Position numbers and translations under genes: made by a program
Shown: positions 1 to 41,135 of the stretch, piece by piece
How the letters are laid out: each line of letters starts with the position of its first letter
Numbering within the stretch: position 1 is the first letter of the stretch
Notes under the pieces: model-generated
What the model was told of the DNA's origin: nothing
Seen by the model: only the letters and a program-made list of their open reading frames with translations
Databases searched by the model: none
Source of the DNA: a virus
Lineage: Duplodnaviria > Heunggongvirae > Uroviricota > Caudoviricetes
IMG/VR virus record: IMGVR_UViG_2909246061_000001
Span: 1 to 41,135 of that record
DNA: 41,135 nucleotides
Reading direction: 5' to 3' (one strand)

Positions 1-483
1 ATGTTAGTTAGTAAAAGCAACGGATTTAACGCTAGCGCAGTTTTGGGTAGTGGAAGTTATAATGAAAATAAATCTTCTAAACACATGGAGCTACTAGCTC
101 ATAGTATTTTAAAATTAATTTGTAAGGAAGCTGCATCAGAGACGTATCGCGGTGCTCTTGAAACTTTACAAAAAATGATGTCTGAATGTATATATCAAGA
201 AGGCAACGCCTTTGTCATTATGGGAGCTGGAGAACAATTAAAACGTATTAAATATGAAGTTGGTGAAAATAACTTAAAGGTATTCAACGTACACTTTAAT
301 AATAATCACGAGTTAGTTAGTTCTGGTGAGCCTGACGTAATATGTTTAAGCAAGCAGGTCTGGGAAAATCTTCTCATTAAACTAAAGCTGGAAAACAATG
401 AAAATGTGTTTTCTAAAACTAAAAAATTATCGAATAAAAATAATGCCGATCAGTTTTTTGAATGCGCTAAAAGAAATGAATAG
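1..483 (+). CDS. hypothetical AT-rich protein; start at window edge uncertain; in the same frame as 583..1374 and separated from it only by one TAG
   Basis: ORF track; low GC; frame 1 stays open from 484 to the ATG at 583, so this may be the 5' part of one disrupted gene. Confidence 0.3.
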   Translation: MLVSKSNGFNASAVLGSGSYNENKSSKHMELLAHSILKLICKEAASETYRGALETLQKMMSECIYQEGNAFVIMGAGEQLKRIKYEVGENNLKVFNVHFNNNHELVSSGEPDVICLSKQVWENLLIKLKLENNENVFSKTKKLSNKNNADQFFECAKRNE

Positions 484-582
484 AACCTTTTCGATAATAT
501 AAGAAAAAGTGATTTTCATGTTGGTTTACTTAAGCCAAGTAGTACGCGTAGTGTTATTTTAGAAACGCCGCCAAATGTCTGT

Positions 583-1374
583 ATGGAATCACGTAATTCA
601 TATGAAAACAAAATAGATGAGATTTCATCTTTGTCAGAGTCAAAGGAACACCCCATAGATATTCAAGAAAAAAAAGATGCGTTTGTGAATGAGTTCAAGG
701 GGGTATTATTTGATAAAAATACAAGGTCTTCAGAGCTTCTGTTTAATTTTTATGAGTGTTGCTATAAGTTTTTACCAAGAGCTCAGCCTCAAGATAAAAT
801 CGATAGCTATAATTCAGCACTGCAAGCTTTTTCCATTTTTTGTTCATCTACGTTGACACATAATAATATAGGCTTTGATTTCAAATTATTTCCTGAAGTC
901 AAGCTGTCTGGAGAACATCTTGAAACGGTATTCAAATACAAAAATGGCGATGATGTCCGGGAGATAGCCAAAATTAACATTACTCTCCAAAAAGAAGAGG
1001 GTGGTTTATATAATTTACGTGGATTGGATTTTAAGGGGTGCTTCTTTTCTGGACAGAACTTCAGTAACTATGATATTCAATATGTGAACTGGGGAACGTC
1101 ATTGTTTGATGTTGATACTCCGTGTATTTTTAATACGCCTGCTTACAACAAGAGTAATGAAAAATCATTAAAACCTGTGAGCGAAAACGGTTTAAGTGGA
1201 GTATTGACTGATCGTAATAATAAAATAAAACTCATCACGGGCGTGGCACCATTCGATGATATTTTATTTATGGATGATGACTTTGATGATAGTTCCTCTG
1301 AGGATGATCCCGTTGAGAATAGTCCTGTTGTGACTAGTCCCGTTGTATCAAGTTCTAAAAGCAGTTTTCAATGA
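583..1374 (+). CDS. hypothetical protein with pentapeptide-repeat-like segment (NLRGLDFKGCFFSGQNFSNYD) and acidic Ser/Pro-rich C-terminus; possibly effector-like
   Basis: ORF track; AT-rich composition; no recognisable RBS upstream, consistent with being a continuation of 1..483. Confidence 0.35.
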   Translation: MESRNSYENKIDEISSLSESKEHPIDIQEKKDAFVNEFKGVLFDKNTRSSELLFNFYECCYKFLPRAQPQDKIDSYNSALQAFSIFCSSTLTHNNIGFDFKLFPEVKLSGEHLETVFKYKNGDDVREIAKINITLQKEEGGLYNLRGLDFKGCFFSGQNFSNYDIQYVNWGTSLFDVDTPCIFNTPAYNKSNEKSLKPVSENGLSGVLTDRNNKIKLITGVAPFDDILFMDDDFDDSSSEDDPVENSPVVTSPVVSSSKSSFQ

Positions 1375-1468
1375 TTAATAAATGGCAATTTTTACAAAGA
1401 GATAATAACGTAGATTGAAACAATATGTATTATTGATTGAGTAAACGGGATTATTCTTCACACTACAT

Positions 1469-1543
1469 CCATTTTAGTGTCACTACCAAAGAAAAAGGGG
1501 CTACGTTTTCATGTAACCCCTTGATTTATTTGGTGGGCTGGCA
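1469..1543 (-). repeat. degenerate copy of the ssrA 3' flank: terminator hairpin plus about 13 nt resembling the tmRNA 3' end
   Basis: 1469..1543 aligns with 40013..40086 with a few mismatches (ccattttNNNNNcactaccaaagaaaaaggggctacgYtttcaYgtaaccccttgatttatttggtgg), then diverges. Confidence 0.6.
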
Positions 1544-1721
1544 GTGACTGAATTGGTGCTGTAATTGGTTGAAATATTTCATCTAATGTCTGGTTCAACT
1601 TTCCTTAGCTGCCTGAAAGTTTTTTGATCTTACCCAGCAATAACAGCGTTACGGTGCACCACGCCTGACTGAAGAACTGCGTGCTCAGGGTTACCACTTC
1701 AACGTAAAACCGTGGCAGGAG

Positions 1722-1900
1722 GTCCGGACTGAAAAAACTGGTCAGGACATCATCGGCAGGGAACGCACTGCTAGTCTGTAAACTGAACCGACTGGGGCGC
1801 AGTATGTGGCATCTTGTCGTGCTGTTGGAGGAGCTGTGCGAACGTGGTATTAACTTTCGTGCTCTGGCCCAATCTATATTTGCCCAACAATGGGGGGACG
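1722..1900 (+). pseudogene. internal fragment of a Pin/Hin-family DNA invertase gene, truncated at its 3' side by IS1
   Basis: translation [51 protein letters not shown] matches the intact invertase at 31610..32176 (LKKLLRTLSAGDTLVVWKLDRLGRSMRHLVTLIEELRQRGVNFRSLTDSI); N-terminal catalytic region absent; frame runs into the IS1 end at 1901. Confidence 0.55.
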
Positions 1901-1955
1901 GGTGATGCTGCCAACTTACTGATTTAGTGTATGATGGTGTTTTTGAGGTGCTCCA

Positions 1956-2231
1956 GTGGCTTCTGTTTATATCAGCTGTCCCTCCTGTTCAGCTACTGAC
2001 GGGGTGGTGCGTAACGGTAAAAGTACTGCCGGACATCAGCGCTATCTCTGCTCTCACTGCCGTAAAACATGGCAACTGCAGTTCACTTACACCGCTTCTC
2101 AACCCGGTACGCACCAGAAAATCATTGATATGGCCATGAATGGCGTTGGATGCCGGGCAACCGCCCGCATTATGGGCGTTGGCCTCAACACGATTTTCCG
2201 CCATTTAAAAAACTCAGGCCGCAGTCGGTAA
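1956..2231 (+). CDS. insA: IS1 transposition regulator InsA
   Basis: 91-aa zinc-finger protein [40 protein letters not shown] typical of IS1 InsA. Confidence 0.85.
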
Positions 2232-2653
2232 CCTCGCGCATACAGCCGGGCAGTGACGTCATCGTCTGCGCGGAAATGGACGAACAGTGGGGCTATGTCG
2301 GGGCTAAATCGCGCCAGCGCTGGCTGTTTTACGCGTATGACAGGCTCCGGAAGACGGTTGTTGCGCACGTATTCGGTGAACGCACTATGGCGACGCTGGG
2401 GCGTCTTATGAGCCTGCTGTCACCCTTTGACGTGGTGATATGGATGACGGATGGCTGGCCGCTGTATGAATCCCGCCTGAAGGGAAAGCTGCACGTAATC
2501 AGCAAGCGATATACGCAGCGAATTGAGCGGCATAACCTGAATCTGAGGCAGCACCTGGCACGGCTGGGACGGAAGTCGCTGTCGTTCTCAAAATCGGTGG
2601 AGCTGCATGACAAAGTCATCGGGCATTATCTGAACATAAAACACTATCAATAA
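2150..2653 (+). CDS. insB: IS1 InsB reading frame (expressed as InsAB' transposase by -1 frameshift at the tttaaaaaac motif near 2203..2212)
   Basis: ORF with canonical IS1 InsB sequence (…[29 protein letters not shown]…); A6C slippery run present. Confidence 0.8.
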
Positions 2654-3913
2654 GTTGGGACCATTACCCATTGGGGCATATTTATACTCGTCTATATGAC
2701 AGTTACTTTTTAAAATTTCACCCTTAAAATCCTCAATTATCTCTGAGTAAAATGATCTTAGTGCTTCATTTATTTTGAGATAGCTGTAATCATGTTCTGG
2801 CTTATAACCAATCAAAGTATATGCTCTTAAAAGACCACCAAATCGGGTTCTATAAACAGAAGATGAAGGGCCTGTATCATCTTCATCAATGATAAAGCCT
2901 GATAGTTTTCCATTAGATTCTAATTTTTGTTTTAGTTTTTCTAATAGATCTTCATTAGTCAAATGAATGGATCGGAGCTGAATTATTTCTTGAGCTTTAT
3001 TGTATTTTTTCTTTGAAATAATAGGTTTATATGCCTTGTCACATCTAACCCATTCATGTTTGGGGTTTTTTACAAGCCTACTTTTTAATTTAGATGAGGT
3101 TTTGTTATATATGTTGTTTCCAATATATTTTTCATTTGTCAAAATTTGATGTATTTTTGCACGAGTCCATAATGTTCCATTTTCTGCAGGTATGTTCTGT
3201 TCATTTAATCTCTCAGCAATAATGAATTCTGGGACGTTATTATCTATAAAGAGATCATATATTCTATTTACAATTTTTATTTCATTTTTTGGTCCCGGAA
3301 TTAATATTACCCTATCTGTTTGAATACTCTTTCTTTTGCGGAAACTCAATATTTCTTTAGCTATGCCATTTTCGTCTACTAAAAGACGTCTCAGCCCATA
3401 ACCAGCCATACCGCCTTGATGATAACCAAGCTTTATTAAATTTACTTGCCCTATAAATACCTTATCAGATAGATTCCTGCTGTGATATGCAGCACTAGAT
3501 CTTTTTATATTCAGTATAACAGAGGACTCTAAAGGGAAATCTTTAGTGGGTATAGGTTCGGAACAATATATAAGATCTACACCATTTCTCTCAAATAGAA
3601 AGGAATAATATGCCGCTTCATCACTATTTTGAAAACGACCAAAACGGCTCACATCATAAAATAATACAGCCTGTATATCTATTTTCTTTTGTTCTACATC
3701 GCTAAGTAACTGCTGCAAAGAATGCCTGCCTACGATACTGACTCCGCTCTTACCTGCATCATCGTAGGTATAAGCGATTTCCATATTGTTCTTTTCAGCA
3801 TAATCTTTGATATATTCGGACTGATTATGTAAAGAATATTGCTGATGGTCGGTAGACATCCTCAAGTACTGCGCGACCCTAACTCTATGATTTTTGTCAT
3901 TTTCGCTAGCCAT
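2588..3913 (-). CDS. large serine recombinase (resolvase-type catalytic domain plus recombinase domain); 3' end interrupted by IS1, so the last 27 codons are IS1-derived and the protein is probably non-functional
   Basis: N-terminal YLRMSTDHQ serine-recombinase motif; AT-rich; ORF crosses the IS1 right end at 2668. Confidence 0.6.
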
Positions 3914-4195
3914 GCACGAAACCTCATGGATGATTCAATACAATGTAGTGGATAAAATTGATCAAATTTCAACCGAATTCAACTGTTTTATCATTGATTA
4001 GAGCGAATTTGGTAGATCTTCGAGGTGTATGATAATCGAGAAGAGATGTGAATTATTTAGCTGATATGACCGACAGCTTTCGTTATGTGGACTCAATGTC
4101 CCCATTTGTAAATGGCTATGCTTAGTCCACATAGGTTAATGGTGTGATTATTAATTCTTTAACTAAATCAAGATAGTTAATCCATCATGGGAGAG

Positions 4196-5425
4196 TTATG
4201 CGGCAATAACTTTGCATTTTTGAGACGAAACATAGTCACTCCACCATTGCATGAGAACCACCCGTTCAGTGAGATACTCTGCACGATTGTAGGCTGCAAT
4301 TATTTCATCTTTCTTCGAGTGGGCAAGGGCGGCTTCTAAGACATCAGTCCTAAACTTGCCAGACTCCTCAGCAGCCGTTCTAGCAATGGATCGCATACCG
4401 TGAGCTACAAGCTCACCTCCGAAACCCATACGGATTATGGCCGCATTAGCTGTTTGTTCATGCATGTGATTGAGTGGAGCTTTGATACTGGGGAACACCC
4501 ACTCTCTATGCCCGCTGATGACTTTCATTAAATCCAAAACTCGCAAAGCTTCTTTGCTCAGTGGAACTTTGTGAGGCTTCTTCATTTTCATAAACTCCGC
4601 CGGGATGTTCCACATGCCAGTTTCAATATCAATATCTGACCATCTTGTGCGAACAGCTTCACCTGGGCGAACCCATGTGAGAAGTTGCCACTCAATCAGT
4701 AGCCTTGTTTCCAAACGGATAGAAGCATTGTTTAGAGCAACCAAGAAGCGAGGGAGTTCGGAAGGGGGTAATGCTGGCATATTCTGTTTTTTTGGCTTGC
4801 TGAACCGTTGCCCCAGGTTGTCTGCCGGGTTGAATTCTATGAGTTCTTCTGTTGCTGCATAGCGGAAAATTTCATTCAGGCGGGATATGATGCGGCGAAG
4901 TGTTTCAAGGACACCTCGTTTTTCTATGGGTTCTAAATGCTGTTTAAGCATTTTAGGGCGAATCTCCTTAATTGGGGTATCACCCAATGTGGAAAAGATA
5001 TTTCTCTCTAGGCTTCGCCAGATGTCGTTAGCATGATCTTGGGAGATGCCTGACGTTTTGACTTTCTCATCAAGCCACTTCTTGGCTACTGCTTGAAATG
5101 TATGTTCCGTGGCATCTTTCAGTGCATTGGCTTTTTGGTTGTTATGAACTTGGGGGTCTATACCATTTGTAAGCAACGACAAGTATTCATCACGTAAAGC
5201 TCGTGCCTTCGCAAGTGTAAGGTGAGGATAGGTTCCTAAGCTCACCTTAGTTCGCTTTTTGGTCACAGGCACTGCATATCTGAAATACCAATTTTTCTTC
5301 CCTCCCTTCGCCAGGGGAGCGATTCGCAACAGCAAACCATCGCCGTCAAAAAGGTTAACCTCTTTTTCGGCAGGTTTGGTGCTTTTGATTTCAGTGTCAG
5401 TGAGCTTCTTAGCGATTTTGGCCAT
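4196..5425 (-). CDS. tyrosine integrase, P4/CP4-57 IntA family
   Basis: N-terminus MAKIAKKLTDTEIKSTKP…DGDGLLLRI…WYFRY typical of P4-type integrases; C-terminal catalytic domain with …HGMRSIARTAAEESG… and YNRAEYLTER; probable ATG at 5425 (the track ORF extends to 5506); lies directly beside an ssrA 3'-end copy, as intA does beside ssrA in CP4-57. Confidence 0.85.
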   Translation of the reverse strand: MAKIAKKLTDTEIKSTKPAEKEVNLFDGDGLLLRIAPLAKGGKKNWYFRYAVPVTKKRTKVSLGTYPHLTLAKARALRDEYLSLLTNGIDPQVHNNQKANALKDATEHTFQAVAKKWLDEKVKTSGISQDHANDIWRSLERNIFSTLGDTPIKEIRPKMLKQHLEPIEKRGVLETLRRIISRLNEIFRYAATEELIEFNPADNLGQRFSKPKKQNMPALPPSELPRFLVALNNASIRLETRLLIEWQLLTWVRPGEAVRTRWSDIDIETGMWNIPAEFMKMKKPHKVPLSKEALRVLDLMKVISGHREWVFPSIKAPLNHMHEQTANAAIIRMGFGGELVAHGMRSIARTAAEESGKFRTDVLEAALAHSKKDEIIAAYNRAEYLTERVVLMQWWSDYVSSQKCKVIAA

Positions 5426-5522
5426 GTTTGGGACCCTCGATTTTAGGACCCATCTTCGTGGGTCCCATTCAGGGTGCCATAACTCGTAGTTCTCAGCAAT
5501 TCTCACTAGACTACAATAGACG

Positions 5523-5560
5523 TAAAAAAGCCCGCAGAGCTTGTGCTGTGCGGGCTTAGT
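5523..5560 (-). terminator. rho-independent terminator hairpin downstream (minus sense) of the ssrA 3'-end copy
   Basis: minus-strand gcccgcacagcacaagctctgcgggc followed by tttttt. Confidence 0.45.
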
Positions 5561-5587
5561 AGACTTTACTGAACTTCAGTACATCAA

Positions 5588-5636
5588 TATTTGGTGGAGC
5601 TGGCGGGAGTTGAACCCGCGTCCGAAATTCCTACAT
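5588..5636. repeat. 49-bp direct repeat identical to the ssrA 3' end; left att site of the P2-like prophage
   Basis: 5588..5636 is identical to 40072..40120 and the sequences diverge immediately outside both copies. Confidence 0.85.
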
Positions 5637-5768
5637 ACCATTTTTACTATAACAAAAACATGAACTTATGTTTAAAATCAGTGTGTTAGTATTATTTTGT
5701 GTTTGTCTGTTTTACGCATTTTTAATGCTCTGCCGCCAAAATGCCGCCACTGGTTTTGCTTGGGAGAC

Positions 5769-7289
5769 TTATTCAGGCTTTAATTTATTGATAATAGAAT
5801 CTACCATTTTAATGCCTGCCTCATTGACTATGACTGAATTGACTACTCTATCAAAATAGTCCTCTATATGGTGGGAAAATAGGAAAGCAGCACTTGATGG
5901 TTTTTTGTTCTTTTCAACTGCAGATTGCAAGACTTCATGAGGCGGAATTTTAAACCTTTTGCATGATGCAATGAGATATTCAAACTCTTCAAATGATAGA
6001 CAAAAAATATTCTCTGTAGGGATATGATAGTTATGTTTAAACTTGTCATATATCTTATTCATCTCATCTTTAGCATAAGTATTAGCTAGGATACTACCAT
6101 TGCCTAAGAAAAGGTTTTTATATGTAATGCAAATGATATATGAGTTAGCCCTGAATGGAGCTATTATTCGCTCATTAGAGTATATTTCTCGATTAACTTC
6201 GTGAGATTGTTCGATTGCTTTTAATACCGATTTCTTTATTTTTCCTGCAATATCCTCAGGGCGTAATGTTACCATGCCTTTTTGGTGTATCTCAACGCCT
6301 TTAGCATCAATGAAAATATTTGCCTCAGTATGTGGAATGAAATAATCAACTACTTTATTATCTTTAGGTAGTCGTTCTTTAAGGTATTTTTCGTTATGAA
6401 AATCAATTTCGCTTTCTTTTAGTATTAATTCCAGTGCATTTTCAAATACATTTCCAAAGCTATCCATGAACTTCTCGGCATCAGTTCTTCTTAAAAGATC
6501 ATATATGAACGTCTGTATGCTTGTTGAAGTCAGTTGTGTGTGTATCTGAAAATACTCTGAACCTTTTTTTATTAATGGTTTTTCAAGAAAAGGTGATGAT
6601 GAGTAGTATTCAAGCAAAGGTTTATCATAGGTTTTTGATTTGCAAAATGTAGATAGTTCATTGTAATTTATTGATATTGCATCAAGAAATTTCTCAATGG
6701 TATTTCTAGGAATGATGTCAAATAATATAGTAAATGTATCTACATTCATTTTTCTCACGGGATGCTCTTCTGTTATGTGAGTTATTAATATGTAAGATAG
6801 CTTAAGAAAGTCTTCGATAGATACATTCGTGATAGTAAAAAAACTTTTCTTTATTTTATGGTTTTTTTCAAGTTCTGAAAATAGAAAGACTTGTCTGCTA
6901 ATTGTGTTTAGAGCGTCAATTTTCTGGTAGATTCCTTGTTGGTATAGATTATTTCTAATGAAGAAATGCATGCCATTCTTCCTCTCAAGACCGATAGGAA
7001 TAATGTTCAAGGTTTCATAAGTTTTTTGGAAGAGTTTTATTGCTTGATTTTTATCGAGGATTTTGAATTTTTTATTCTTGCCAGTTACTGACGCAGACCA
7101 CTTTAGACATAAATTAACAATCCAAGGCATGTGTCGTAACATGTGGATATTATCTTCAAATTTTTGTAAGTTATATTGCATACAGAATTCGATAAATAAA
7201 TCAGGGGAATAACCTTGGATTTCTGAACGAATAGCATCCATTCTTAACTTTGCAACCGCATCAGATTGAATATCTAATTTTTGAATCAC
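5769..7289 (-). CDS. hypothetical 506-aa protein; AT-rich cargo gene between the prophage integrase and the left att
   Basis: long ORF with GTG start and GGAGA RBS 13 bp after the int stop; very low GC against the phage backbone; I recognise no fold; possible PD-(D/E)xK-like signature VVDYF…IFIDAKG. Confidence 0.6.
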   Translation of the reverse strand: MIQKLDIQSDAVAKLRMDAIRSEIQGYSPDLFIEFCMQYNLQKFEDNIHMLRHMPWIVNLCLKWSASVTGKNKKFKILDKNQAIKLFQKTYETLNIIPIGLERKNGMHFFIRNNLYQQGIYQKIDALNTISRQVFLFSELEKNHKIKKSFFTITNVSIEDFLKLSYILITHITEEHPVRKMNVDTFTILFDIIPRNTIEKFLDAISINYNELSTFCKSKTYDKPLLEYYSSSPFLEKPLIKKGSEYFQIHTQLTSTSIQTFIYDLLRRTDAEKFMDSFGNVFENALELILKESEIDFHNEKYLKERLPKDNKVVDYFIPHTEANIFIDAKGVEIHQKGMVTLRPEDIAGKIKKSVLKAIEQSHEVNREIYSNERIIAPFRANSYIICITYKNLFLGNGSILANTYAKDEMNKIYDKFKHNYHIPTENIFCLSFEEFEYLIASCKRFKIPPHEVLQSAVEKNKKPSSAAFLFSHHIEDYFDRVVNSVIVNEAGIKMVDSIINKLKPE

Positions 7290-7301
7290 AATAGGTCTCC
7301 A

Positions 7302-8315
7302 CTACAAATTATAAAGAGGATTTTTAGTCACCGCGTCTTCAAGGTGATCGGGCGAAAAGTGGGCGTAAATCATGGTCATTTTTATATCGGCATGACCCAA
7401 AATATCACGCAGTACCAGTATGTTTCCGCCGTTCATCATAAAGTGACTGGCGAATGTATGGCGAAGCACGTGGGTACATTGGCCCTCCGGTAGGTCAATA
7501 CCGGCCCGCTTTACTGCCCGCTCAAAGGCTTTTCTGCATGGCGTGAATAACTTTCCTCTGTTTTTGGGGAGTTCATCATACAGATCCTGAGATATCGGCA
7601 CAGTACGGTTTTTCTTGCCTTTTGTTTTTGTATAAGTAATTCGGTATTTCGATATTTGATGGCCCTGCAGATTTTCGGCTTCACTCCACCGTGCGCCAGT
7701 AGCCAGACATATTTTTGCAATCATTAGTAAGCTAGGGCTTTGAGATTCAGCACATGCCGCCAACAGGCGCTTGATTTCGTCCGTGGAAAGAAAAGCCAGC
7801 TCACCTTCGGCAATTTTGAAGGTCGGAAGTCCTGCCAGCGGGTTTGGTGCTGACCAGTGTCCTAGTTTTTTTAATGTACCGAACACAGATGATAGATTGC
7901 GCTGTTCAAGGTTTACCGTGCGGGGCTTAACGGGCGACATCAGCGTGCCATCTTCATTTCGCACTTCACCTTTTAGCCGTGCTTCGCGGTATTTCGTAAA
8001 GTCACCGGCAGTCAGCTCTGAAGCGATGGGATCGCCCAGACCATTACAGATAATTCCAAGTTTCGCCATGAGTCGCTTGGGGTCTGCGAGTGTTTGACCA
8101 TACAGGGAATACCACAGCTCAATTAATTCTGATAGGTGTCGCCGATCTTCCTTTTCTCCCAGCCAAGGTTTCTTGTTTACCTCGTCCATGGTGAAATTCT
8201 CAAACGCAATGGCTTCGCCTTTCGTCGCAAATTGTTTGCGTACGCGTTTGCCATCTCGCCCGTTTGGGTAGCATTCACATAACCACTTTCCGTTCGGCTG
8301 TTTTCTGATGGTCAT
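7302..8315 (-). CDS. int: P2/186-type tyrosine integrase
   Basis: 337 aa, same length as P2 Int; C-terminal motifs ARWSEA…HVLRHTFASHFMMNGGNILVLRDILGHADIKMTMIYAHF. Confidence 0.9.
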   Translation of the reverse strand: MTIRKQPNGKWLCECYPNGRDGKRVRKQFATKGEAIAFENFTMDEVNKKPWLGEKEDRRHLSELIELWYSLYGQTLADPKRLMAKLGIICNGLGDPIASELTAGDFTKYREARLKGEVRNEDGTLMSPVKPRTVNLEQRNLSSVFGTLKKLGHWSAPNPLAGLPTFKIAEGELAFLSTDEIKRLLAACAESQSPSLLMIAKICLATGARWSEAENLQGHQISKYRITYTKTKGKKNRTVPISQDLYDELPKNRGKLFTPCRKAFERAVKRAGIDLPEGQCTHVLRHTFASHFMMNGGNILVLRDILGHADIKMTMIYAHFSPDHLEDAVTKNPLYNL

Positions 8316-8316
8316 A

Positions 8317-8949
8317 TCAAAGGCTCTTAATGATTTTCAGTGCGCGGCCTATTACCTCAATGTCATCCAGTTCGCACTCAAACGATGAATCATCCTGATG
8401 CACTACTAATCTGTTTCCCGGGAGTCGTGTCAATTTTACAATGCTTTTTATCCCGTCGATGTCCACTAACCACGTACCATTTACTGGTGGTGTTTGGTTG
8501 CGATCTATTAAATAAGAATCACCAGAAGTAGTCACCAGCAGCAGGTTGCTTGAGTCTGAGGGGAGTATGCTGCTATCAATGATTGCTTTTCCAGCATCGA
8601 TCAGCAAACCTCCGTTGAGAGTTGCCTTGTCAATTTCAGGAGATACAAGCTCCGAAAGAGGTTTAACTTTGCTAGAGTTCACGGAATTGATATTTTTTTT
8701 AGGGTCAATGTTTGAACCTGGATCGCCCTGTCCGGTAGTTAGCCACAGTAAAGAAACTCCTGTTTCCAAAGCGCACTGAATCACCCATTCTGCAGGAAAA
8801 CTATCTCTTAAGTATCTGTTTGCCATAGTGCTTTTTGATGCGCCCAAGTGATCGCAAAGTTGCTGTCTGGACTTGAAATCATAGGCTGCCATTAGCCTAT
8901 GGATAGCCTCTCTTCCCCCTGTATTCTCGCCAGCTTTTACTTGTATCAT
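8317..8949 (-). CDS. cI: 186 CI-type immunity repressor
   Basis: N-terminal HTH plus C-terminal region with CALETGVSLLWLTTGQG and TWLVDIDGIKSIVKLTRLPGNRLVV resembling the 186 CI repressor; divergent from the early operon. Confidence 0.75.
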   Translation of the reverse strand: MIQVKAGENTGGREAIHRLMAAYDFKSRQQLCDHLGASKSTMANRYLRDSFPAEWVIQCALETGVSLLWLTTGQGDPGSNIDPKKNINSVNSSKVKPLSELVSPEIDKATLNGGLLIDAGKAIIDSSILPSDSSNLLLVTTSGDSYLIDRNQTPPVNGTWLVDIDGIKSIVKLTRLPGNRLVVHQDDSSFECELDDIEVIGRALKIIKSL

Positions 8950-8961
8950 TTTTTAATCCTG

Positions 8962-9013
8962 TTGACGTATCAAATATTGGATCGTAGTATCTTGGTGTAT
9001 CAAATATTGAATC
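8962..9013. promoter_or_regulatory. putative early promoter/operator region between cI and the rightward early operon
   Basis: two 17-bp direct repeats gtatcaaatattgRatc (8967..8983 and 8997..9013); TTGACG (8962..8967) 17 bp before TAGTAT (8985..8990) reads as a rightward promoter overlapping the first repeat. Confidence 0.35.
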
Positions 9014-9068
9014 AAATAAAACAAGATAAAACGACGTAAACCAAACCTTAATCGAGAGATACTGCACT

Positions 9069-9317
9069 ATGAGCAACGACATTTCAATTCGTGTACCAAA
9101 AGTGATGGCGACACCAGCTGAGTTCGCGGAATGGGAAGGCCGCTCTCGCGGTTCGGTATATCAAATGATTCATAATGGTAAACTCGCTAAATTCTTGGAA
9201 AGAAAAGAAAAATCGAAAGACAGAGTATGTATACGTTACCTTGAGTACAAAAAGGAACAAGTCAGGAAAAACATGGGCCAATCCAATTTCAACTTTAATG
9301 TCATCGTTGGTGACTAA
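9069..9317 (+). CDS. small HTH protein, Apl/Cox-like excisionase or regulator
   Basis: first gene of the rightward early operon opposite cI; basic 82-aa protein. Confidence 0.5.
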   Translation: MSNDISIRVPKVMATPAEFAEWEGRSRGSVYQMIHNGKLAKFLERKEKSKDRVCIRYLEYKKEQVRKNMGQSNFNFNVIVGD

Positions 9318-9349
9318 GTTCAATTATGAGAACTTTCTAAGGGGGCAGC

Positions 9350-9859
9350 ATGTTTGATTACAAGATTTCCAAACATCCGCATTTTGATGAAGCCTGTAGA
9401 GCTTTTGCACTACGTCACAATATGGCAAAGCTGGCAGAACGTGCAGGAATGAATGTTCAGACACTGCGAAACAAACTCAATCCAGATCAACCGCATCAGC
9501 TCACCGCACCAGAAATCTGGTTGCTTACCGATCTGACTGAAGATTCAACGTTGGTAGACGGTTTTCTGGCACAGATTCATTGTCTGCCATGTGTTCCGAT
9601 TAATGAGGTGGCAAAAGAGAAACTGCCGCATTACGTCATGAGTGCAACTGCAGAGATCGGGCGTGTTGCTGCAGGTGCGGTATCTGGCGATGTAAAAACC
9701 AGTGCAGGTCGTCGTGATGCTATCAGCAGCATTAACTCTGTAACACGACTGATGGCGCTGGCGGCTGTTTCATTGCAGGCCCGTTTACAGGCTAATCCTG
9801 CGATGGCAAGTGCAGTTGATACTGTAACTGGCCTCGGTGCGTCATTCGGTTTGCTGTGA
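9350..9859 (+). CDS. cII: phage regulatory protein CII (186 CII-like)
   Basis: MFDYKISKHPHFDEACRAFALRHNMAKLAERAGMNVQTLRNKLNPDQPHQ closely resembles 186 CII. Confidence 0.8.
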   Translation: MFDYKISKHPHFDEACRAFALRHNMAKLAERAGMNVQTLRNKLNPDQPHQLTAPEIWLLTDLTEDSTLVDGFLAQIHCLPCVPINEVAKEKLPHYVMSATAEIGRVAAGAVSGDVKTSAGRRDAISSINSVTRLMALAAVSLQARLQANPAMASAVDTVTGLGASFGLL

Positions 9860-9866
9860 GGTGCTT

Positions 9867-10067
9867 ATGCTGACGAAAGAACCATCATTTGCATCGCTGC
9901 TGGTAAAACAAAGCCCGGCAATGCACTACGGTCACGGCTGGATCATGGGGGAGGATGGTAAACGCTGGCATCCGTGCCGTTCACAAGATGAATTGCTGGC
10001 AGAACTATCTACGAAAAAACGGGGGAACAAATGGCTATTGAAGGCGCTGCGGCGACTGTTCCATTAA
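9867..10067 (+). CDS. hypothetical phage early protein (66 aa)
   Basis: ATG at 9867 with GAGGTG RBS; overlaps the next ORF by 37 nt, so one of the two may be mis-called. Confidence 0.4.
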   Translation: MLTKEPSFASLLVKQSPAMHYGHGWIMGEDGKRWHPCRSQDELLAELSTKKRGNKWLLKALRRLFH

Positions 10068-10372
10068 GCCCCGGTGAACGCCTGAATGGACTTAACCATA
10101 TTGCGGAGTTAAGGGCGAAAGTATTTGGCCTGAATATTGAGTCAGAGCTTGAGCGGTTTATTAAAGATATGCGTGATCCACGGGATATCAATAACGAACA
10201 AAATAAACGGGCACTGGCTGCTATATTCTTTATGGCAAAAATTCCAGCTGAACGTCATAGCATCAGCATTAATGAGCTGACCACTGACGAAAAGCGGGAG
10301 CTGATTAAAGCAATGAATCATTTTCGTGCAGTGGTGAGCTTATTTCCCAGACGGCTAACCATGCCGAATTAA
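10031..10372 (+). CDS. hypothetical phage early protein (113 aa)
   Basis: ORF with GGGGA RBS; position corresponds to the fil/dhr region of 186-like phages. Confidence 0.4.
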   Translation: MAIEGAAATVPLSPGERLNGLNHIAELRAKVFGLNIESELERFIKDMRDPRDINNEQNKRALAAIFFMAKIPAERHSISINELTTDEKRELIKAMNHFRAVVSLFPRRLTMPN

Positions 10373-10439
10373 CCAACTAATGAAATTAATGGCGTAAACC
10401 CGCCGGGTATCCCTTTATCTAAATTCAGGAGAATTGATT

Positions 10440-10673
10440 ATGCGTAATATTGAAACCCTCACGACTAAAACCGGACCGGATGATGCAGGGCTTAATATTT
10501 TACTGACAGAGGCTCGTCTGGAAGAACGCCGGGCAAGGGCTGAAGCAATGGCAGCTCGCCTTGATAGCCTGGCGTGTCATATCACATCCCGCCAGCTAAA
10601 CCACGTCGAAGCAGCAGAACTACTGCGTGTAACTGCTGAAGCAATCCAGAACGAAGCGCAGGAGATCCACTAA
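10440..10673 (+). CDS. hypothetical phage early protein (77 aa)
   Basis: ATG at 10440 preceded by AGGAGA; stop overlaps the next start. Confidence 0.45.
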   Translation: MRNIETLTTKTGPDDAGLNILLTEARLEERRARAEAMAARLDSLACHITSRQLNHVEAAELLRVTAEAIQNEAQEIH

Positions 10674-10900
10674 TGGCTGATGCAATGGATCTTGTACAGC
10701 AGCGCGTTGAAGAAGAACGCCAGCGCCATATTCGTGCTGCCCGTGCCAAAACGCCGGGCGTGTCCCGCGTGCTTTGCATTGAGTGTGAAGCGCCAATTCC
10801 GCCAGCACGCCGCCGCGCCATTCCAGGTGTGCAGCTTTGCATTACCTGTCAGGAAATCGCAGAGCTGAAAGGCAAACATTACAACGGAGGTGCTGTATGA
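10673..10900 (+). CDS. TraR/DksA-family C4 zinc-finger protein
   Basis: CIECEAPIPPARRRAIPGVQLCITCQ four-cysteine motif; translationally coupled to dam (ATGA overlap). Confidence 0.7.
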   Translation: MADAMDLVQQRVEEERQRHIRAARAKTPGVSRVLCIECEAPIPPARRRAIPGVQLCITCQEIAELKGKHYNGGAV

Positions 10901-11754
10901 GCACCATCCTGAAATGGGCGGGAAATAAAACCGCCATTATGTCCGAACTGAAAAAACACCTTCCTGCTGGCCCGCGACTGGTTGAACCTTTCGCGGGTTC
11001 CTGTGCTGTGATGATGGAGACGGATTACCCCAGCTATCTGGTTGCGGATATTAATCCTGATTTAATCAACCTCTATAAAAAGGTTGCCGCTGATTGTGAA
11101 TCGTTTATATCTCGCGCCAGAGTTTTATTTGAGATCGCAAACAGGGAGGTGGCTTATTACAACATAAGGCAGGAGTTTAATTACTCCACTGAAATTACTG
11201 ATTTCATGAAAGCGGTATATTTCCTGTATCTCAATCGTCACGGTTACCGTGGTTTATGTCGCTATAACAAGAGCGGGCATTTCAACATTCCCTACGGTAA
11301 TTATAAAAATCCGTATTTCCCTGAAAAAGAAATTCGCGCATTTGCAGAAAAAGCCCAGCGGGCAACGTTTATCTGCGCCAGCTTTGATGAAACGCTGGCG
11401 ATGTTGAAGGCGGGGGATGTGGTGTATTGCGATCCGCCGTATGACGGCACGTTTTCCGGTTATCACACTGACGGCTTCACTGAAGATGACCAGTATCACC
11501 TGGCATCCGTTCTTGAACATCGGTCATCAGAAGGACATCCGGTCATTGTTTCTAACAGTGACACATCCCTGATCCGTTCGCTGTATCGCAATTTTACTCA
11601 CCACTACATCAAGGCAAAACGCAACATCGGTGTGGCAGCTGGAGAGGGTAAATCAGCAACAGAAATCATTGCTGTTTCCGGGCCGCGCTGCTGGGTGGGA
11701 TTTGATTATTCGCGTGGCGTGGACAGTTCTGCCGTGTACGGAGTACGTGCATGA
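10897..11754 (+). CDS. dam: DNA adenine methyltransferase (Dam-like, orphan)
   Basis: N-terminal ILKWAGNK…EPFAGSCAV AdoMet-binding motif and DPPY catalytic motif; no partner endonuclease nearby. Confidence 0.85.
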
Positions 11755-14165
11755 GTCATGCCGATATGAACAACTGCTGCGGCTTTAACGAGGCTGCCGC
11801 AGCATTCTCATGGAACAGCCCGAAAAAGGCCATTAACCCTTATCTGGACCCGGCGGAAGTTGCGCCGGTTTCTGCGCTTTCAAACCTGATCACTCTGTAC
11901 GCTGCCGATAACGAGCAGGAACAACTGCGCCGCGAGGCACTGAGTGATCAGGTCTGGGAGCGTTATTTCTTTAATGAATCCCGTGATCCTGTCCAGCGCG
12001 AAATGGAGCAGGATAAGCTAATTAGCCGGGCAAAGCTGGCGCATGAGCAGCAGCGTTTTAATCCAGACATGGTCATTCTGGCGGATGTCAACGCCCAGCC
12101 TTCCCATATCAGCAAGCCGCTGATGCAACGTATTAAATACTTCAGCAACCTGGGCAGGCCAAAGGCTTATTCCCGCTATTTGCGTGAGACGATTAAGCCA
12201 TGCCTGGAACGACTGGAGCATGTACGCGACAGCCAGCTATCTGCATCTTTTCGTTTTATGGCAAGCCATGAAGGGCTGGACGGTCTGCTGATCCTGCCTG
12301 AAATGAGTCAGGATCAGGTGAAACGCCTGTCCACCCTTGTCGCTGCGCATATGAGCATGTGTCTTGATGCCGCTTGTGGTGATTTGTACGCCTCCGATGA
12401 TGTTAAGCCGGAAGAAATCCGCAAGACATGGGAAAAGGTGGCAGCAGAAACCCTGCGACTGGATGTCATACCGCCTGCGTTTGAGCAACTCCGCCGGAAA
12501 AGAAACCGCCGCAAACCTGTGCCCTATGAACTCATTCCGGGTTCGCTGGCGCGTATGCTGTGCGCCGACTGGTGGTATCGAAAATTATGGAAGATGCGTT
12601 GCGAATGGCGGGAAGAGCAGTTGCGTGCTGTCTGTCTGGTCAGCAAAAAAGCATCTCCCTATGTCAGCTATGAAGCCGTGATGCATAAACGTGAGCAGCG
12701 CCGTAAGTCGCTGGAGTTTTTCCGTTCTCATGAACTGGTGAACGAAGACGGCGACACGCTGGACATGGAGGATGTGGTAAACGCCAGCAGCAGCAACCCT
12801 GCGCATCGCCGCAATGAGATGATGGCCTGTGTTAAAGGCCTGGAGCTTATCGCGGAAATGCGCGGTGACTGCGCCGTTTTCTACACCATCACCTGTCCGT
12901 CACGTTTCCATTCCACGCTAAATAACGGCAGGCCCAACCCGACCTGGACAAATGCGACGGTAAGACAAAGCAGTGATTATCTGGTTGGCATGTTTGCTGC
13001 ATTTCGTAAGGCGATGCACAAAGCCGGATTGCGCTGGTATGGCGTGCGGGTGGCTGAGCCGCATCATGACGGTACAGTTCACTGGCACCTGTTGTGTTTT
13101 ATGCGCAAAAAAGATCGCCGCGCCATTACTGCTTTGTTGCGTAAGTTTGCCATTCGTGAAGACCGCGAGGAGCTGGGGAATAACACGGGACCACGCTTTA
13201 AGTCTGAGTTGATTAACCCGCGCAAAGGAACGCCGACAAGCTACATCGCGAAATATATCAGTAAGAACATTGACGGGCGTGGTCTGGCTGGCGAGATCAG
13301 CAAGGAAACGGGTAAATCCCTGCGTGATAACGCTGAATACGTGAATGCCTGGGCGTCTCTGCATCGTGTTCAGCAATTCCGCTTCTTTGGCATTCCGGGG
13401 CGTCAGGCTTACCGTGAACTGCGATTGCTGGCTGGTCAGGCGGCAAGGCAACAGGGTGACAAAAAAGCAGGTGCGCCGGTACTGGATAACCCGCGCCTTG
13501 ATGCAATCCTGGCTGCTGCTGATGCTGGTTGTTTTGCCACCTACATCATGAAGCAGGGCGGCGTACTGGTTCCCCGTAAATATCACCTCATCAGAACTGC
13601 TTATGAAATCAACGAAGAGCCGACCGCCTATGGCGATCACGGCATTCGTATTTATGGCATCTGGTCACCTATTGCAGAGGGCAAGATCTGCACTCATGCC
13701 GTGAAGTGGAAAATGGTTCGTAAGGCCGTTGACGTTCAGGAGGCGGCAGCCGACCAGGGCGCTTGCGCCCCTTGGACTCGTGGCAATAACTGTCCCCTTG
13801 CTGAAAATTTGAACCAACAAGGGAAAGACAAATCAGCTGATGGGGATACCAGAACGGACATTACCCGCATGGATGACAAGGAGTTGCACGAATACCTGCA
13901 CAGTATGAGCAAAAAAGAGCGCCGGGAACTGGCTGCAAGGTTACGCCTGGTGAAACCGAAACGGCGTAAAGACTACAAACAGCGAATTACAGACCATCAG
14001 CGACAGCAGCTCGTCTATGAACTGAAGTCCAGAGGATTTGATGGCAGCGAGAAAGAGGTCGATTTACTCCTTCGCGGCGGCAGTATTCCGTCAGGAGCAG
14101 GCCTGCGTATCTTCTATCGGAACCAGCGTTTGCAGGAAGATGATAAGTGGCGGAACCTGTATTAA
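11751..14165 (+). CDS. A: P2 gpA-type replication initiation endonuclease
   Basis: 804 aa; HUH-type motif VHWHLLCF and catalytic Tyr region [12 protein letters not shown]. Confidence 0.9.
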
Positions 14166-14259
14166 TTACGCGGGTTAACAATTCGTGCTCTTAATAATAC
14201 CAGGCATTTCAGGCTGATGAACGTAAAAAAACGTTTTACATCAGTAAGATTATTATATA

Positions 14260-14275
14260 CTGTAAATATAAACAG
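14260..14275. promoter_or_regulatory. LexA (SOS) box upstream of the small operon at 14318
   Basis: ctgtaaatataaacag is a perfect CTGT-N8-ACAG match, about 40 bp before the AGGAGG RBS and ATG at 14318. Confidence 0.55.
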
Positions 14276-14317
14276 TGGTTATATATACAGTATTACTTTG
14301 GTGTCATAGGAGGAAAG

Positions 14318-14506
14318 ATGCAGGACTATTTTTTGGAGTCTTTGAAGCTCCAGCGCATTGATTTTTTTCTTAAGCTTGTAGCGGCTAGTGAGTGTAGTGA
14401 TGAAGAGAAGGGGCTGGCTCTGCAGTGGGTTTCTGAATTGACTGATGAACTCATGGCAAAAATCAGAACCCACGAATACAACCGCTCAATGGATGTCATC
14501 AGCTGA
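14318..14506 (+). CDS. small SOS-regulated protein, possible Tum-like antirepressor
   Basis: 62-aa ORF directly downstream of the LexA box; functional assignment is by position only. Confidence 0.4.
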   Translation: MQDYFLESLKLQRIDFFLKLVAASECSDEEKGLALQWVSELTDELMAKIRTHEYNRSMDVIS

Positions 14507-14516
14507 GGTGACCTTT

Positions 14517-14750
14517 ATGCGCATTGAAATAATGATCGATAAAGAGCAGAAGATTAGCCAGTCTACCCTGGACGCCCTTGAATCCGAGCTTTACCGCAAT
14601 CTGCGCCCCCTGTATCCCAAAATGGTAATTCGCATCCGCAAAGGTAGCTCTAACGGTGTGGAACTGACCGGACTGCAACTGGACGAAGAAAGAAAACAAG
14701 TGATGAAGATTATGCAGAAGGTGTGGGAAGACGACAGCTGGCTGCATTAA
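14517..14750 (+). CDS. DinI-family protein
   Basis: MRIEIMIDKEQKISQSTLDALESEL…KVWEDDSWL resembles E. coli DinI (MRIEVTIAK…); track ORF 14445..14750 trimmed to the internal ATG at 14517. Confidence 0.7.
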   Translation: MRIEIMIDKEQKISQSTLDALESELYRNLRPLYPKMVIRIRKGSSNGVELTGLQLDEERKQVMKIMQKVWEDDSWLH

Positions 14751-14909
14751 GAAAAGTTGCTGGCGTCTGAACTTGGTTCTGGCGTCAGCAAGGTTGAACA
14801 ACGAGTACAGTGAGGCGTTAGGTGTGGCGTTTATTTGATGAGTGAACGCCCGTTCTGCGACAGGTTCGGAGATTAAGGTTGAAACTACGGGCAAAATACC
14901 ATCTTTTTC

Positions 14910-15335
14910 CTACTTAATTGAGTCCAGTAACAAGTTACAGTTACTCTCATTGTAGAGAGAACGAGCAATTAGTGTTACCTGCTTTCCATTCATTCCCGGC
15001 TTATCCCATAACACAGCTTCTTGCGACGCCACAAATTCAGCATAATCAATTATGCGTTGTTCGTGATCTGGTTCCTCATAGCCAAAGTATGAGAGCGCAT
15101 CGTTGTAAGCGTGGTAAGCTGCTTTCTGTAATATCTTGATATCGGCTGTAGGTACTTGCTCCGTGTAGCTAGGATCTAATTGTGTGCTACTGCCATAGAA
15201 TGCACATGAAAGGTAAGATATTGATTTCTGTTGAGCTTTAGTTCCTTTCTCATAGTTTTTAGCTGTTACCGCCTGAACTGGGACGCTAACAAAGCTTGCA
15301 ACCAGAATTAAAATTAATACGTAAAAGCTTTTCAT
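14910..15335 (-). CDS. small secreted protein of unknown function (141 aa, signal peptide)
   Basis: N-terminus MKSFYVLILILVASFVSVPVQA with probable cleavage after VQA; AT-rich; opposite strand to neighbours; on the A side of cos. Confidence 0.55.
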   Translation of the reverse strand: MKSFYVLILILVASFVSVPVQAVTAKNYEKGTKAQQKSISYLSCAFYGSSTQLDPSYTEQVPTADIKILQKAAYHAYNDALSYFGYEEPDHEQRIIDYAEFVASQEAVLWDKPGMNGKQVTLIARSLYNESNCNLLLDSIK

Positions 15336-15678
15336 TTTGACCTCAGCCGAAACGTTAGAGAGACTATCGAAATTTGTAAAACCCGTGGCGATTCAGTTTG
15401 AGATCCTCCCCCTTACATGATTTTTAATCAAATATATGCTTTTGTAAGCATACCTGTTAACCGAATTATTTATTTTTAGAGATCTTCCGACATACTGATT
15501 ATGCCCGCTGAGGAGTTCACCTTGCGTAAGGTCCGATTCGCTTTACTCGTCTGTGCATGTCTATGCTGCATGAGATTGCATGATCGTTTGAGGATCGTTT
15601 TTGCTAAGGCCCGCCAGAACTGGCGGGCTTTTGCGTAGATCATGCACCTGCATGAAAACCACTACATAAAGCGGGCAG

Positions 15679-15697
15679 GCGTGGCGGGGATACGAGC
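15679..15697. other. putative cos site (cohesive-end region) of the P2-like phage
   Basis: ggcgtggcggggatacgag matches the first 12 nt of the 186 cos (GGCGTGGCGGGG…) and resembles P2 cos GGCGAGGCGGGGAAAGCAC. Confidence 0.4.
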
Positions 15698-15763
15698 GCG
15701 CGCTTATTACTTTGATAGTACTCGGGTTATAATATGGATGACTATCTATCTCGGAGAATGTAC

Positions 15764-17416
15764 ATGTCATTAGACTATATTAAAGAACAGTTGTCAGACT
15801 TTATTTCATCTGCAGAACCTGAGGTAATGGCTATTCAGGGTGAGTGGGGGATTGGGAAAACCTATACTTGGAATGCTTTCTTAAAGGAAAATAAAAATAA
15901 GATTGCATTTAATAGATATAGTTACGTCTCTCTTTTTGGTGTTAATTCATTGGACGCATTAAAATACTCCATCTTTGAAAATACAATTACGAAAGATTTC
16001 ATTGGAAACAAACCTAATTTAAAAACAGCAACACAAAATGCAAAGGGGCTTCTTGAATCCTGCACTAGAAAGACCGCTCGTGTGTTAAAAGATACACCTT
16101 TTTTGAAAAATTTCACTACGACACTTGAGTCAATGTCATTTATGTCAATTACTAATGTTATTGTAGTCATAGATGACTTAGAAAGACGTGGTAAAAATTT
16201 AGAAGTGAAAGATGTCTTAGGGTTGGTTTCTTTATTGAAAGAACAAAAAAATTGTAAGGTGGTTCTTTTACTTAATAACGGGACAAGTGGTATGGATGAC
16301 TACTCCACTTATAAAGAAAAGGTTATTGATAGAGAGATTACCTATAATCCTACTCCAGAAGAATGTGCAGTTATAGCATATAAAAATAATTCTGATGTTC
16401 ATAAATTATTAAGCAAATACTCCATTTCCCTGGGTATTAAGAATATTAGGATACTGAAAAAAATAGAGCGGTTTTTGCTAGCCTTGTTACCTGGCATTAA
16501 CGTTAATTTTGAAAAAATTGCAAATGAAGTCGCACACTCCTTAACTTTGTATTGTTGGAGTCATTACGCATTTACTCCAGATGGAGATGTACCATCATTG
16601 GAGTATATTAGAAATATGAGAAATATCTATATGCGTGATGAAAAAGAGGATGGAAAAGAAAAAAAATGGCTTAATACTTTGCTTATATATGATTATAAAA
16701 AAACAAACGAACTTGATGAAGTCCTTATAGACATGGTAAAGCATGGATATATTGATATGAACAATTTCCAAAGGCAAGTAAGTCTAAGGAATGATGAACT
16801 TATCCGTGATAGTAAGCGAGGTTCACTGTTTGAAGCATGGAAGCTTTTCTATAATTCATTTGAAGATAACCGAAATCAGGTTATTGATAATCTATATCAA
16901 GCGGTGGTTGGTGGGATAGAGTATGTAACTCCAAGTGACTTGGATAGTGTTGTCGGACTGTATAGAGATTTAGGTGAAAATATTCAAGCAAGTGAATTAA
17001 TAAGTAAATTTATTAATTACGGCAATGATGCTCTTAAGGAATATGTTCAATCTATTTACATGAATGTTCATCCTATAAAAGATGCTGAGTTAAAGTCAAA
17101 AATCCAAGATTATTCTACTACTTTAAATCTGGATGGTTCTATAAAGGATGTTCTAATAAAATTATCAAGTCAGAATGGTTGGTCTGATAGGCACGAGGAA
17201 ATATTGGATGCTGCCTCAGAGGATGACTACTATGATTTATTTAAAAAAGTCATTCTTGATGGTGGTGATTCAATAATAGCTACTGCTCTTAAGTTTGGTG
17301 GGTATAGCAATGGTTCAGAAAGAATGAAACGCATCGGAGAAAAAGCGAGAAATGCTTTGATAAGAATTGGAAATGAGTCGAGCATTAATAAAATACGTGT
17401 TAGACGGTATTTGTAA
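15764..17416 (+). CDS. KAP-family P-loop NTPase-like protein (551 aa from the ATG at 15764); candidate anti-phage cargo
   Basis: Walker A GEWGIGKT (15839..15862) and Walker B VIVVIDDLER (about 16160..16186) in KAP-type spacing; GGAG RBS before ATG 15764; perfect TATAAT at 15728..15733; AT-rich; followed by a terminator hairpin. Confidence 0.7.
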   Translation: MSLDYIKEQLSDFISSAEPEVMAIQGEWGIGKTYTWNAFLKENKNKIAFNRYSYVSLFGVNSLDALKYSIFENTITKDFIGNKPNLKTATQNAKGLLESCTRKTARVLKDTPFLKNFTTTLESMSFMSITNVIVVIDDLERRGKNLEVKDVLGLVSLLKEQKNCKVVLLLNNGTSGMDDYSTYKEKVIDREITYNPTPEECAVIAYKNNSDVHKLLSKYSISLGIKNIRILKKIERFLLALLPGINVNFEKIANEVAHSLTLYCWSHYAFTPDGDVPSLEYIRNMRNIYMRDEKEDGKEKKWLNTLLIYDYKKTNELDEVLIDMVKHGYIDMNNFQRQVSLRNDELIRDSKRGSLFEAWKLFYNSFEDNRNQVIDNLYQAVVGGIEYVTPSDLDSVVGLYRDLGENIQASELISKFINYGNDALKEYVQSIYMNVHPIKDAELKSKIQDYSTTLNLDGSIKDVLIKLSSQNGWSDRHEEILDAASEDDYYDLFKKVILDGGDSIIATALKFGGYSNGSERMKRIGEKARNALIRIGNESSINKIRVRRYL

Positions 17417-17420
17417 TTTG

Positions 17421-17450
17421 GGAGGGGGATTTTCATCCCCCACACATTTT
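17421..17450 (+). terminator. rho-independent terminator between the NTPase gene and the portal gene end
   Basis: hairpin gggggat-tttc-atccccc followed by a T-rich stretch. Confidence 0.45.
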
Positions 17451-17452
17451 AT

Positions 17453-18481
17453 CTAATTCAATGAATAATCTTTGAAGGCTATTATTTTTTTCTTTAGCCA
17501 AATATTAATTTCTACAAGTCTTTTTTGTAAAGGAGTTAACTCATTTCGCACAAAAACGCAACTGGCTTTTTCTATATCCCCAACCCCCCCAACATTGTTT
17601 GGCATTATCCCCATCATCTGCGGCGGCACACGATGCGCCGCCATCATGTCATCCCGACTTACGTTCTTGATGTTAAGAAATTCATCCTTCGCCGCGACTT
17701 CTGACAATGGGATGATCTGAAGCCCGTCTTTTTTGCCGTTAGGCGAGTACATAAACAGGTTGCGGAAGTTGCCTGGACCTTTGGCACTTTTCATCGCGTT
17801 GCGGAGGTTGTTCACATCCTCCTGATTCTGCGCGGCGTCGGTCATGTACATGATGAAGCCTGCATGGCTGCCGTTGATGTAATACTTACGGCGGAACAGC
17901 GTGGCGGACTCGTTGAGCAGGGCGGATGGAATGGCAGAAAGATAGCCGGGCAGGCCGTAGATCTCCTGGTTGATGTCCGGTTCCATCAGATGAAAAATGC
18001 TGCCTTTCGTGAACTGATACGGCTGGGTTGTCATACCGTATTGCACAAACCAGTAGGTATCCAGGTCTAACCCACGTCGGGTGTATTTTGCCAGAGCAGG
18101 CTCAAGGGCGATAACTTCACCGAACCGGTTCGTGCGTTTCTCCAGGTAAGCGTTACCAAATACCAGATAGTCCTGCACAAAACGTGAAAAAGCCTGCTGG
18201 CTGAGAAGCGGGTGAGGGATGTAGGTACTGGTCAGAATGTTGCATTTCACCGCAATTGGTGAACTGTGATGCACGGCAGCGCGGAAGGTTCGCGCCAGTC
18301 CGTCAAAACTCACTGGCGGCTCATACCAGCGATCTGTCTGTACGCATTCTACATAGTCCAGCAGTTCGCGGCGGTCCAGAACAGGAACGGGATCGCCAAA
18401 GCTGAATGCTTCGGCTGAAGTCTGGCTTTTGTGCTGAATCTGGTTCGTCGACACAGCGCGGTTCTTCTTACTCTTTCCCAT
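17453..18481 (-). CDS. Q: portal protein (P2 gpQ)
   Basis: about 342 aa, same size and position as P2 Q; ATG at 18481 overlaps the P stop. Confidence 0.9.
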   Translation of the reverse strand: MGKSKKNRAVSTNQIQHKSQTSAEAFSFGDPVPVLDRRELLDYVECVQTDRWYEPPVSFDGLARTFRAAVHHSSPIAVKCNILTSTYIPHPLLSQQAFSRFVQDYLVFGNAYLEKRTNRFGEVIALEPALAKYTRRGLDLDTYWFVQYGMTTQPYQFTKGSIFHLMEPDINQEIYGLPGYLSAIPSALLNESATLFRRKYYINGSHAGFIMYMTDAAQNQEDVNNLRNAMKSAKGPGNFRNLFMYSPNGKKDGLQIIPLSEVAAKDEFLNIKNVSRDDMMAAHRVPPQMMGIMPNNVGGVGDIEKASCVFVRNELTPLQKRLVEINIWLKKKIIAFKDYSLN

Positions 18482-20247
18482 CAAAAAATCTCCACAATAT
18501 TGCTGGTATTGGCGGACTCGCCCTGCAGCGGTTCGTTAAACAGTGCGTGCATTGTTGCCCACGCCAGATCGGCATGGCTGGCTTCTTCGCTGCGGCTGGC
18601 TTCATAGGTCGGGCGGTTGCCGCTGGCGGTGGTGGCGCGACGGATTGCCATAAATGACTGCGCTATGTCGGTGTGTCCGGCGTCAAACTCCAGACGGCGG
18701 TGGCTGATAATGTCGTAGGCCTTGAGTACCAGGGCGTTTTTAACGTTGGGGTTGTAGACAAACTCCCGGACGGCAGGAAAGAACGCTTTTACGTTCTCAT
18801 AAACCCCGTGACCGACACCTGTCGAGTCGATACCGATATAGGTCACGTTGTACTGTTCAGTCAGTTTTTTGATGGCGTCCGCCTGGGCACGGAAGTCCAT
18901 CCCGCGCCACTGGTGACGCTCAAGAATGCGGAACTTACCGCCCGGCACGGCTGGCGGAGCCACCACCACGCACCCGGCGCTGTCGCCGTTTTGCGTACCT
19001 TTTGCCGGGTCATAACCGATCCACACTTCGCGCCAGCCAAACGGGCGCAGGGCCAGTGCATGAAAGTCGGTCCAGACTTCCCAGCTGTCCACCATGCAGG
19101 CCTGCAGCTCGCTGAGCGGGAACACGGACGCGAGATCGTCCACGAATTCACACATCAGCAGGTTCTGGTATTCGTCCGGGCTGTATTCCATGCGCAACTG
19201 GTCAAGGTCGAACAGGTTACAGCCGCCGCGAACCGCATCTTCCACGGTGACTATCTGGCGGTATTGCCCGTCTGCACACAGCAGGCCTGGAGCCAGATTG
19301 CTGTGGGACAGGTCTATGTCCACCTTGTCGGCTTTATTGCGCCCACGGTTGAATAGCGCACCGGACCAGAACGGATAAGCACTGTGTGTCAGGCTGGATG
19401 GCGTGGAAAAATAGGTTTGTCGCCATTTTTTGTGAATAGCCATACCGGAAGCCACTTTGCGCAGCTCCTGGAATTTCGGTATCCAGAAATATTCATCCAG
19501 ATACAGGTTGCCGTGGTAACTCTGGGCCGTGCGGGCATTGGTGCCGAGGAAATACAGTGTGGCCCCGTTGGGAAGCACCATCGGATCGCCTTTCAGCTCC
19601 ACTTCCACTTCTTTGGCGAAGTCGATGATGTACTGCTTAAAGACGTGGGCCTGTGCCTTGCTGGCGGAAAGGAAAATCTGGTTACGTCCGGTCAGCAGGG
19701 CGTCAATCAGGGCTTCACGGGCAAAGTAAAAGGTCGCGCCGATCTGGCGTGACTTCAGCAGGTTGCGGATGCGGTTGGTTTTTCCGGCTTCCCACCAGTG
19801 GCGCTGGTAGTTGAACATGGAGGAATGGAAGATTTCTTCCAGCTTCTCAATCTGTTCATCGGTGAAGACATTTTTTTCCGGCTGACGGCGCGGGCCTTTG
19901 TTGCGGTTGGCGACGTTAGGGTTTAAGTCGGCTTCGTTGCCGCCATTGTTAAACTTGCCGATCCGCGCGTGGCGCTCAGACTGGCGCGCCAGCAGGTCAA
20001 TCTCTTTGAAATCTTTCCCTTCTTTGTGCTCCTTCATAATGAGCTGGCAGTAGCGTGCGGCGGTGGTGAGCTGCATCTGATCCAGTGGCCCATAGTCACC
20101 CCACTTGTCGCGTTTTTTCCAGCTGTGAACGGTTGCAACTTTCTCGCCCAGCATTTCAGCAATGCGGGCTACGCGGTATCCCTGAAAGTACAGCAGCATG
20201 GCCTGCCGACGGGGATCGAGATCTGCGGGTGTCAGTGTGGTGTTCAT
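18481..20247 (-). CDS. P: terminase large (ATPase) subunit (P2 gpP)
   Basis: 588 aa; typical P2 P order directly upstream of Q. Confidence 0.9.
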   Translation of the reverse strand: MNTTLTPADLDPRRQAMLLYFQGYRVARIAEMLGEKVATVHSWKKRDKWGDYGPLDQMQLTTAARYCQLIMKEHKEGKDFKEIDLLARQSERHARIGKFNNGGNEADLNPNVANRNKGPRRQPEKNVFTDEQIEKLEEIFHSSMFNYQRHWWEAGKTNRIRNLLKSRQIGATFYFAREALIDALLTGRNQIFLSASKAQAHVFKQYIIDFAKEVEVELKGDPMVLPNGATLYFLGTNARTAQSYHGNLYLDEYFWIPKFQELRKVASGMAIHKKWRQTYFSTPSSLTHSAYPFWSGALFNRGRNKADKVDIDLSHSNLAPGLLCADGQYRQIVTVEDAVRGGCNLFDLDQLRMEYSPDEYQNLLMCEFVDDLASVFPLSELQACMVDSWEVWTDFHALALRPFGWREVWIGYDPAKGTQNGDSAGCVVVAPPAVPGGKFRILERHQWRGMDFRAQADAIKKLTEQYNVTYIGIDSTGVGHGVYENVKAFFPAVREFVYNPNVKNALVLKAYDIISHRRLEFDAGHTDIAQSFMAIRRATTASGNRPTYEASRSEEASHADLAWATMHALFNEPLQGESANTSNIVEIF

Positions 20248-20389
20248 GGCACAAACCTACAGTCTTGAATGAAGGCTTTCCCCGCCTGCGGTTTGTGTGG
20301 TTGTCGGTACAAATACCGTGCATTGTTTCACTGCCCTCATCACCGCAACCATAAGGCTCCAGTAAGTTTTTTCTAACGGAGCACGGCTC

Positions 20390-21223
20390 ATGACAGTGAA
20401 AGCAAAGCGTTTTCGCATCGGGGTGGAAGGTGCCACTACCGACGGACGTGAAATCCAGCGCGAATGGCTGGAACAGATGGCAGCCAGCTACAACCCGGCG
20501 GTGTATACCGCGCTGATTAACCTTGAGCACATCAAGTCTTATCTGCCGGACAGCACCTTTAACCGCTACGGCAAGGTGACGGCGCTGTTTGCTGAAGAAA
20601 TCACGGAAGGTCCGCTGGCGGGCAAGATGGCGCTGTATGCCGACGTTGAGCCAACGGAGTCCCTGGTGGAACTGGTGAAAAAAGGCCAGAAATTATTCAC
20701 CTCTATGGAAGTCAGCCCGAAGTTTGCTGATACGGGCAAAGCCTACCTGGTCGGCCTGGCTGCCACTGATGACCCTGCCAGTCTGGGCACTGAAATGCTG
20801 ACATTCAGCGCCAGTGCAGCCCATAACCCGCTGGCAAACCGCAAGCAGAATCCCGCCAATCTCTTTACCGCTGCAGAGGAAACGGTGATCGAACTGGAAG
20901 AAATCCAGGAGGACAAACCGTCCCTGTTTGCCCGTGTCACGGCGCTGTTCACCAAAAAAGAGCAGTCCGATGACGCCCGGTTCTCTGATGTGCATAAGGC
21001 CGTGGAACTGGTCGCCACTGAGCAGCAGAACCTGAGTGCGCGCACCGAAAAATCCCTGTCTGAGCAGGAAGAACGCCTGTCTGAGCTGGAGACTGCCCTG
21101 CAGGCACAGCTGACCGCCTTTAACGAACTGGTGGACAAGCTGAGCCATGAAGACAGCCGCCAGGACTACCGCCAGCGTGCAACAGGCGGTAACGCCCCCG
21201 CTGACACTCTGACCAATTGCTGA
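20390..21223 (+). CDS. O: capsid scaffolding protein (P2 gpO)
   Basis: sequence FRIGVEGATTDGREIQREW…YLVGLAATDDPASLGTE resembles P2 O. Confidence 0.85.
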   Translation: MTVKAKRFRIGVEGATTDGREIQREWLEQMAASYNPAVYTALINLEHIKSYLPDSTFNRYGKVTALFAEEITEGPLAGKMALYADVEPTESLVELVKKGQKLFTSMEVSPKFADTGKAYLVGLAATDDPASLGTEMLTFSASAAHNPLANRKQNPANLFTAAEETVIELEEIQEDKPSLFARVTALFTKKEQSDDARFSDVHKAVELVATEQQNLSARTEKSLSEQEERLSELETALQAQLTAFNELVDKLSHEDSRQDYRQRATGGNAPADTLTNC

Positions 21224-21239
21224 TGGAGCACAAAACCTG

Positions 21240-22298
21240 ATGAAGAAGAATACCCGCTTTGCTTTTAACGCTTACCTGCAGCAGCTGGCGCGTCTGAACG
21301 GTGTGGCAGTTGAAGAACTGTCCAGCAAGTTCACCGTGGAGCCGTCCGTGCAGCAGACGCTGGAAGACCAGATCCAGCAATCCGCCGCATTCCTGACGCT
21401 GATTAACGTCACGCCAGTGACTGAGCAGTCTGGTCAGTTGCTGGGGCTGGGTGTTGGCAGCACCATTGCCGGAACCACTGATACCACCGCAAAAGAGCGT
21501 GAGCCTGTCGATCCGACGCTGATGGTCGATGTGGAATACAAATGCGAGCAGACCAACTTTGACACGGTACTGACCTACGCGAAGCTGGACCTGTGGGCGA
21601 AGTTTCAGGATTTCCAGGTGCGCATCCGTGATGCCATCGTGAAACGTCAGGCACTGGACCGCATCATGATCGGTTTTAACGGCGTGAAGCGTGCGAAAAC
21701 CTCCAACCGTAGCGAAAACCCGCTACTGCAGGATGTGAATAAAGGCTGGCTGCAGAAAATCCGTGAGGATGCACCGGATCACGTCATGGGCAGCACCACC
21801 ACGGGCGGTGAAACCACACCGGGTGCGGTGAAAGTCGGGAAAGGGGGCGAATATGCCAACCTGGACGCTGTGGTGATAGATGCCGTCAATGAGCTTATCG
21901 ACGTTGTCTACCAGGACGATGACGATCTGGTGGTGATTTGCGGGCGTGAACTGCTGTCTGACAAGTATTTCCCGCTGGTCAACAAAGAGCAGGAAAACAG
22001 TGAAAAACTGGCTGCCGATATGATCATCAGTCAGAAACGCATGGGTGGCCTGCAGGCGGTGCGTGCGCCGTTCTTCCCGCCGAATGCGCTGCTGATCACC
22101 CGTCTGGATAACCTGTCCATCTACTGGCAGGAAGATACCCGCCGCCGTTCAGTTATCGACAACCCGAAACGTGACCGGATTGAAAACTTTGAATCCGTTA
22201 ACGAAGCCTATGTGGTTGAGGACTATCGCTGCGCTGCACTGGTGGAAAACATCCAGATTGGTGACTTCAGCGCCGCCGCAGCAGAAACCGGAGCGTAA
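21240..22298 (+). CDS. N: major capsid protein (P2 gpN)
   Basis: TRFAFNAYL…KGGEYANLDAVV…SIYWQEDTRRR closely matches P2 N. Confidence 0.9.
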   Translation: MKKNTRFAFNAYLQQLARLNGVAVEELSSKFTVEPSVQQTLEDQIQQSAAFLTLINVTPVTEQSGQLLGLGVGSTIAGTTDTTAKEREPVDPTLMVDVEYKCEQTNFDTVLTYAKLDLWAKFQDFQVRIRDAIVKRQALDRIMIGFNGVKRAKTSNRSENPLLQDVNKGWLQKIREDAPDHVMGSTTTGGETTPGAVKVGKGGEYANLDAVVIDAVNELIDVVYQDDDDLVVICGRELLSDKYFPLVNKEQENSEKLAADMIISQKRMGGLQAVRAPFFPPNALLITRLDNLSIYWQEDTRRRSVIDNPKRDRIENFESVNEAYVVEDYRCAALVENIQIGDFSAAAAETGA

Positions 22299-22301
22299 TT
22301 C

Positions 22302-22952
22302 ATGAGCCTGAGTCCCGCACGGCAGCATCGCCTGCGCGTTCAGGCTGAACAGGCCGCTCGCGAGGGTGGCAGTGTTCGCCACGCGTCGGGCTATGACCTG
22401 ATGCTGCTGCAACTGGCGGAAGACCGCCGCCGTCTCAAGGGCGTTCAGTCCACGGTCAAAAAAGCGGAAATCAAGGTGGAGCTGCTGCCGAAGTACGCCG
22501 CCTGGGCGGAGGGCGTCCTGGCTGCCGGAGGCGCTCAACAGGATGACGTGCTGATGTACGTGATGCTGTGGCGCATTGATGCCGGAGATTATGCCGGGGC
22601 GCTGGAGATCGGGCGTCATGCCCTGCGTCATGGCTGGGTGATGCCGCTGGGTAACCGCAACGTGCAGACCGTGCTGGCAGAGGAAATGGCAGATGCAGCG
22701 CAGAGCGCAATGCTTGCCGCCACCGACTTTGATGCCGATCTGTTGCTGCAGACGCTGGAGCTGACAGACGGTCTGGATATGCCGGACCAGTCACGGGCGC
22801 GTCTGCATAAAGCGATTGGCGCTGTCCTGAGTGAAAGCAATCCGGCTTCCGCCCTTAATCATCTCAACCATGCGTTACAGCTCGATCCCCGCTGTGGCGT
22901 GAAAAAAGACAAACAGCAGCTGGAGCGCAGACTGCGCAATGACAGCCGCTGA
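22302..22952 (+). CDS. M: terminase small (endonuclease) subunit (P2 gpM)
   Basis: position and sequence (…DDVLMYVMLWRIDAGDYAGALEIGRHAL…) match P2 M. Confidence 0.85.
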   Translation: MSLSPARQHRLRVQAEQAAREGGSVRHASGYDLMLLQLAEDRRRLKGVQSTVKKAEIKVELLPKYAAWAEGVLAAGGAQQDDVLMYVMLWRIDAGDYAGALEIGRHALRHGWVMPLGNRNVQTVLAEEMADAAQSAMLAATDFDADLLLQTLELTDGLDMPDQSRARLHKAIGAVLSESNPASALNHLNHALQLDPRCGVKKDKQQLERRLRNDSR

Positions 22953-23047
22953 CAGAACGTGCCCCCGCGCACGGGCGGCACGGGGTGGCGAAAGGCACTG
23001 CCACATCAAAATCCCGTCCACCGCCCTTTATTTCAGGAGAAAGCAGC

Positions 23048-23512
23048 ATGAAGTTTGTTGCGCCAGAACAGGCACCGGAACAGGCGGAAATCATCAGAAA
23101 TACGCCGTTCTGGCCTGATGTGGACCTGTCGGAGTTTCGCTGTGTCATGCGCACTGACGGCACGGTGACGCAGCCGCGTTTAAAGCAAGTTGCGCTGTCG
23201 GCAATTTCGGAGGTCAACGCAGAGCTGTATGAGTTTCGCAGACGCCAGCAGATGCTGGGATATGCCTCGCTGGCAGAGGTTCCGGCGGAGCAGCTGGACG
23301 GCAAAAGTGAGCGCATTCAGCACTATTTCAACGCGGTTTACTGCTGGGCACGCGCCATGCTCAACGAACGATACCAGGACTATGACGCCACGGCATCCGG
23401 TGTGAAGCGGGGCGAAGAACTGGCAGAAGCCAGCGGTGATTTGTGGCGTGACGCCCGCTGGGCCATCAGCCGGGTGCAGGATGCGCCGCACTGCACAGTG
23501 GAGCTTATCTGA
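23048..23512 (+). CDS. L: head completion/stabilisation protein (P2 gpL)
   Basis: ATG at 23048 with AGGAGA RBS; …ELWRDARWAISRVQ… resembles P2 L. Confidence 0.8.
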   Translation: MKFVAPEQAPEQAEIIRNTPFWPDVDLSEFRCVMRTDGTVTQPRLKQVALSAISEVNAELYEFRRRQQMLGYASLAEVPAEQLDGKSERIQHYFNAVYCWARAMLNERYQDYDATASGVKRGEELAEASGDLWRDARWAISRVQDAPHCTVELI

Positions 23513-23715
23513 TGAAAGTGCGTGCGCATCAGTATGACACGGTGGACGCGCTTTGCTGGCGTCATTACGGGCGCACGCAGGGTGTCACGGAGCAGGTGCT
23601 GAAGGCAAATCCGGGGCTTGCCGAATACGGCCCCTTTTTACCTCACGGGCTGCAGGTGGAGCTGCCGGACATTCCGACCACCACCACCGTGCAGACCGTC
23701 CAGCTATGGGACTGA
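23512..23715 (+). CDS. X: tail protein X (P2 gpX)
   Basis: 67 aa; DALCWRHYGRTQGVTEQVLKANPGLAE resembles P2 X. Confidence 0.8.
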   Translation: MKVRAHQYDTVDALCWRHYGRTQGVTEQVLKANPGLAEYGPFLPHGLQVELPDIPTTTTVQTVQLWD

Positions 23716-23718
23716 ATT

Positions 23719-23934
23719 ATGACGCTTGAGCGAATCAGCGCCTTTATCACGTATTGCATCGCCGTCGTGCTGGCCTGGCTGGGCGATTTGTCCATCAAGG
23801 ATGCCTCAACGCTGGGCGGCCTGATGATTGGTGTGCTGATGCTGGCTATCAACTGGTACTACAAACACAAAGCCTACCAGCTTCTGCGCGACGGGCAGAT
23901 CTCGCGGGAGGACTATCAATCCATCAATCGTTAA
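23719..23934 (+). CDS. Y: holin
   Basis: 71-aa membrane protein with charged C-terminus, at the holin position before the endolysin. Confidence 0.6.
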   Translation: MTLERISAFITYCIAVVLAWLGDLSIKDASTLGGLMIGVLMLAINWYYKHKAYQLLRDGQISREDYQSINR

Positions 23935-23953
23935 ACGCTGCCTTGTCGGGGCC

Positions 23954-24427
23954 GTGCTGGCTATTGCTGCCACGCTGCCGGGTTTTCAGCAGCTTCACAC
24001 CTCCGTGGAAGGGCTGAAACTGATTGCCGATTACGAAGGTTGTCGTCTGCAGCCGTATCAGTGCAGCGCGGGTGTCTGGACCGACGGCATTGGTAATACG
24101 TCGGGCGTCATTCCCGGCAAAACCATTACGGAGCGACAGGCAGCAGAAGGGCTGATCTCCAACGTGCTGCGTGTGGAGCGGGCGCTGGAAAGGTGTGTGA
24201 AGCAACAGCCGCCGCAGAAGGTGTATGACGCTGCGGTGTCGTTTGCCTTCAACGTGGGTACGGGCAATGCCTGCAGTTCCACGCTGGTGAAATTGCTCAA
24301 TCAGCGGCGCTGGGCGGATGCGTGCCGACAGTTGCCGCGCTGGGTGTATGTAAAAGGTGTGTTTAATCAGGGGCTGGATAACCGCCGTGCGCGGGAGATG
24401 GCCTGGTGTTTACAGGGAGCAAACTGA
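23954..24427 (+). CDS. K: endolysin, T4-lysozyme-like (P2 gpK position)
   Basis: GLKLIADYEGCRLQPYQCSAGVWTDGIGNT glycoside-hydrolase-24 signature; GTG start. Confidence 0.85.
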   Translation: MLAIAATLPGFQQLHTSVEGLKLIADYEGCRLQPYQCSAGVWTDGIGNTSGVIPGKTITERQAAEGLISNVLRVERALERCVKQQPPQKVYDAAVSFAFNVGTGNACSSTLVKLLNQRRWADACRQLPRWVYVKGVFNQGLDNRRAREMAWCLQGAN

Positions 24428-24428
24428 A

Positions 24429-24806
24429 ATGAAAAAGAAATTAATCAGCGGGCTGTTTCTGATGTTATGGATGGCGCTGTTAATCGCAGCAATGGTGTAT
24501 CCGCAGGGGATTTTTCCGGTACTGGCAGCGTCCGGCGTTTGGGTAGCCTGTTTGCTGACATGGGCGATAATTCCGGTAGCTCTGGCTGCGTTAATTAAGA
24601 ATGGCCCGCTCTGGCAGGAGTTGAGGGCATCTTTGCTGAAGACAATTACCCGAAAAGAAAACGTATTTATCAGCTGGGTGATGCGATTGCTGATTGTCGT
24701 AAGTCTCGCCTGGACGGGGTGGGCTATTACCATGGTCTTTTATCTACTGACCGTTATTGCCTTCTGGATGACCCGTAATCAGATGGCGCAACAGGTAGCA
24801 GCATGA
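24429..24806 (+). CDS. lysA: LysA-like membrane protein (lysis timing)
   Basis: multi-TM 125-aa protein between endolysin and spanin genes; track ORF 24357 trimmed to the ATG at 24429. Confidence 0.6.
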   Translation: MKKKLISGLFLMLWMALLIAAMVYPQGIFPVLAASGVWVACLLTWAIIPVALAALIKNGPLWQELRASLLKTITRKENVFISWVMRLLIVVSLAWTGWAITMVFYLLTVIAFWMTRNQMAQQVAA

Positions 24807-25231
24807 ACCGGTTGCTGCTGGTTGTGCTGGCGTTATTACTGGCGGCGCTGGGATGGCAGACGTGGCGGCTGGCTGATGCCAGCCAGACCATCAGCACGCA
24901 GGCAGACGAACTGCAGAGCAAAAGCCAGGCGCTGGCAAAGAGCAACAGCCAGCTTATCAGCCTGTCCATTCTGACTGAAACCAACAACCGGGAGCAGGCG
25001 CGGCTCTACGCCGAAGCAGAACAGACCAGCGCGCTGCTGAGGCAACGACAACACCGGATTGAGGAACTGAAACGTGAGAACGAGGATTTACGCCGCTGGG
25101 CTGATACTCCTTTGCCTGCTGACATTATCCGGCTGCGGGAACGTCCGGCACTCACCGGAGGTGCCGCTTACCGTCAGTGGTTGTCCGCGAGTGACGCCGT
25201 GTCGGCTGGATCAGACAGCGCCGCGCACTAA
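24803..25231 (+). CDS. lysB: inner-membrane spanin (LysB / Rz-like)
   Basis: N-terminal TM helix followed by a coiled-coil region. Confidence 0.7.
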   Translation: MNRLLLVVLALLLAALGWQTWRLADASQTISTQADELQSKSQALAKSNSQLISLSILTETNNREQARLYAEAEQTSALLRQRQHRIEELKRENEDLRRWADTPLPADIIRLRERPALTGGAAYRQWLSASDAVSAGSDSAAH

Positions 25232-25364
25232 CGGTGATCTGAACGCATTGCTGGATGAAACGGAGGCCGCCTGGGCGGTCTGTGCAGACAAAGTGGACAT
25301 GATTATTGCGTGTCAGGAGCGAAACAGTGAACAAACCACAATCCCTGCGCCACGCCCTCAATAA
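25074..25364 (+). CDS. lysC: outer-membrane lipoprotein spanin (LysC / Rz1-like), overlapping the lysB 3' end in another frame
   Basis: lipobox LTLSGC, Pro-rich, 96 aa as in P2 LysC. Confidence 0.7.
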   Translation: MRTRIYAAGLILLCLLTLSGCGNVRHSPEVPLTVSGCPRVTPCRLDQTAPRTNGDLNALLDETEAAWAVCADKVDMIIACQERNSEQTTIPAPRPQ

Positions 25365-25758
25365 AGCGGTGCCTTATGTCCGCAATAACCCGGACAAACT
25401 GCATCTGTTTGTGGATAACGGTTCGCTGGTTGCCACGGGGGCCAGCTCCATGTCATGGGAGTACCGCTACACCCTGAACGTGGTGATTGAGGATTTCAGC
25501 GGCGACCAGAATCTGCTGATGGCCCCGGTTTTGCTGTGGCTGCGGGATAACCAGCCCGATGCCATCAATAACCCGGCGTTACGGGAAAAGCTATTCACCT
25601 TTGAGGTGGATATTCTGCGCAACGATGTCTGTGATATCAGCCTTAACCTGCAACTGACGGAGCGTGTGCTGGTCAGCACTGACGGCAGTGTGTCGAACGT
25701 TGAAGCGGTAGCGGAACCCGATGAACCTGAAGAAATGTGGACGGTGAAACGTGGCTGA
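25327..25758 (+). CDS. R: tail completion protein R (P2 gpR)
   Basis: GTG at 25327 with AGGAG RBS; VNKPQSLRHALNKAV parallels the P2 R N-terminus; track ORF starts at a TTG at 25306. Confidence 0.75.
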   Translation: MNKPQSLRHALNKAVPYVRNNPDKLHLFVDNGSLVATGASSMSWEYRYTLNVVIEDFSGDQNLLMAPVLLWLRDNQPDAINNPALREKLFTFEVDILRNDVCDISLNLQLTERVLVSTDGSVSNVEAVAEPDEPEEMWTVKRG

Positions 25759-26197
25759 ACTGCAGAAGGTGGACGACTGGCTGAGTGCCTTACTGGCGAA
25801 TCTGGAACCAGCCGCAAGAAGCCGCATGATGCGTCAGCTGGCGCAGGAACTGCGCAGGACACAACAGAAGAACATCAGGATGCAGCGCAATCCAGATGGC
25901 AGTAGTTATGAACCGCGACGGGTAACAGCACGCAGTAAAAAGGGGCGTATCAAACGTCAGATGTTTGCAAAGCTACACACCACAAAATATCTGAAAACTG
26001 CCGCCAGCGCCGATTCTGCCAGCGTGCAGTTTGAAGGTAAGGTGCAGCGTATTGCCCGTGTTCACCATTACGGCCTGCGTGATCGCGTCAGTCGCAAAGG
26101 ACCGGAGGTCCGTTACGCAGAGCGCCGCCTGCTGGGTGTAAATGATGATGTTGAGGCAATGACCCGCGACATGATTCTGCAATGGCTGGCGGGGTGA
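25751..26197 (+). CDS. S: tail completion protein S (P2 gpS)
   Basis: 148 aa, P2 S size and position. Confidence 0.8.
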   Translation: MAELQKVDDWLSALLANLEPAARSRMMRQLAQELRRTQQKNIRMQRNPDGSSYEPRRVTARSKKGRIKRQMFAKLHTTKYLKTAASADSASVQFEGKVQRIARVHHYGLRDRVSRKGPEVRYAERRLLGVNDDVEAMTRDMILQWLAG

Positions 26198-26265
26198 TCT
26201 TTGTATCAGCACTGATACAAGTTGCAGCGCTGCCGCCTTTCTTCCCCTGATGGCAACCTTTCCCT

Positions 26266-26844
26266 ATGAACGCACAATTAACCGAAATCATGCGCCTTAT
26301 CACCAACCTGATCCGCACAGGGGTAGTCACCGAAGTGGACAGGGAAAACTGGCTTTGCCGGGTGAAAACGGGCGAGCTTGAAACCAACTGGATCAGCTGG
26401 CTGACGCTGCGTGCCGGGAATGCCCGCACATGGTGGCGACCATCGGAAGGTGAGCAGGTGGTGCTGCTGAGTCTGGGAGGAAATCTGGAAACCGCCTTTG
26501 CGCTGCCCGCTGTCTATTCGAATCAGTTCGCGCCACCGTCGACGTCGGCGGAAGCCTGCGTGACAGAACATCCTGACGGAGGCTGGTTTGAATACGAACC
26601 CGCCACCGGGCGCTGGTATGTCAGGGGCATCAAATCCATGGTCATTGAGGCTGCCGACAACATCACCCTGAAAACCAGTGAGTTTGTGCTGGAGGCTGAC
26701 CACACGCGTATTAACAGCGAAGTAGTGATCAATGGTGGCGTTACCCAGGGCGGCGGTGCAATGAGTTCTAACGGAATTGTGGTTGATGCACATCAGCATA
26801 CTGGCGTCCTGAAAGGCGGCGACACAACCGGAGGCCCGGTATGA
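26266..26844 (+). CDS. V: baseplate spike/assembly protein V (P2 gpV)
   Basis: NLIRTGVVTEVD…WISWLTLRAGNARTWW resembles P2 V. Confidence 0.85.
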   Translation: MNAQLTEIMRLITNLIRTGVVTEVDRENWLCRVKTGELETNWISWLTLRAGNARTWWRPSEGEQVVLLSLGGNLETAFALPAVYSNQFAPPSTSAEACVTEHPDGGWFEYEPATGRWYVRGIKSMVIEAADNITLKTSEFVLEADHTRINSEVVINGGVTQGGGAMSSNGIVVDAHQHTGVLKGGDTTGGPV

Positions 26845-27200
26845 CGCTTTATAGCGGGATGAACAATACCAGCGGCAAAGCTATTACTGATATTGACCAT
26901 CTGCGCCAGTCGGTGCGGGACATTCTGCTGACACCGCAGGGTAGCCGCATTGCCCGCCGGGAATATGGTTCCCTCCTGTCGGTTTTAATAGATCAGCCAC
27001 AAAATCCGGCATTACGCCTGCAGGTCATGTCGGCAGTGTATGTGGCGCTGAGTCGCTGGGAGCCACGGCTGACGCTGGATTCCATCACCATCAACAGCAA
27101 CTTTGACGGTTCTATGGTGGTGGAGCTGACCGGGCGGCGGAATAACGGTGTGCCTGTGTCCCTTTCCGTATCAACAGGAGCAGAGAATGGCAGTGATTGA
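26841..27200 (+). CDS. W: baseplate protein W (GPW/gp25 family)
   Basis: 119 aa, P2 W position. Confidence 0.85.
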   Translation: MTLYSGMNNTSGKAITDIDHLRQSVRDILLTPQGSRIARREYGSLLSVLIDQPQNPALRLQVMSAVYVALSRWEPRLTLDSITINSNFDGSMVVELTGRRNNGVPVSLSVSTGAENGSD

Positions 27201-28095
27201 CCTTTCGCAGTTGCCTGCACCGCAGATTGTGGATGTGCCGGACTTTGAGACGCTGCTTGCCGAACGCAAGGCAGAATTTGTGGCGCTTCATCCGAAAGAT
27301 GAGCAGGAAGCCGTGATCCGCACGCTGGAACTGGAATCTGAACCCGTCACCAAATTGTTGCAGGAGAACGCTTACCGTGAGTTGCTTCTGCGCCAGCGCA
27401 TTAACGAAGCCGCGCAGGCGGTGATGGTGGCTTACGCGATGGGCGGCGATCTTGACCAGCTCGCTGCCAACTACAACGTGACACGCTTGACGGTGACGCC
27501 TGCTGATAATGATGCTGTGCCGCCCGTTGCAGCTGTGATGGAAAGCGATGAAGCGTTACGCCTGCGTGTGCCTGCAGCCTTTGAAGGGCTTTCTGTTGCG
27601 GGGCCAACTGCAGCTTATGAATTTCATGCCCGAAGCGCCGACGGTCGGGTGGCGGATGCCAGTGCAACCAGCCCGGCACCTGCAGAGGTGGTGCTGACTG
27701 TCCTTAGCCGCGAAGGCGATGGAACTGCAGAAAAAGACCTGCTGGACGTGGTGGAAAAAGCTCTGAACAGTGAGAACGTCCGCCCGGTGGCTGACCGTCT
27801 GACGGTTCGCAGCGCAGAAATCATCCCGTATCGCGTGGAAGCCACCATTTTTCTCTATCCGGGACCGGAAGCAGAGCCGGTAATGGCAGCGGCAAAAGCC
27901 AGCCTGCAGAAGTACATCGCCAGTCAGACGCGTCTTGGTCGGGATATTCGCCGTAGCGCCATCTTTGCCGCCCTGCATGTTGAGGGTGTGCAGCGTGTGG
28001 AGCTGGCTTCTCCTCTGGCGGATGTGGTCCTGAACAAAACACAGGCGGCATCATGTACGCAGTGGAGCGTAACCAACGGAGGAACGGATGAATAG
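27187..28095 (+). CDS. J: baseplate assembly protein J (P2 gpJ)
   Basis: 302 aa from the ATG at 27187, same length as P2 J. Confidence 0.85.
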   Translation: MAVIDLSQLPAPQIVDVPDFETLLAERKAEFVALHPKDEQEAVIRTLELESEPVTKLLQENAYRELLLRQRINEAAQAVMVAYAMGGDLDQLAANYNVTRLTVTPADNDAVPPVAAVMESDEALRLRVPAAFEGLSVAGPTAAYEFHARSADGRVADASATSPAPAEVVLTVLSREGDGTAEKDLLDVVEKALNSENVRPVADRLTVRSAEIIPYRVEATIFLYPGPEAEPVMAAAKASLQKYIASQTRLGRDIRRSAIFAALHVEGVQRVELASPLADVVLNKTQAASCTQWSVTNGGTDE

Positions 28096-28693
28096 TCTGC
28101 TGCCACCGGGTTCAACTTCACTGGAGCGCCGACTGGCGCAAACCTGTAGCGGGATTTCTGATCTGCAGGTGCCGCTGCGTGACTTGTGGAATCCGGCTAC
28201 CTGTCCGGTCAGCTTCCTACCTTATCTCGCCTGGGCGTTCTCTGTGGATCGCTGGGACGAGGGCTGGACAGAAAGCGTCAAACGCCAGGTAGTGAAGGAT
28301 GCTTTTTATATTCATCAGCATAAAGGAACCACCAGTGCCGTGCGGCGGGTGGTGGAACCGTTCGGATTCCTGATCCGCATTATTGAGTGGTGGCAGACCG
28401 GAGAAACACCGGGCACGTTTCGCCTGGATATCGGCGTGCAGGACCAGGGCATCACTGAAGATACCTATCTGGAACTTGAGCGGCTGATAAGCGATGCCAA
28501 ACCATGTAGCCGTCACATGATCGGCATGTCCATCAATCTGCAGACCAGCGGTCCGCATTGGGTGGGGGCCGCCAGCTATCTTGGCGAAGAAATCACGATC
28601 TATCCGTATATCAACGAAACAATTATTTCTGGCGGCACCGCGCATGAAGGCGGGGCGGTCCATGTTATTGACACAATGAGAGTGAATCCATGA
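28088..28693 (+). CDS. I: baseplate/tail-fibre attachment protein I (P2 gpI)
   Basis: position and size. Confidence 0.8.
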   Translation: MNSLLPPGSTSLERRLAQTCSGISDLQVPLRDLWNPATCPVSFLPYLAWAFSVDRWDEGWTESVKRQVVKDAFYIHQHKGTTSAVRRVVEPFGFLIRIIEWWQTGETPGTFRLDIGVQDQGITEDTYLELERLISDAKPCSRHMIGMSINLQTSGPHWVGAASYLGEEITIYPYINETIISGGTAHEGGAVHVIDTMRVNP

Positions 28694-30093
28694 GCACAAA
28701 ATTTTATACCCTGCTGACGGATATTGGCGCGGCGAAACTTGCCAGCGCCGCCGCGCTCGGTGTGCCGCTAAAAATTACCCATATGGCGGTCGGCGATGGC
28801 GGCGGAGTATTGCCAACGCCAGACTCAAAGCAGACTGCACTGGTAAATGAGAAACGCCGGGCTGCGCTGAATATGCTCTATATCGACCCGCAGAACAGCA
28901 GCCAGATTATTGCCGAACAGGTGATCCCTGAAAACGAGGGCGGTTGGTGGATACGTGAAGTGGGCTTGTTTGATGAGTCCGGGGCATTGATTGCCGTGGG
29001 CAACTGCCCGGAAAGCTATAAGCCGCAACTGGCTGAAGGTAGCGGGCGCACTCAGACCGTGCGCATGGTGCTGATTACCAGCAGCACGGACAATATCACC
29101 CTGAAAATCGACCCTGCCGTAGTGCTGGCAACCCGCAAGTATGTGGATGACAAGGCACTGGAGCTGAAGGTGTACGCGGATGATCAGATGGCAAAACATC
29201 TTGCCGCACCGGACCCGCATTCACAGTATGCACCCAAAGAAAGTCCGACGTTTACCGGGGCACCCAAAGCGCCAACGCCAGCCGCAGGGAATAACACCAC
29301 GCAGATTGCGACCACCGCGTTTGTTCAGGCGGCTCTGACGGCTCTTATTAATGGTGCGCCAGCCACGCTGGACACGCTGAAAGAAATAGCCGCAGCCATT
29401 AACAATGATCCGAAATTCAGTACCACCATTAACAATGCGTTGGCACTGAAAGCGCCGCTGTCGAGTCCGGCACTCACCGGAACGCCAACCGCACCTACTG
29501 CGGCACAGTCGGTCAACAATACACAGATTGCCACCACGGCATTTGTGAAATCGGCGATTGCGGCAATGGTGGGTTCTGCACCTGCGGCACTGGATACACT
29601 GAATGAACTGGCTGCGGCGCTGGGGAATGACCCGAACTTTGCCACGACAATGCTTAATGCGCTGGCAGGTAAACAACCGCTGGACAATACGCTGACTAAT
29701 TTGAGTGGAAAGGATGTAGCTGGTCTTCTCGCATACCTTGGTTTGGGAGAAGGTTCGGCATTACCCGTTGGTGTGCCTGTTCCGTGGCCCTCAGCCACTC
29801 CGCCAACAGGCTGGCTGAAATGCAATGGTGCGGCTTTTTCTGCTGAAGAATACCCGGAACTGGCAAAGGCTTACCAGACCAATAAATTGCCTGATTTACG
29901 CGGTGAATTTATTCGTGGCTGGGATGACGGTCGCGGGATTGATACTGGTCGCGCTTTGCTTAATTGGCAGCCACACACAATTTTGGACCATGCACACTAT
30001 ATGGAATTATGGACAGGGGACGGACTCGCCGCAGGAAGTGCACGGGAAGGAGTAAACCCAGGAATACTGGCTACATACGGTGACGGGGAATAG
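28690..30093 (+). CDS. H: tail fibre protein H; variable C-terminal part lies in an invertible segment and is frame-disrupted in this orientation
   Basis: N-terminal P2 H-like region; stop at 30091..30093; the canonical tail-fibre C-terminus [16 protein letters not shown] is encoded in the -1 frame (30084..30245) and ends with an ATGA overlap on the tfa start. Confidence 0.8.
   Translation: MSTKFYTLLTDIGAAKLASAAALGVPLKITHMAVGDGGGVLPTPDSKQTALVNEKRRAALNMLYIDPQNSSQIIAEQVIPENEGGWWIREVGLFDESGALIAVGNCPESYKPQLAEGSGRTQTVRMVLITSSTDNITLKIDPAVVLATRKYVDDKALELKVYADDQMAKHLAAPDPHSQYAPKESPTFTGAPKAPTPAAGNNTTQIATTAFVQAALTALINGAPATLDTLKEIAAAINNDPKFSTTINNALALKAPLSSPALTGTPTAPTAAQSVNNTQIATTAFVKSAIAAMVGSAPAALDTLNELAAALGNDPNFATTMLNALAGKQPLDNTLTNLSGKDVAGLLAYLGLGEGSALPVGVPVPWPSATPPTGWLKCNGAAFSAEEYPELAKAYQTNKLPDLRGEFIRGWDDGRGIDTGRALLNWQPHTILDHAHYMELWTGDGLAAGSAREGVNPGILATYGDGE
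29726..29751. repeat. left crossover site of the tail-fibre inversion system (hix/gix-like, 26 bp)
   Basis: ttctcgcataccttggtttgggagaa; its right half matches the reverse complement of the site at 31529..31554 (ttggtttgggagaa against ttggttttggagaa); inside H at codons LAYLGLGEG. Confidence 0.5.
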
Positions 30094-30241
30094 TTAAAAC
30101 GGACGAACCCGGTCTTAAGGTGCCTTCCTCACTACGAGCTCTTAGCTCTCGTAGTGTTAAACGTTATGGTGAAATTAGTGGAAATGTAGGTACAGAAACT
30201 CGTCCTCGTAACATCGCTTTTAATTATATTGTGAGGGCCGC

Positions 30242-30847
30242 ATGATGAATAAAGCTGTATTAAATAGCGAACTCATTGCCATAAAAGCGGGAGACATTAT
30301 CATTTATAATTATGATGGTGAAACGCGGGAATATATTTCTACATCAACTGAATATCTCGCTGTCGGCGTCGGTATCCCGGCATGTTCCTGTTTGGATGCA
30401 CCAGGTATACATAAAGCTGGTTATGCAATCTGTCGCTCTGTAGATTTAAATTCATGGGAATATGTGCCAGACCATCGCGGTGAAGTTGTCTATAGTACCG
30501 AAACGGGAGATACCAGAGAAATCACAGTTCCGGGTGATTACCCTGAAAATACAACCACTATCGCCCCATTAACGCCATACGATAAATGGGATGGTGAGAA
30601 ATGGGTGACCGATACTGAGGCACAGCATAGCGCCGCAGTAGAAGCGGCAGAAGCACAGCGCCAGTCACTGATTGATGCAGCAATGGCTTCCATTAGTCTG
30701 ATTCAGCTGAAATTACAGGCCGGGCGGAAACTGACGCAGGCAGAAACAACCCGGCTTAACGCTGTGCTGGATTACATTGACGCGGTGACGGCAACAGATC
30801 CCAGCACCGCGCCGGATGTCATCTGGCCTGAACTGCCGGAGGCGTAG
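30242..30847 (+). CDS. tail fibre assembly protein (Tfa, P2 gpG-like)
   Basis: C-terminal …[14 protein letters not shown] typical of Tfa; start overlaps the restored end of H. Confidence 0.8.
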
Positions 30848-31247
30848 GCCATTCAATATCGGGTGCTGTTGAAGTATCAACACGCATCAGCAGCACTCGG
30901 TATTTCTTCCATTCGGTGAGAGTTGAAGTTTCTTCATCAGTTGCGATATCAGCATCAACAGCATCCTGACGCCAGGATATTTCACTGTCAGCTTTTTCCC
31001 GTAATTGGGATTTTTTAACTTCAGCAATAGCTATTAATTCCTTTTGGGTCGGCTGAGGAATATCTATCAGTGCTGGTTTTCCATTCAGTGTTCCAATCTG
31101 TTTTCCTGGTGGAATATCCATAAATAACTTTTTATGTTCTTCCTCACTGACTATTACACCATCATCAGGCCACAGACCTGATGCCTCAAATTTTTCTTTC
31201 TCCGATATGGGGAAAAAGCCATTTGCTTTAGCGCTCCATACGTACAT
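30819..31247 (-). CDS. alternative tail fibre assembly protein (Tfa') in the invertible segment
   Basis: opposite strand; C-terminal …[14 protein letters not shown] typical of Tfa. Confidence 0.75.
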
Positions 31248-31372
31248 ATCAATACCCCACCGCTATAATGTCCACATTAAATCCCCGGGACCTGCCTGCC
31301 AGATGCTGGCCCCTGTTAATGATTTTGTTTGATGAACAACCGCCACATTTGCTGGCGATTGTGTTTCAGTTG

Positions 31373-31541
31373 TTACAGTACCGATATCATTCCAGTTAAT
31401 TGAGATGGAATAGTTCGTTGTTGTAAACGACCGGGGAAAGTTATGTGTCTTACATTGGTGCCAACAGGAAATCCAAGATAAACACGCTGAATTATCATTC
31501 CTCCAGGTAACATAACCCAGTTAGCACCTTCTCCAAAACCA
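31373..31541 (-). other. alternative tail-fibre C-terminal segment (Hv'), fused to H after inversion; short and possibly degenerate
   Basis: minus-strand frame encodes …INVGFGEGANW…, sharing the G(L/F)GEG junction with H at the crossover site. Confidence 0.45.
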
Positions 31542-31554
31542 ACGTTTATAAAAA
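31529..31554. repeat. right crossover site of the tail-fibre inversion system (hix/gix-like, 26 bp)
   Basis: ttctccaaaaccaacgtttataaaaa resembles hixL TTCTTGAAAACCAAGGTTTTTGATAA; inverted relative to the 29726 site; just upstream of the invertase gene. Confidence 0.5.
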
Positions 31555-31609
31555 TGCAGAGATAACGGCTAACTGGCATCATCCCCGGTTTTTATTCAGG
31601 GGATTGATC

Positions 31610-32176
31610 ATGCTTATTGGCTATGTACGCGTGTCAACAAATGACCAGAACACCGATTTGCAACGTAATGCACTGAACTGCGCGGGATGTGAGCGGATTT
31701 TTGAGGACAAAATCAGTGGCACTAAGTCCGACAGACCGGGACTGAAAAAACTGCTCAGGACATTATCGGCAGGTGACACTCTGGTTGTCTGGAAGCTGGA
31801 CAGGTTGGGGCGCAGTATGCGGCATCTCGTTACGCTGATAGAAGAGCTGCGCCAGCGTGGCGTGAATTTCCGAAGCCTGACTGACAGTATTGATACCAGT
31901 ACCCCAATGGGCCGTTTCTTTTTTCATGTCATGGGTGCCTTGGCTGAAATGGAACGCGAACTGATAGTTGAACGTACCAGGGCGGGGATTGCTGCAGCTC
32001 GCGACAAAGGCAGAGTAGGTGGACGCCGTCCTAAGTTGACCACCGAACAGTGGGCACAGATTGGACGTTTACTAGAGGCCGGAGAATCAAGACAGCGTAT
32101 TGCACTGATTTTTGATGTGGGCGTTTCTACCATTTATAGAAAATTTCCGGCAAATAAGAGCAGTGAATCCCCCTGA
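31610..32176 (+). CDS. site-specific DNA invertase, Hin/Gin/Cin/Pin family serine recombinase
   Basis: MLIGYVRVSTNDQNTDLQRNAL…VVWKLDRLGRSMRHL…C-terminal HTH; nearly identical N-terminus to e14 Pin. Confidence 0.9.
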   Translation: MLIGYVRVSTNDQNTDLQRNALNCAGCERIFEDKISGTKSDRPGLKKLLRTLSAGDTLVVWKLDRLGRSMRHLVTLIEELRQRGVNFRSLTDSIDTSTPMGRFFFHVMGALAEMERELIVERTRAGIAAARDKGRVGGRRPKLTTEQWAQIGRLLEAGESRQRIALIFDVGVSTIYRKFPANKSSESP

Positions 32177-32318
32177 ATCAGCATAATTTTGATTATCCCT
32201 GCAAGTAGACAAATACCGTCATTTTGTGTGAATAACGGTACAACTATACTTAGCTGTTTGTCGGGCACAATCACTTCAACATAGGGCGAAGCCTAATCCA
32301 ATCAGGAGGTTCGCCGCT

Positions 32319-33491
32319 ATGGCTCAGGATTACCACCACGGGGTGCGCGTTGTTGAAATCAACGAAGGCACCCGATCCATTACCACGGTGAGCACCGCCA
32401 TCGTGGGTATGGTTTGCACAGGCGATGATGCCGATGCAAAAATGTTTCCTCTTAATAAACCCGTGCTGATCACTGATGTGCTGACTGCCAGCGGTAAAGC
32501 GGGTGAGTCAGGCACGCTGGCTCGTTCGCTGGATGCCATCGCTGACCAGGCAAAACCCGTGACCGTTGTTGTGCGTGTGCCGCAGGGTGAAACGGAAGAA
32601 GAAACCACGACCAATATCATCGGAGCAGTGACCGCTGAAGGTAAAAAAACAGGCATGAAAGCCCTGTTATCTGCCCAGTCACAGCTCGGCGTTAAACCGC
32701 GCATTCTCGGCGTGCCAGGTCACGACACGAAGGCGGTAGCTACTGAGTTGCTGAGCGTGGCGCAAAGCCTGCGTGGATTTGCTTACCTGTCAGCGTATGG
32801 TTGCAAGACGGTGCAGGAAGCAATCACTTACCGTGAAAACTTCAGTCAGCGTGAAGGAATGCTGATCTGGCCCGACTTTACTGGCTGGGACACGGTGCTG
32901 AATGCCGAAGCAACGGCTTATGCCACCGCCCGTGCGCTTGGTCTGCGCGCCAAAATTGACGAGCAGACCGGATGGCACAAAAGCCTGTCCAACGTGGGCG
33001 TTAACGGTGTCACCGGAATTTCTGCTGATGTGTTCTGGGATCTGCAGGACCCGGCAACCGATGCGGGACTGCTGAACCAGAACGACGTCACCACCCTTAT
33101 CCGCAAAGACGGTTTTCGCTTCTGGGGTTCCCGCTGCCTGAGTGATGACCCGCTCTTTGCCTTCGAAAACTACACCCGCACGGCGCAGGTGCTGACGGAC
33201 ACGATGGCAGAAGCGCACATGTGGGCGGTGGATAAACCGCTGAATCCGTCGCTGGCCCGCGACATTATCGAGGGTATCCGCGCCAAAATGCGCAGCCTGG
33301 TCAGTCAGGGCTATCTCATTGGTGGTGATTGCTGGCTGGATGAGTCGGTGAACGACAAAGACACGCTGAAAGCCGGAAAACTCACCATCGACTACGACTA
33401 CACGCCAGTGCCGCCACTTGAAAACCTGATGCTGCGTCAGCGCATCACCGATCAGTACCTGGTGAATTTCTCCAGCCAGGTCAGCGCGTAA
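32319..33491 (+). CDS. FI: tail sheath protein (P2 gpFI)
   Basis: 390 aa, P2 FI size and position. Confidence 0.9.
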
Positions 33492-33500
33492 GGGGACAAC

Positions 33501-34016
33501 ATGGCTTTACCACGCAAATTAAAACACCTGAACCTGTTTAATGACGGGAACAACTGGCAGGGGATCGTTGAGTCGCTGACGCTGCCGAAATTTACCCGCA
33601 AATATGAGAAGTATCGCGGCGGCGGAATGCCGGGTGCAGTGGATGTGGATCTGGGGCTGGATGACGGCGCACTGGATACGGAATTTTCCATTGGTGGTAC
33701 TGAACTGCTGCTGTTTAAGCAGATGGGCAAAGCCACGGTGGATGGTATCCAGTTGCGCTTTACCGGCTCTATCCAGCGTGACGATACCGGGGAAGTGCAG
33801 GCCGTGGAGCTTGTGGTGCGTGGACGTCACAAAGAAGTGGATTCCGGCGAGTGGAAGACGGGCGAAAGCAACACCACCAAAGTGACCAGTACCAACAGCT
33901 ACGCGAAGCTGACTATAAATGGTGAGGTGCTCTATGAAGTGGACCTTATCAACATGGTGGAAATTGTGGACGGTGTGGACCTGATGGAAGCGCACCGCAA
34001 CGCCCTCGGCCTCTGA
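33501..34016 (+). CDS. FII: tail tube protein (P2 gpFII)
   Basis: 171 aa, P2 FII size and position. Confidence 0.9.
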   Translation: MALPRKLKHLNLFNDGNNWQGIVESLTLPKFTRKYEKYRGGGMPGAVDVDLGLDDGALDTEFSIGGTELLLFKQMGKATVDGIQLRFTGSIQRDDTGEVQAVELVVRGRHKEVDSGEWKTGESNTTKVTSTNSYAKLTINGEVLYEVDLINMVEIVDGVDLMEAHRNALGL

Positions 34017-34070
34017 TGTATCTGAACGGCGCGGGATACCGCGCCAGAACCCAATTTACAGGACAGCAAA

Positions 34071-34373
34071 ATGAGCGATAAGCAGACTGAAAAGACTATT
34101 CAACTGGATACCCCCATCAAGCGCGGTAAAACAGAAATCACCGAAATTGTGCTGCGTAAACCGCAGTCCGGTGCGCTGCGCGGTACACGCCTGCAGGCCA
34201 TTATGGATATGGATGTGAACGCGATGATGACCGTGATCCCCCGCATCTCCAGTCCGGCACTGACTGCACAGGAAATTGCAGAGATGGACCCGGCAGATCT
34301 CACTGCCATGTCGGTTGAGGTTGTCACTTTTTTGTTGAAGAAGTCGGTGCTTGCCGGTTTACCGACAGCCTGA
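34071..34373 (+). CDS. E: tail assembly chaperone E; an E+E' product would extend to about 34507 by -1 frameshift at TTTTTTG (34328..34334)
   Basis: slippery heptamer TTTTTTG near the 3' end of E; the -1 frame stays open until it overlaps the T start. Confidence 0.75.
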   Translation: MSDKQTEKTIQLDTPIKRGKTEITEIVLRKPQSGALRGTRLQAIMDMDVNAMMTVIPRISSPALTAQEIAEMDPADLTAMSVEVVTFLLKKSVLAGLPTA

Positions 34374-34499
34374 CGGTTGACGATCTGGTGGCTGATATCG
34401 CCACCATCTTTCACTGGCCGCCATCCGTTACTGACGTTATGCCGCTGACCGAAGTGCTGGAATGGCGGTATAAAGCGATTCAGAGAAGCGGGGCCAACG

Positions 34500-37400
34500 A
34501 TGAGTGATAATAACCTGCGCCTGCAGGTCATTCTTAATGCGGTTGACAAACTCACCCGCCCATTCCGTGCTGCACAGGCCAGTTCGAAAGAGCTGGCTGG
34601 CGCAATCAGAAACTCCCGTGACGCATTAAAGCAACTCAATCAGGCGGGTAACAGCCTGGAAAAATTTCGCAAGCTGCAGGCCGATAACAAGAAGTTAGGC
34701 GACAGGCTGAACTATGCCAGACAGAAGGCTAATTTGCTTAGCTCTGAGCTGGAGTCGATGGAACAACCATCACAACGGCACCTTGTGGCTTTAGGTCGGC
34801 AAACGCTGGCAGTCCAACGCCTGGAAGAACAACAAAAATATTTGCAGAAGCAAACGGCGCTTGTGCGTGCAGAACTGTACCGGGCGGGAATTTCTGCGAA
34901 AGATGATGCGGGAGCAACTGCCCGTTTAGCCCGTGAAACATCACGTTATAACCAGGAATTGTCGAAACAGGAGGCGCGGCTGAAGCGACTGGGTGAAGCT
35001 CAGCGCAGGATGAATGCGGCGCGTGCCAGTTATGCCCGTTCGCTGGAGGTGCGCGATCGTATTGCAGGAGCCGGAGCCACTACCACGGCTGCAGGGCTGG
35101 CAATGGGGACGCCAGTGATGGCGGCAGTAAAAAGCTATACCAGCATGGAAGATGCCATGAAAGGTGTGGCAAAGCAGGTCAATGGTCTGCGTGACGATAA
35201 TGGAAACCGTACTGCACGTTTTTATGAAATGCAGGATGCCATCAAGGCTGCCAGCGAACAGTTGCCGATGGAAAACGGTGCGGTGGACTTCGCTGCACTG
35301 GTTGAAGGTGGTGCGCGCATGAACGTCGCAGACCCTGACGACAGCTGGGAAGACCAGAAACGTGACCTGCTGGCCTTCGCCAGTACGGCAGCAAAGGCGG
35401 CAACAGCCTTTGAGCTGCCAGCGGATGAACTGTCAGAAAGTCTGGGGAAAATCGCCCAGCTCTACAAAATACCTACCCGCAATATTGAACAGCTCGGCGA
35501 TGCGCTGAACTATCTGGATGATAACGCCATGTCGAAAGGGGCGGACATCATTGATGTGATGCAACGTCTGGGCGGTGTGGCTGACCGTCTGGATTATCGT
35601 AAAGCGGCGGCACTGGGTTCCACCTTTCTGACACTGGGCGCTGCGCCGGAGGTTGCAGCCAGTGCAGCAAACGCGATGGTGCGTGAATTGTCCATTGCCA
35701 CCATGCAAAGCAAGAGTTTCTTTGAAGGGATGAATCTGCTGAAACTCAATCCTGAAGTGATTGAAAAGCAGATGACGAAGGATGCGATGGGAACCATCCA
35801 GCGCGTACTGGAGAAGGTGAACGCACTGCCGCAGGATAAGCGCCTGTCTGCCATGACCATGTTGTTTGGTAAAGAGTTTGGCGATGACGCGGCGAAACTG
35901 GCAAACAACCTGCCGGAACTGCAGCGCCAGCTAAAACTGACAGCGGGCAATGATGCGCTCGGCTCCATGCAGAAAGAATCCGACATTAACAAGGACTCAC
36001 TTTCTGCGCAGTGGTTGCTGGTCAAAACCGGAGCACAGAACACCTTCAGCAGCCTGGGTGAAACGCTGCGCCAGCCGCTGATGGATATTCTTTACACGGT
36101 GAAAAGCGTCACGGGGGCGTTGCGTCGCTGGGTGGAAGCTAACCCGGAACTGACAGGCACACTGATGAAAGTAGCGGCTGTTGTGGCTGCGGTTACCGTA
36201 GGCCTAGGCACCTTAGCGGTGGCGCTGGCTGCAGTGCTGGGGCCGCTGGCAGTGATCCGTCTGGGATTCTCTGTGCTGGGTATCAAAACGTTACCTTCCG
36301 TTACGGCAGCAGTAACTCGAACCAGCAACGCATTGTCCTGGTTGGCTGGCGCTCCACTGGCACTGCTGCGACGCGGGCTTGCTTCATCGGGCAACGCCGC
36401 AGGTTTACTTACTGCGCCGTTGTCGTCTTTGCGCCGCACGGCATCACTGACGGGAAATGTCCTGAAAACTGTAGCAGGTGCGCCAGTTGCACTTTTGCGG
36501 TCTGGATTATCCGGTTTACGTGCTGTTGCTGTGATGTTTATGAATCCTCTGGCGGTACTGCGCGGTGGACTGGCAGCCGCAGGCGCGGTGCTGCGAGTGC
36601 TTGCATCTGGTCCGCTGGCGATGCTGCGCGTTGCCCTATATGCCATATCTGGTCTGTTAGGTGCTCTGCTCAGTCCGATAGGTCTTGTGGTTACTGCACT
36701 GGCGGGCGTGGCGCTGGTTGTCTGGAAATACTGGCAACCCATCACCGCATTTCTCGCTGGTGTGGTGGAAGGATTCAAAGCGGCGGCAGGTCCCATCAGT
36801 GCAGCATTCGAACCACTTAAGCCTGTGTTTCAGTGGATTGGCGACAAAGTGCAGGCGTTGTGGGGCTGGTTTACTGATCTGCTGACTCCCGTTAAGTCGA
36901 CCTCTGCCGAACTGCAGAGCGCAGCGGCAATGGGGCGACGATTCGGGGAGGCACTGGCGGAAGGGCTGAATATGGTCATGCATCCGCTGGACTCCCTGAA
37001 ATCCGGCGTTTCCTGGTTGCTGGAGAAACTCGGCATTGTCAGTAAAGAGGCTGCAAAGGCGAAACTGCCGGAAAGAGTGACGCGTCAGCAATCTGCGACG
37101 GTGAATGCAGACGGTAAAGTGATGATGCCATCGGGTGGTTTTCCGTCATGGGGATATGGCTTTGCGGGGATGTATGACAGCGGCGGCTATATCCCGCGCG
37201 GGCAGTTTGGCATCGTCGGTGAAAACGGGCCGGAAATTGTTAACGGCCCGGCAAATGTGACCAGCCGGAGAAATACAGCTGCACTGGCTGCCGTTGTTGC
37301 CGGAATGATGGGCGTTGCTGCCGCGCCTGCAGAGCTTCCACCGTTGCATCCTTTGGCACTTCCCGCGAAAGGCGGCGAAGCGATGGTGAGTCGTGCAGCC

Positions 37401-37577
37401 ACTGTGCCGCCCGTTCACCGGATTGAGGCACCGACGCAGATCATCATTCAGACGCAGCCAGGACAAAGTGCGCAGGATATTGCGCGGGAGGTGGCACGCC
37501 AGCTTGATGAACGTGAACGCAGGCTGAAGGCAAAAGCCAGGAGTAACTACAGCGATCAGGGGGGATACGACGCATGA
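34500..37577 (+). CDS. T: tail tape measure protein (P2 gpT)
   Basis: 1025 aa; coiled-coil N-terminal half; internal repeats; position between E/E' and U. Confidence 0.85.
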   Translation: MSDNNLRLQVILNAVDKLTRPFRAAQASSKELAGAIRNSRDALKQLNQAGNSLEKFRKLQADNKKLGDRLNYARQKANLLSSELESMEQPSQRHLVALGRQTLAVQRLEEQQKYLQKQTALVRAELYRAGISAKDDAGATARLARETSRYNQELSKQEARLKRLGEAQRRMNAARASYARSLEVRDRIAGAGATTTAAGLAMGTPVMAAVKSYTSMEDAMKGVAKQVNGLRDDNGNRTARFYEMQDAIKAASEQLPMENGAVDFAALVEGGARMNVADPDDSWEDQKRDLLAFASTAAKAATAFELPADELSESLGKIAQLYKIPTRNIEQLGDALNYLDDNAMSKGADIIDVMQRLGGVADRLDYRKAAALGSTFLTLGAAPEVAASAANAMVRELSIATMQSKSFFEGMNLLKLNPEVIEKQMTKDAMGTIQRVLEKVNALPQDKRLSAMTMLFGKEFGDDAAKLANNLPELQRQLKLTAGNDALGSMQKESDINKDSLSAQWLLVKTGAQNTFSSLGETLRQPLMDILYTVKSVTGALRRWVEANPELTGTLMKVAAVVAAVTVGLGTLAVALAAVLGPLAVIRLGFSVLGIKTLPSVTAAVTRTSNALSWLAGAPLALLRRGLASSGNAAGLLTAPLSSLRRTASLTGNVLKTVAGAPVALLRSGLSGLRAVAVMFMNPLAVLRGGLAAAGAVLRVLASGPLAMLRVALYAISGLLGALLSPIGLVVTALAGVALVVWKYWQPITAFLAGVVEGFKAAAGPISAAFEPLKPVFQWIGDKVQALWGWFTDLLTPVKSTSAELQSAAAMGRRFGEALAEGLNMVMHPLDSLKSGVSWLLEKLGIVSKEAAKAKLPERVTRQQSATVNADGKVMMPSGGFPSWGYGFAGMYDSGGYIPRGQFGIVGENGPEIVNGPANVTSRRNTAALAAVVAGMMGVAAAPAELPPLHPLALPAKGGEAMVSRAATVPPVHRIEAPTQIIIQTQPGQSAQDIAREVARQLDERERRLKAKARSNYSDQGGYDA

Positions 37578-38059
37578 TGATGGTGCTGGGATTGTACGTG
37601 TTTATGCTGCGCACCGTTCCGTATCAGGAACTGCAGTATCAACGCAGCTGGCGACATGCGTCAAACAGCCGGGTAAACCGTCGTCCGTCCACGCAGTTTC
37701 TGGGACCGGACAACGACATGCTGACGCTTTCCGGTGTTCTTATGCCGGAGATAACAGGCGGCAGGCTGTCGTTGCTGGCACTGGAGCAGATGGCAGAACA
37801 GGGGAAAGCATGGCCCCTGATTGAAGGTAGCGGCACGATTTACGGCATGTATGTGATTGAGGGACTGAATCAGACTAAAACGGAGTTTTTCCGCGACGGT
37901 ATGCCGCGCAGGATTGAGTTCACCCTGTCGCTAAAACGGGTGGATGAATCCCTGTCCGATATGTTCGGTGATCTCAGTACTCAACTGAATAATCTGCAGG
38001 ACACGGCAACGTCTGCCTTAAGCGATATCAGTAAAACGGTGGGAGGGCTGGTGTCGTGA
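37574..38059 (+). CDS. U: tail protein U (P2 gpU)
   Basis: 161 aa, P2 U size and position. Confidence 0.85.
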   Translation: MMMVLGLYVFMLRTVPYQELQYQRSWRHASNSRVNRRPSTQFLGPDNDMLTLSGVLMPEITGGRLSLLALEQMAEQGKAWPLIEGSGTIYGMYVIEGLNQTKTEFFRDGMPRRIEFTLSLKRVDESLSDMFGDLSTQLNNLQDTATSALSDISKTVGGLVS

Positions 38060-39156
38060 ATTTCAGCTCTGAACTGCTTAACAAAGGCAACAAAACTCCG
38101 GCATTCAGCATCAGTATTGAAGGCAGGGATATAACCACTGTGCTGGACAACCGCCTGATGGGGCTTACGCTGACGGATAACCGGGGCTTTGAAGCGGACC
38201 AGCTTGATCTGGAGCTGGACGACGCCGACGGAAAAATCGTGCTGCCGCGCCGTGGTGCGGTCATCACGCTGGCGCTGGGCTGGAAGGGGCAGCCACTTTT
38301 CCCGAAAGGGGCATTCACGGTGGACGAGATTGAACACACTGGCGCACCGGATCGCCTGACTATCCGGGCGCGAAGTGCTGATTTTCGTGAAACTCTGAAT
38401 ACCCGCCGTGAAAAGTCGTGGCACAAGACCACCGTCGGGGAAGTGGTGAAGGAAATAGCCGTACGTCACAAGCTGAAGATGGCACTGGGTAAAGACATGT
38501 CGGATAAGCCCGTGGAGCATATAGACCAGACTAATGAGAGTGACGGCAGTTTTCTGATGCGGCTGGCGCGCCAGTACGGTGCTATTGCGTCGGTGAAAAA
38601 TGGCAATCTGTTATTCATCCGGCAGGGACAGGGTAAAAGTGCCAGCGGTAAACCACTGCCGGTGATCACTATCACACGTAAGGACGGCGACAGTCACCGC
38701 TTTACCCTGGCAGATCGCGGAGCCTATACGGGCGTAATTGCCAGTTGGTTGCATACCCGCGAACCCGCGAAGAAAGAAAGCACAACGGTGAAGCGTAAGC
38801 GCAGGACTAAGAAGCAGAAGAAAGAGCCGGAAGCGAAGCAGGGCGATTACCTGGTGGGTACGGATGAAAACGTGCTGGTACTTAATCGCACTTATGCCAA
38901 CCGGAGCAACGCTGAACGGGCAGCGAAAATGCAGTGGGAACGCCTGCAACGCGGCGTTGCGTCGTTCTCGCTACAACTGGCGGAAGGTCGGGCAGATCTC
39001 TACACGGAAATGCCAGTGAAAGTCAGTGGTTTTAAACAGCCGATAGATGATGCGGAATGGACCATTACGACTCTGACACATACCGTCAGCCCGGATAACG
39101 GTTTTACAACCAGTATTGAACTCGAAGTGAAGATTGATGATCTTGAAATGGAATAA
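38056..39156 (+). CDS. D: tail protein D (P2 gpD, late control gene D family)
   Basis: 366 aa, P2 D position. Confidence 0.85.
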   Translation: MNFSSELLNKGNKTPAFSISIEGRDITTVLDNRLMGLTLTDNRGFEADQLDLELDDADGKIVLPRRGAVITLALGWKGQPLFPKGAFTVDEIEHTGAPDRLTIRARSADFRETLNTRREKSWHKTTVGEVVKEIAVRHKLKMALGKDMSDKPVEHIDQTNESDGSFLMRLARQYGAIASVKNGNLLFIRQGQGKSASGKPLPVITITRKDGDSHRFTLADRGAYTGVIASWLHTREPAKKESTTVKRKRRTKKQKKEPEAKQGDYLVGTDENVLVLNRTYANRSNAERAAKMQWERLQRGVASFSLQLAEGRADLYTEMPVKVSGFKQPIDDAEWTITTLTHTVSPDNGFTTSIELEVKIDDLEME

Positions 39157-39224
39157 GGTGTTCTCAATATTGATATTTTGTGTATCATTACAATGATTCT
39201 GATAGCAAAGGTAGGGATCTGGAT

Positions 39225-39443
39225 ATGATGAATTGTCCAAAGTGTGGTCATGCGGCACACACAAGGAGCAGTTTTCAAGTAACTGAAAGCACCAAAGAGC
39301 GTTACTGCCAGTGCCAAAATATTAACTGCGGGAGCACTTTTGTTACCCATGAAACAGTGGTCCGGTTTATTGTGACACCCGCACTGATTGCTACTGCTCC
39401 TCCACATCCATTGCCAGGTGGTCAGGGGCATATGAATTTTTGA
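39225..39443 (+). CDS. ogr: late gene transcriptional activator Ogr (zinc finger)
   Basis: 72 aa from the ATG at 39225; CPKCGH…CQCQNINC four-Cys motif and HPLP motif as in P2 Ogr. Confidence 0.85.
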   Translation: MMNCPKCGHAAHTRSSFQVTESTKERYCQCQNINCGSTFVTHETVVRFIVTPALIATAPPHPLPGGQGHMNF

Positions 39444-39451
39444 GAAAGAGA

Positions 39452-39475
39452 ACCTGCTACGGCAGGTTTTTATTC
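39452..39475 (+). terminator. terminator hairpin after ogr (bidirectional; overlaps the stop of the convergent 160-aa gene)
   Basis: acctgc-tacg-gcaggt followed by ttttatt. Confidence 0.45.
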
Positions 39476-39952
39476 ATCTGGGATCTCACCCGTTTCAAGA
39501 AAATGTATAAAGCCAGGCTCATCTATGATGATTGTGCCTTTCATCCTGGCTGCCGATACTTTTGATGGGCCTGCATTGTAACCGCAACAGAGCATCTGAA
39601 GGCTTTGGGTTACAGAGGTTCTTACCGTTAATCCTTGTTCATTCGCCTTATCAACCAATCTTTCTTTATCTGCTTTCTTAAATCCGGTAAAACACACATC
39701 GAATGTATTTTTTTTCGGACCTGACTGCTTAGTGAGATGTGAGTAGTTTTCGGGGAGGAATGACGCGCATTCCTGAATGGCTTGTTCTGGTGAATCGTAC
39801 TGTTTAAGAATGCGGTCTTTTCGGAAGGTTTTTATTCGAACGGTGTTCTTACAAATGCCCTGTATATGATTTTCGCTATAACTGATGCTCTGTATAGAGT
39901 GAACACCGATACGACCATTTGCATTGATGTAAACAAAGTGAAGTTCTTCCAT
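39470..39952 (-). CDS. hypothetical 160-aa protein with C-terminal BRCT-like domain and N-terminal WYL-like segment; AT-rich cargo between ogr and the right att
   Basis: ATG at 39952 with AAGAGG RBS; C-terminal CFTGF…GLTV…GYNAGPSKVSAARMKGTIIIDE resembles BRCT domains; N-terminal VRIKTFRKDRI resembles WYL motifs; low GC. Confidence 0.55.
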   Translation of the reverse strand: MEELHFVYINANGRIGVHSIQSISYSENHIQGICKNTVRIKTFRKDRILKQYDSPEQAIQECASFLPENYSHLTKQSGPKKNTFDVCFTGFKKADKERLVDKANEQGLTVRTSVTQSLQMLCCGYNAGPSKVSAARMKGTIIIDEPGFIHFLETGEIPDE

Positions 39953-40032
39953 GTGAAACCTCTTTGCATGATTTCAAGATGGCGACAGGCAAGATGGACG
40001 CAAAAGTCTGTCGCCATTTTGCCGCCACTACC

Positions 40033-40065
40033 AAAGAAAAAGGGGCTACGCTTTCACGTAACCCC
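40033..40065 (-). terminator. ssrA rho-independent terminator (phage-supplied copy inside the prophage right arm)
   Basis: minus-strand hairpin ggggttacg-tgaaag-cgtagcccc followed by tttttcttt, directly after the tmRNA 3' end. Confidence 0.6.
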
Positions 40066-40071
40066 TTGATT

Positions 40072-40120
40072 TATTTGGTGGAGCTGGCGGGAGTTGAACC
40101 CGCGTCCGAAATTCCTACAT
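40072..40120. repeat. 49-bp direct repeat at the prophage right junction, overlapping the ssrA 3' end
   Basis: identical to 5588..5636. Confidence 0.85.
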
Positions 40121-40438
40121 CCTCGGTACTACATGCTTAGTCAGTCTTTACATTCGCTTGCCAGCTGCGGACGGACACGCCACTAACAAACTAGCCTGAT
40201 TAAGTTTTAACGCTTCAACCCCAGGCAGGGCTTCCACGCGATCTCTTTTGGGTTTGACCTCTCTTGATCCCCGTCCTAAGAGCGGAGGCTAGGGAGAGAG
40301 GGCTCTAAGCAGGTTATTAAGCTGCTAAAGCGTAGTTTTCGTCGTTTGCGACTATTTTTTGCGGCTTTTTACGAGGCCAACCGCCCCTCGGCATGCACCT
40401 TGGGTTTCGCAAATCCCGTCGAATCCAGAATCAGCCCC
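40076..40438 (-). ncRNA. ssrA: tmRNA (SsrA), 363 nt, intact
   Basis: reverse complement reads GGGGCTGATTCTGGATTCGACGGGATTTGCGAAACCCAAGGTGCATGCC…GGACGCGGGTTCAACTCCCGCCAGCTCCACCA, matching E. coli tmRNA end to end. Confidence 0.95.
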
Positions 40439-40652
40439 AATGTGTAAAGGTAAGTATACCAGATTTATGAGCGCCATGACCAGCCTCAATGGCGTTATCG
40501 TTAAAGATTTAGCACCCATGTAGCCTGATTTTTATTCGATTAAGCAATGGGATGGCAACATTTGTGTCGGATGTGATAGCCAATAAGATGTTCATTCGCG
40601 CCGCCGGAGAGGGAGGCGCGGTGAGGAACTGGTCAATAATTGGAGTGCAGGT

Positions 40653-41135
40653 TTAACGGTGGGCGTTTTTCATGATACGCGCTTTATCCACCTGCCATTC
40701 GCGCTCTTTGATATCTGAACGTTTATCGTGCTGTTTCTTACCTTTGGCGACGCCGATTTTCACTTTGCACCAGGCATTTTTCCAGTACAGGGAGAGCGCC
40801 ACTACGGTATAGCCTTCTCGATTGACGCGACCGTACAATGAGTCCAGTTCGCGCTGGTTGAGAAGTAACTTGCGGGTACGGGTAGGATCGCACACCACAT
40901 GCGTGGAGGCCACTGCCATTGGCGTGATGTTTGCGCCAAACAGGAACGCTTCTCCGTCACGCAGAAGGACATAGCTGTCGCTGATATTGGCTTTTCCTGC
41001 GCGCAGGGATTTAACTTCCCAGCCTTGCAGGGCAAGTCCCGCTTCGAACTCTTCTTCGATAAAGTATTCGTGACGGGCGCGCTTGTTAAGCGCGATGGTC
41101 GCTGAACCAGGTTTATGTGCTTTTTTCTTCGTCAT
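40653..41135 (-). CDS. smpB: SsrA-binding protein SmpB
   Basis: 160-aa protein [48 protein letters not shown]… essentially identical to E. coli SmpB; upstream of ssrA on the same strand. Confidence 0.95.

Follow-up and report, generated by a model that had tools for sequence, protein, structure and literature searches.

In the sequence as given, the tail-fibre gene H of this P2-like E. coli prophage is interrupted by the loss of one G from a homopolymer, and neither orientation of the invertible cassette in which that run lies encodes a complete fibre in the deposited DNA. Three bases in all are missing from the cassette, and we infer that they were probably dropped as uncorrected consensus errors in a cassette that is multicopy or of mixed orientation, and not lost by mutation. 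All positions are those of the window, i.e. the whole stretch of 41,135 nucleotides that was analysed (IMG/VR record IMGVR_UViG_2909246061_000001).

The end of H and its run length in relatives

In the list of open reading frames, H occupies 28690..30093 on the plus strand and encodes 467 residues with the C-terminal sequence ATYGDGE. The codons at the break read GCT ACA TAC GGT GAC GGG GAA TAG, where the run of four Gs at 30085..30088 is the site of the frame break (it is five Gs long in all close relatives) and the premature TAG stop at 30091..30093 is created by the missing G. The first-pass annotation had claimed that H stops at this TAG after GDGE, which both the sequence itself and the translated ORF confirm, and that the -1 frame carries the tail-fibre C-terminus from 30084 to 30245 and overlaps the start of tfa. 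The latter also holds, in that the -1 frame of H is open from 30084 to a TGA at 30243-30245, encodes the canonical C-terminus, and has a stop codon that overlaps the tfa start at GCATGATG. Inserting one G into the run gives an H of 518 residues, and the break was thus rightly placed 51 codons before the native stop, these being the codons lost in the deposited sequence.

The -1 frame downstream of the break is genuine coding sequence and not a chance open frame, because it aligns with the C-terminal end of gp37 of T4 and because the orthologs with five Gs are intact. The restored H has an N-terminal Phage_tail_fib domain (PF12571, residues 1-150, E=1e-64) and a Collar domain (PF07484, E=6e-15). 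Its variable part, Hv, which comprises the last 169 residues, counted from the crossover site, can be aligned with the tip of gp37 that binds the receptor (PDB 2XGF) over the collar, the HxH motif (HAH in Hv vs HSH in gp37) and the terminal strand, where NIAFNYIVRLA of gp37 is matched by an 11-residue counterpart in Hv. A fibre of the P2 H type combines PF12571, the Collar domain and the ...NIAFNYIVR terminus in a single polypeptide; as read, the ORF here ends at GDGE and falls 51 residues short of this, and the restoration of one G makes the set complete, with PF12571, PF07484 and the gp37-like terminus. The resemblance of H to the T4 gp37 tip and to the collar-type C-termini of P2 H and Mu S therefore lies in PF07484, the HxH motif and the terminal ...NIAFNYIVR(A/L)A strand. 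Unlike T4 gp37, however, the Hv tip is much shorter, at ~169 residues from the crossover site, and unlike gp37, P2 H and Mu S alike, the last 51 residues including the terminal strand are out of frame as read. In the gp37 structure the chain extends as far as the tip and then doubles back, with its last residues packing into the collar. If that fold holds for H, a protein that ends at GDGE and lacks the return strand should not fold or trimerise.

The comparison with orthologous prophages that the first-pass annotation had proposed found five Gs at the exact site, in genes annotated as intact. Thousands of E. coli genomes have a match to a 701-bp query taken around the site, and the records that span the site are one base longer among the matches listed; the alignment puts this extra base of the orthologs in the G run (GACGGGGGAA vs GACGGGGAA). 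At three ortholog loci the fibre genes are annotated as intact, one of them with a 518-residue product on the same P2-type backbone. The intact G5 orthologs, 518 residues long, prove that the native H is restored by one extra G, as had been suggested. With a degenerate pattern accepting either length, G5 was found in 30/30 IMG/VR matches and 19/19 metagenome-contig matches, and among the GTDB species representatives neither the G4 nor the G5 36-mer had a match to the site. Of the 170 complete E. coli genomes in which a 70-bp probe located the site, three (504838, 95-3322 and ECONIH4) carry G4, and in each of these three the NCBI annotation calls the gene 'frameshifted'. No family of fibres ending naturally at GDGE was found among the homologues compared.

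The frequency of G4 was 0/49 in the pattern-scan matches and 0/18 in the cassette loci obtained by protein look-up, vs 3/170 in complete genomes, a difference that is not significant; the rarity of G4 in short-read data was accordingly dropped as an argument, 0/49 vs 3/170 being too small a difference. At least two haplotypes carry G4 at 30085, and for each there is a G5 sequence from which it otherwise hardly differs. Common descent of all G4 alleles was rejected, given that 504838 has its G4 on another haplotype, one that is otherwise almost the same as the G5 contig L019. The occurrence of G4 on different haplotypes implies that the change recurs and was not spread by descent.

A full-length H could in principle be made from four Gs by programmed recoding, with the ribosome or RNA polymerase slipping at the G run. 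The two frames do overlap at the homopolymer, and a programmed -1 frameshift is known from another gene of P2-like phages, the tail chaperone E/E+E'. In the relatives examined, however, H has G5 and is read in a single frame, GAC GGG GAA TAG contains no slippery heptamer of the form X XXY YYZ, four Gs are too few for transcriptional slippage, and the two breaks in the alternative variable part, described below, would each need a signal of their own. We consider the probability of recoding practically negligible, and programmed frameshifting and transcriptional slippage were both rejected on the sequence and the G5 orthologs.

The invertible tail-fibre cassette

The locus is an invertible tail-fibre switch of the Din family (the Mu G, P1 C and e14 P type) on a P2-like E. 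coli prophage. The prophage has a P2-type backbone and is integrated at ssrA. The constant N-terminal part of H (28690..29739, plus strand), which contains PF12571 and repeats, lies outside the invertible segment and is collinear with relatives of both cassette orientations. The left crossover site (TTCTCGCATACC TT GGTTTGGGAGAA) is at 29728..29754, inside H, and the right one (TTCTCCAAAACC AA CGTTTATAAAAA on the plus strand) is at 31526..31551. They contain the arms of an inverted repeat of 20 nt, 29735-29754 and 31526-31545, which are 90% complementary, so that one arm of the repeat is inside H. The half-sites, TTCTCC(C/A)AAACC around a central AA/TT, seem to resemble the Din-family consensus.

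Between the repeats, in a cassette of 1.8 kb, two variable parts with their chaperones face each other. On the plus strand, Hv, the variable C-terminal part in the selected orientation (29740..30245; collar, HxH and canonical C-terminus), is followed by tfa, the assembly chaperone paired with it (30242..30847; PF02413 Caudo_TAP, E=4e-31). As deposited, Hv is split over two frames, with 29740-30093 in the frame of H and 30084-30245 in the -1 frame, and except for the missing G it is identical to 8 other sequences. On the minus strand are tfa' (30819..31247; PF02413, E=2e-33), the chaperone paired with Hv' and an exact protein that is widespread, and Hv' itself (31250..31545), the alternative variable part with a gp53-like C-terminal domain. 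The G4 run at 30085-30088 falls within the invertible segment. Just outside it, at 31610..32176 on the plus strand, is a serine DNA invertase of the Pin/Gin/Cin/Hin type (PF00239 Resolvase, E=7e-53; PF02796 HTH_7, E=1e-15), whose orthologs are annotated pinE or recombinase family protein; the ORF tool starts it at a TTG at 31604, and homologues of 188 residues fit the ATG at 31610.

In the same P2-like prophage in L070 and L077 the cassette is inverted, with breakpoints inside the repeats, which means that inversion happens in nature. The locus thus has an adjoining serine recombinase, inverted sites, two opposed C-terminal parts each with a chaperone, and inversion in relatives. In e14 and in P2-like invertible loci, both orientations coexist in clonal E. 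coli cultures, as found by read-pair analysis (PMC4272514). The cassette is ~99% identical to the cassettes of e14-like elements annotated pinE/tfaE/stfP, and among complete E. coli genomes the best cassette match is likewise ~99%. As in Mu G/Gin, P1 C/Cin and e14 P/Pin, an invertase of ~190 residues with the Resolvase and HTH_7 domains adjoins the segment, the crossover repeats are inside the fibre gene at the junction of its constant and variable parts, and the two opposed C-terminal parts each have a Tfa of their own and are found in both orientations in nature. Unlike those systems, the cassette here sits on a P2-type backbone between G and FI, and the reading frame is broken in both of its variable parts, a feature foreign to such systems.

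Breaks in Hv' and confinement of the deletions to the cassette

The alternative variable part is broken as well. Three-frame translation, together with the C5 and G5 runs of near-identical relatives, resolves Hv' into three frames separated by two 1-base deletions. Read on the minus strand, the first break is at 31433..31436, a run of four Gs on the plus strand that is G5 in relatives, and the second is at 31283..31286, a run of four Cs on the plus strand that is C5 in relatives. When both bases are restored, Hv' matches PF21882, and its fusion to the constant part gives 447 residues, exactly the product length in relatives whose cassette is inverted. All of the G/C runs with five bases in the cassette of the relatives (n=3) thus have four here. 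The C4 at 31283 is shared by EC1515, and EC974 has C5 and the opposite orientation, these two genomes being near-identical in chromosome length and local annotation, with adjacent accessions.

Outside the cassette the window has 25 G/C runs of five or more, none of the runs of this length being inside it, and no other prophage gene is visibly interrupted; on these two grounds homopolymer under-calling throughout the window was rejected. Comparisons with individual relatives lead to the same three positions. Over 29738-31590, L061 (an ENA metagenome scaffold) and L064 (a Logan assembly of a public run) have 0 mismatches to the window and exactly these three gaps. The near-identical prophage L075 (GCA_037066405.1) has 10 substitutions over 6,429 bp aligned, L080 has 46 over 9,420 bp, and L078 and L079 have about 220 over 14,655 bp, in every case with only these three gaps, and to the right of the cassette L081-L084 have 43-45 substitutions over 7.4 kb and no gaps. 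If three hits had fallen at random among the 28 runs, the chance of exactly the three in the cassette being hit is 1 in 3,276, or 1 in 120 if the count is restricted to the 14.6 kb aligned, which contain ten runs.

The exact tfa protein is on record only on 8 short contigs. Ten substitutions in tfa/tfa' comprise 5 synonymous and 5 non-synonymous changes, a split that carries no information. Short-read contigs break just outside the crossover repeats, as is expected if the cassette is multicopy or heterogeneous in orientation. The window also contains an IS1, a multicopy element that is 100% identical to those of other genomes; a clean IS1 speaks against a blanket error in repeats, though as a second-repeat test of polishing it is weak to the point of having no power, since it contains no G/C run of five or more.

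Origin of the missing bases

The first-pass annotation had listed mutation, homopolymer sequencing error and slipped-strand variation as causes of the break in H and had not ranked them. They can now be put in order: an error of sequencing or assembly ranks highest, a real mutation comes next, and slipped-strand switching is last. Residual errors of long-read assemblies mostly concern homopolymer length and persist in repeats after short-read polishing (PMC8812927). What is seen here has the same form, with single-base homopolymer deletions in a repeated or heterogeneous cassette, with clean unique sequence, and with the deletions absent from the short contigs of public short-read and metagenome assemblies. 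The likeness to errors of long-read and hybrid assemblies is one of signature and does not demonstrate the cause. The changes are in homopolymer length only, they fall in a repeated or heterogeneous region, and assemblies of near-identical DNA from accurate reads do not have them. A consensus error would account at once for the restriction to deletions and to homopolymers, for the private nature of the changes and for their recurrence in other assemblies, and it would also explain their confinement if the cassette escaped polishing.

The best explanation of these observations is as follows. The serine invertase flips the 1.8-kb cassette with Hv and Hv', each followed by its own chaperone, and the locus is a host-range switch. 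Such a cassette is hard to polish, because many genomes have several near-identical copies of it and because both orientations exist in one culture. Most likely the three bases are missing from the assembly and not from the organism: a long-read or hybrid consensus would have retained homopolymer under-calls, which would have survived only in the cassette. The real H would in that case be an intact protein of 518 residues and the real alternative product one of 447 residues.

It can also be proposed that one base was truly lost from each of three G/C 5-mers by recent inactivating mutations. We regard this as unlikely, and make the same judgement of its variant, in which the prophage is in early decay or has imported the cassette by recombination from a decayed e14-like copy. 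The sequence as given does read in this way, homopolymer -1 deletions are typical spontaneous frameshifts and indeed also the commonest real frameshift mutations, the nearest relatives of the cassette include e14-like cryptic elements, and frameshifted cassettes are annotated in several other genomes, with the C4 of EC1515 as a shared allele. Under real mutation, however, three indels must have arisen independently in 1.85 kb that show zero substitutions against L061 and L064, while the remaining 12.8 kb of the alignment gained no indel and no gene was broken at the 25 other runs, and the choice of exactly the cassette three out of the 28 runs would be left to the chance calculated above. A long-decayed donor should have contributed substitutions too, and there is no general decay, the rest of the prophage being free of visibly interrupted genes. 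In addition, exact look-up in the gene-position index returned no record of the frameshift-specific ORFs (467, 69 and 41 residues), which were seen in no other assembly. By the homopolymer-indel and substitution rates of E. coli in mutation-accumulation work, the three-indel pattern is improbable by orders of magnitude, even for a mismatch-repair mutator.

A third possibility would be slipped-strand phase variation, with the G5/C5 tracts as reversible on/off switches superimposed on the inversion and the off state having been assembled. The change from G5 to G4 does recur at the same site, on different haplotypes and prophage backbones, and the near-identical EC974 and EC1515 do differ at the C tract. 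Against this, five bases make a far shorter tract than those of known contingency loci, which usually have at least 7 or 8 bases (at contingency loci typically >=7, compared with 4 here and 5 in relatives), only deletions are seen and never G6, and the deletions of other assemblies also fall in G3, G4, T5 and dinucleotide positions across the cassette in a noise-like manner. Moreover, all of the 49 pattern matches in IMG/VR and metagenomes have G5. Slipped-strand variation is therefore a very improbable source of the three deletions. The broader proposition, that the G5/C5 tracts of Pin-type cassettes are hypermutable switches by which separate E. coli lineages have repeatedly lost one of the two tips or both, has in our estimation hardly any likelihood of being true; were it so, an off state would be added to the two-way inversion, and selection might favour this in lysogens or in cryptic elements with reused fibre genes.

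The switch itself is standard. The break, whether an artefact of assembly or an ordinary frameshift in a homopolymer, is of a well-known kind, and the finding carries little biological weight. If the deletions were real, an otherwise intact P2-like prophage would give only fibre-less, non-infectious (non-adsorbing) particles in either orientation, and it would be an ordinary example of early prophage inactivation. If they are an artefact, as the preferred reading of a consensus error holds, homopolymer errors persist in long-read and hybrid assemblies where a fibre cassette is invertible or multicopy, and 'frameshifted' tail-fibre pseudogenes in such cassettes should not be taken as prophage decay unless the reads have been checked.

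Invertible tail-fibre cassettes seem, in fact, to be recurrent sites of uncorrected homopolymer error in complete genomes, the pattern being found in at least four other E. coli genomes. The cassettes of these assemblies, whose sequencing technology we assumed from their dates, were judged against near-identical short contigs. That of 95-3322 has four 1-base deletions (in a G4, a G5 and two G3 runs) and a 1-base insertion in ~1.57 kb, that of ECONIH4 has three deletions (G3, G5 and T5) vs three mismatches in 2.1 kb, that of HB-Coli0 has at least six deletions, with Hv, tfa and Hv' all annotated as broken, and that of 504838 has one deletion. The fibre pseudogenes that NCBI PGAP annotates as 'phage tail protein, frameshifted' in 504838, 95-3322, ECONIH4 and HB-Coli0 are like the H described here in the change from G5 to G4 at the same codon, and differ from it in being on other haplotypes and backbones, two of them in the unselected orientation. 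In APEC37 the cassette occurs twice in one chromosome, at ~2.405 Mb and ~2.451 Mb.

Deletions in the alternative fibre part and in other cassettes

The alternative tail-fibre C-terminal part Hv', a gp53-like segment on the minus strand at 31250-31545, is interrupted by two more 1-base deletions, which lie in C5/G5 runs at window positions 31283-31286 and 31433-31436, and in the sequence as given a full fibre is encoded in neither orientation of the cassette. When the missing bases of Hv' are put back, the fused product is 447 aa, the same as in relatives. Multiple single-base homopolymer deletions were likewise found in the Pin-type cassettes of other complete E. coli assemblies, namely 95-3322 (L007), ECONIH4 (L008), HB-Coli0 (L009), 504838 (L006) and EC1515 (L005), on comparison with near-identical short-read contigs, and the genes hit in those assemblies carry a "frameshifted" annotation. 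Invertible or multicopy cassettes thus look like a recurrent weak spot of assembly. In one IMG/VR contig (L032), the 36-mer spanning the G run of Hv is present twice, at 11183-11218 and 11697-11732, on the same strand and with a spacing of 514 bp, and this pairing suggests that the Hv part is tandemly duplicated there.

The apparent prophage insertion site and its flanks

The right end of the window carries, both on the minus strand, the tmRNA gene ssrA (40076-40438; tag ANDENYALAA) and smpB (40656-41135), and the ssrA locus appears to be the insertion site of the P2-like prophage, whose int gene lies at 7302-8315 and whose gene D ends at 39156. Relatives with an identical tape-measure protein adjoin ybjL instead of ssrA, and the similarity of the window to these stops at 39154. 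Between the end of the late genes and ssrA lies a 160-aa minus-strand ORF (39473-39952), for which Pfam gave no match and PADLOC a weak one, to PDC-S48 (E=2e-7), confined to the C-terminal part. Directly adjoining the integrase, a 506-aa minus-strand ORF (5772-7289) matched neither Pfam nor PADLOC models. Further left, within positions 1-5506, an IS1 copy spans about 1900-2670, and the genes there encode DUF5507 and DUF5508 (ypjC-like), a large serine recombinase of 441 aa and, at 4199-5506, a second tyrosine integrase, of the P4 type. This gene content suggests that an island lies in tandem at the same locus.

The variable cargo region

Window positions 14445-17416, lying between dinI/gpA and the portal gene, form a region of variable cargo. 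It encodes a KAP-family P-loop NTPase of 560 aa (PF07693; PADLOC candidate PDC-S49, E=2e-25) and also contains an ORF of 141 aa without a family match. Among relatives, the cargo in this position differs, examples being a reverse transcriptase, SIR2, AAA_21 and KAP NTPases other than this one.

Follow-up and report, generated by a model that had tools for sequence, protein, structure and literature searches.

Introduction

WYL domains are single-stranded DNA (ssDNA) sensors that control immune and DNA-damage responses in bacteria and, to our knowledge, have so far been known only inside transcription factors or enzymes. BRCT domains serve in most proteins as binders of other proteins or of phosphopeptides; in human RFC1, the phosphate pocket is reportedly made up of T415, G416, R423, and K458, as Kobayashi and co-workers are said to have described in 2006 and 2010. 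In phage lambda, the rexAB genes are accessory genes that are co-transcribed with the prophage repressor. The WYL domains of CapW and DriD bind ssDNA, and ssDNA sensing by host WYL repressors helps CBASS to block the induction of prophage lambda (PMC11662680). The WYL fold of PafBC binds ssDNA as well. Basic residues and frequent cysteines line the ligand groove in the description of the WYL superfamily, and the combination of WYL with BRCT was already listed, once, in the same domain survey (Makarova et al. 2014). The isolated BRCT domain of RFC1 binds recessed, 5'-phosphorylated DNA ends tightly, preferably those with a 3' ssDNA overhang, for which the value is approximately 10 nM, and it inhibits RFC at gaps (PMC9293009). 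The 2014 listing was all that a literature search for a characterised WYL-BRCT protein or phage BRCT protein brought up.

In this study, a 160-aa protein that joins a WYL domain to a BRCT domain was analysed in a tailed phage (Caudoviricetes; IMG/VR record IMGVR_UViG_2909246061_000001). The window, i.e., the whole stretch of DNA that was analysed, spans 41,135 nucleotides (positions 1 to 41,135 of that record). Our preferred reading, to which we give a probability of about 0.4, is that the protein would be expressed in the lysogen, bind ssDNA/5'-phosphate DNA junctions without being catalytic, and act in conflict between phages.

Results

The WYL-BRCT gene and its locus

The WYL-BRCT coding sequence is listed among the open reading frames at 39470..39952 on the minus strand (160 aa; stop codon at 39470-39472), with the same sequence as quoted in the preliminary description, which had presented it as an AT-rich gene with its own ribosome binding site. 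Both attributes hold: its GC content is 41.2% vs. 50.5% for the prophage, and a Shine-Dalgarno sequence, AAAGAGG, can be read at 39959..39965 on the minus strand, 6 nt 5' of the ATG. No sigma-70-like promoter was found in a scan from the terminator of ssrA to this ATG, and the ATG-proximal upstream segment is not conserved in an alignment of six genera. The family comprises 122 homologues at E<=1e-3, mostly of 155-175 aa, and the arrangement D-ogr-WYL-BRCT gene-attR-ssrA is found in 170 of the 5426 complete E. coli genomes. With a dN/dS of 0.08-0.11, this is a real, conserved gene under strong purifying selection.

At its 3' end, the gene converges on the ogr late-gene activator (39225..39443, plus strand; known from the annotation of near-identical records), and a hairpin detected by the terminator scan at 39451..39468 (minus strand) separates the two stop codons, in agreement with the convergent arrangement first proposed. 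On the plus strand the stem of this hairpin is followed by TTTTTATT, and the hairpin is a probable bidirectional terminator for both genes. On the 5' side, the same type of scan detected the phage-supplied intrinsic terminator of ssrA (40040..40067, minus strand; a 12-pair stem plus a T-run), which lies on the same strand as the WYL-BRCT gene, roughly 90 nt 5' of its ATG, and which, according to the alignment, is kept in relatives from five other genera. The alignment of six genera also revealed a conserved GTGGCGGCAAAATGGCGRCAG element with GCCGCCA/GTCGCCA repeats (40008..40028). Motif positions place similar repeats at 5732 and 5743, beside attL, and these repeats are probably integrase arm-type sites of attP.

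The attR core (40072..40120), identified as the longest common substring, is identical over 49 bp to the attL core (5588..5636) and overlaps the 3' end of the tmRNA gene ssrA (40076-40438, minus strand), of which the attL core is a displaced 3' fragment. Because the att cores lie at these positions, the WYL-BRCT gene and a gene encoding a 506-aa protein flank attP in the excised circle, as had been suggested. The circular phage has a minus-strand series headed by the 186-type CI immunity repressor (8317..8949; Pfam Phage_CI_repr, 6e-31, and Phage_CI_C, 4.8e-28), which continues with the integrase gene int (7302..8315; Pfam Int_N and Phage_integrase), the 506-aa antiphage gene of the GapS1 family in the variable int-attP slot (5769..7289; NCBIfam NF047931, 3.1e-128), attP, and the WYL-BRCT gene. 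In the integrated state, the WYL-BRCT gene is split from the CI-int-GapS1 series and left just downstream of ssrA and the phage-supplied ssrA terminator.

Domain composition of the protein

The N-terminal part (aa 1-54; 39791..39952, minus strand) contains a five-stranded Sm-like SH3 beta-barrel of the WYL type with a conserved Y8; the K41-T-F-R44-K-D-R47-I48 motif and the cysteine of QGIC34 are conserved across the family. The window protein itself has no match to the Pfam WYL profile PF13280 at E<=10; this profile matches 8 of the 52 family members (best 1.5e-5) and 29 of the 63 longer relatives retrieved by the N-domain profile (at best 2.3e-11, with several scores higher than the 21.8-bit cutoff). 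Since a PDB sequence search with the N-domain profile gave only PafBC at an insignificant E=0.8, a fold search was needed, in which the best matches were PafBC, BrxR, and the ssDNA-bound structures of CapW and DriD; the WYL resemblance noted in the preliminary description is thus borne out. Equivalents of CapW R164/R168 are not evident in the family when compared at the sequence level. Binding of ssDNA by the WYL-BRCT protein is therefore plausible rather than assured, as the arginines of the CapW RWHVR segment are not evident and the WCX domain, which completes the ssDNA crevice of CapW, is absent.

The C-terminal part (aa 79-160; 39473..39718, minus strand) has the alternating beta-strand/alpha-helix fold of a BRCT domain, with a length of about 80-90 residues, and belongs to the RFC1/LigA class. 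The score of the window protein against Pfam BRCT (PF00533) is 19.5 bits vs. a cutoff of 21.3 (E=0.0012), the profile matches 44 of the 52 family members at E<=0.1, and longer relatives reach 1.4e-19. The family profile matches RFC1 (4e-5) and LigA (5e-5), and the residues of the phosphate pocket are conserved, so that the BRCT assignment made from the sequence alone can be upheld: T89, G90, and K131 are invariant in 52 sequences, and K96 is nearly so (at least 90%). In the alignment, FTG(89-90) pairs with the FTG of RFC1, AGPxK(131) with AGPKK/GQSK in the RFC1 of yeast and human as well as with G-SK in LigA, and K96 with the arginine of ERDEAK in human RFC1.

The two domains are connected by a pair of short helices and a flexible linker (aa 55-78; 39719..39790, minus strand), with DSSP helices at residues 55-62 and 67-73 and a pLDDT that drops to 69 over residues 71-80. 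Mean pLDDT is 91.7 and 92.3 in the AlphaFold models, the former value being that of the window protein, and a pTM of 0.52 fits two domains that have no fixed mutual orientation. The protein is made up of two putative nucleic-acid-recognition modules and a flexible linker, and has no catalytic domain.

This composition bears directly on the names under which the family is filed. PHROG 2561, which matches the WYL-BRCT protein over its full length at 1e-76, is labelled 'DNA ligase'; in RefSeq, the copies of phages 500465-1 and PHL101 carry the name 'DNA ligase' and that of Cartapus 'putative exonuclease', and the gene of the window is currently named 'BRCT domain-containing protein'. There are also weak NCBIfam matches to LigA and to a DEDDh exonuclease. 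However, the LigA match (TIGR00575) covers positions 548-650 of 652, at 19.8 bits vs. a cutoff of 444, and the exonuclease match (NF004719) positions 229-307 of 331, at 26.2 bits vs. 389, i.e., the BRCT tail in both cases, and the 160 aa hold no adenylation, OB, zinc-finger, HhH, or DEDD region. Ligase or exonuclease identity is refuted by this domain content, as BRCT tails alone match. Decay from a larger known gene, an outcome that would have spoken against the preliminary description, is contradicted by homologues that are full-length, at about 160 aa, and under purifying selection, so that the database names, or a decayed fragment of either enzyme, are almost certainly not the right explanation.

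Position of the homologues and their neighbours

In most P2-like prophages, the homologue is located a few bases 3' of the immunity repressor gene, on the same strand, and often before int. A same-strand upstream ORF is present in 43 of 60 loci, in 35 of these 43 within 60 bp. One repressor cluster accounts for 24 of the upstream ORFs; by Pfam, 15 contain Phage_CI_repr and 14 HTH_3, eight of the latter together with Peptidase_S24. Clear examples of a repressor followed by the homologue are PHL101, PV94, loci of Providencia and Xenorhabdus, and the loci L153 and L155. The homologue appears to be co-transcribed with the immunity repressor in most relatives. That this synteny holds with repressors of unrelated families is a finding both new and robust, and it places the WYL-BRCT gene in the P2-like lysogeny module rather than among random cargo. 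The location had initially been considered unusual; to the contrary, the family is a standard accessory of this module that normally directly follows the repressor gene. Neither phage 186 nor phage P2 was among the homologue matches in the phage-record search, which makes the gene dispensable for lysogeny of the P2 type. The fixed position and the broad conservation across genera look like those of a lifestyle gene more than of a swappable defence moron; both points count against the phage-conflict reading.

The same synteny can be read in terms of the lysogeny switch, with the protein as an ssDNA-sensing cofactor of the immunity repressor that would tune induction or the establishment of lysogeny by binding damage-derived ssDNA through WYL and modulating CI as an antirepressor or stabiliser. 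The gene follows the repressor on the same strand whatever its family (186-type CI, XRE-S24, or short XRE), all characterised WYL proteins are ssDNA-responsive regulators, and in one database ORF, P0128, the C-terminal end of an S24 repressor is joined to a WYL domain. The very variety of unrelated repressor families, however, speaks against any specific fit between the two proteins, responsiveness to RecA is already built into S24 repressors, and a DinI/Tum-like gene at 14517-14747 in the same prophage is already there for the 186-type induction route. Moreover, integration splits the window gene from the CI operon, variants with membrane anchors or in the tail region are unfit as repressor cofactors, and P0128 is a single, apparently truncated ORF. 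A role as switch accessory is for these reasons considered unlikely.

Another reading takes the phage's own DNA as the target: the protein would bind nicked or annealed cos ends, or integration or replication intermediates, and protect them or recruit host LigA or repair factors. P2-like phages have 19-nt cohesive ends, the family is concentrated in these phages, and its BRCT domain is closest to those of LigA and RFC1, which engage nicked or gapped DNA. For a DNA function in the lytic cycle, the repressor operon is nevertheless an odd place compared with the early or replication genes, the P2 and 186 records lack the gene, and its neighbours are conflict-type cargo; a helper of this kind is very unlikely.

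These neighbours, which speak for the phage-conflict reading, include AbiTii, KAP NTPase, and DUF4209 genes downstream of homologues, and, at other loci, a GHKL ATPase gene with Vsr, Dcm, and HNH genes, or Mrr_cat with a methylase; one variant lies among the late genes, where it fills the cargo slot that follows gpS, next to a toxin-antitoxin-like pair. In the lineage of the window phage, GapS1 or a RES-domain gene occupies the slot on the other side of attP. The 506-aa GapS1 gene (31.4% GC) had been put forward as companion cargo, and no specific tie was found: phage Cartapus combines the WYL-BRCT gene with a RES-domain gene in place of GapS1, and the 17 phage records with GapS1 (16 Klebsiella phages and one unclassified bacteriophage record from a fecal sample) show zero overlap with the 28 WYL-BRCT records (E<=1e-5). 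A functional pairing is rejected on this distribution of both genes in phage records, and GapS1 is treated as an independent neighbour, not a partner.

Longer relatives with the same module

The N-domain profile finds 829 cluster representatives. The WYL-BRCT pair recurs in 44 of the 63 longer relatives, with added Z, transmembrane, or other segments, and is a recurrent module. Z is a domain of about 190 residues, without a Pfam match, that is joined to WYL-BRCT in some of these proteins, e.g., at a locus of Yersinia proxima; tblastn and hmmsearch did not detect it in the window. The largest class of N-terminal extensions consists of hydrophobic, membrane-anchor-like segments and a basic stretch, as read from the sequences. 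Among the longer relatives, a weak HTH match was seen only in P0192, and P0128 is the sole ORF that joins an S24 domain to WYL. Fusions of the type 'HTH-WYL-BRCT' were dropped as a Rosetta stone, and fusion evidence for an interaction with the repressor is not relied on, since it comes down to the weak match in P0192 and the one truncated S24-WYL ORF.

The stand-alone form, a sensor domain of the kind used by host regulators and without an output domain, has the look of a sponge or cap. By analogy, the prophage might encode, along with its repressor, a protein that caps DNA-damage signals. It would cover ssDNA, resected ends, and the ssDNA/5'-phosphate junctions that arise upon DNA damage or prophage induction, and so hide damage or replication intermediates from host sensors (CapW/BrxR-type regulators, RecA/SOS, and RecBCD-dependent or end-dependent systems) that would raise immunity upon prophage induction. 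Host WYL repressors sense ssDNA and thereby help CBASS to block induction of prophage lambda (PMC11662680), and constitutive expression with CI would make the protein available at induction. Yet the argument is purely one of analogy, relatives with membrane anchors or extra domains resemble sensor-effector fusions and not sponges, and stoichiometric masking of ssDNA by a minor protein would be hard against abundant SSB. We also know of no example of a protein that acts as an ssDNA-signal sponge, and counter-defence by signal masking is regarded as decidedly unlikely. If true, it would mean immune evasion or stabilisation of lysogeny via a sequestered nucleic-acid signal, and the longer relatives with membrane anchors or Z would be the converse, with the same sensor wired to effectors.

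Discussion

The reading that we tentatively prefer, i.e., that of a lysogen-expressed junction binder acting in phage-phage conflict, would work as follows. WYL and BRCT together would recognise ssDNA/dsDNA junctions with a 5' phosphate, such as those at gaps, at resected ends, and at cohesive ends that are nicked or annealed. In the lysogen, the targets of the protein would be such junctions in foreign DNA that enters the cell or replicates there, where the stand-alone form may occlude them from ligation, replication, or repair, and the longer relatives may pass the signal on to their fused modules, e.g., membrane anchors, the Z domain, or other extensions. As the WYL-BRCT protein has no effector domain, a defence outcome needs either such occlusion or a further partner. 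The binding of proteins or phosphopeptides by BRCT domains in most proteins, and the negative promoter scan of the window copy, also speak against this reading. The analysis shows that the gene is real and selected, and it shows the two folds, the conserved pocket, the synteny, and the modular build of the relatives; DNA binding, its preferred substrate, production of the protein in lysogens, and an effect in exclusion or defence are what we infer.

In this protein, a WYL sensor is coupled to a DNA-end-type BRCT domain without any other function-bearing part, and the phage encodes it next to the repressor gene. Should the protein bind DNA that is resected or gapped, it would give easy access to the question of how prophages read or mask signals of DNA damage and infection. 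In addition, the annotations 'DNA ligase' (PHROG 2561 and several RefSeq phages) and 'exonuclease' (Cartapus) should be corrected. PHROG 2561, the RefSeq entry, and the WYL+BRCT listing of Makarova et al. 2014 all represent the same family, but none of them gives a function, annotates the WYL half, or describes the repressor synteny.

Several known systems can be compared with this locus. The wHTH-WYL-WCX factors CapW, BrxR, PafBC, and DriD share with the WYL-BRCT protein a tie to phage and defence biology, and the conserved strand of the R-x-F-R-x-D-R-I type and the frequent cysteine of its family are in line with the superfamily description of 2014. In contrast to these factors, the WYL-BRCT protein lacks an HTH (none by Pfam) and a WCX domain, starts with WYL at residue 1, and continues with two helices and BRCT; for this reason it cannot by itself be a DNA-sequence-specific regulator. 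Furthermore, the ssDNA-contacting RWHVR arginines of CapW have no obvious counterpart in its HIQGIC strand. The N-terminal BRCT of RFC1 and the C-terminal BRCT of LigA are the top sequence matches and, as in the WYL-BRCT protein, are single and not tandem domains with an aligned TG...K pocket and G-x-x-x-G-x-K signature, whereas identity is only about 20-25% and the clamp-loader or ligase catalytic body is missing from the phage protein. The PADLOC defence candidate PDC-S48 resembles the C-terminal 72 residues (1.7e-7 over positions 334-406 of the 411-position profile), but only the BRCT tail matches, not the full length: WYL is unmatched, and the rest of PDC-S48 has no counterpart. Finally, the accessory genes of the lambda rexAB type have no sequence or fold relationship to the WYL-BRCT protein, and the window gene differs from them in lying across attP from the CI operon; what the family shares with them is a place directly 3' of the immunity repressor on the same strand, which implies expression in the lysogen.

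Genome organization of the prophage and the target gene

The window contains a P2/186-like prophage inserted at the 3' end of ssrA. The tmRNA gene (ssrA, 40076-40438, minus strand, ARAGORN) is followed by smpB (40653-41135, minus strand), and the attL (5588-5636) and attR (40072-40120) cores are an identical 49 bp. The left end carries, all on the minus strand, the 186-type immunity repressor gene CI (8317-8949), int (7302-8315), and a 506-aa gene (5769-7289), so that in the excised circle CI, int, the 506-aa gene, attP, and the target gene follow each other in one orientation. The target gene is listed as a 160-aa ORF at 39470..39952 (minus strand), convergent with ogr (39225-39443, plus strand). 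Its preliminary description held up in its sequence features, namely, its own ribosome-binding site (AAAGAGG, 6 nt 5' of the ATG), a hairpin (39451-39468) between the stop codons of ogr and the target gene, a low GC content (41.2% vs. 50.5% for the prophage), and a place beside attP, which it flanks together with the 506-aa gene.

The ORF is a real gene. A protein homologue search at E<=1e-3 returned 122 proteins, which come from numerous Enterobacterales and from other groups, mostly of 155-175 aa and matching over their full length, and a species-level genome scan added 62 loci (Vibrionaceae, Pasteurellaceae, Pseudomonas, Aeromonas, Cupriavidus, marine gammaproteobacteria, and others). The dN/dS against relatives is 0.08-0.11. 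The full D-ogr-gene-attR-ssrA arrangement occurs in 170 of 5426 complete E. coli genomes, as well as in the phage records 500465-1, Cartapus, and Yersinia phage MLG42.

The gene starts 124 nt past the 3' end of ssrA (interval 39953-40075), behind a phage-supplied ssrA terminator on the same strand (40040-40067), and integration may thus place it under ssrA read-through. A scan of this strand from the ssrA terminator to the ATG found no sigma-70-like promoter. In the lysogen, the window copy would be expressed either by transcription reading through from ssrA, which is very strongly transcribed, or from a promoter that the scan did not recognise. Among genera, the ATG-proximal segment varies, while the ssrA terminator and the GTGGCGGCAAAATGGCGRCAG element are kept; this element probably holds integrase arm sites, and like repeats adjoin attL. 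GCCGCCA/GTCGCCA repeats flank the att core on both sides (40008-40028 and 5732-5752), are kept in six genera, and are probably integrase arm-type sites.

A second mobile region lies at the same ssrA site left of attL (1-5587), with a tyrosine integrase (4196-5506, minus strand), a serine recombinase (2588-3913, minus strand), an IS1 transposase fragment (2150-2653, plus strand), and DUF5507/DUF5508 genes (1-483, 583-1374); together with the prophage this looks like tandem occupancy of ssrA. Further uncharacterised cargo is found between gpA and gpQ, a slot documented as a P2 defence hotspot (PMC13586616), i.e., a 560-aa ORF (15734-17416, plus strand) and small ORFs (14910-15335, minus strand), and in the tail region (30819-31247, minus strand). 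None of these has an NCBIfam match.

The target protein pairs a WYL-like domain with a BRCT domain

The C-terminal domain (aa 79-160) is a BRCT domain, as its sequence had led us to expect. On its own, the window protein scores 19.5 bits, slightly below the Pfam cutoff of 21.3; Pfam BRCT matches 44 of 52 aligned family members, and in the PDB the family profile matches the RFC1 BRCT domains from yeast and human (4e-5 to 1.7e-4) as well as the LigA one (5e-5). Within the family T89, G90, and K131 are invariant and K96 is nearly so; these residues align with FTG (T89/G90), the Arg of ERDEAK (K96), and the Lys of GPKK/GQSK (K131) in RFC1, and conserved residues also align with G-SK of LigA. Work by Kobayashi and colleagues in 2006 and 2010 is said to have placed 5'-phosphate binding at T415, G416, R423, and K458 of human RFC1, which we take to be the equivalents of T89, G90, K96, and K131. 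It is improbable that the protein assists with nicked or cohesive-end DNA of the phage itself.

Database labels point to enzymes, namely, "DNA ligase" (PHROG 2561, phages 500465-1 and PHL101) and "putative exonuclease" (Cartapus). These stem from matches to the BRCT tail only and the protein has no catalytic domain; both identities are rejected as extremely improbable, and the names need correcting in RefSeq phage records and PHROGs (NC_049342.1 gp44, NC_008201.1 ORF34, NC_070909.1 gp32, and PHROG 2561). The PADLOC candidate PDC-S48 is matched over its last 72 profile positions only.

The N-terminal domain (aa 1-54) is WYL-like, again in agreement with the initial reading. Pfam WYL has no match in the window protein and matches 8 of 52 family members (best 1.5e-5). 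Searching 1.84 billion cluster representatives with a profile of this domain alone gave 829 at E<=1e-3 and 115 at E<=1e-10; among the best matches are 63 longer proteins, with Pfam WYL in 29 (best 2.3e-11) and BRCT in 28. The domain is modelled as a five-stranded barrel followed by two helices (pLDDT 92.3, pTM 0.78). Its best structural matches are PafBC (6sj9, score 6.2), CapW bound to ssDNA (9c5g, 5.9), BrxR (7t8k and 7qfz, 5.7 and 5.6), DriD bound to ssDNA (7tzv, 8tp8, and 9cu3, 5.3-5.4), and CapW (7tb6, 5.3), with generic Hfq and Sm barrels ranking below these. The protein is not a wHTH-WYL-WCX regulator, because both HTH and WCX are absent. It might mask ssDNA signals that host WYL regulators or RecA read, which is rather unlikely.

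Many homologues are adjacent to repressors, with no link to GapS1

ORFs were called in 62 genome loci and four phage loci and compared with the window proteins. The order cII (opposite strand), CI, homologue, optional cargo, int was found in prophages of Providencia, Xenorhabdus, Brenneria, Hafnia, Parasalinivibrio, Acerihabitans, Rahnella, and Aeromonas and in Vibrio phage PV94, with typically 0-35 bp between CI and the homologue; in Mannheimia PHL101 the homologue begins 4 bp past an S24-type CI gene. Among the 60 loci whose ORF is intact, 43 have an upstream ORF of at least 90 aa on the same strand, in 35 cases within 60 bp. Of these upstream neighbours, 24 form a single BLAST cluster of repressors; by Pfam, 15 carry Phage_CI_repr and 14 HTH_3, eight of the latter with Peptidase_S24. 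Downstream are integrases or variable conflict-type genes (AbiTii, KAP NTPase, DUF4209, DUF7380). In Escherichia, Citrobacter, Klebsiella, Erwinia, Tatumella, and Plesiomonas the gene is instead terminal in the prophage, following smpB, ssrA, and attR and preceding ogr and D, which are on the opposite strand. Once circular, this arrangement again places the gene downstream of CI and int, and the location, first regarded as unusual, is therefore a rearranged form of a conserved lysogeny-module position that is repressor-adjacent in most loci.

Such synteny could indicate a repressor cofactor or an induction sensor. This is unlikely, as the gene is associated with unrelated repressor families, membrane-anchored variants exist, and the prophage has a DinI/Tum-like gene. 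The latter (77 aa, 14517-14747, plus strand; NCBIfam DinI, 1.6e-10; 84% identical to Cartapus "DinI") is placed after gpA, the Tum antirepressor position in 186-type phages, which points to an SOS induction route of the prophage's own.

The 506-aa gene belongs to the GapS1 antiphage family (NCBIfam, 3.1e-128), has a GC content of only 31.4%, and has neither a Pfam nor a PADLOC match. A link between the two genes is not supported: the int-attP slot is variable, holding a RES-domain gene in Cartapus with the WYL-BRCT gene unchanged, and the 17 phage records with GapS1 homologues, 16 of them Klebsiella phages, show zero overlap with the 28 WYL-BRCT phage records. In a 2026 survey, int-att figures among the minor P2 defence hotspots, and neither BRCT nor WYL is mentioned (PMC13586616).

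Extended architectures

Searches with local HMMs for the N-domain, the BRCT domain, and one additional domain showed that WYL-BRCT is a fixed pair occurring in several larger forms. In one, an uncharacterised Z domain (~190 aa, motif GW.FAVP..F.EALDI...WTQG) is C-terminal, N-terminal, or encoded by an adjacent gene (L114:7974-9164, L107:7989-9116, L094:7443-8489, L099:8502-9098, and L143:6587-7036); Z has no Pfam match and is absent from the window, and PHROG 36782 is probably WYL-BRCT fused with Z. Judged by reading the sequences, 12 of the 63 longer proteins begin with hydrophobic segments that resemble membrane anchors, after which comes a basic stretch. Others have further extensions or a duplicated WYL or BRCT.

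The extended variants reside in P2-like prophages or integrative islands. The membrane-anchor-like form P0225 (L148:4987-5916) is flanked by a 114-aa ORF and a GHKL (HATPase_c_3) ATPase, with Vsr, Dcm, and HNH genes nearby; this locus is in a P2-like prophage, at the end that carries gpD. One WYL-BRCT-Z variant follows an S24 repressor, an N-extended form occurs in the series HTH_3, Flk_N, gene, int, and a C-extended form lies after gpS amid late genes, adjoining a toxin-antitoxin-like pair. A marine homologue adjoins Mrr_cat, methylase, and integrase genes. In P0128 (203 aa, an N-domain profile match), the C-terminal part of a Peptidase_S24 repressor is directly joined to WYL; the ORF may be a true CI-WYL fusion or may reflect loss of the stop codon that separated two neighbouring genes.

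Proposed function and comparison with known systems

The target protein consists of two recognition domains without an enzyme, has conserved pocket residues, and occupies a lysogeny-module position, and the module is re-used with varied added parts. A tentative reading, to which we assign a probability of about 0.4, is that the lysogen produces the protein, which binds ssDNA/dsDNA junctions bearing a 5' phosphate and acts in phage-phage conflict. WYL would take the single strand and BRCT the recessed 5'-phosphate end, so that junction intermediates on incoming or replicating DNA may be occluded; in the longer relatives, junction binding may instead trigger the attached modules.

The WYL+BRCT combination was already listed once, in 2014, and the RefSeq name "BRCT domain-containing protein" is in use; literature searches turned up no work on the family. 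The present analysis adds a structurally supported WYL assignment, the placing of the BRCT domain in the RFC1/LigA class together with its conserved pocket, a synteny that holds for different repressor families, the gene's independence from GapS1, and an inventory of the larger architectures.

In CapW, arginines of the RWHVR strand contact ssDNA and the WCX domain completes the crevice (PMC11662680), whereas a counterpart of either is not evident in the target protein. Its family's conserved K-T-F-R-K-D-R-I strand and QGIC cysteine do agree with the 2014 description of the WYL superfamily, i.e., basic residues plus a frequent Cys (PMC4012209). The isolated BRCT domain of RFC1 binds DNA at about 10 nM, favours a 5'-phosphate end, most of all one next to a 3' ssDNA overhang, and is inhibitory to RFC at gaps (PMC9293009).
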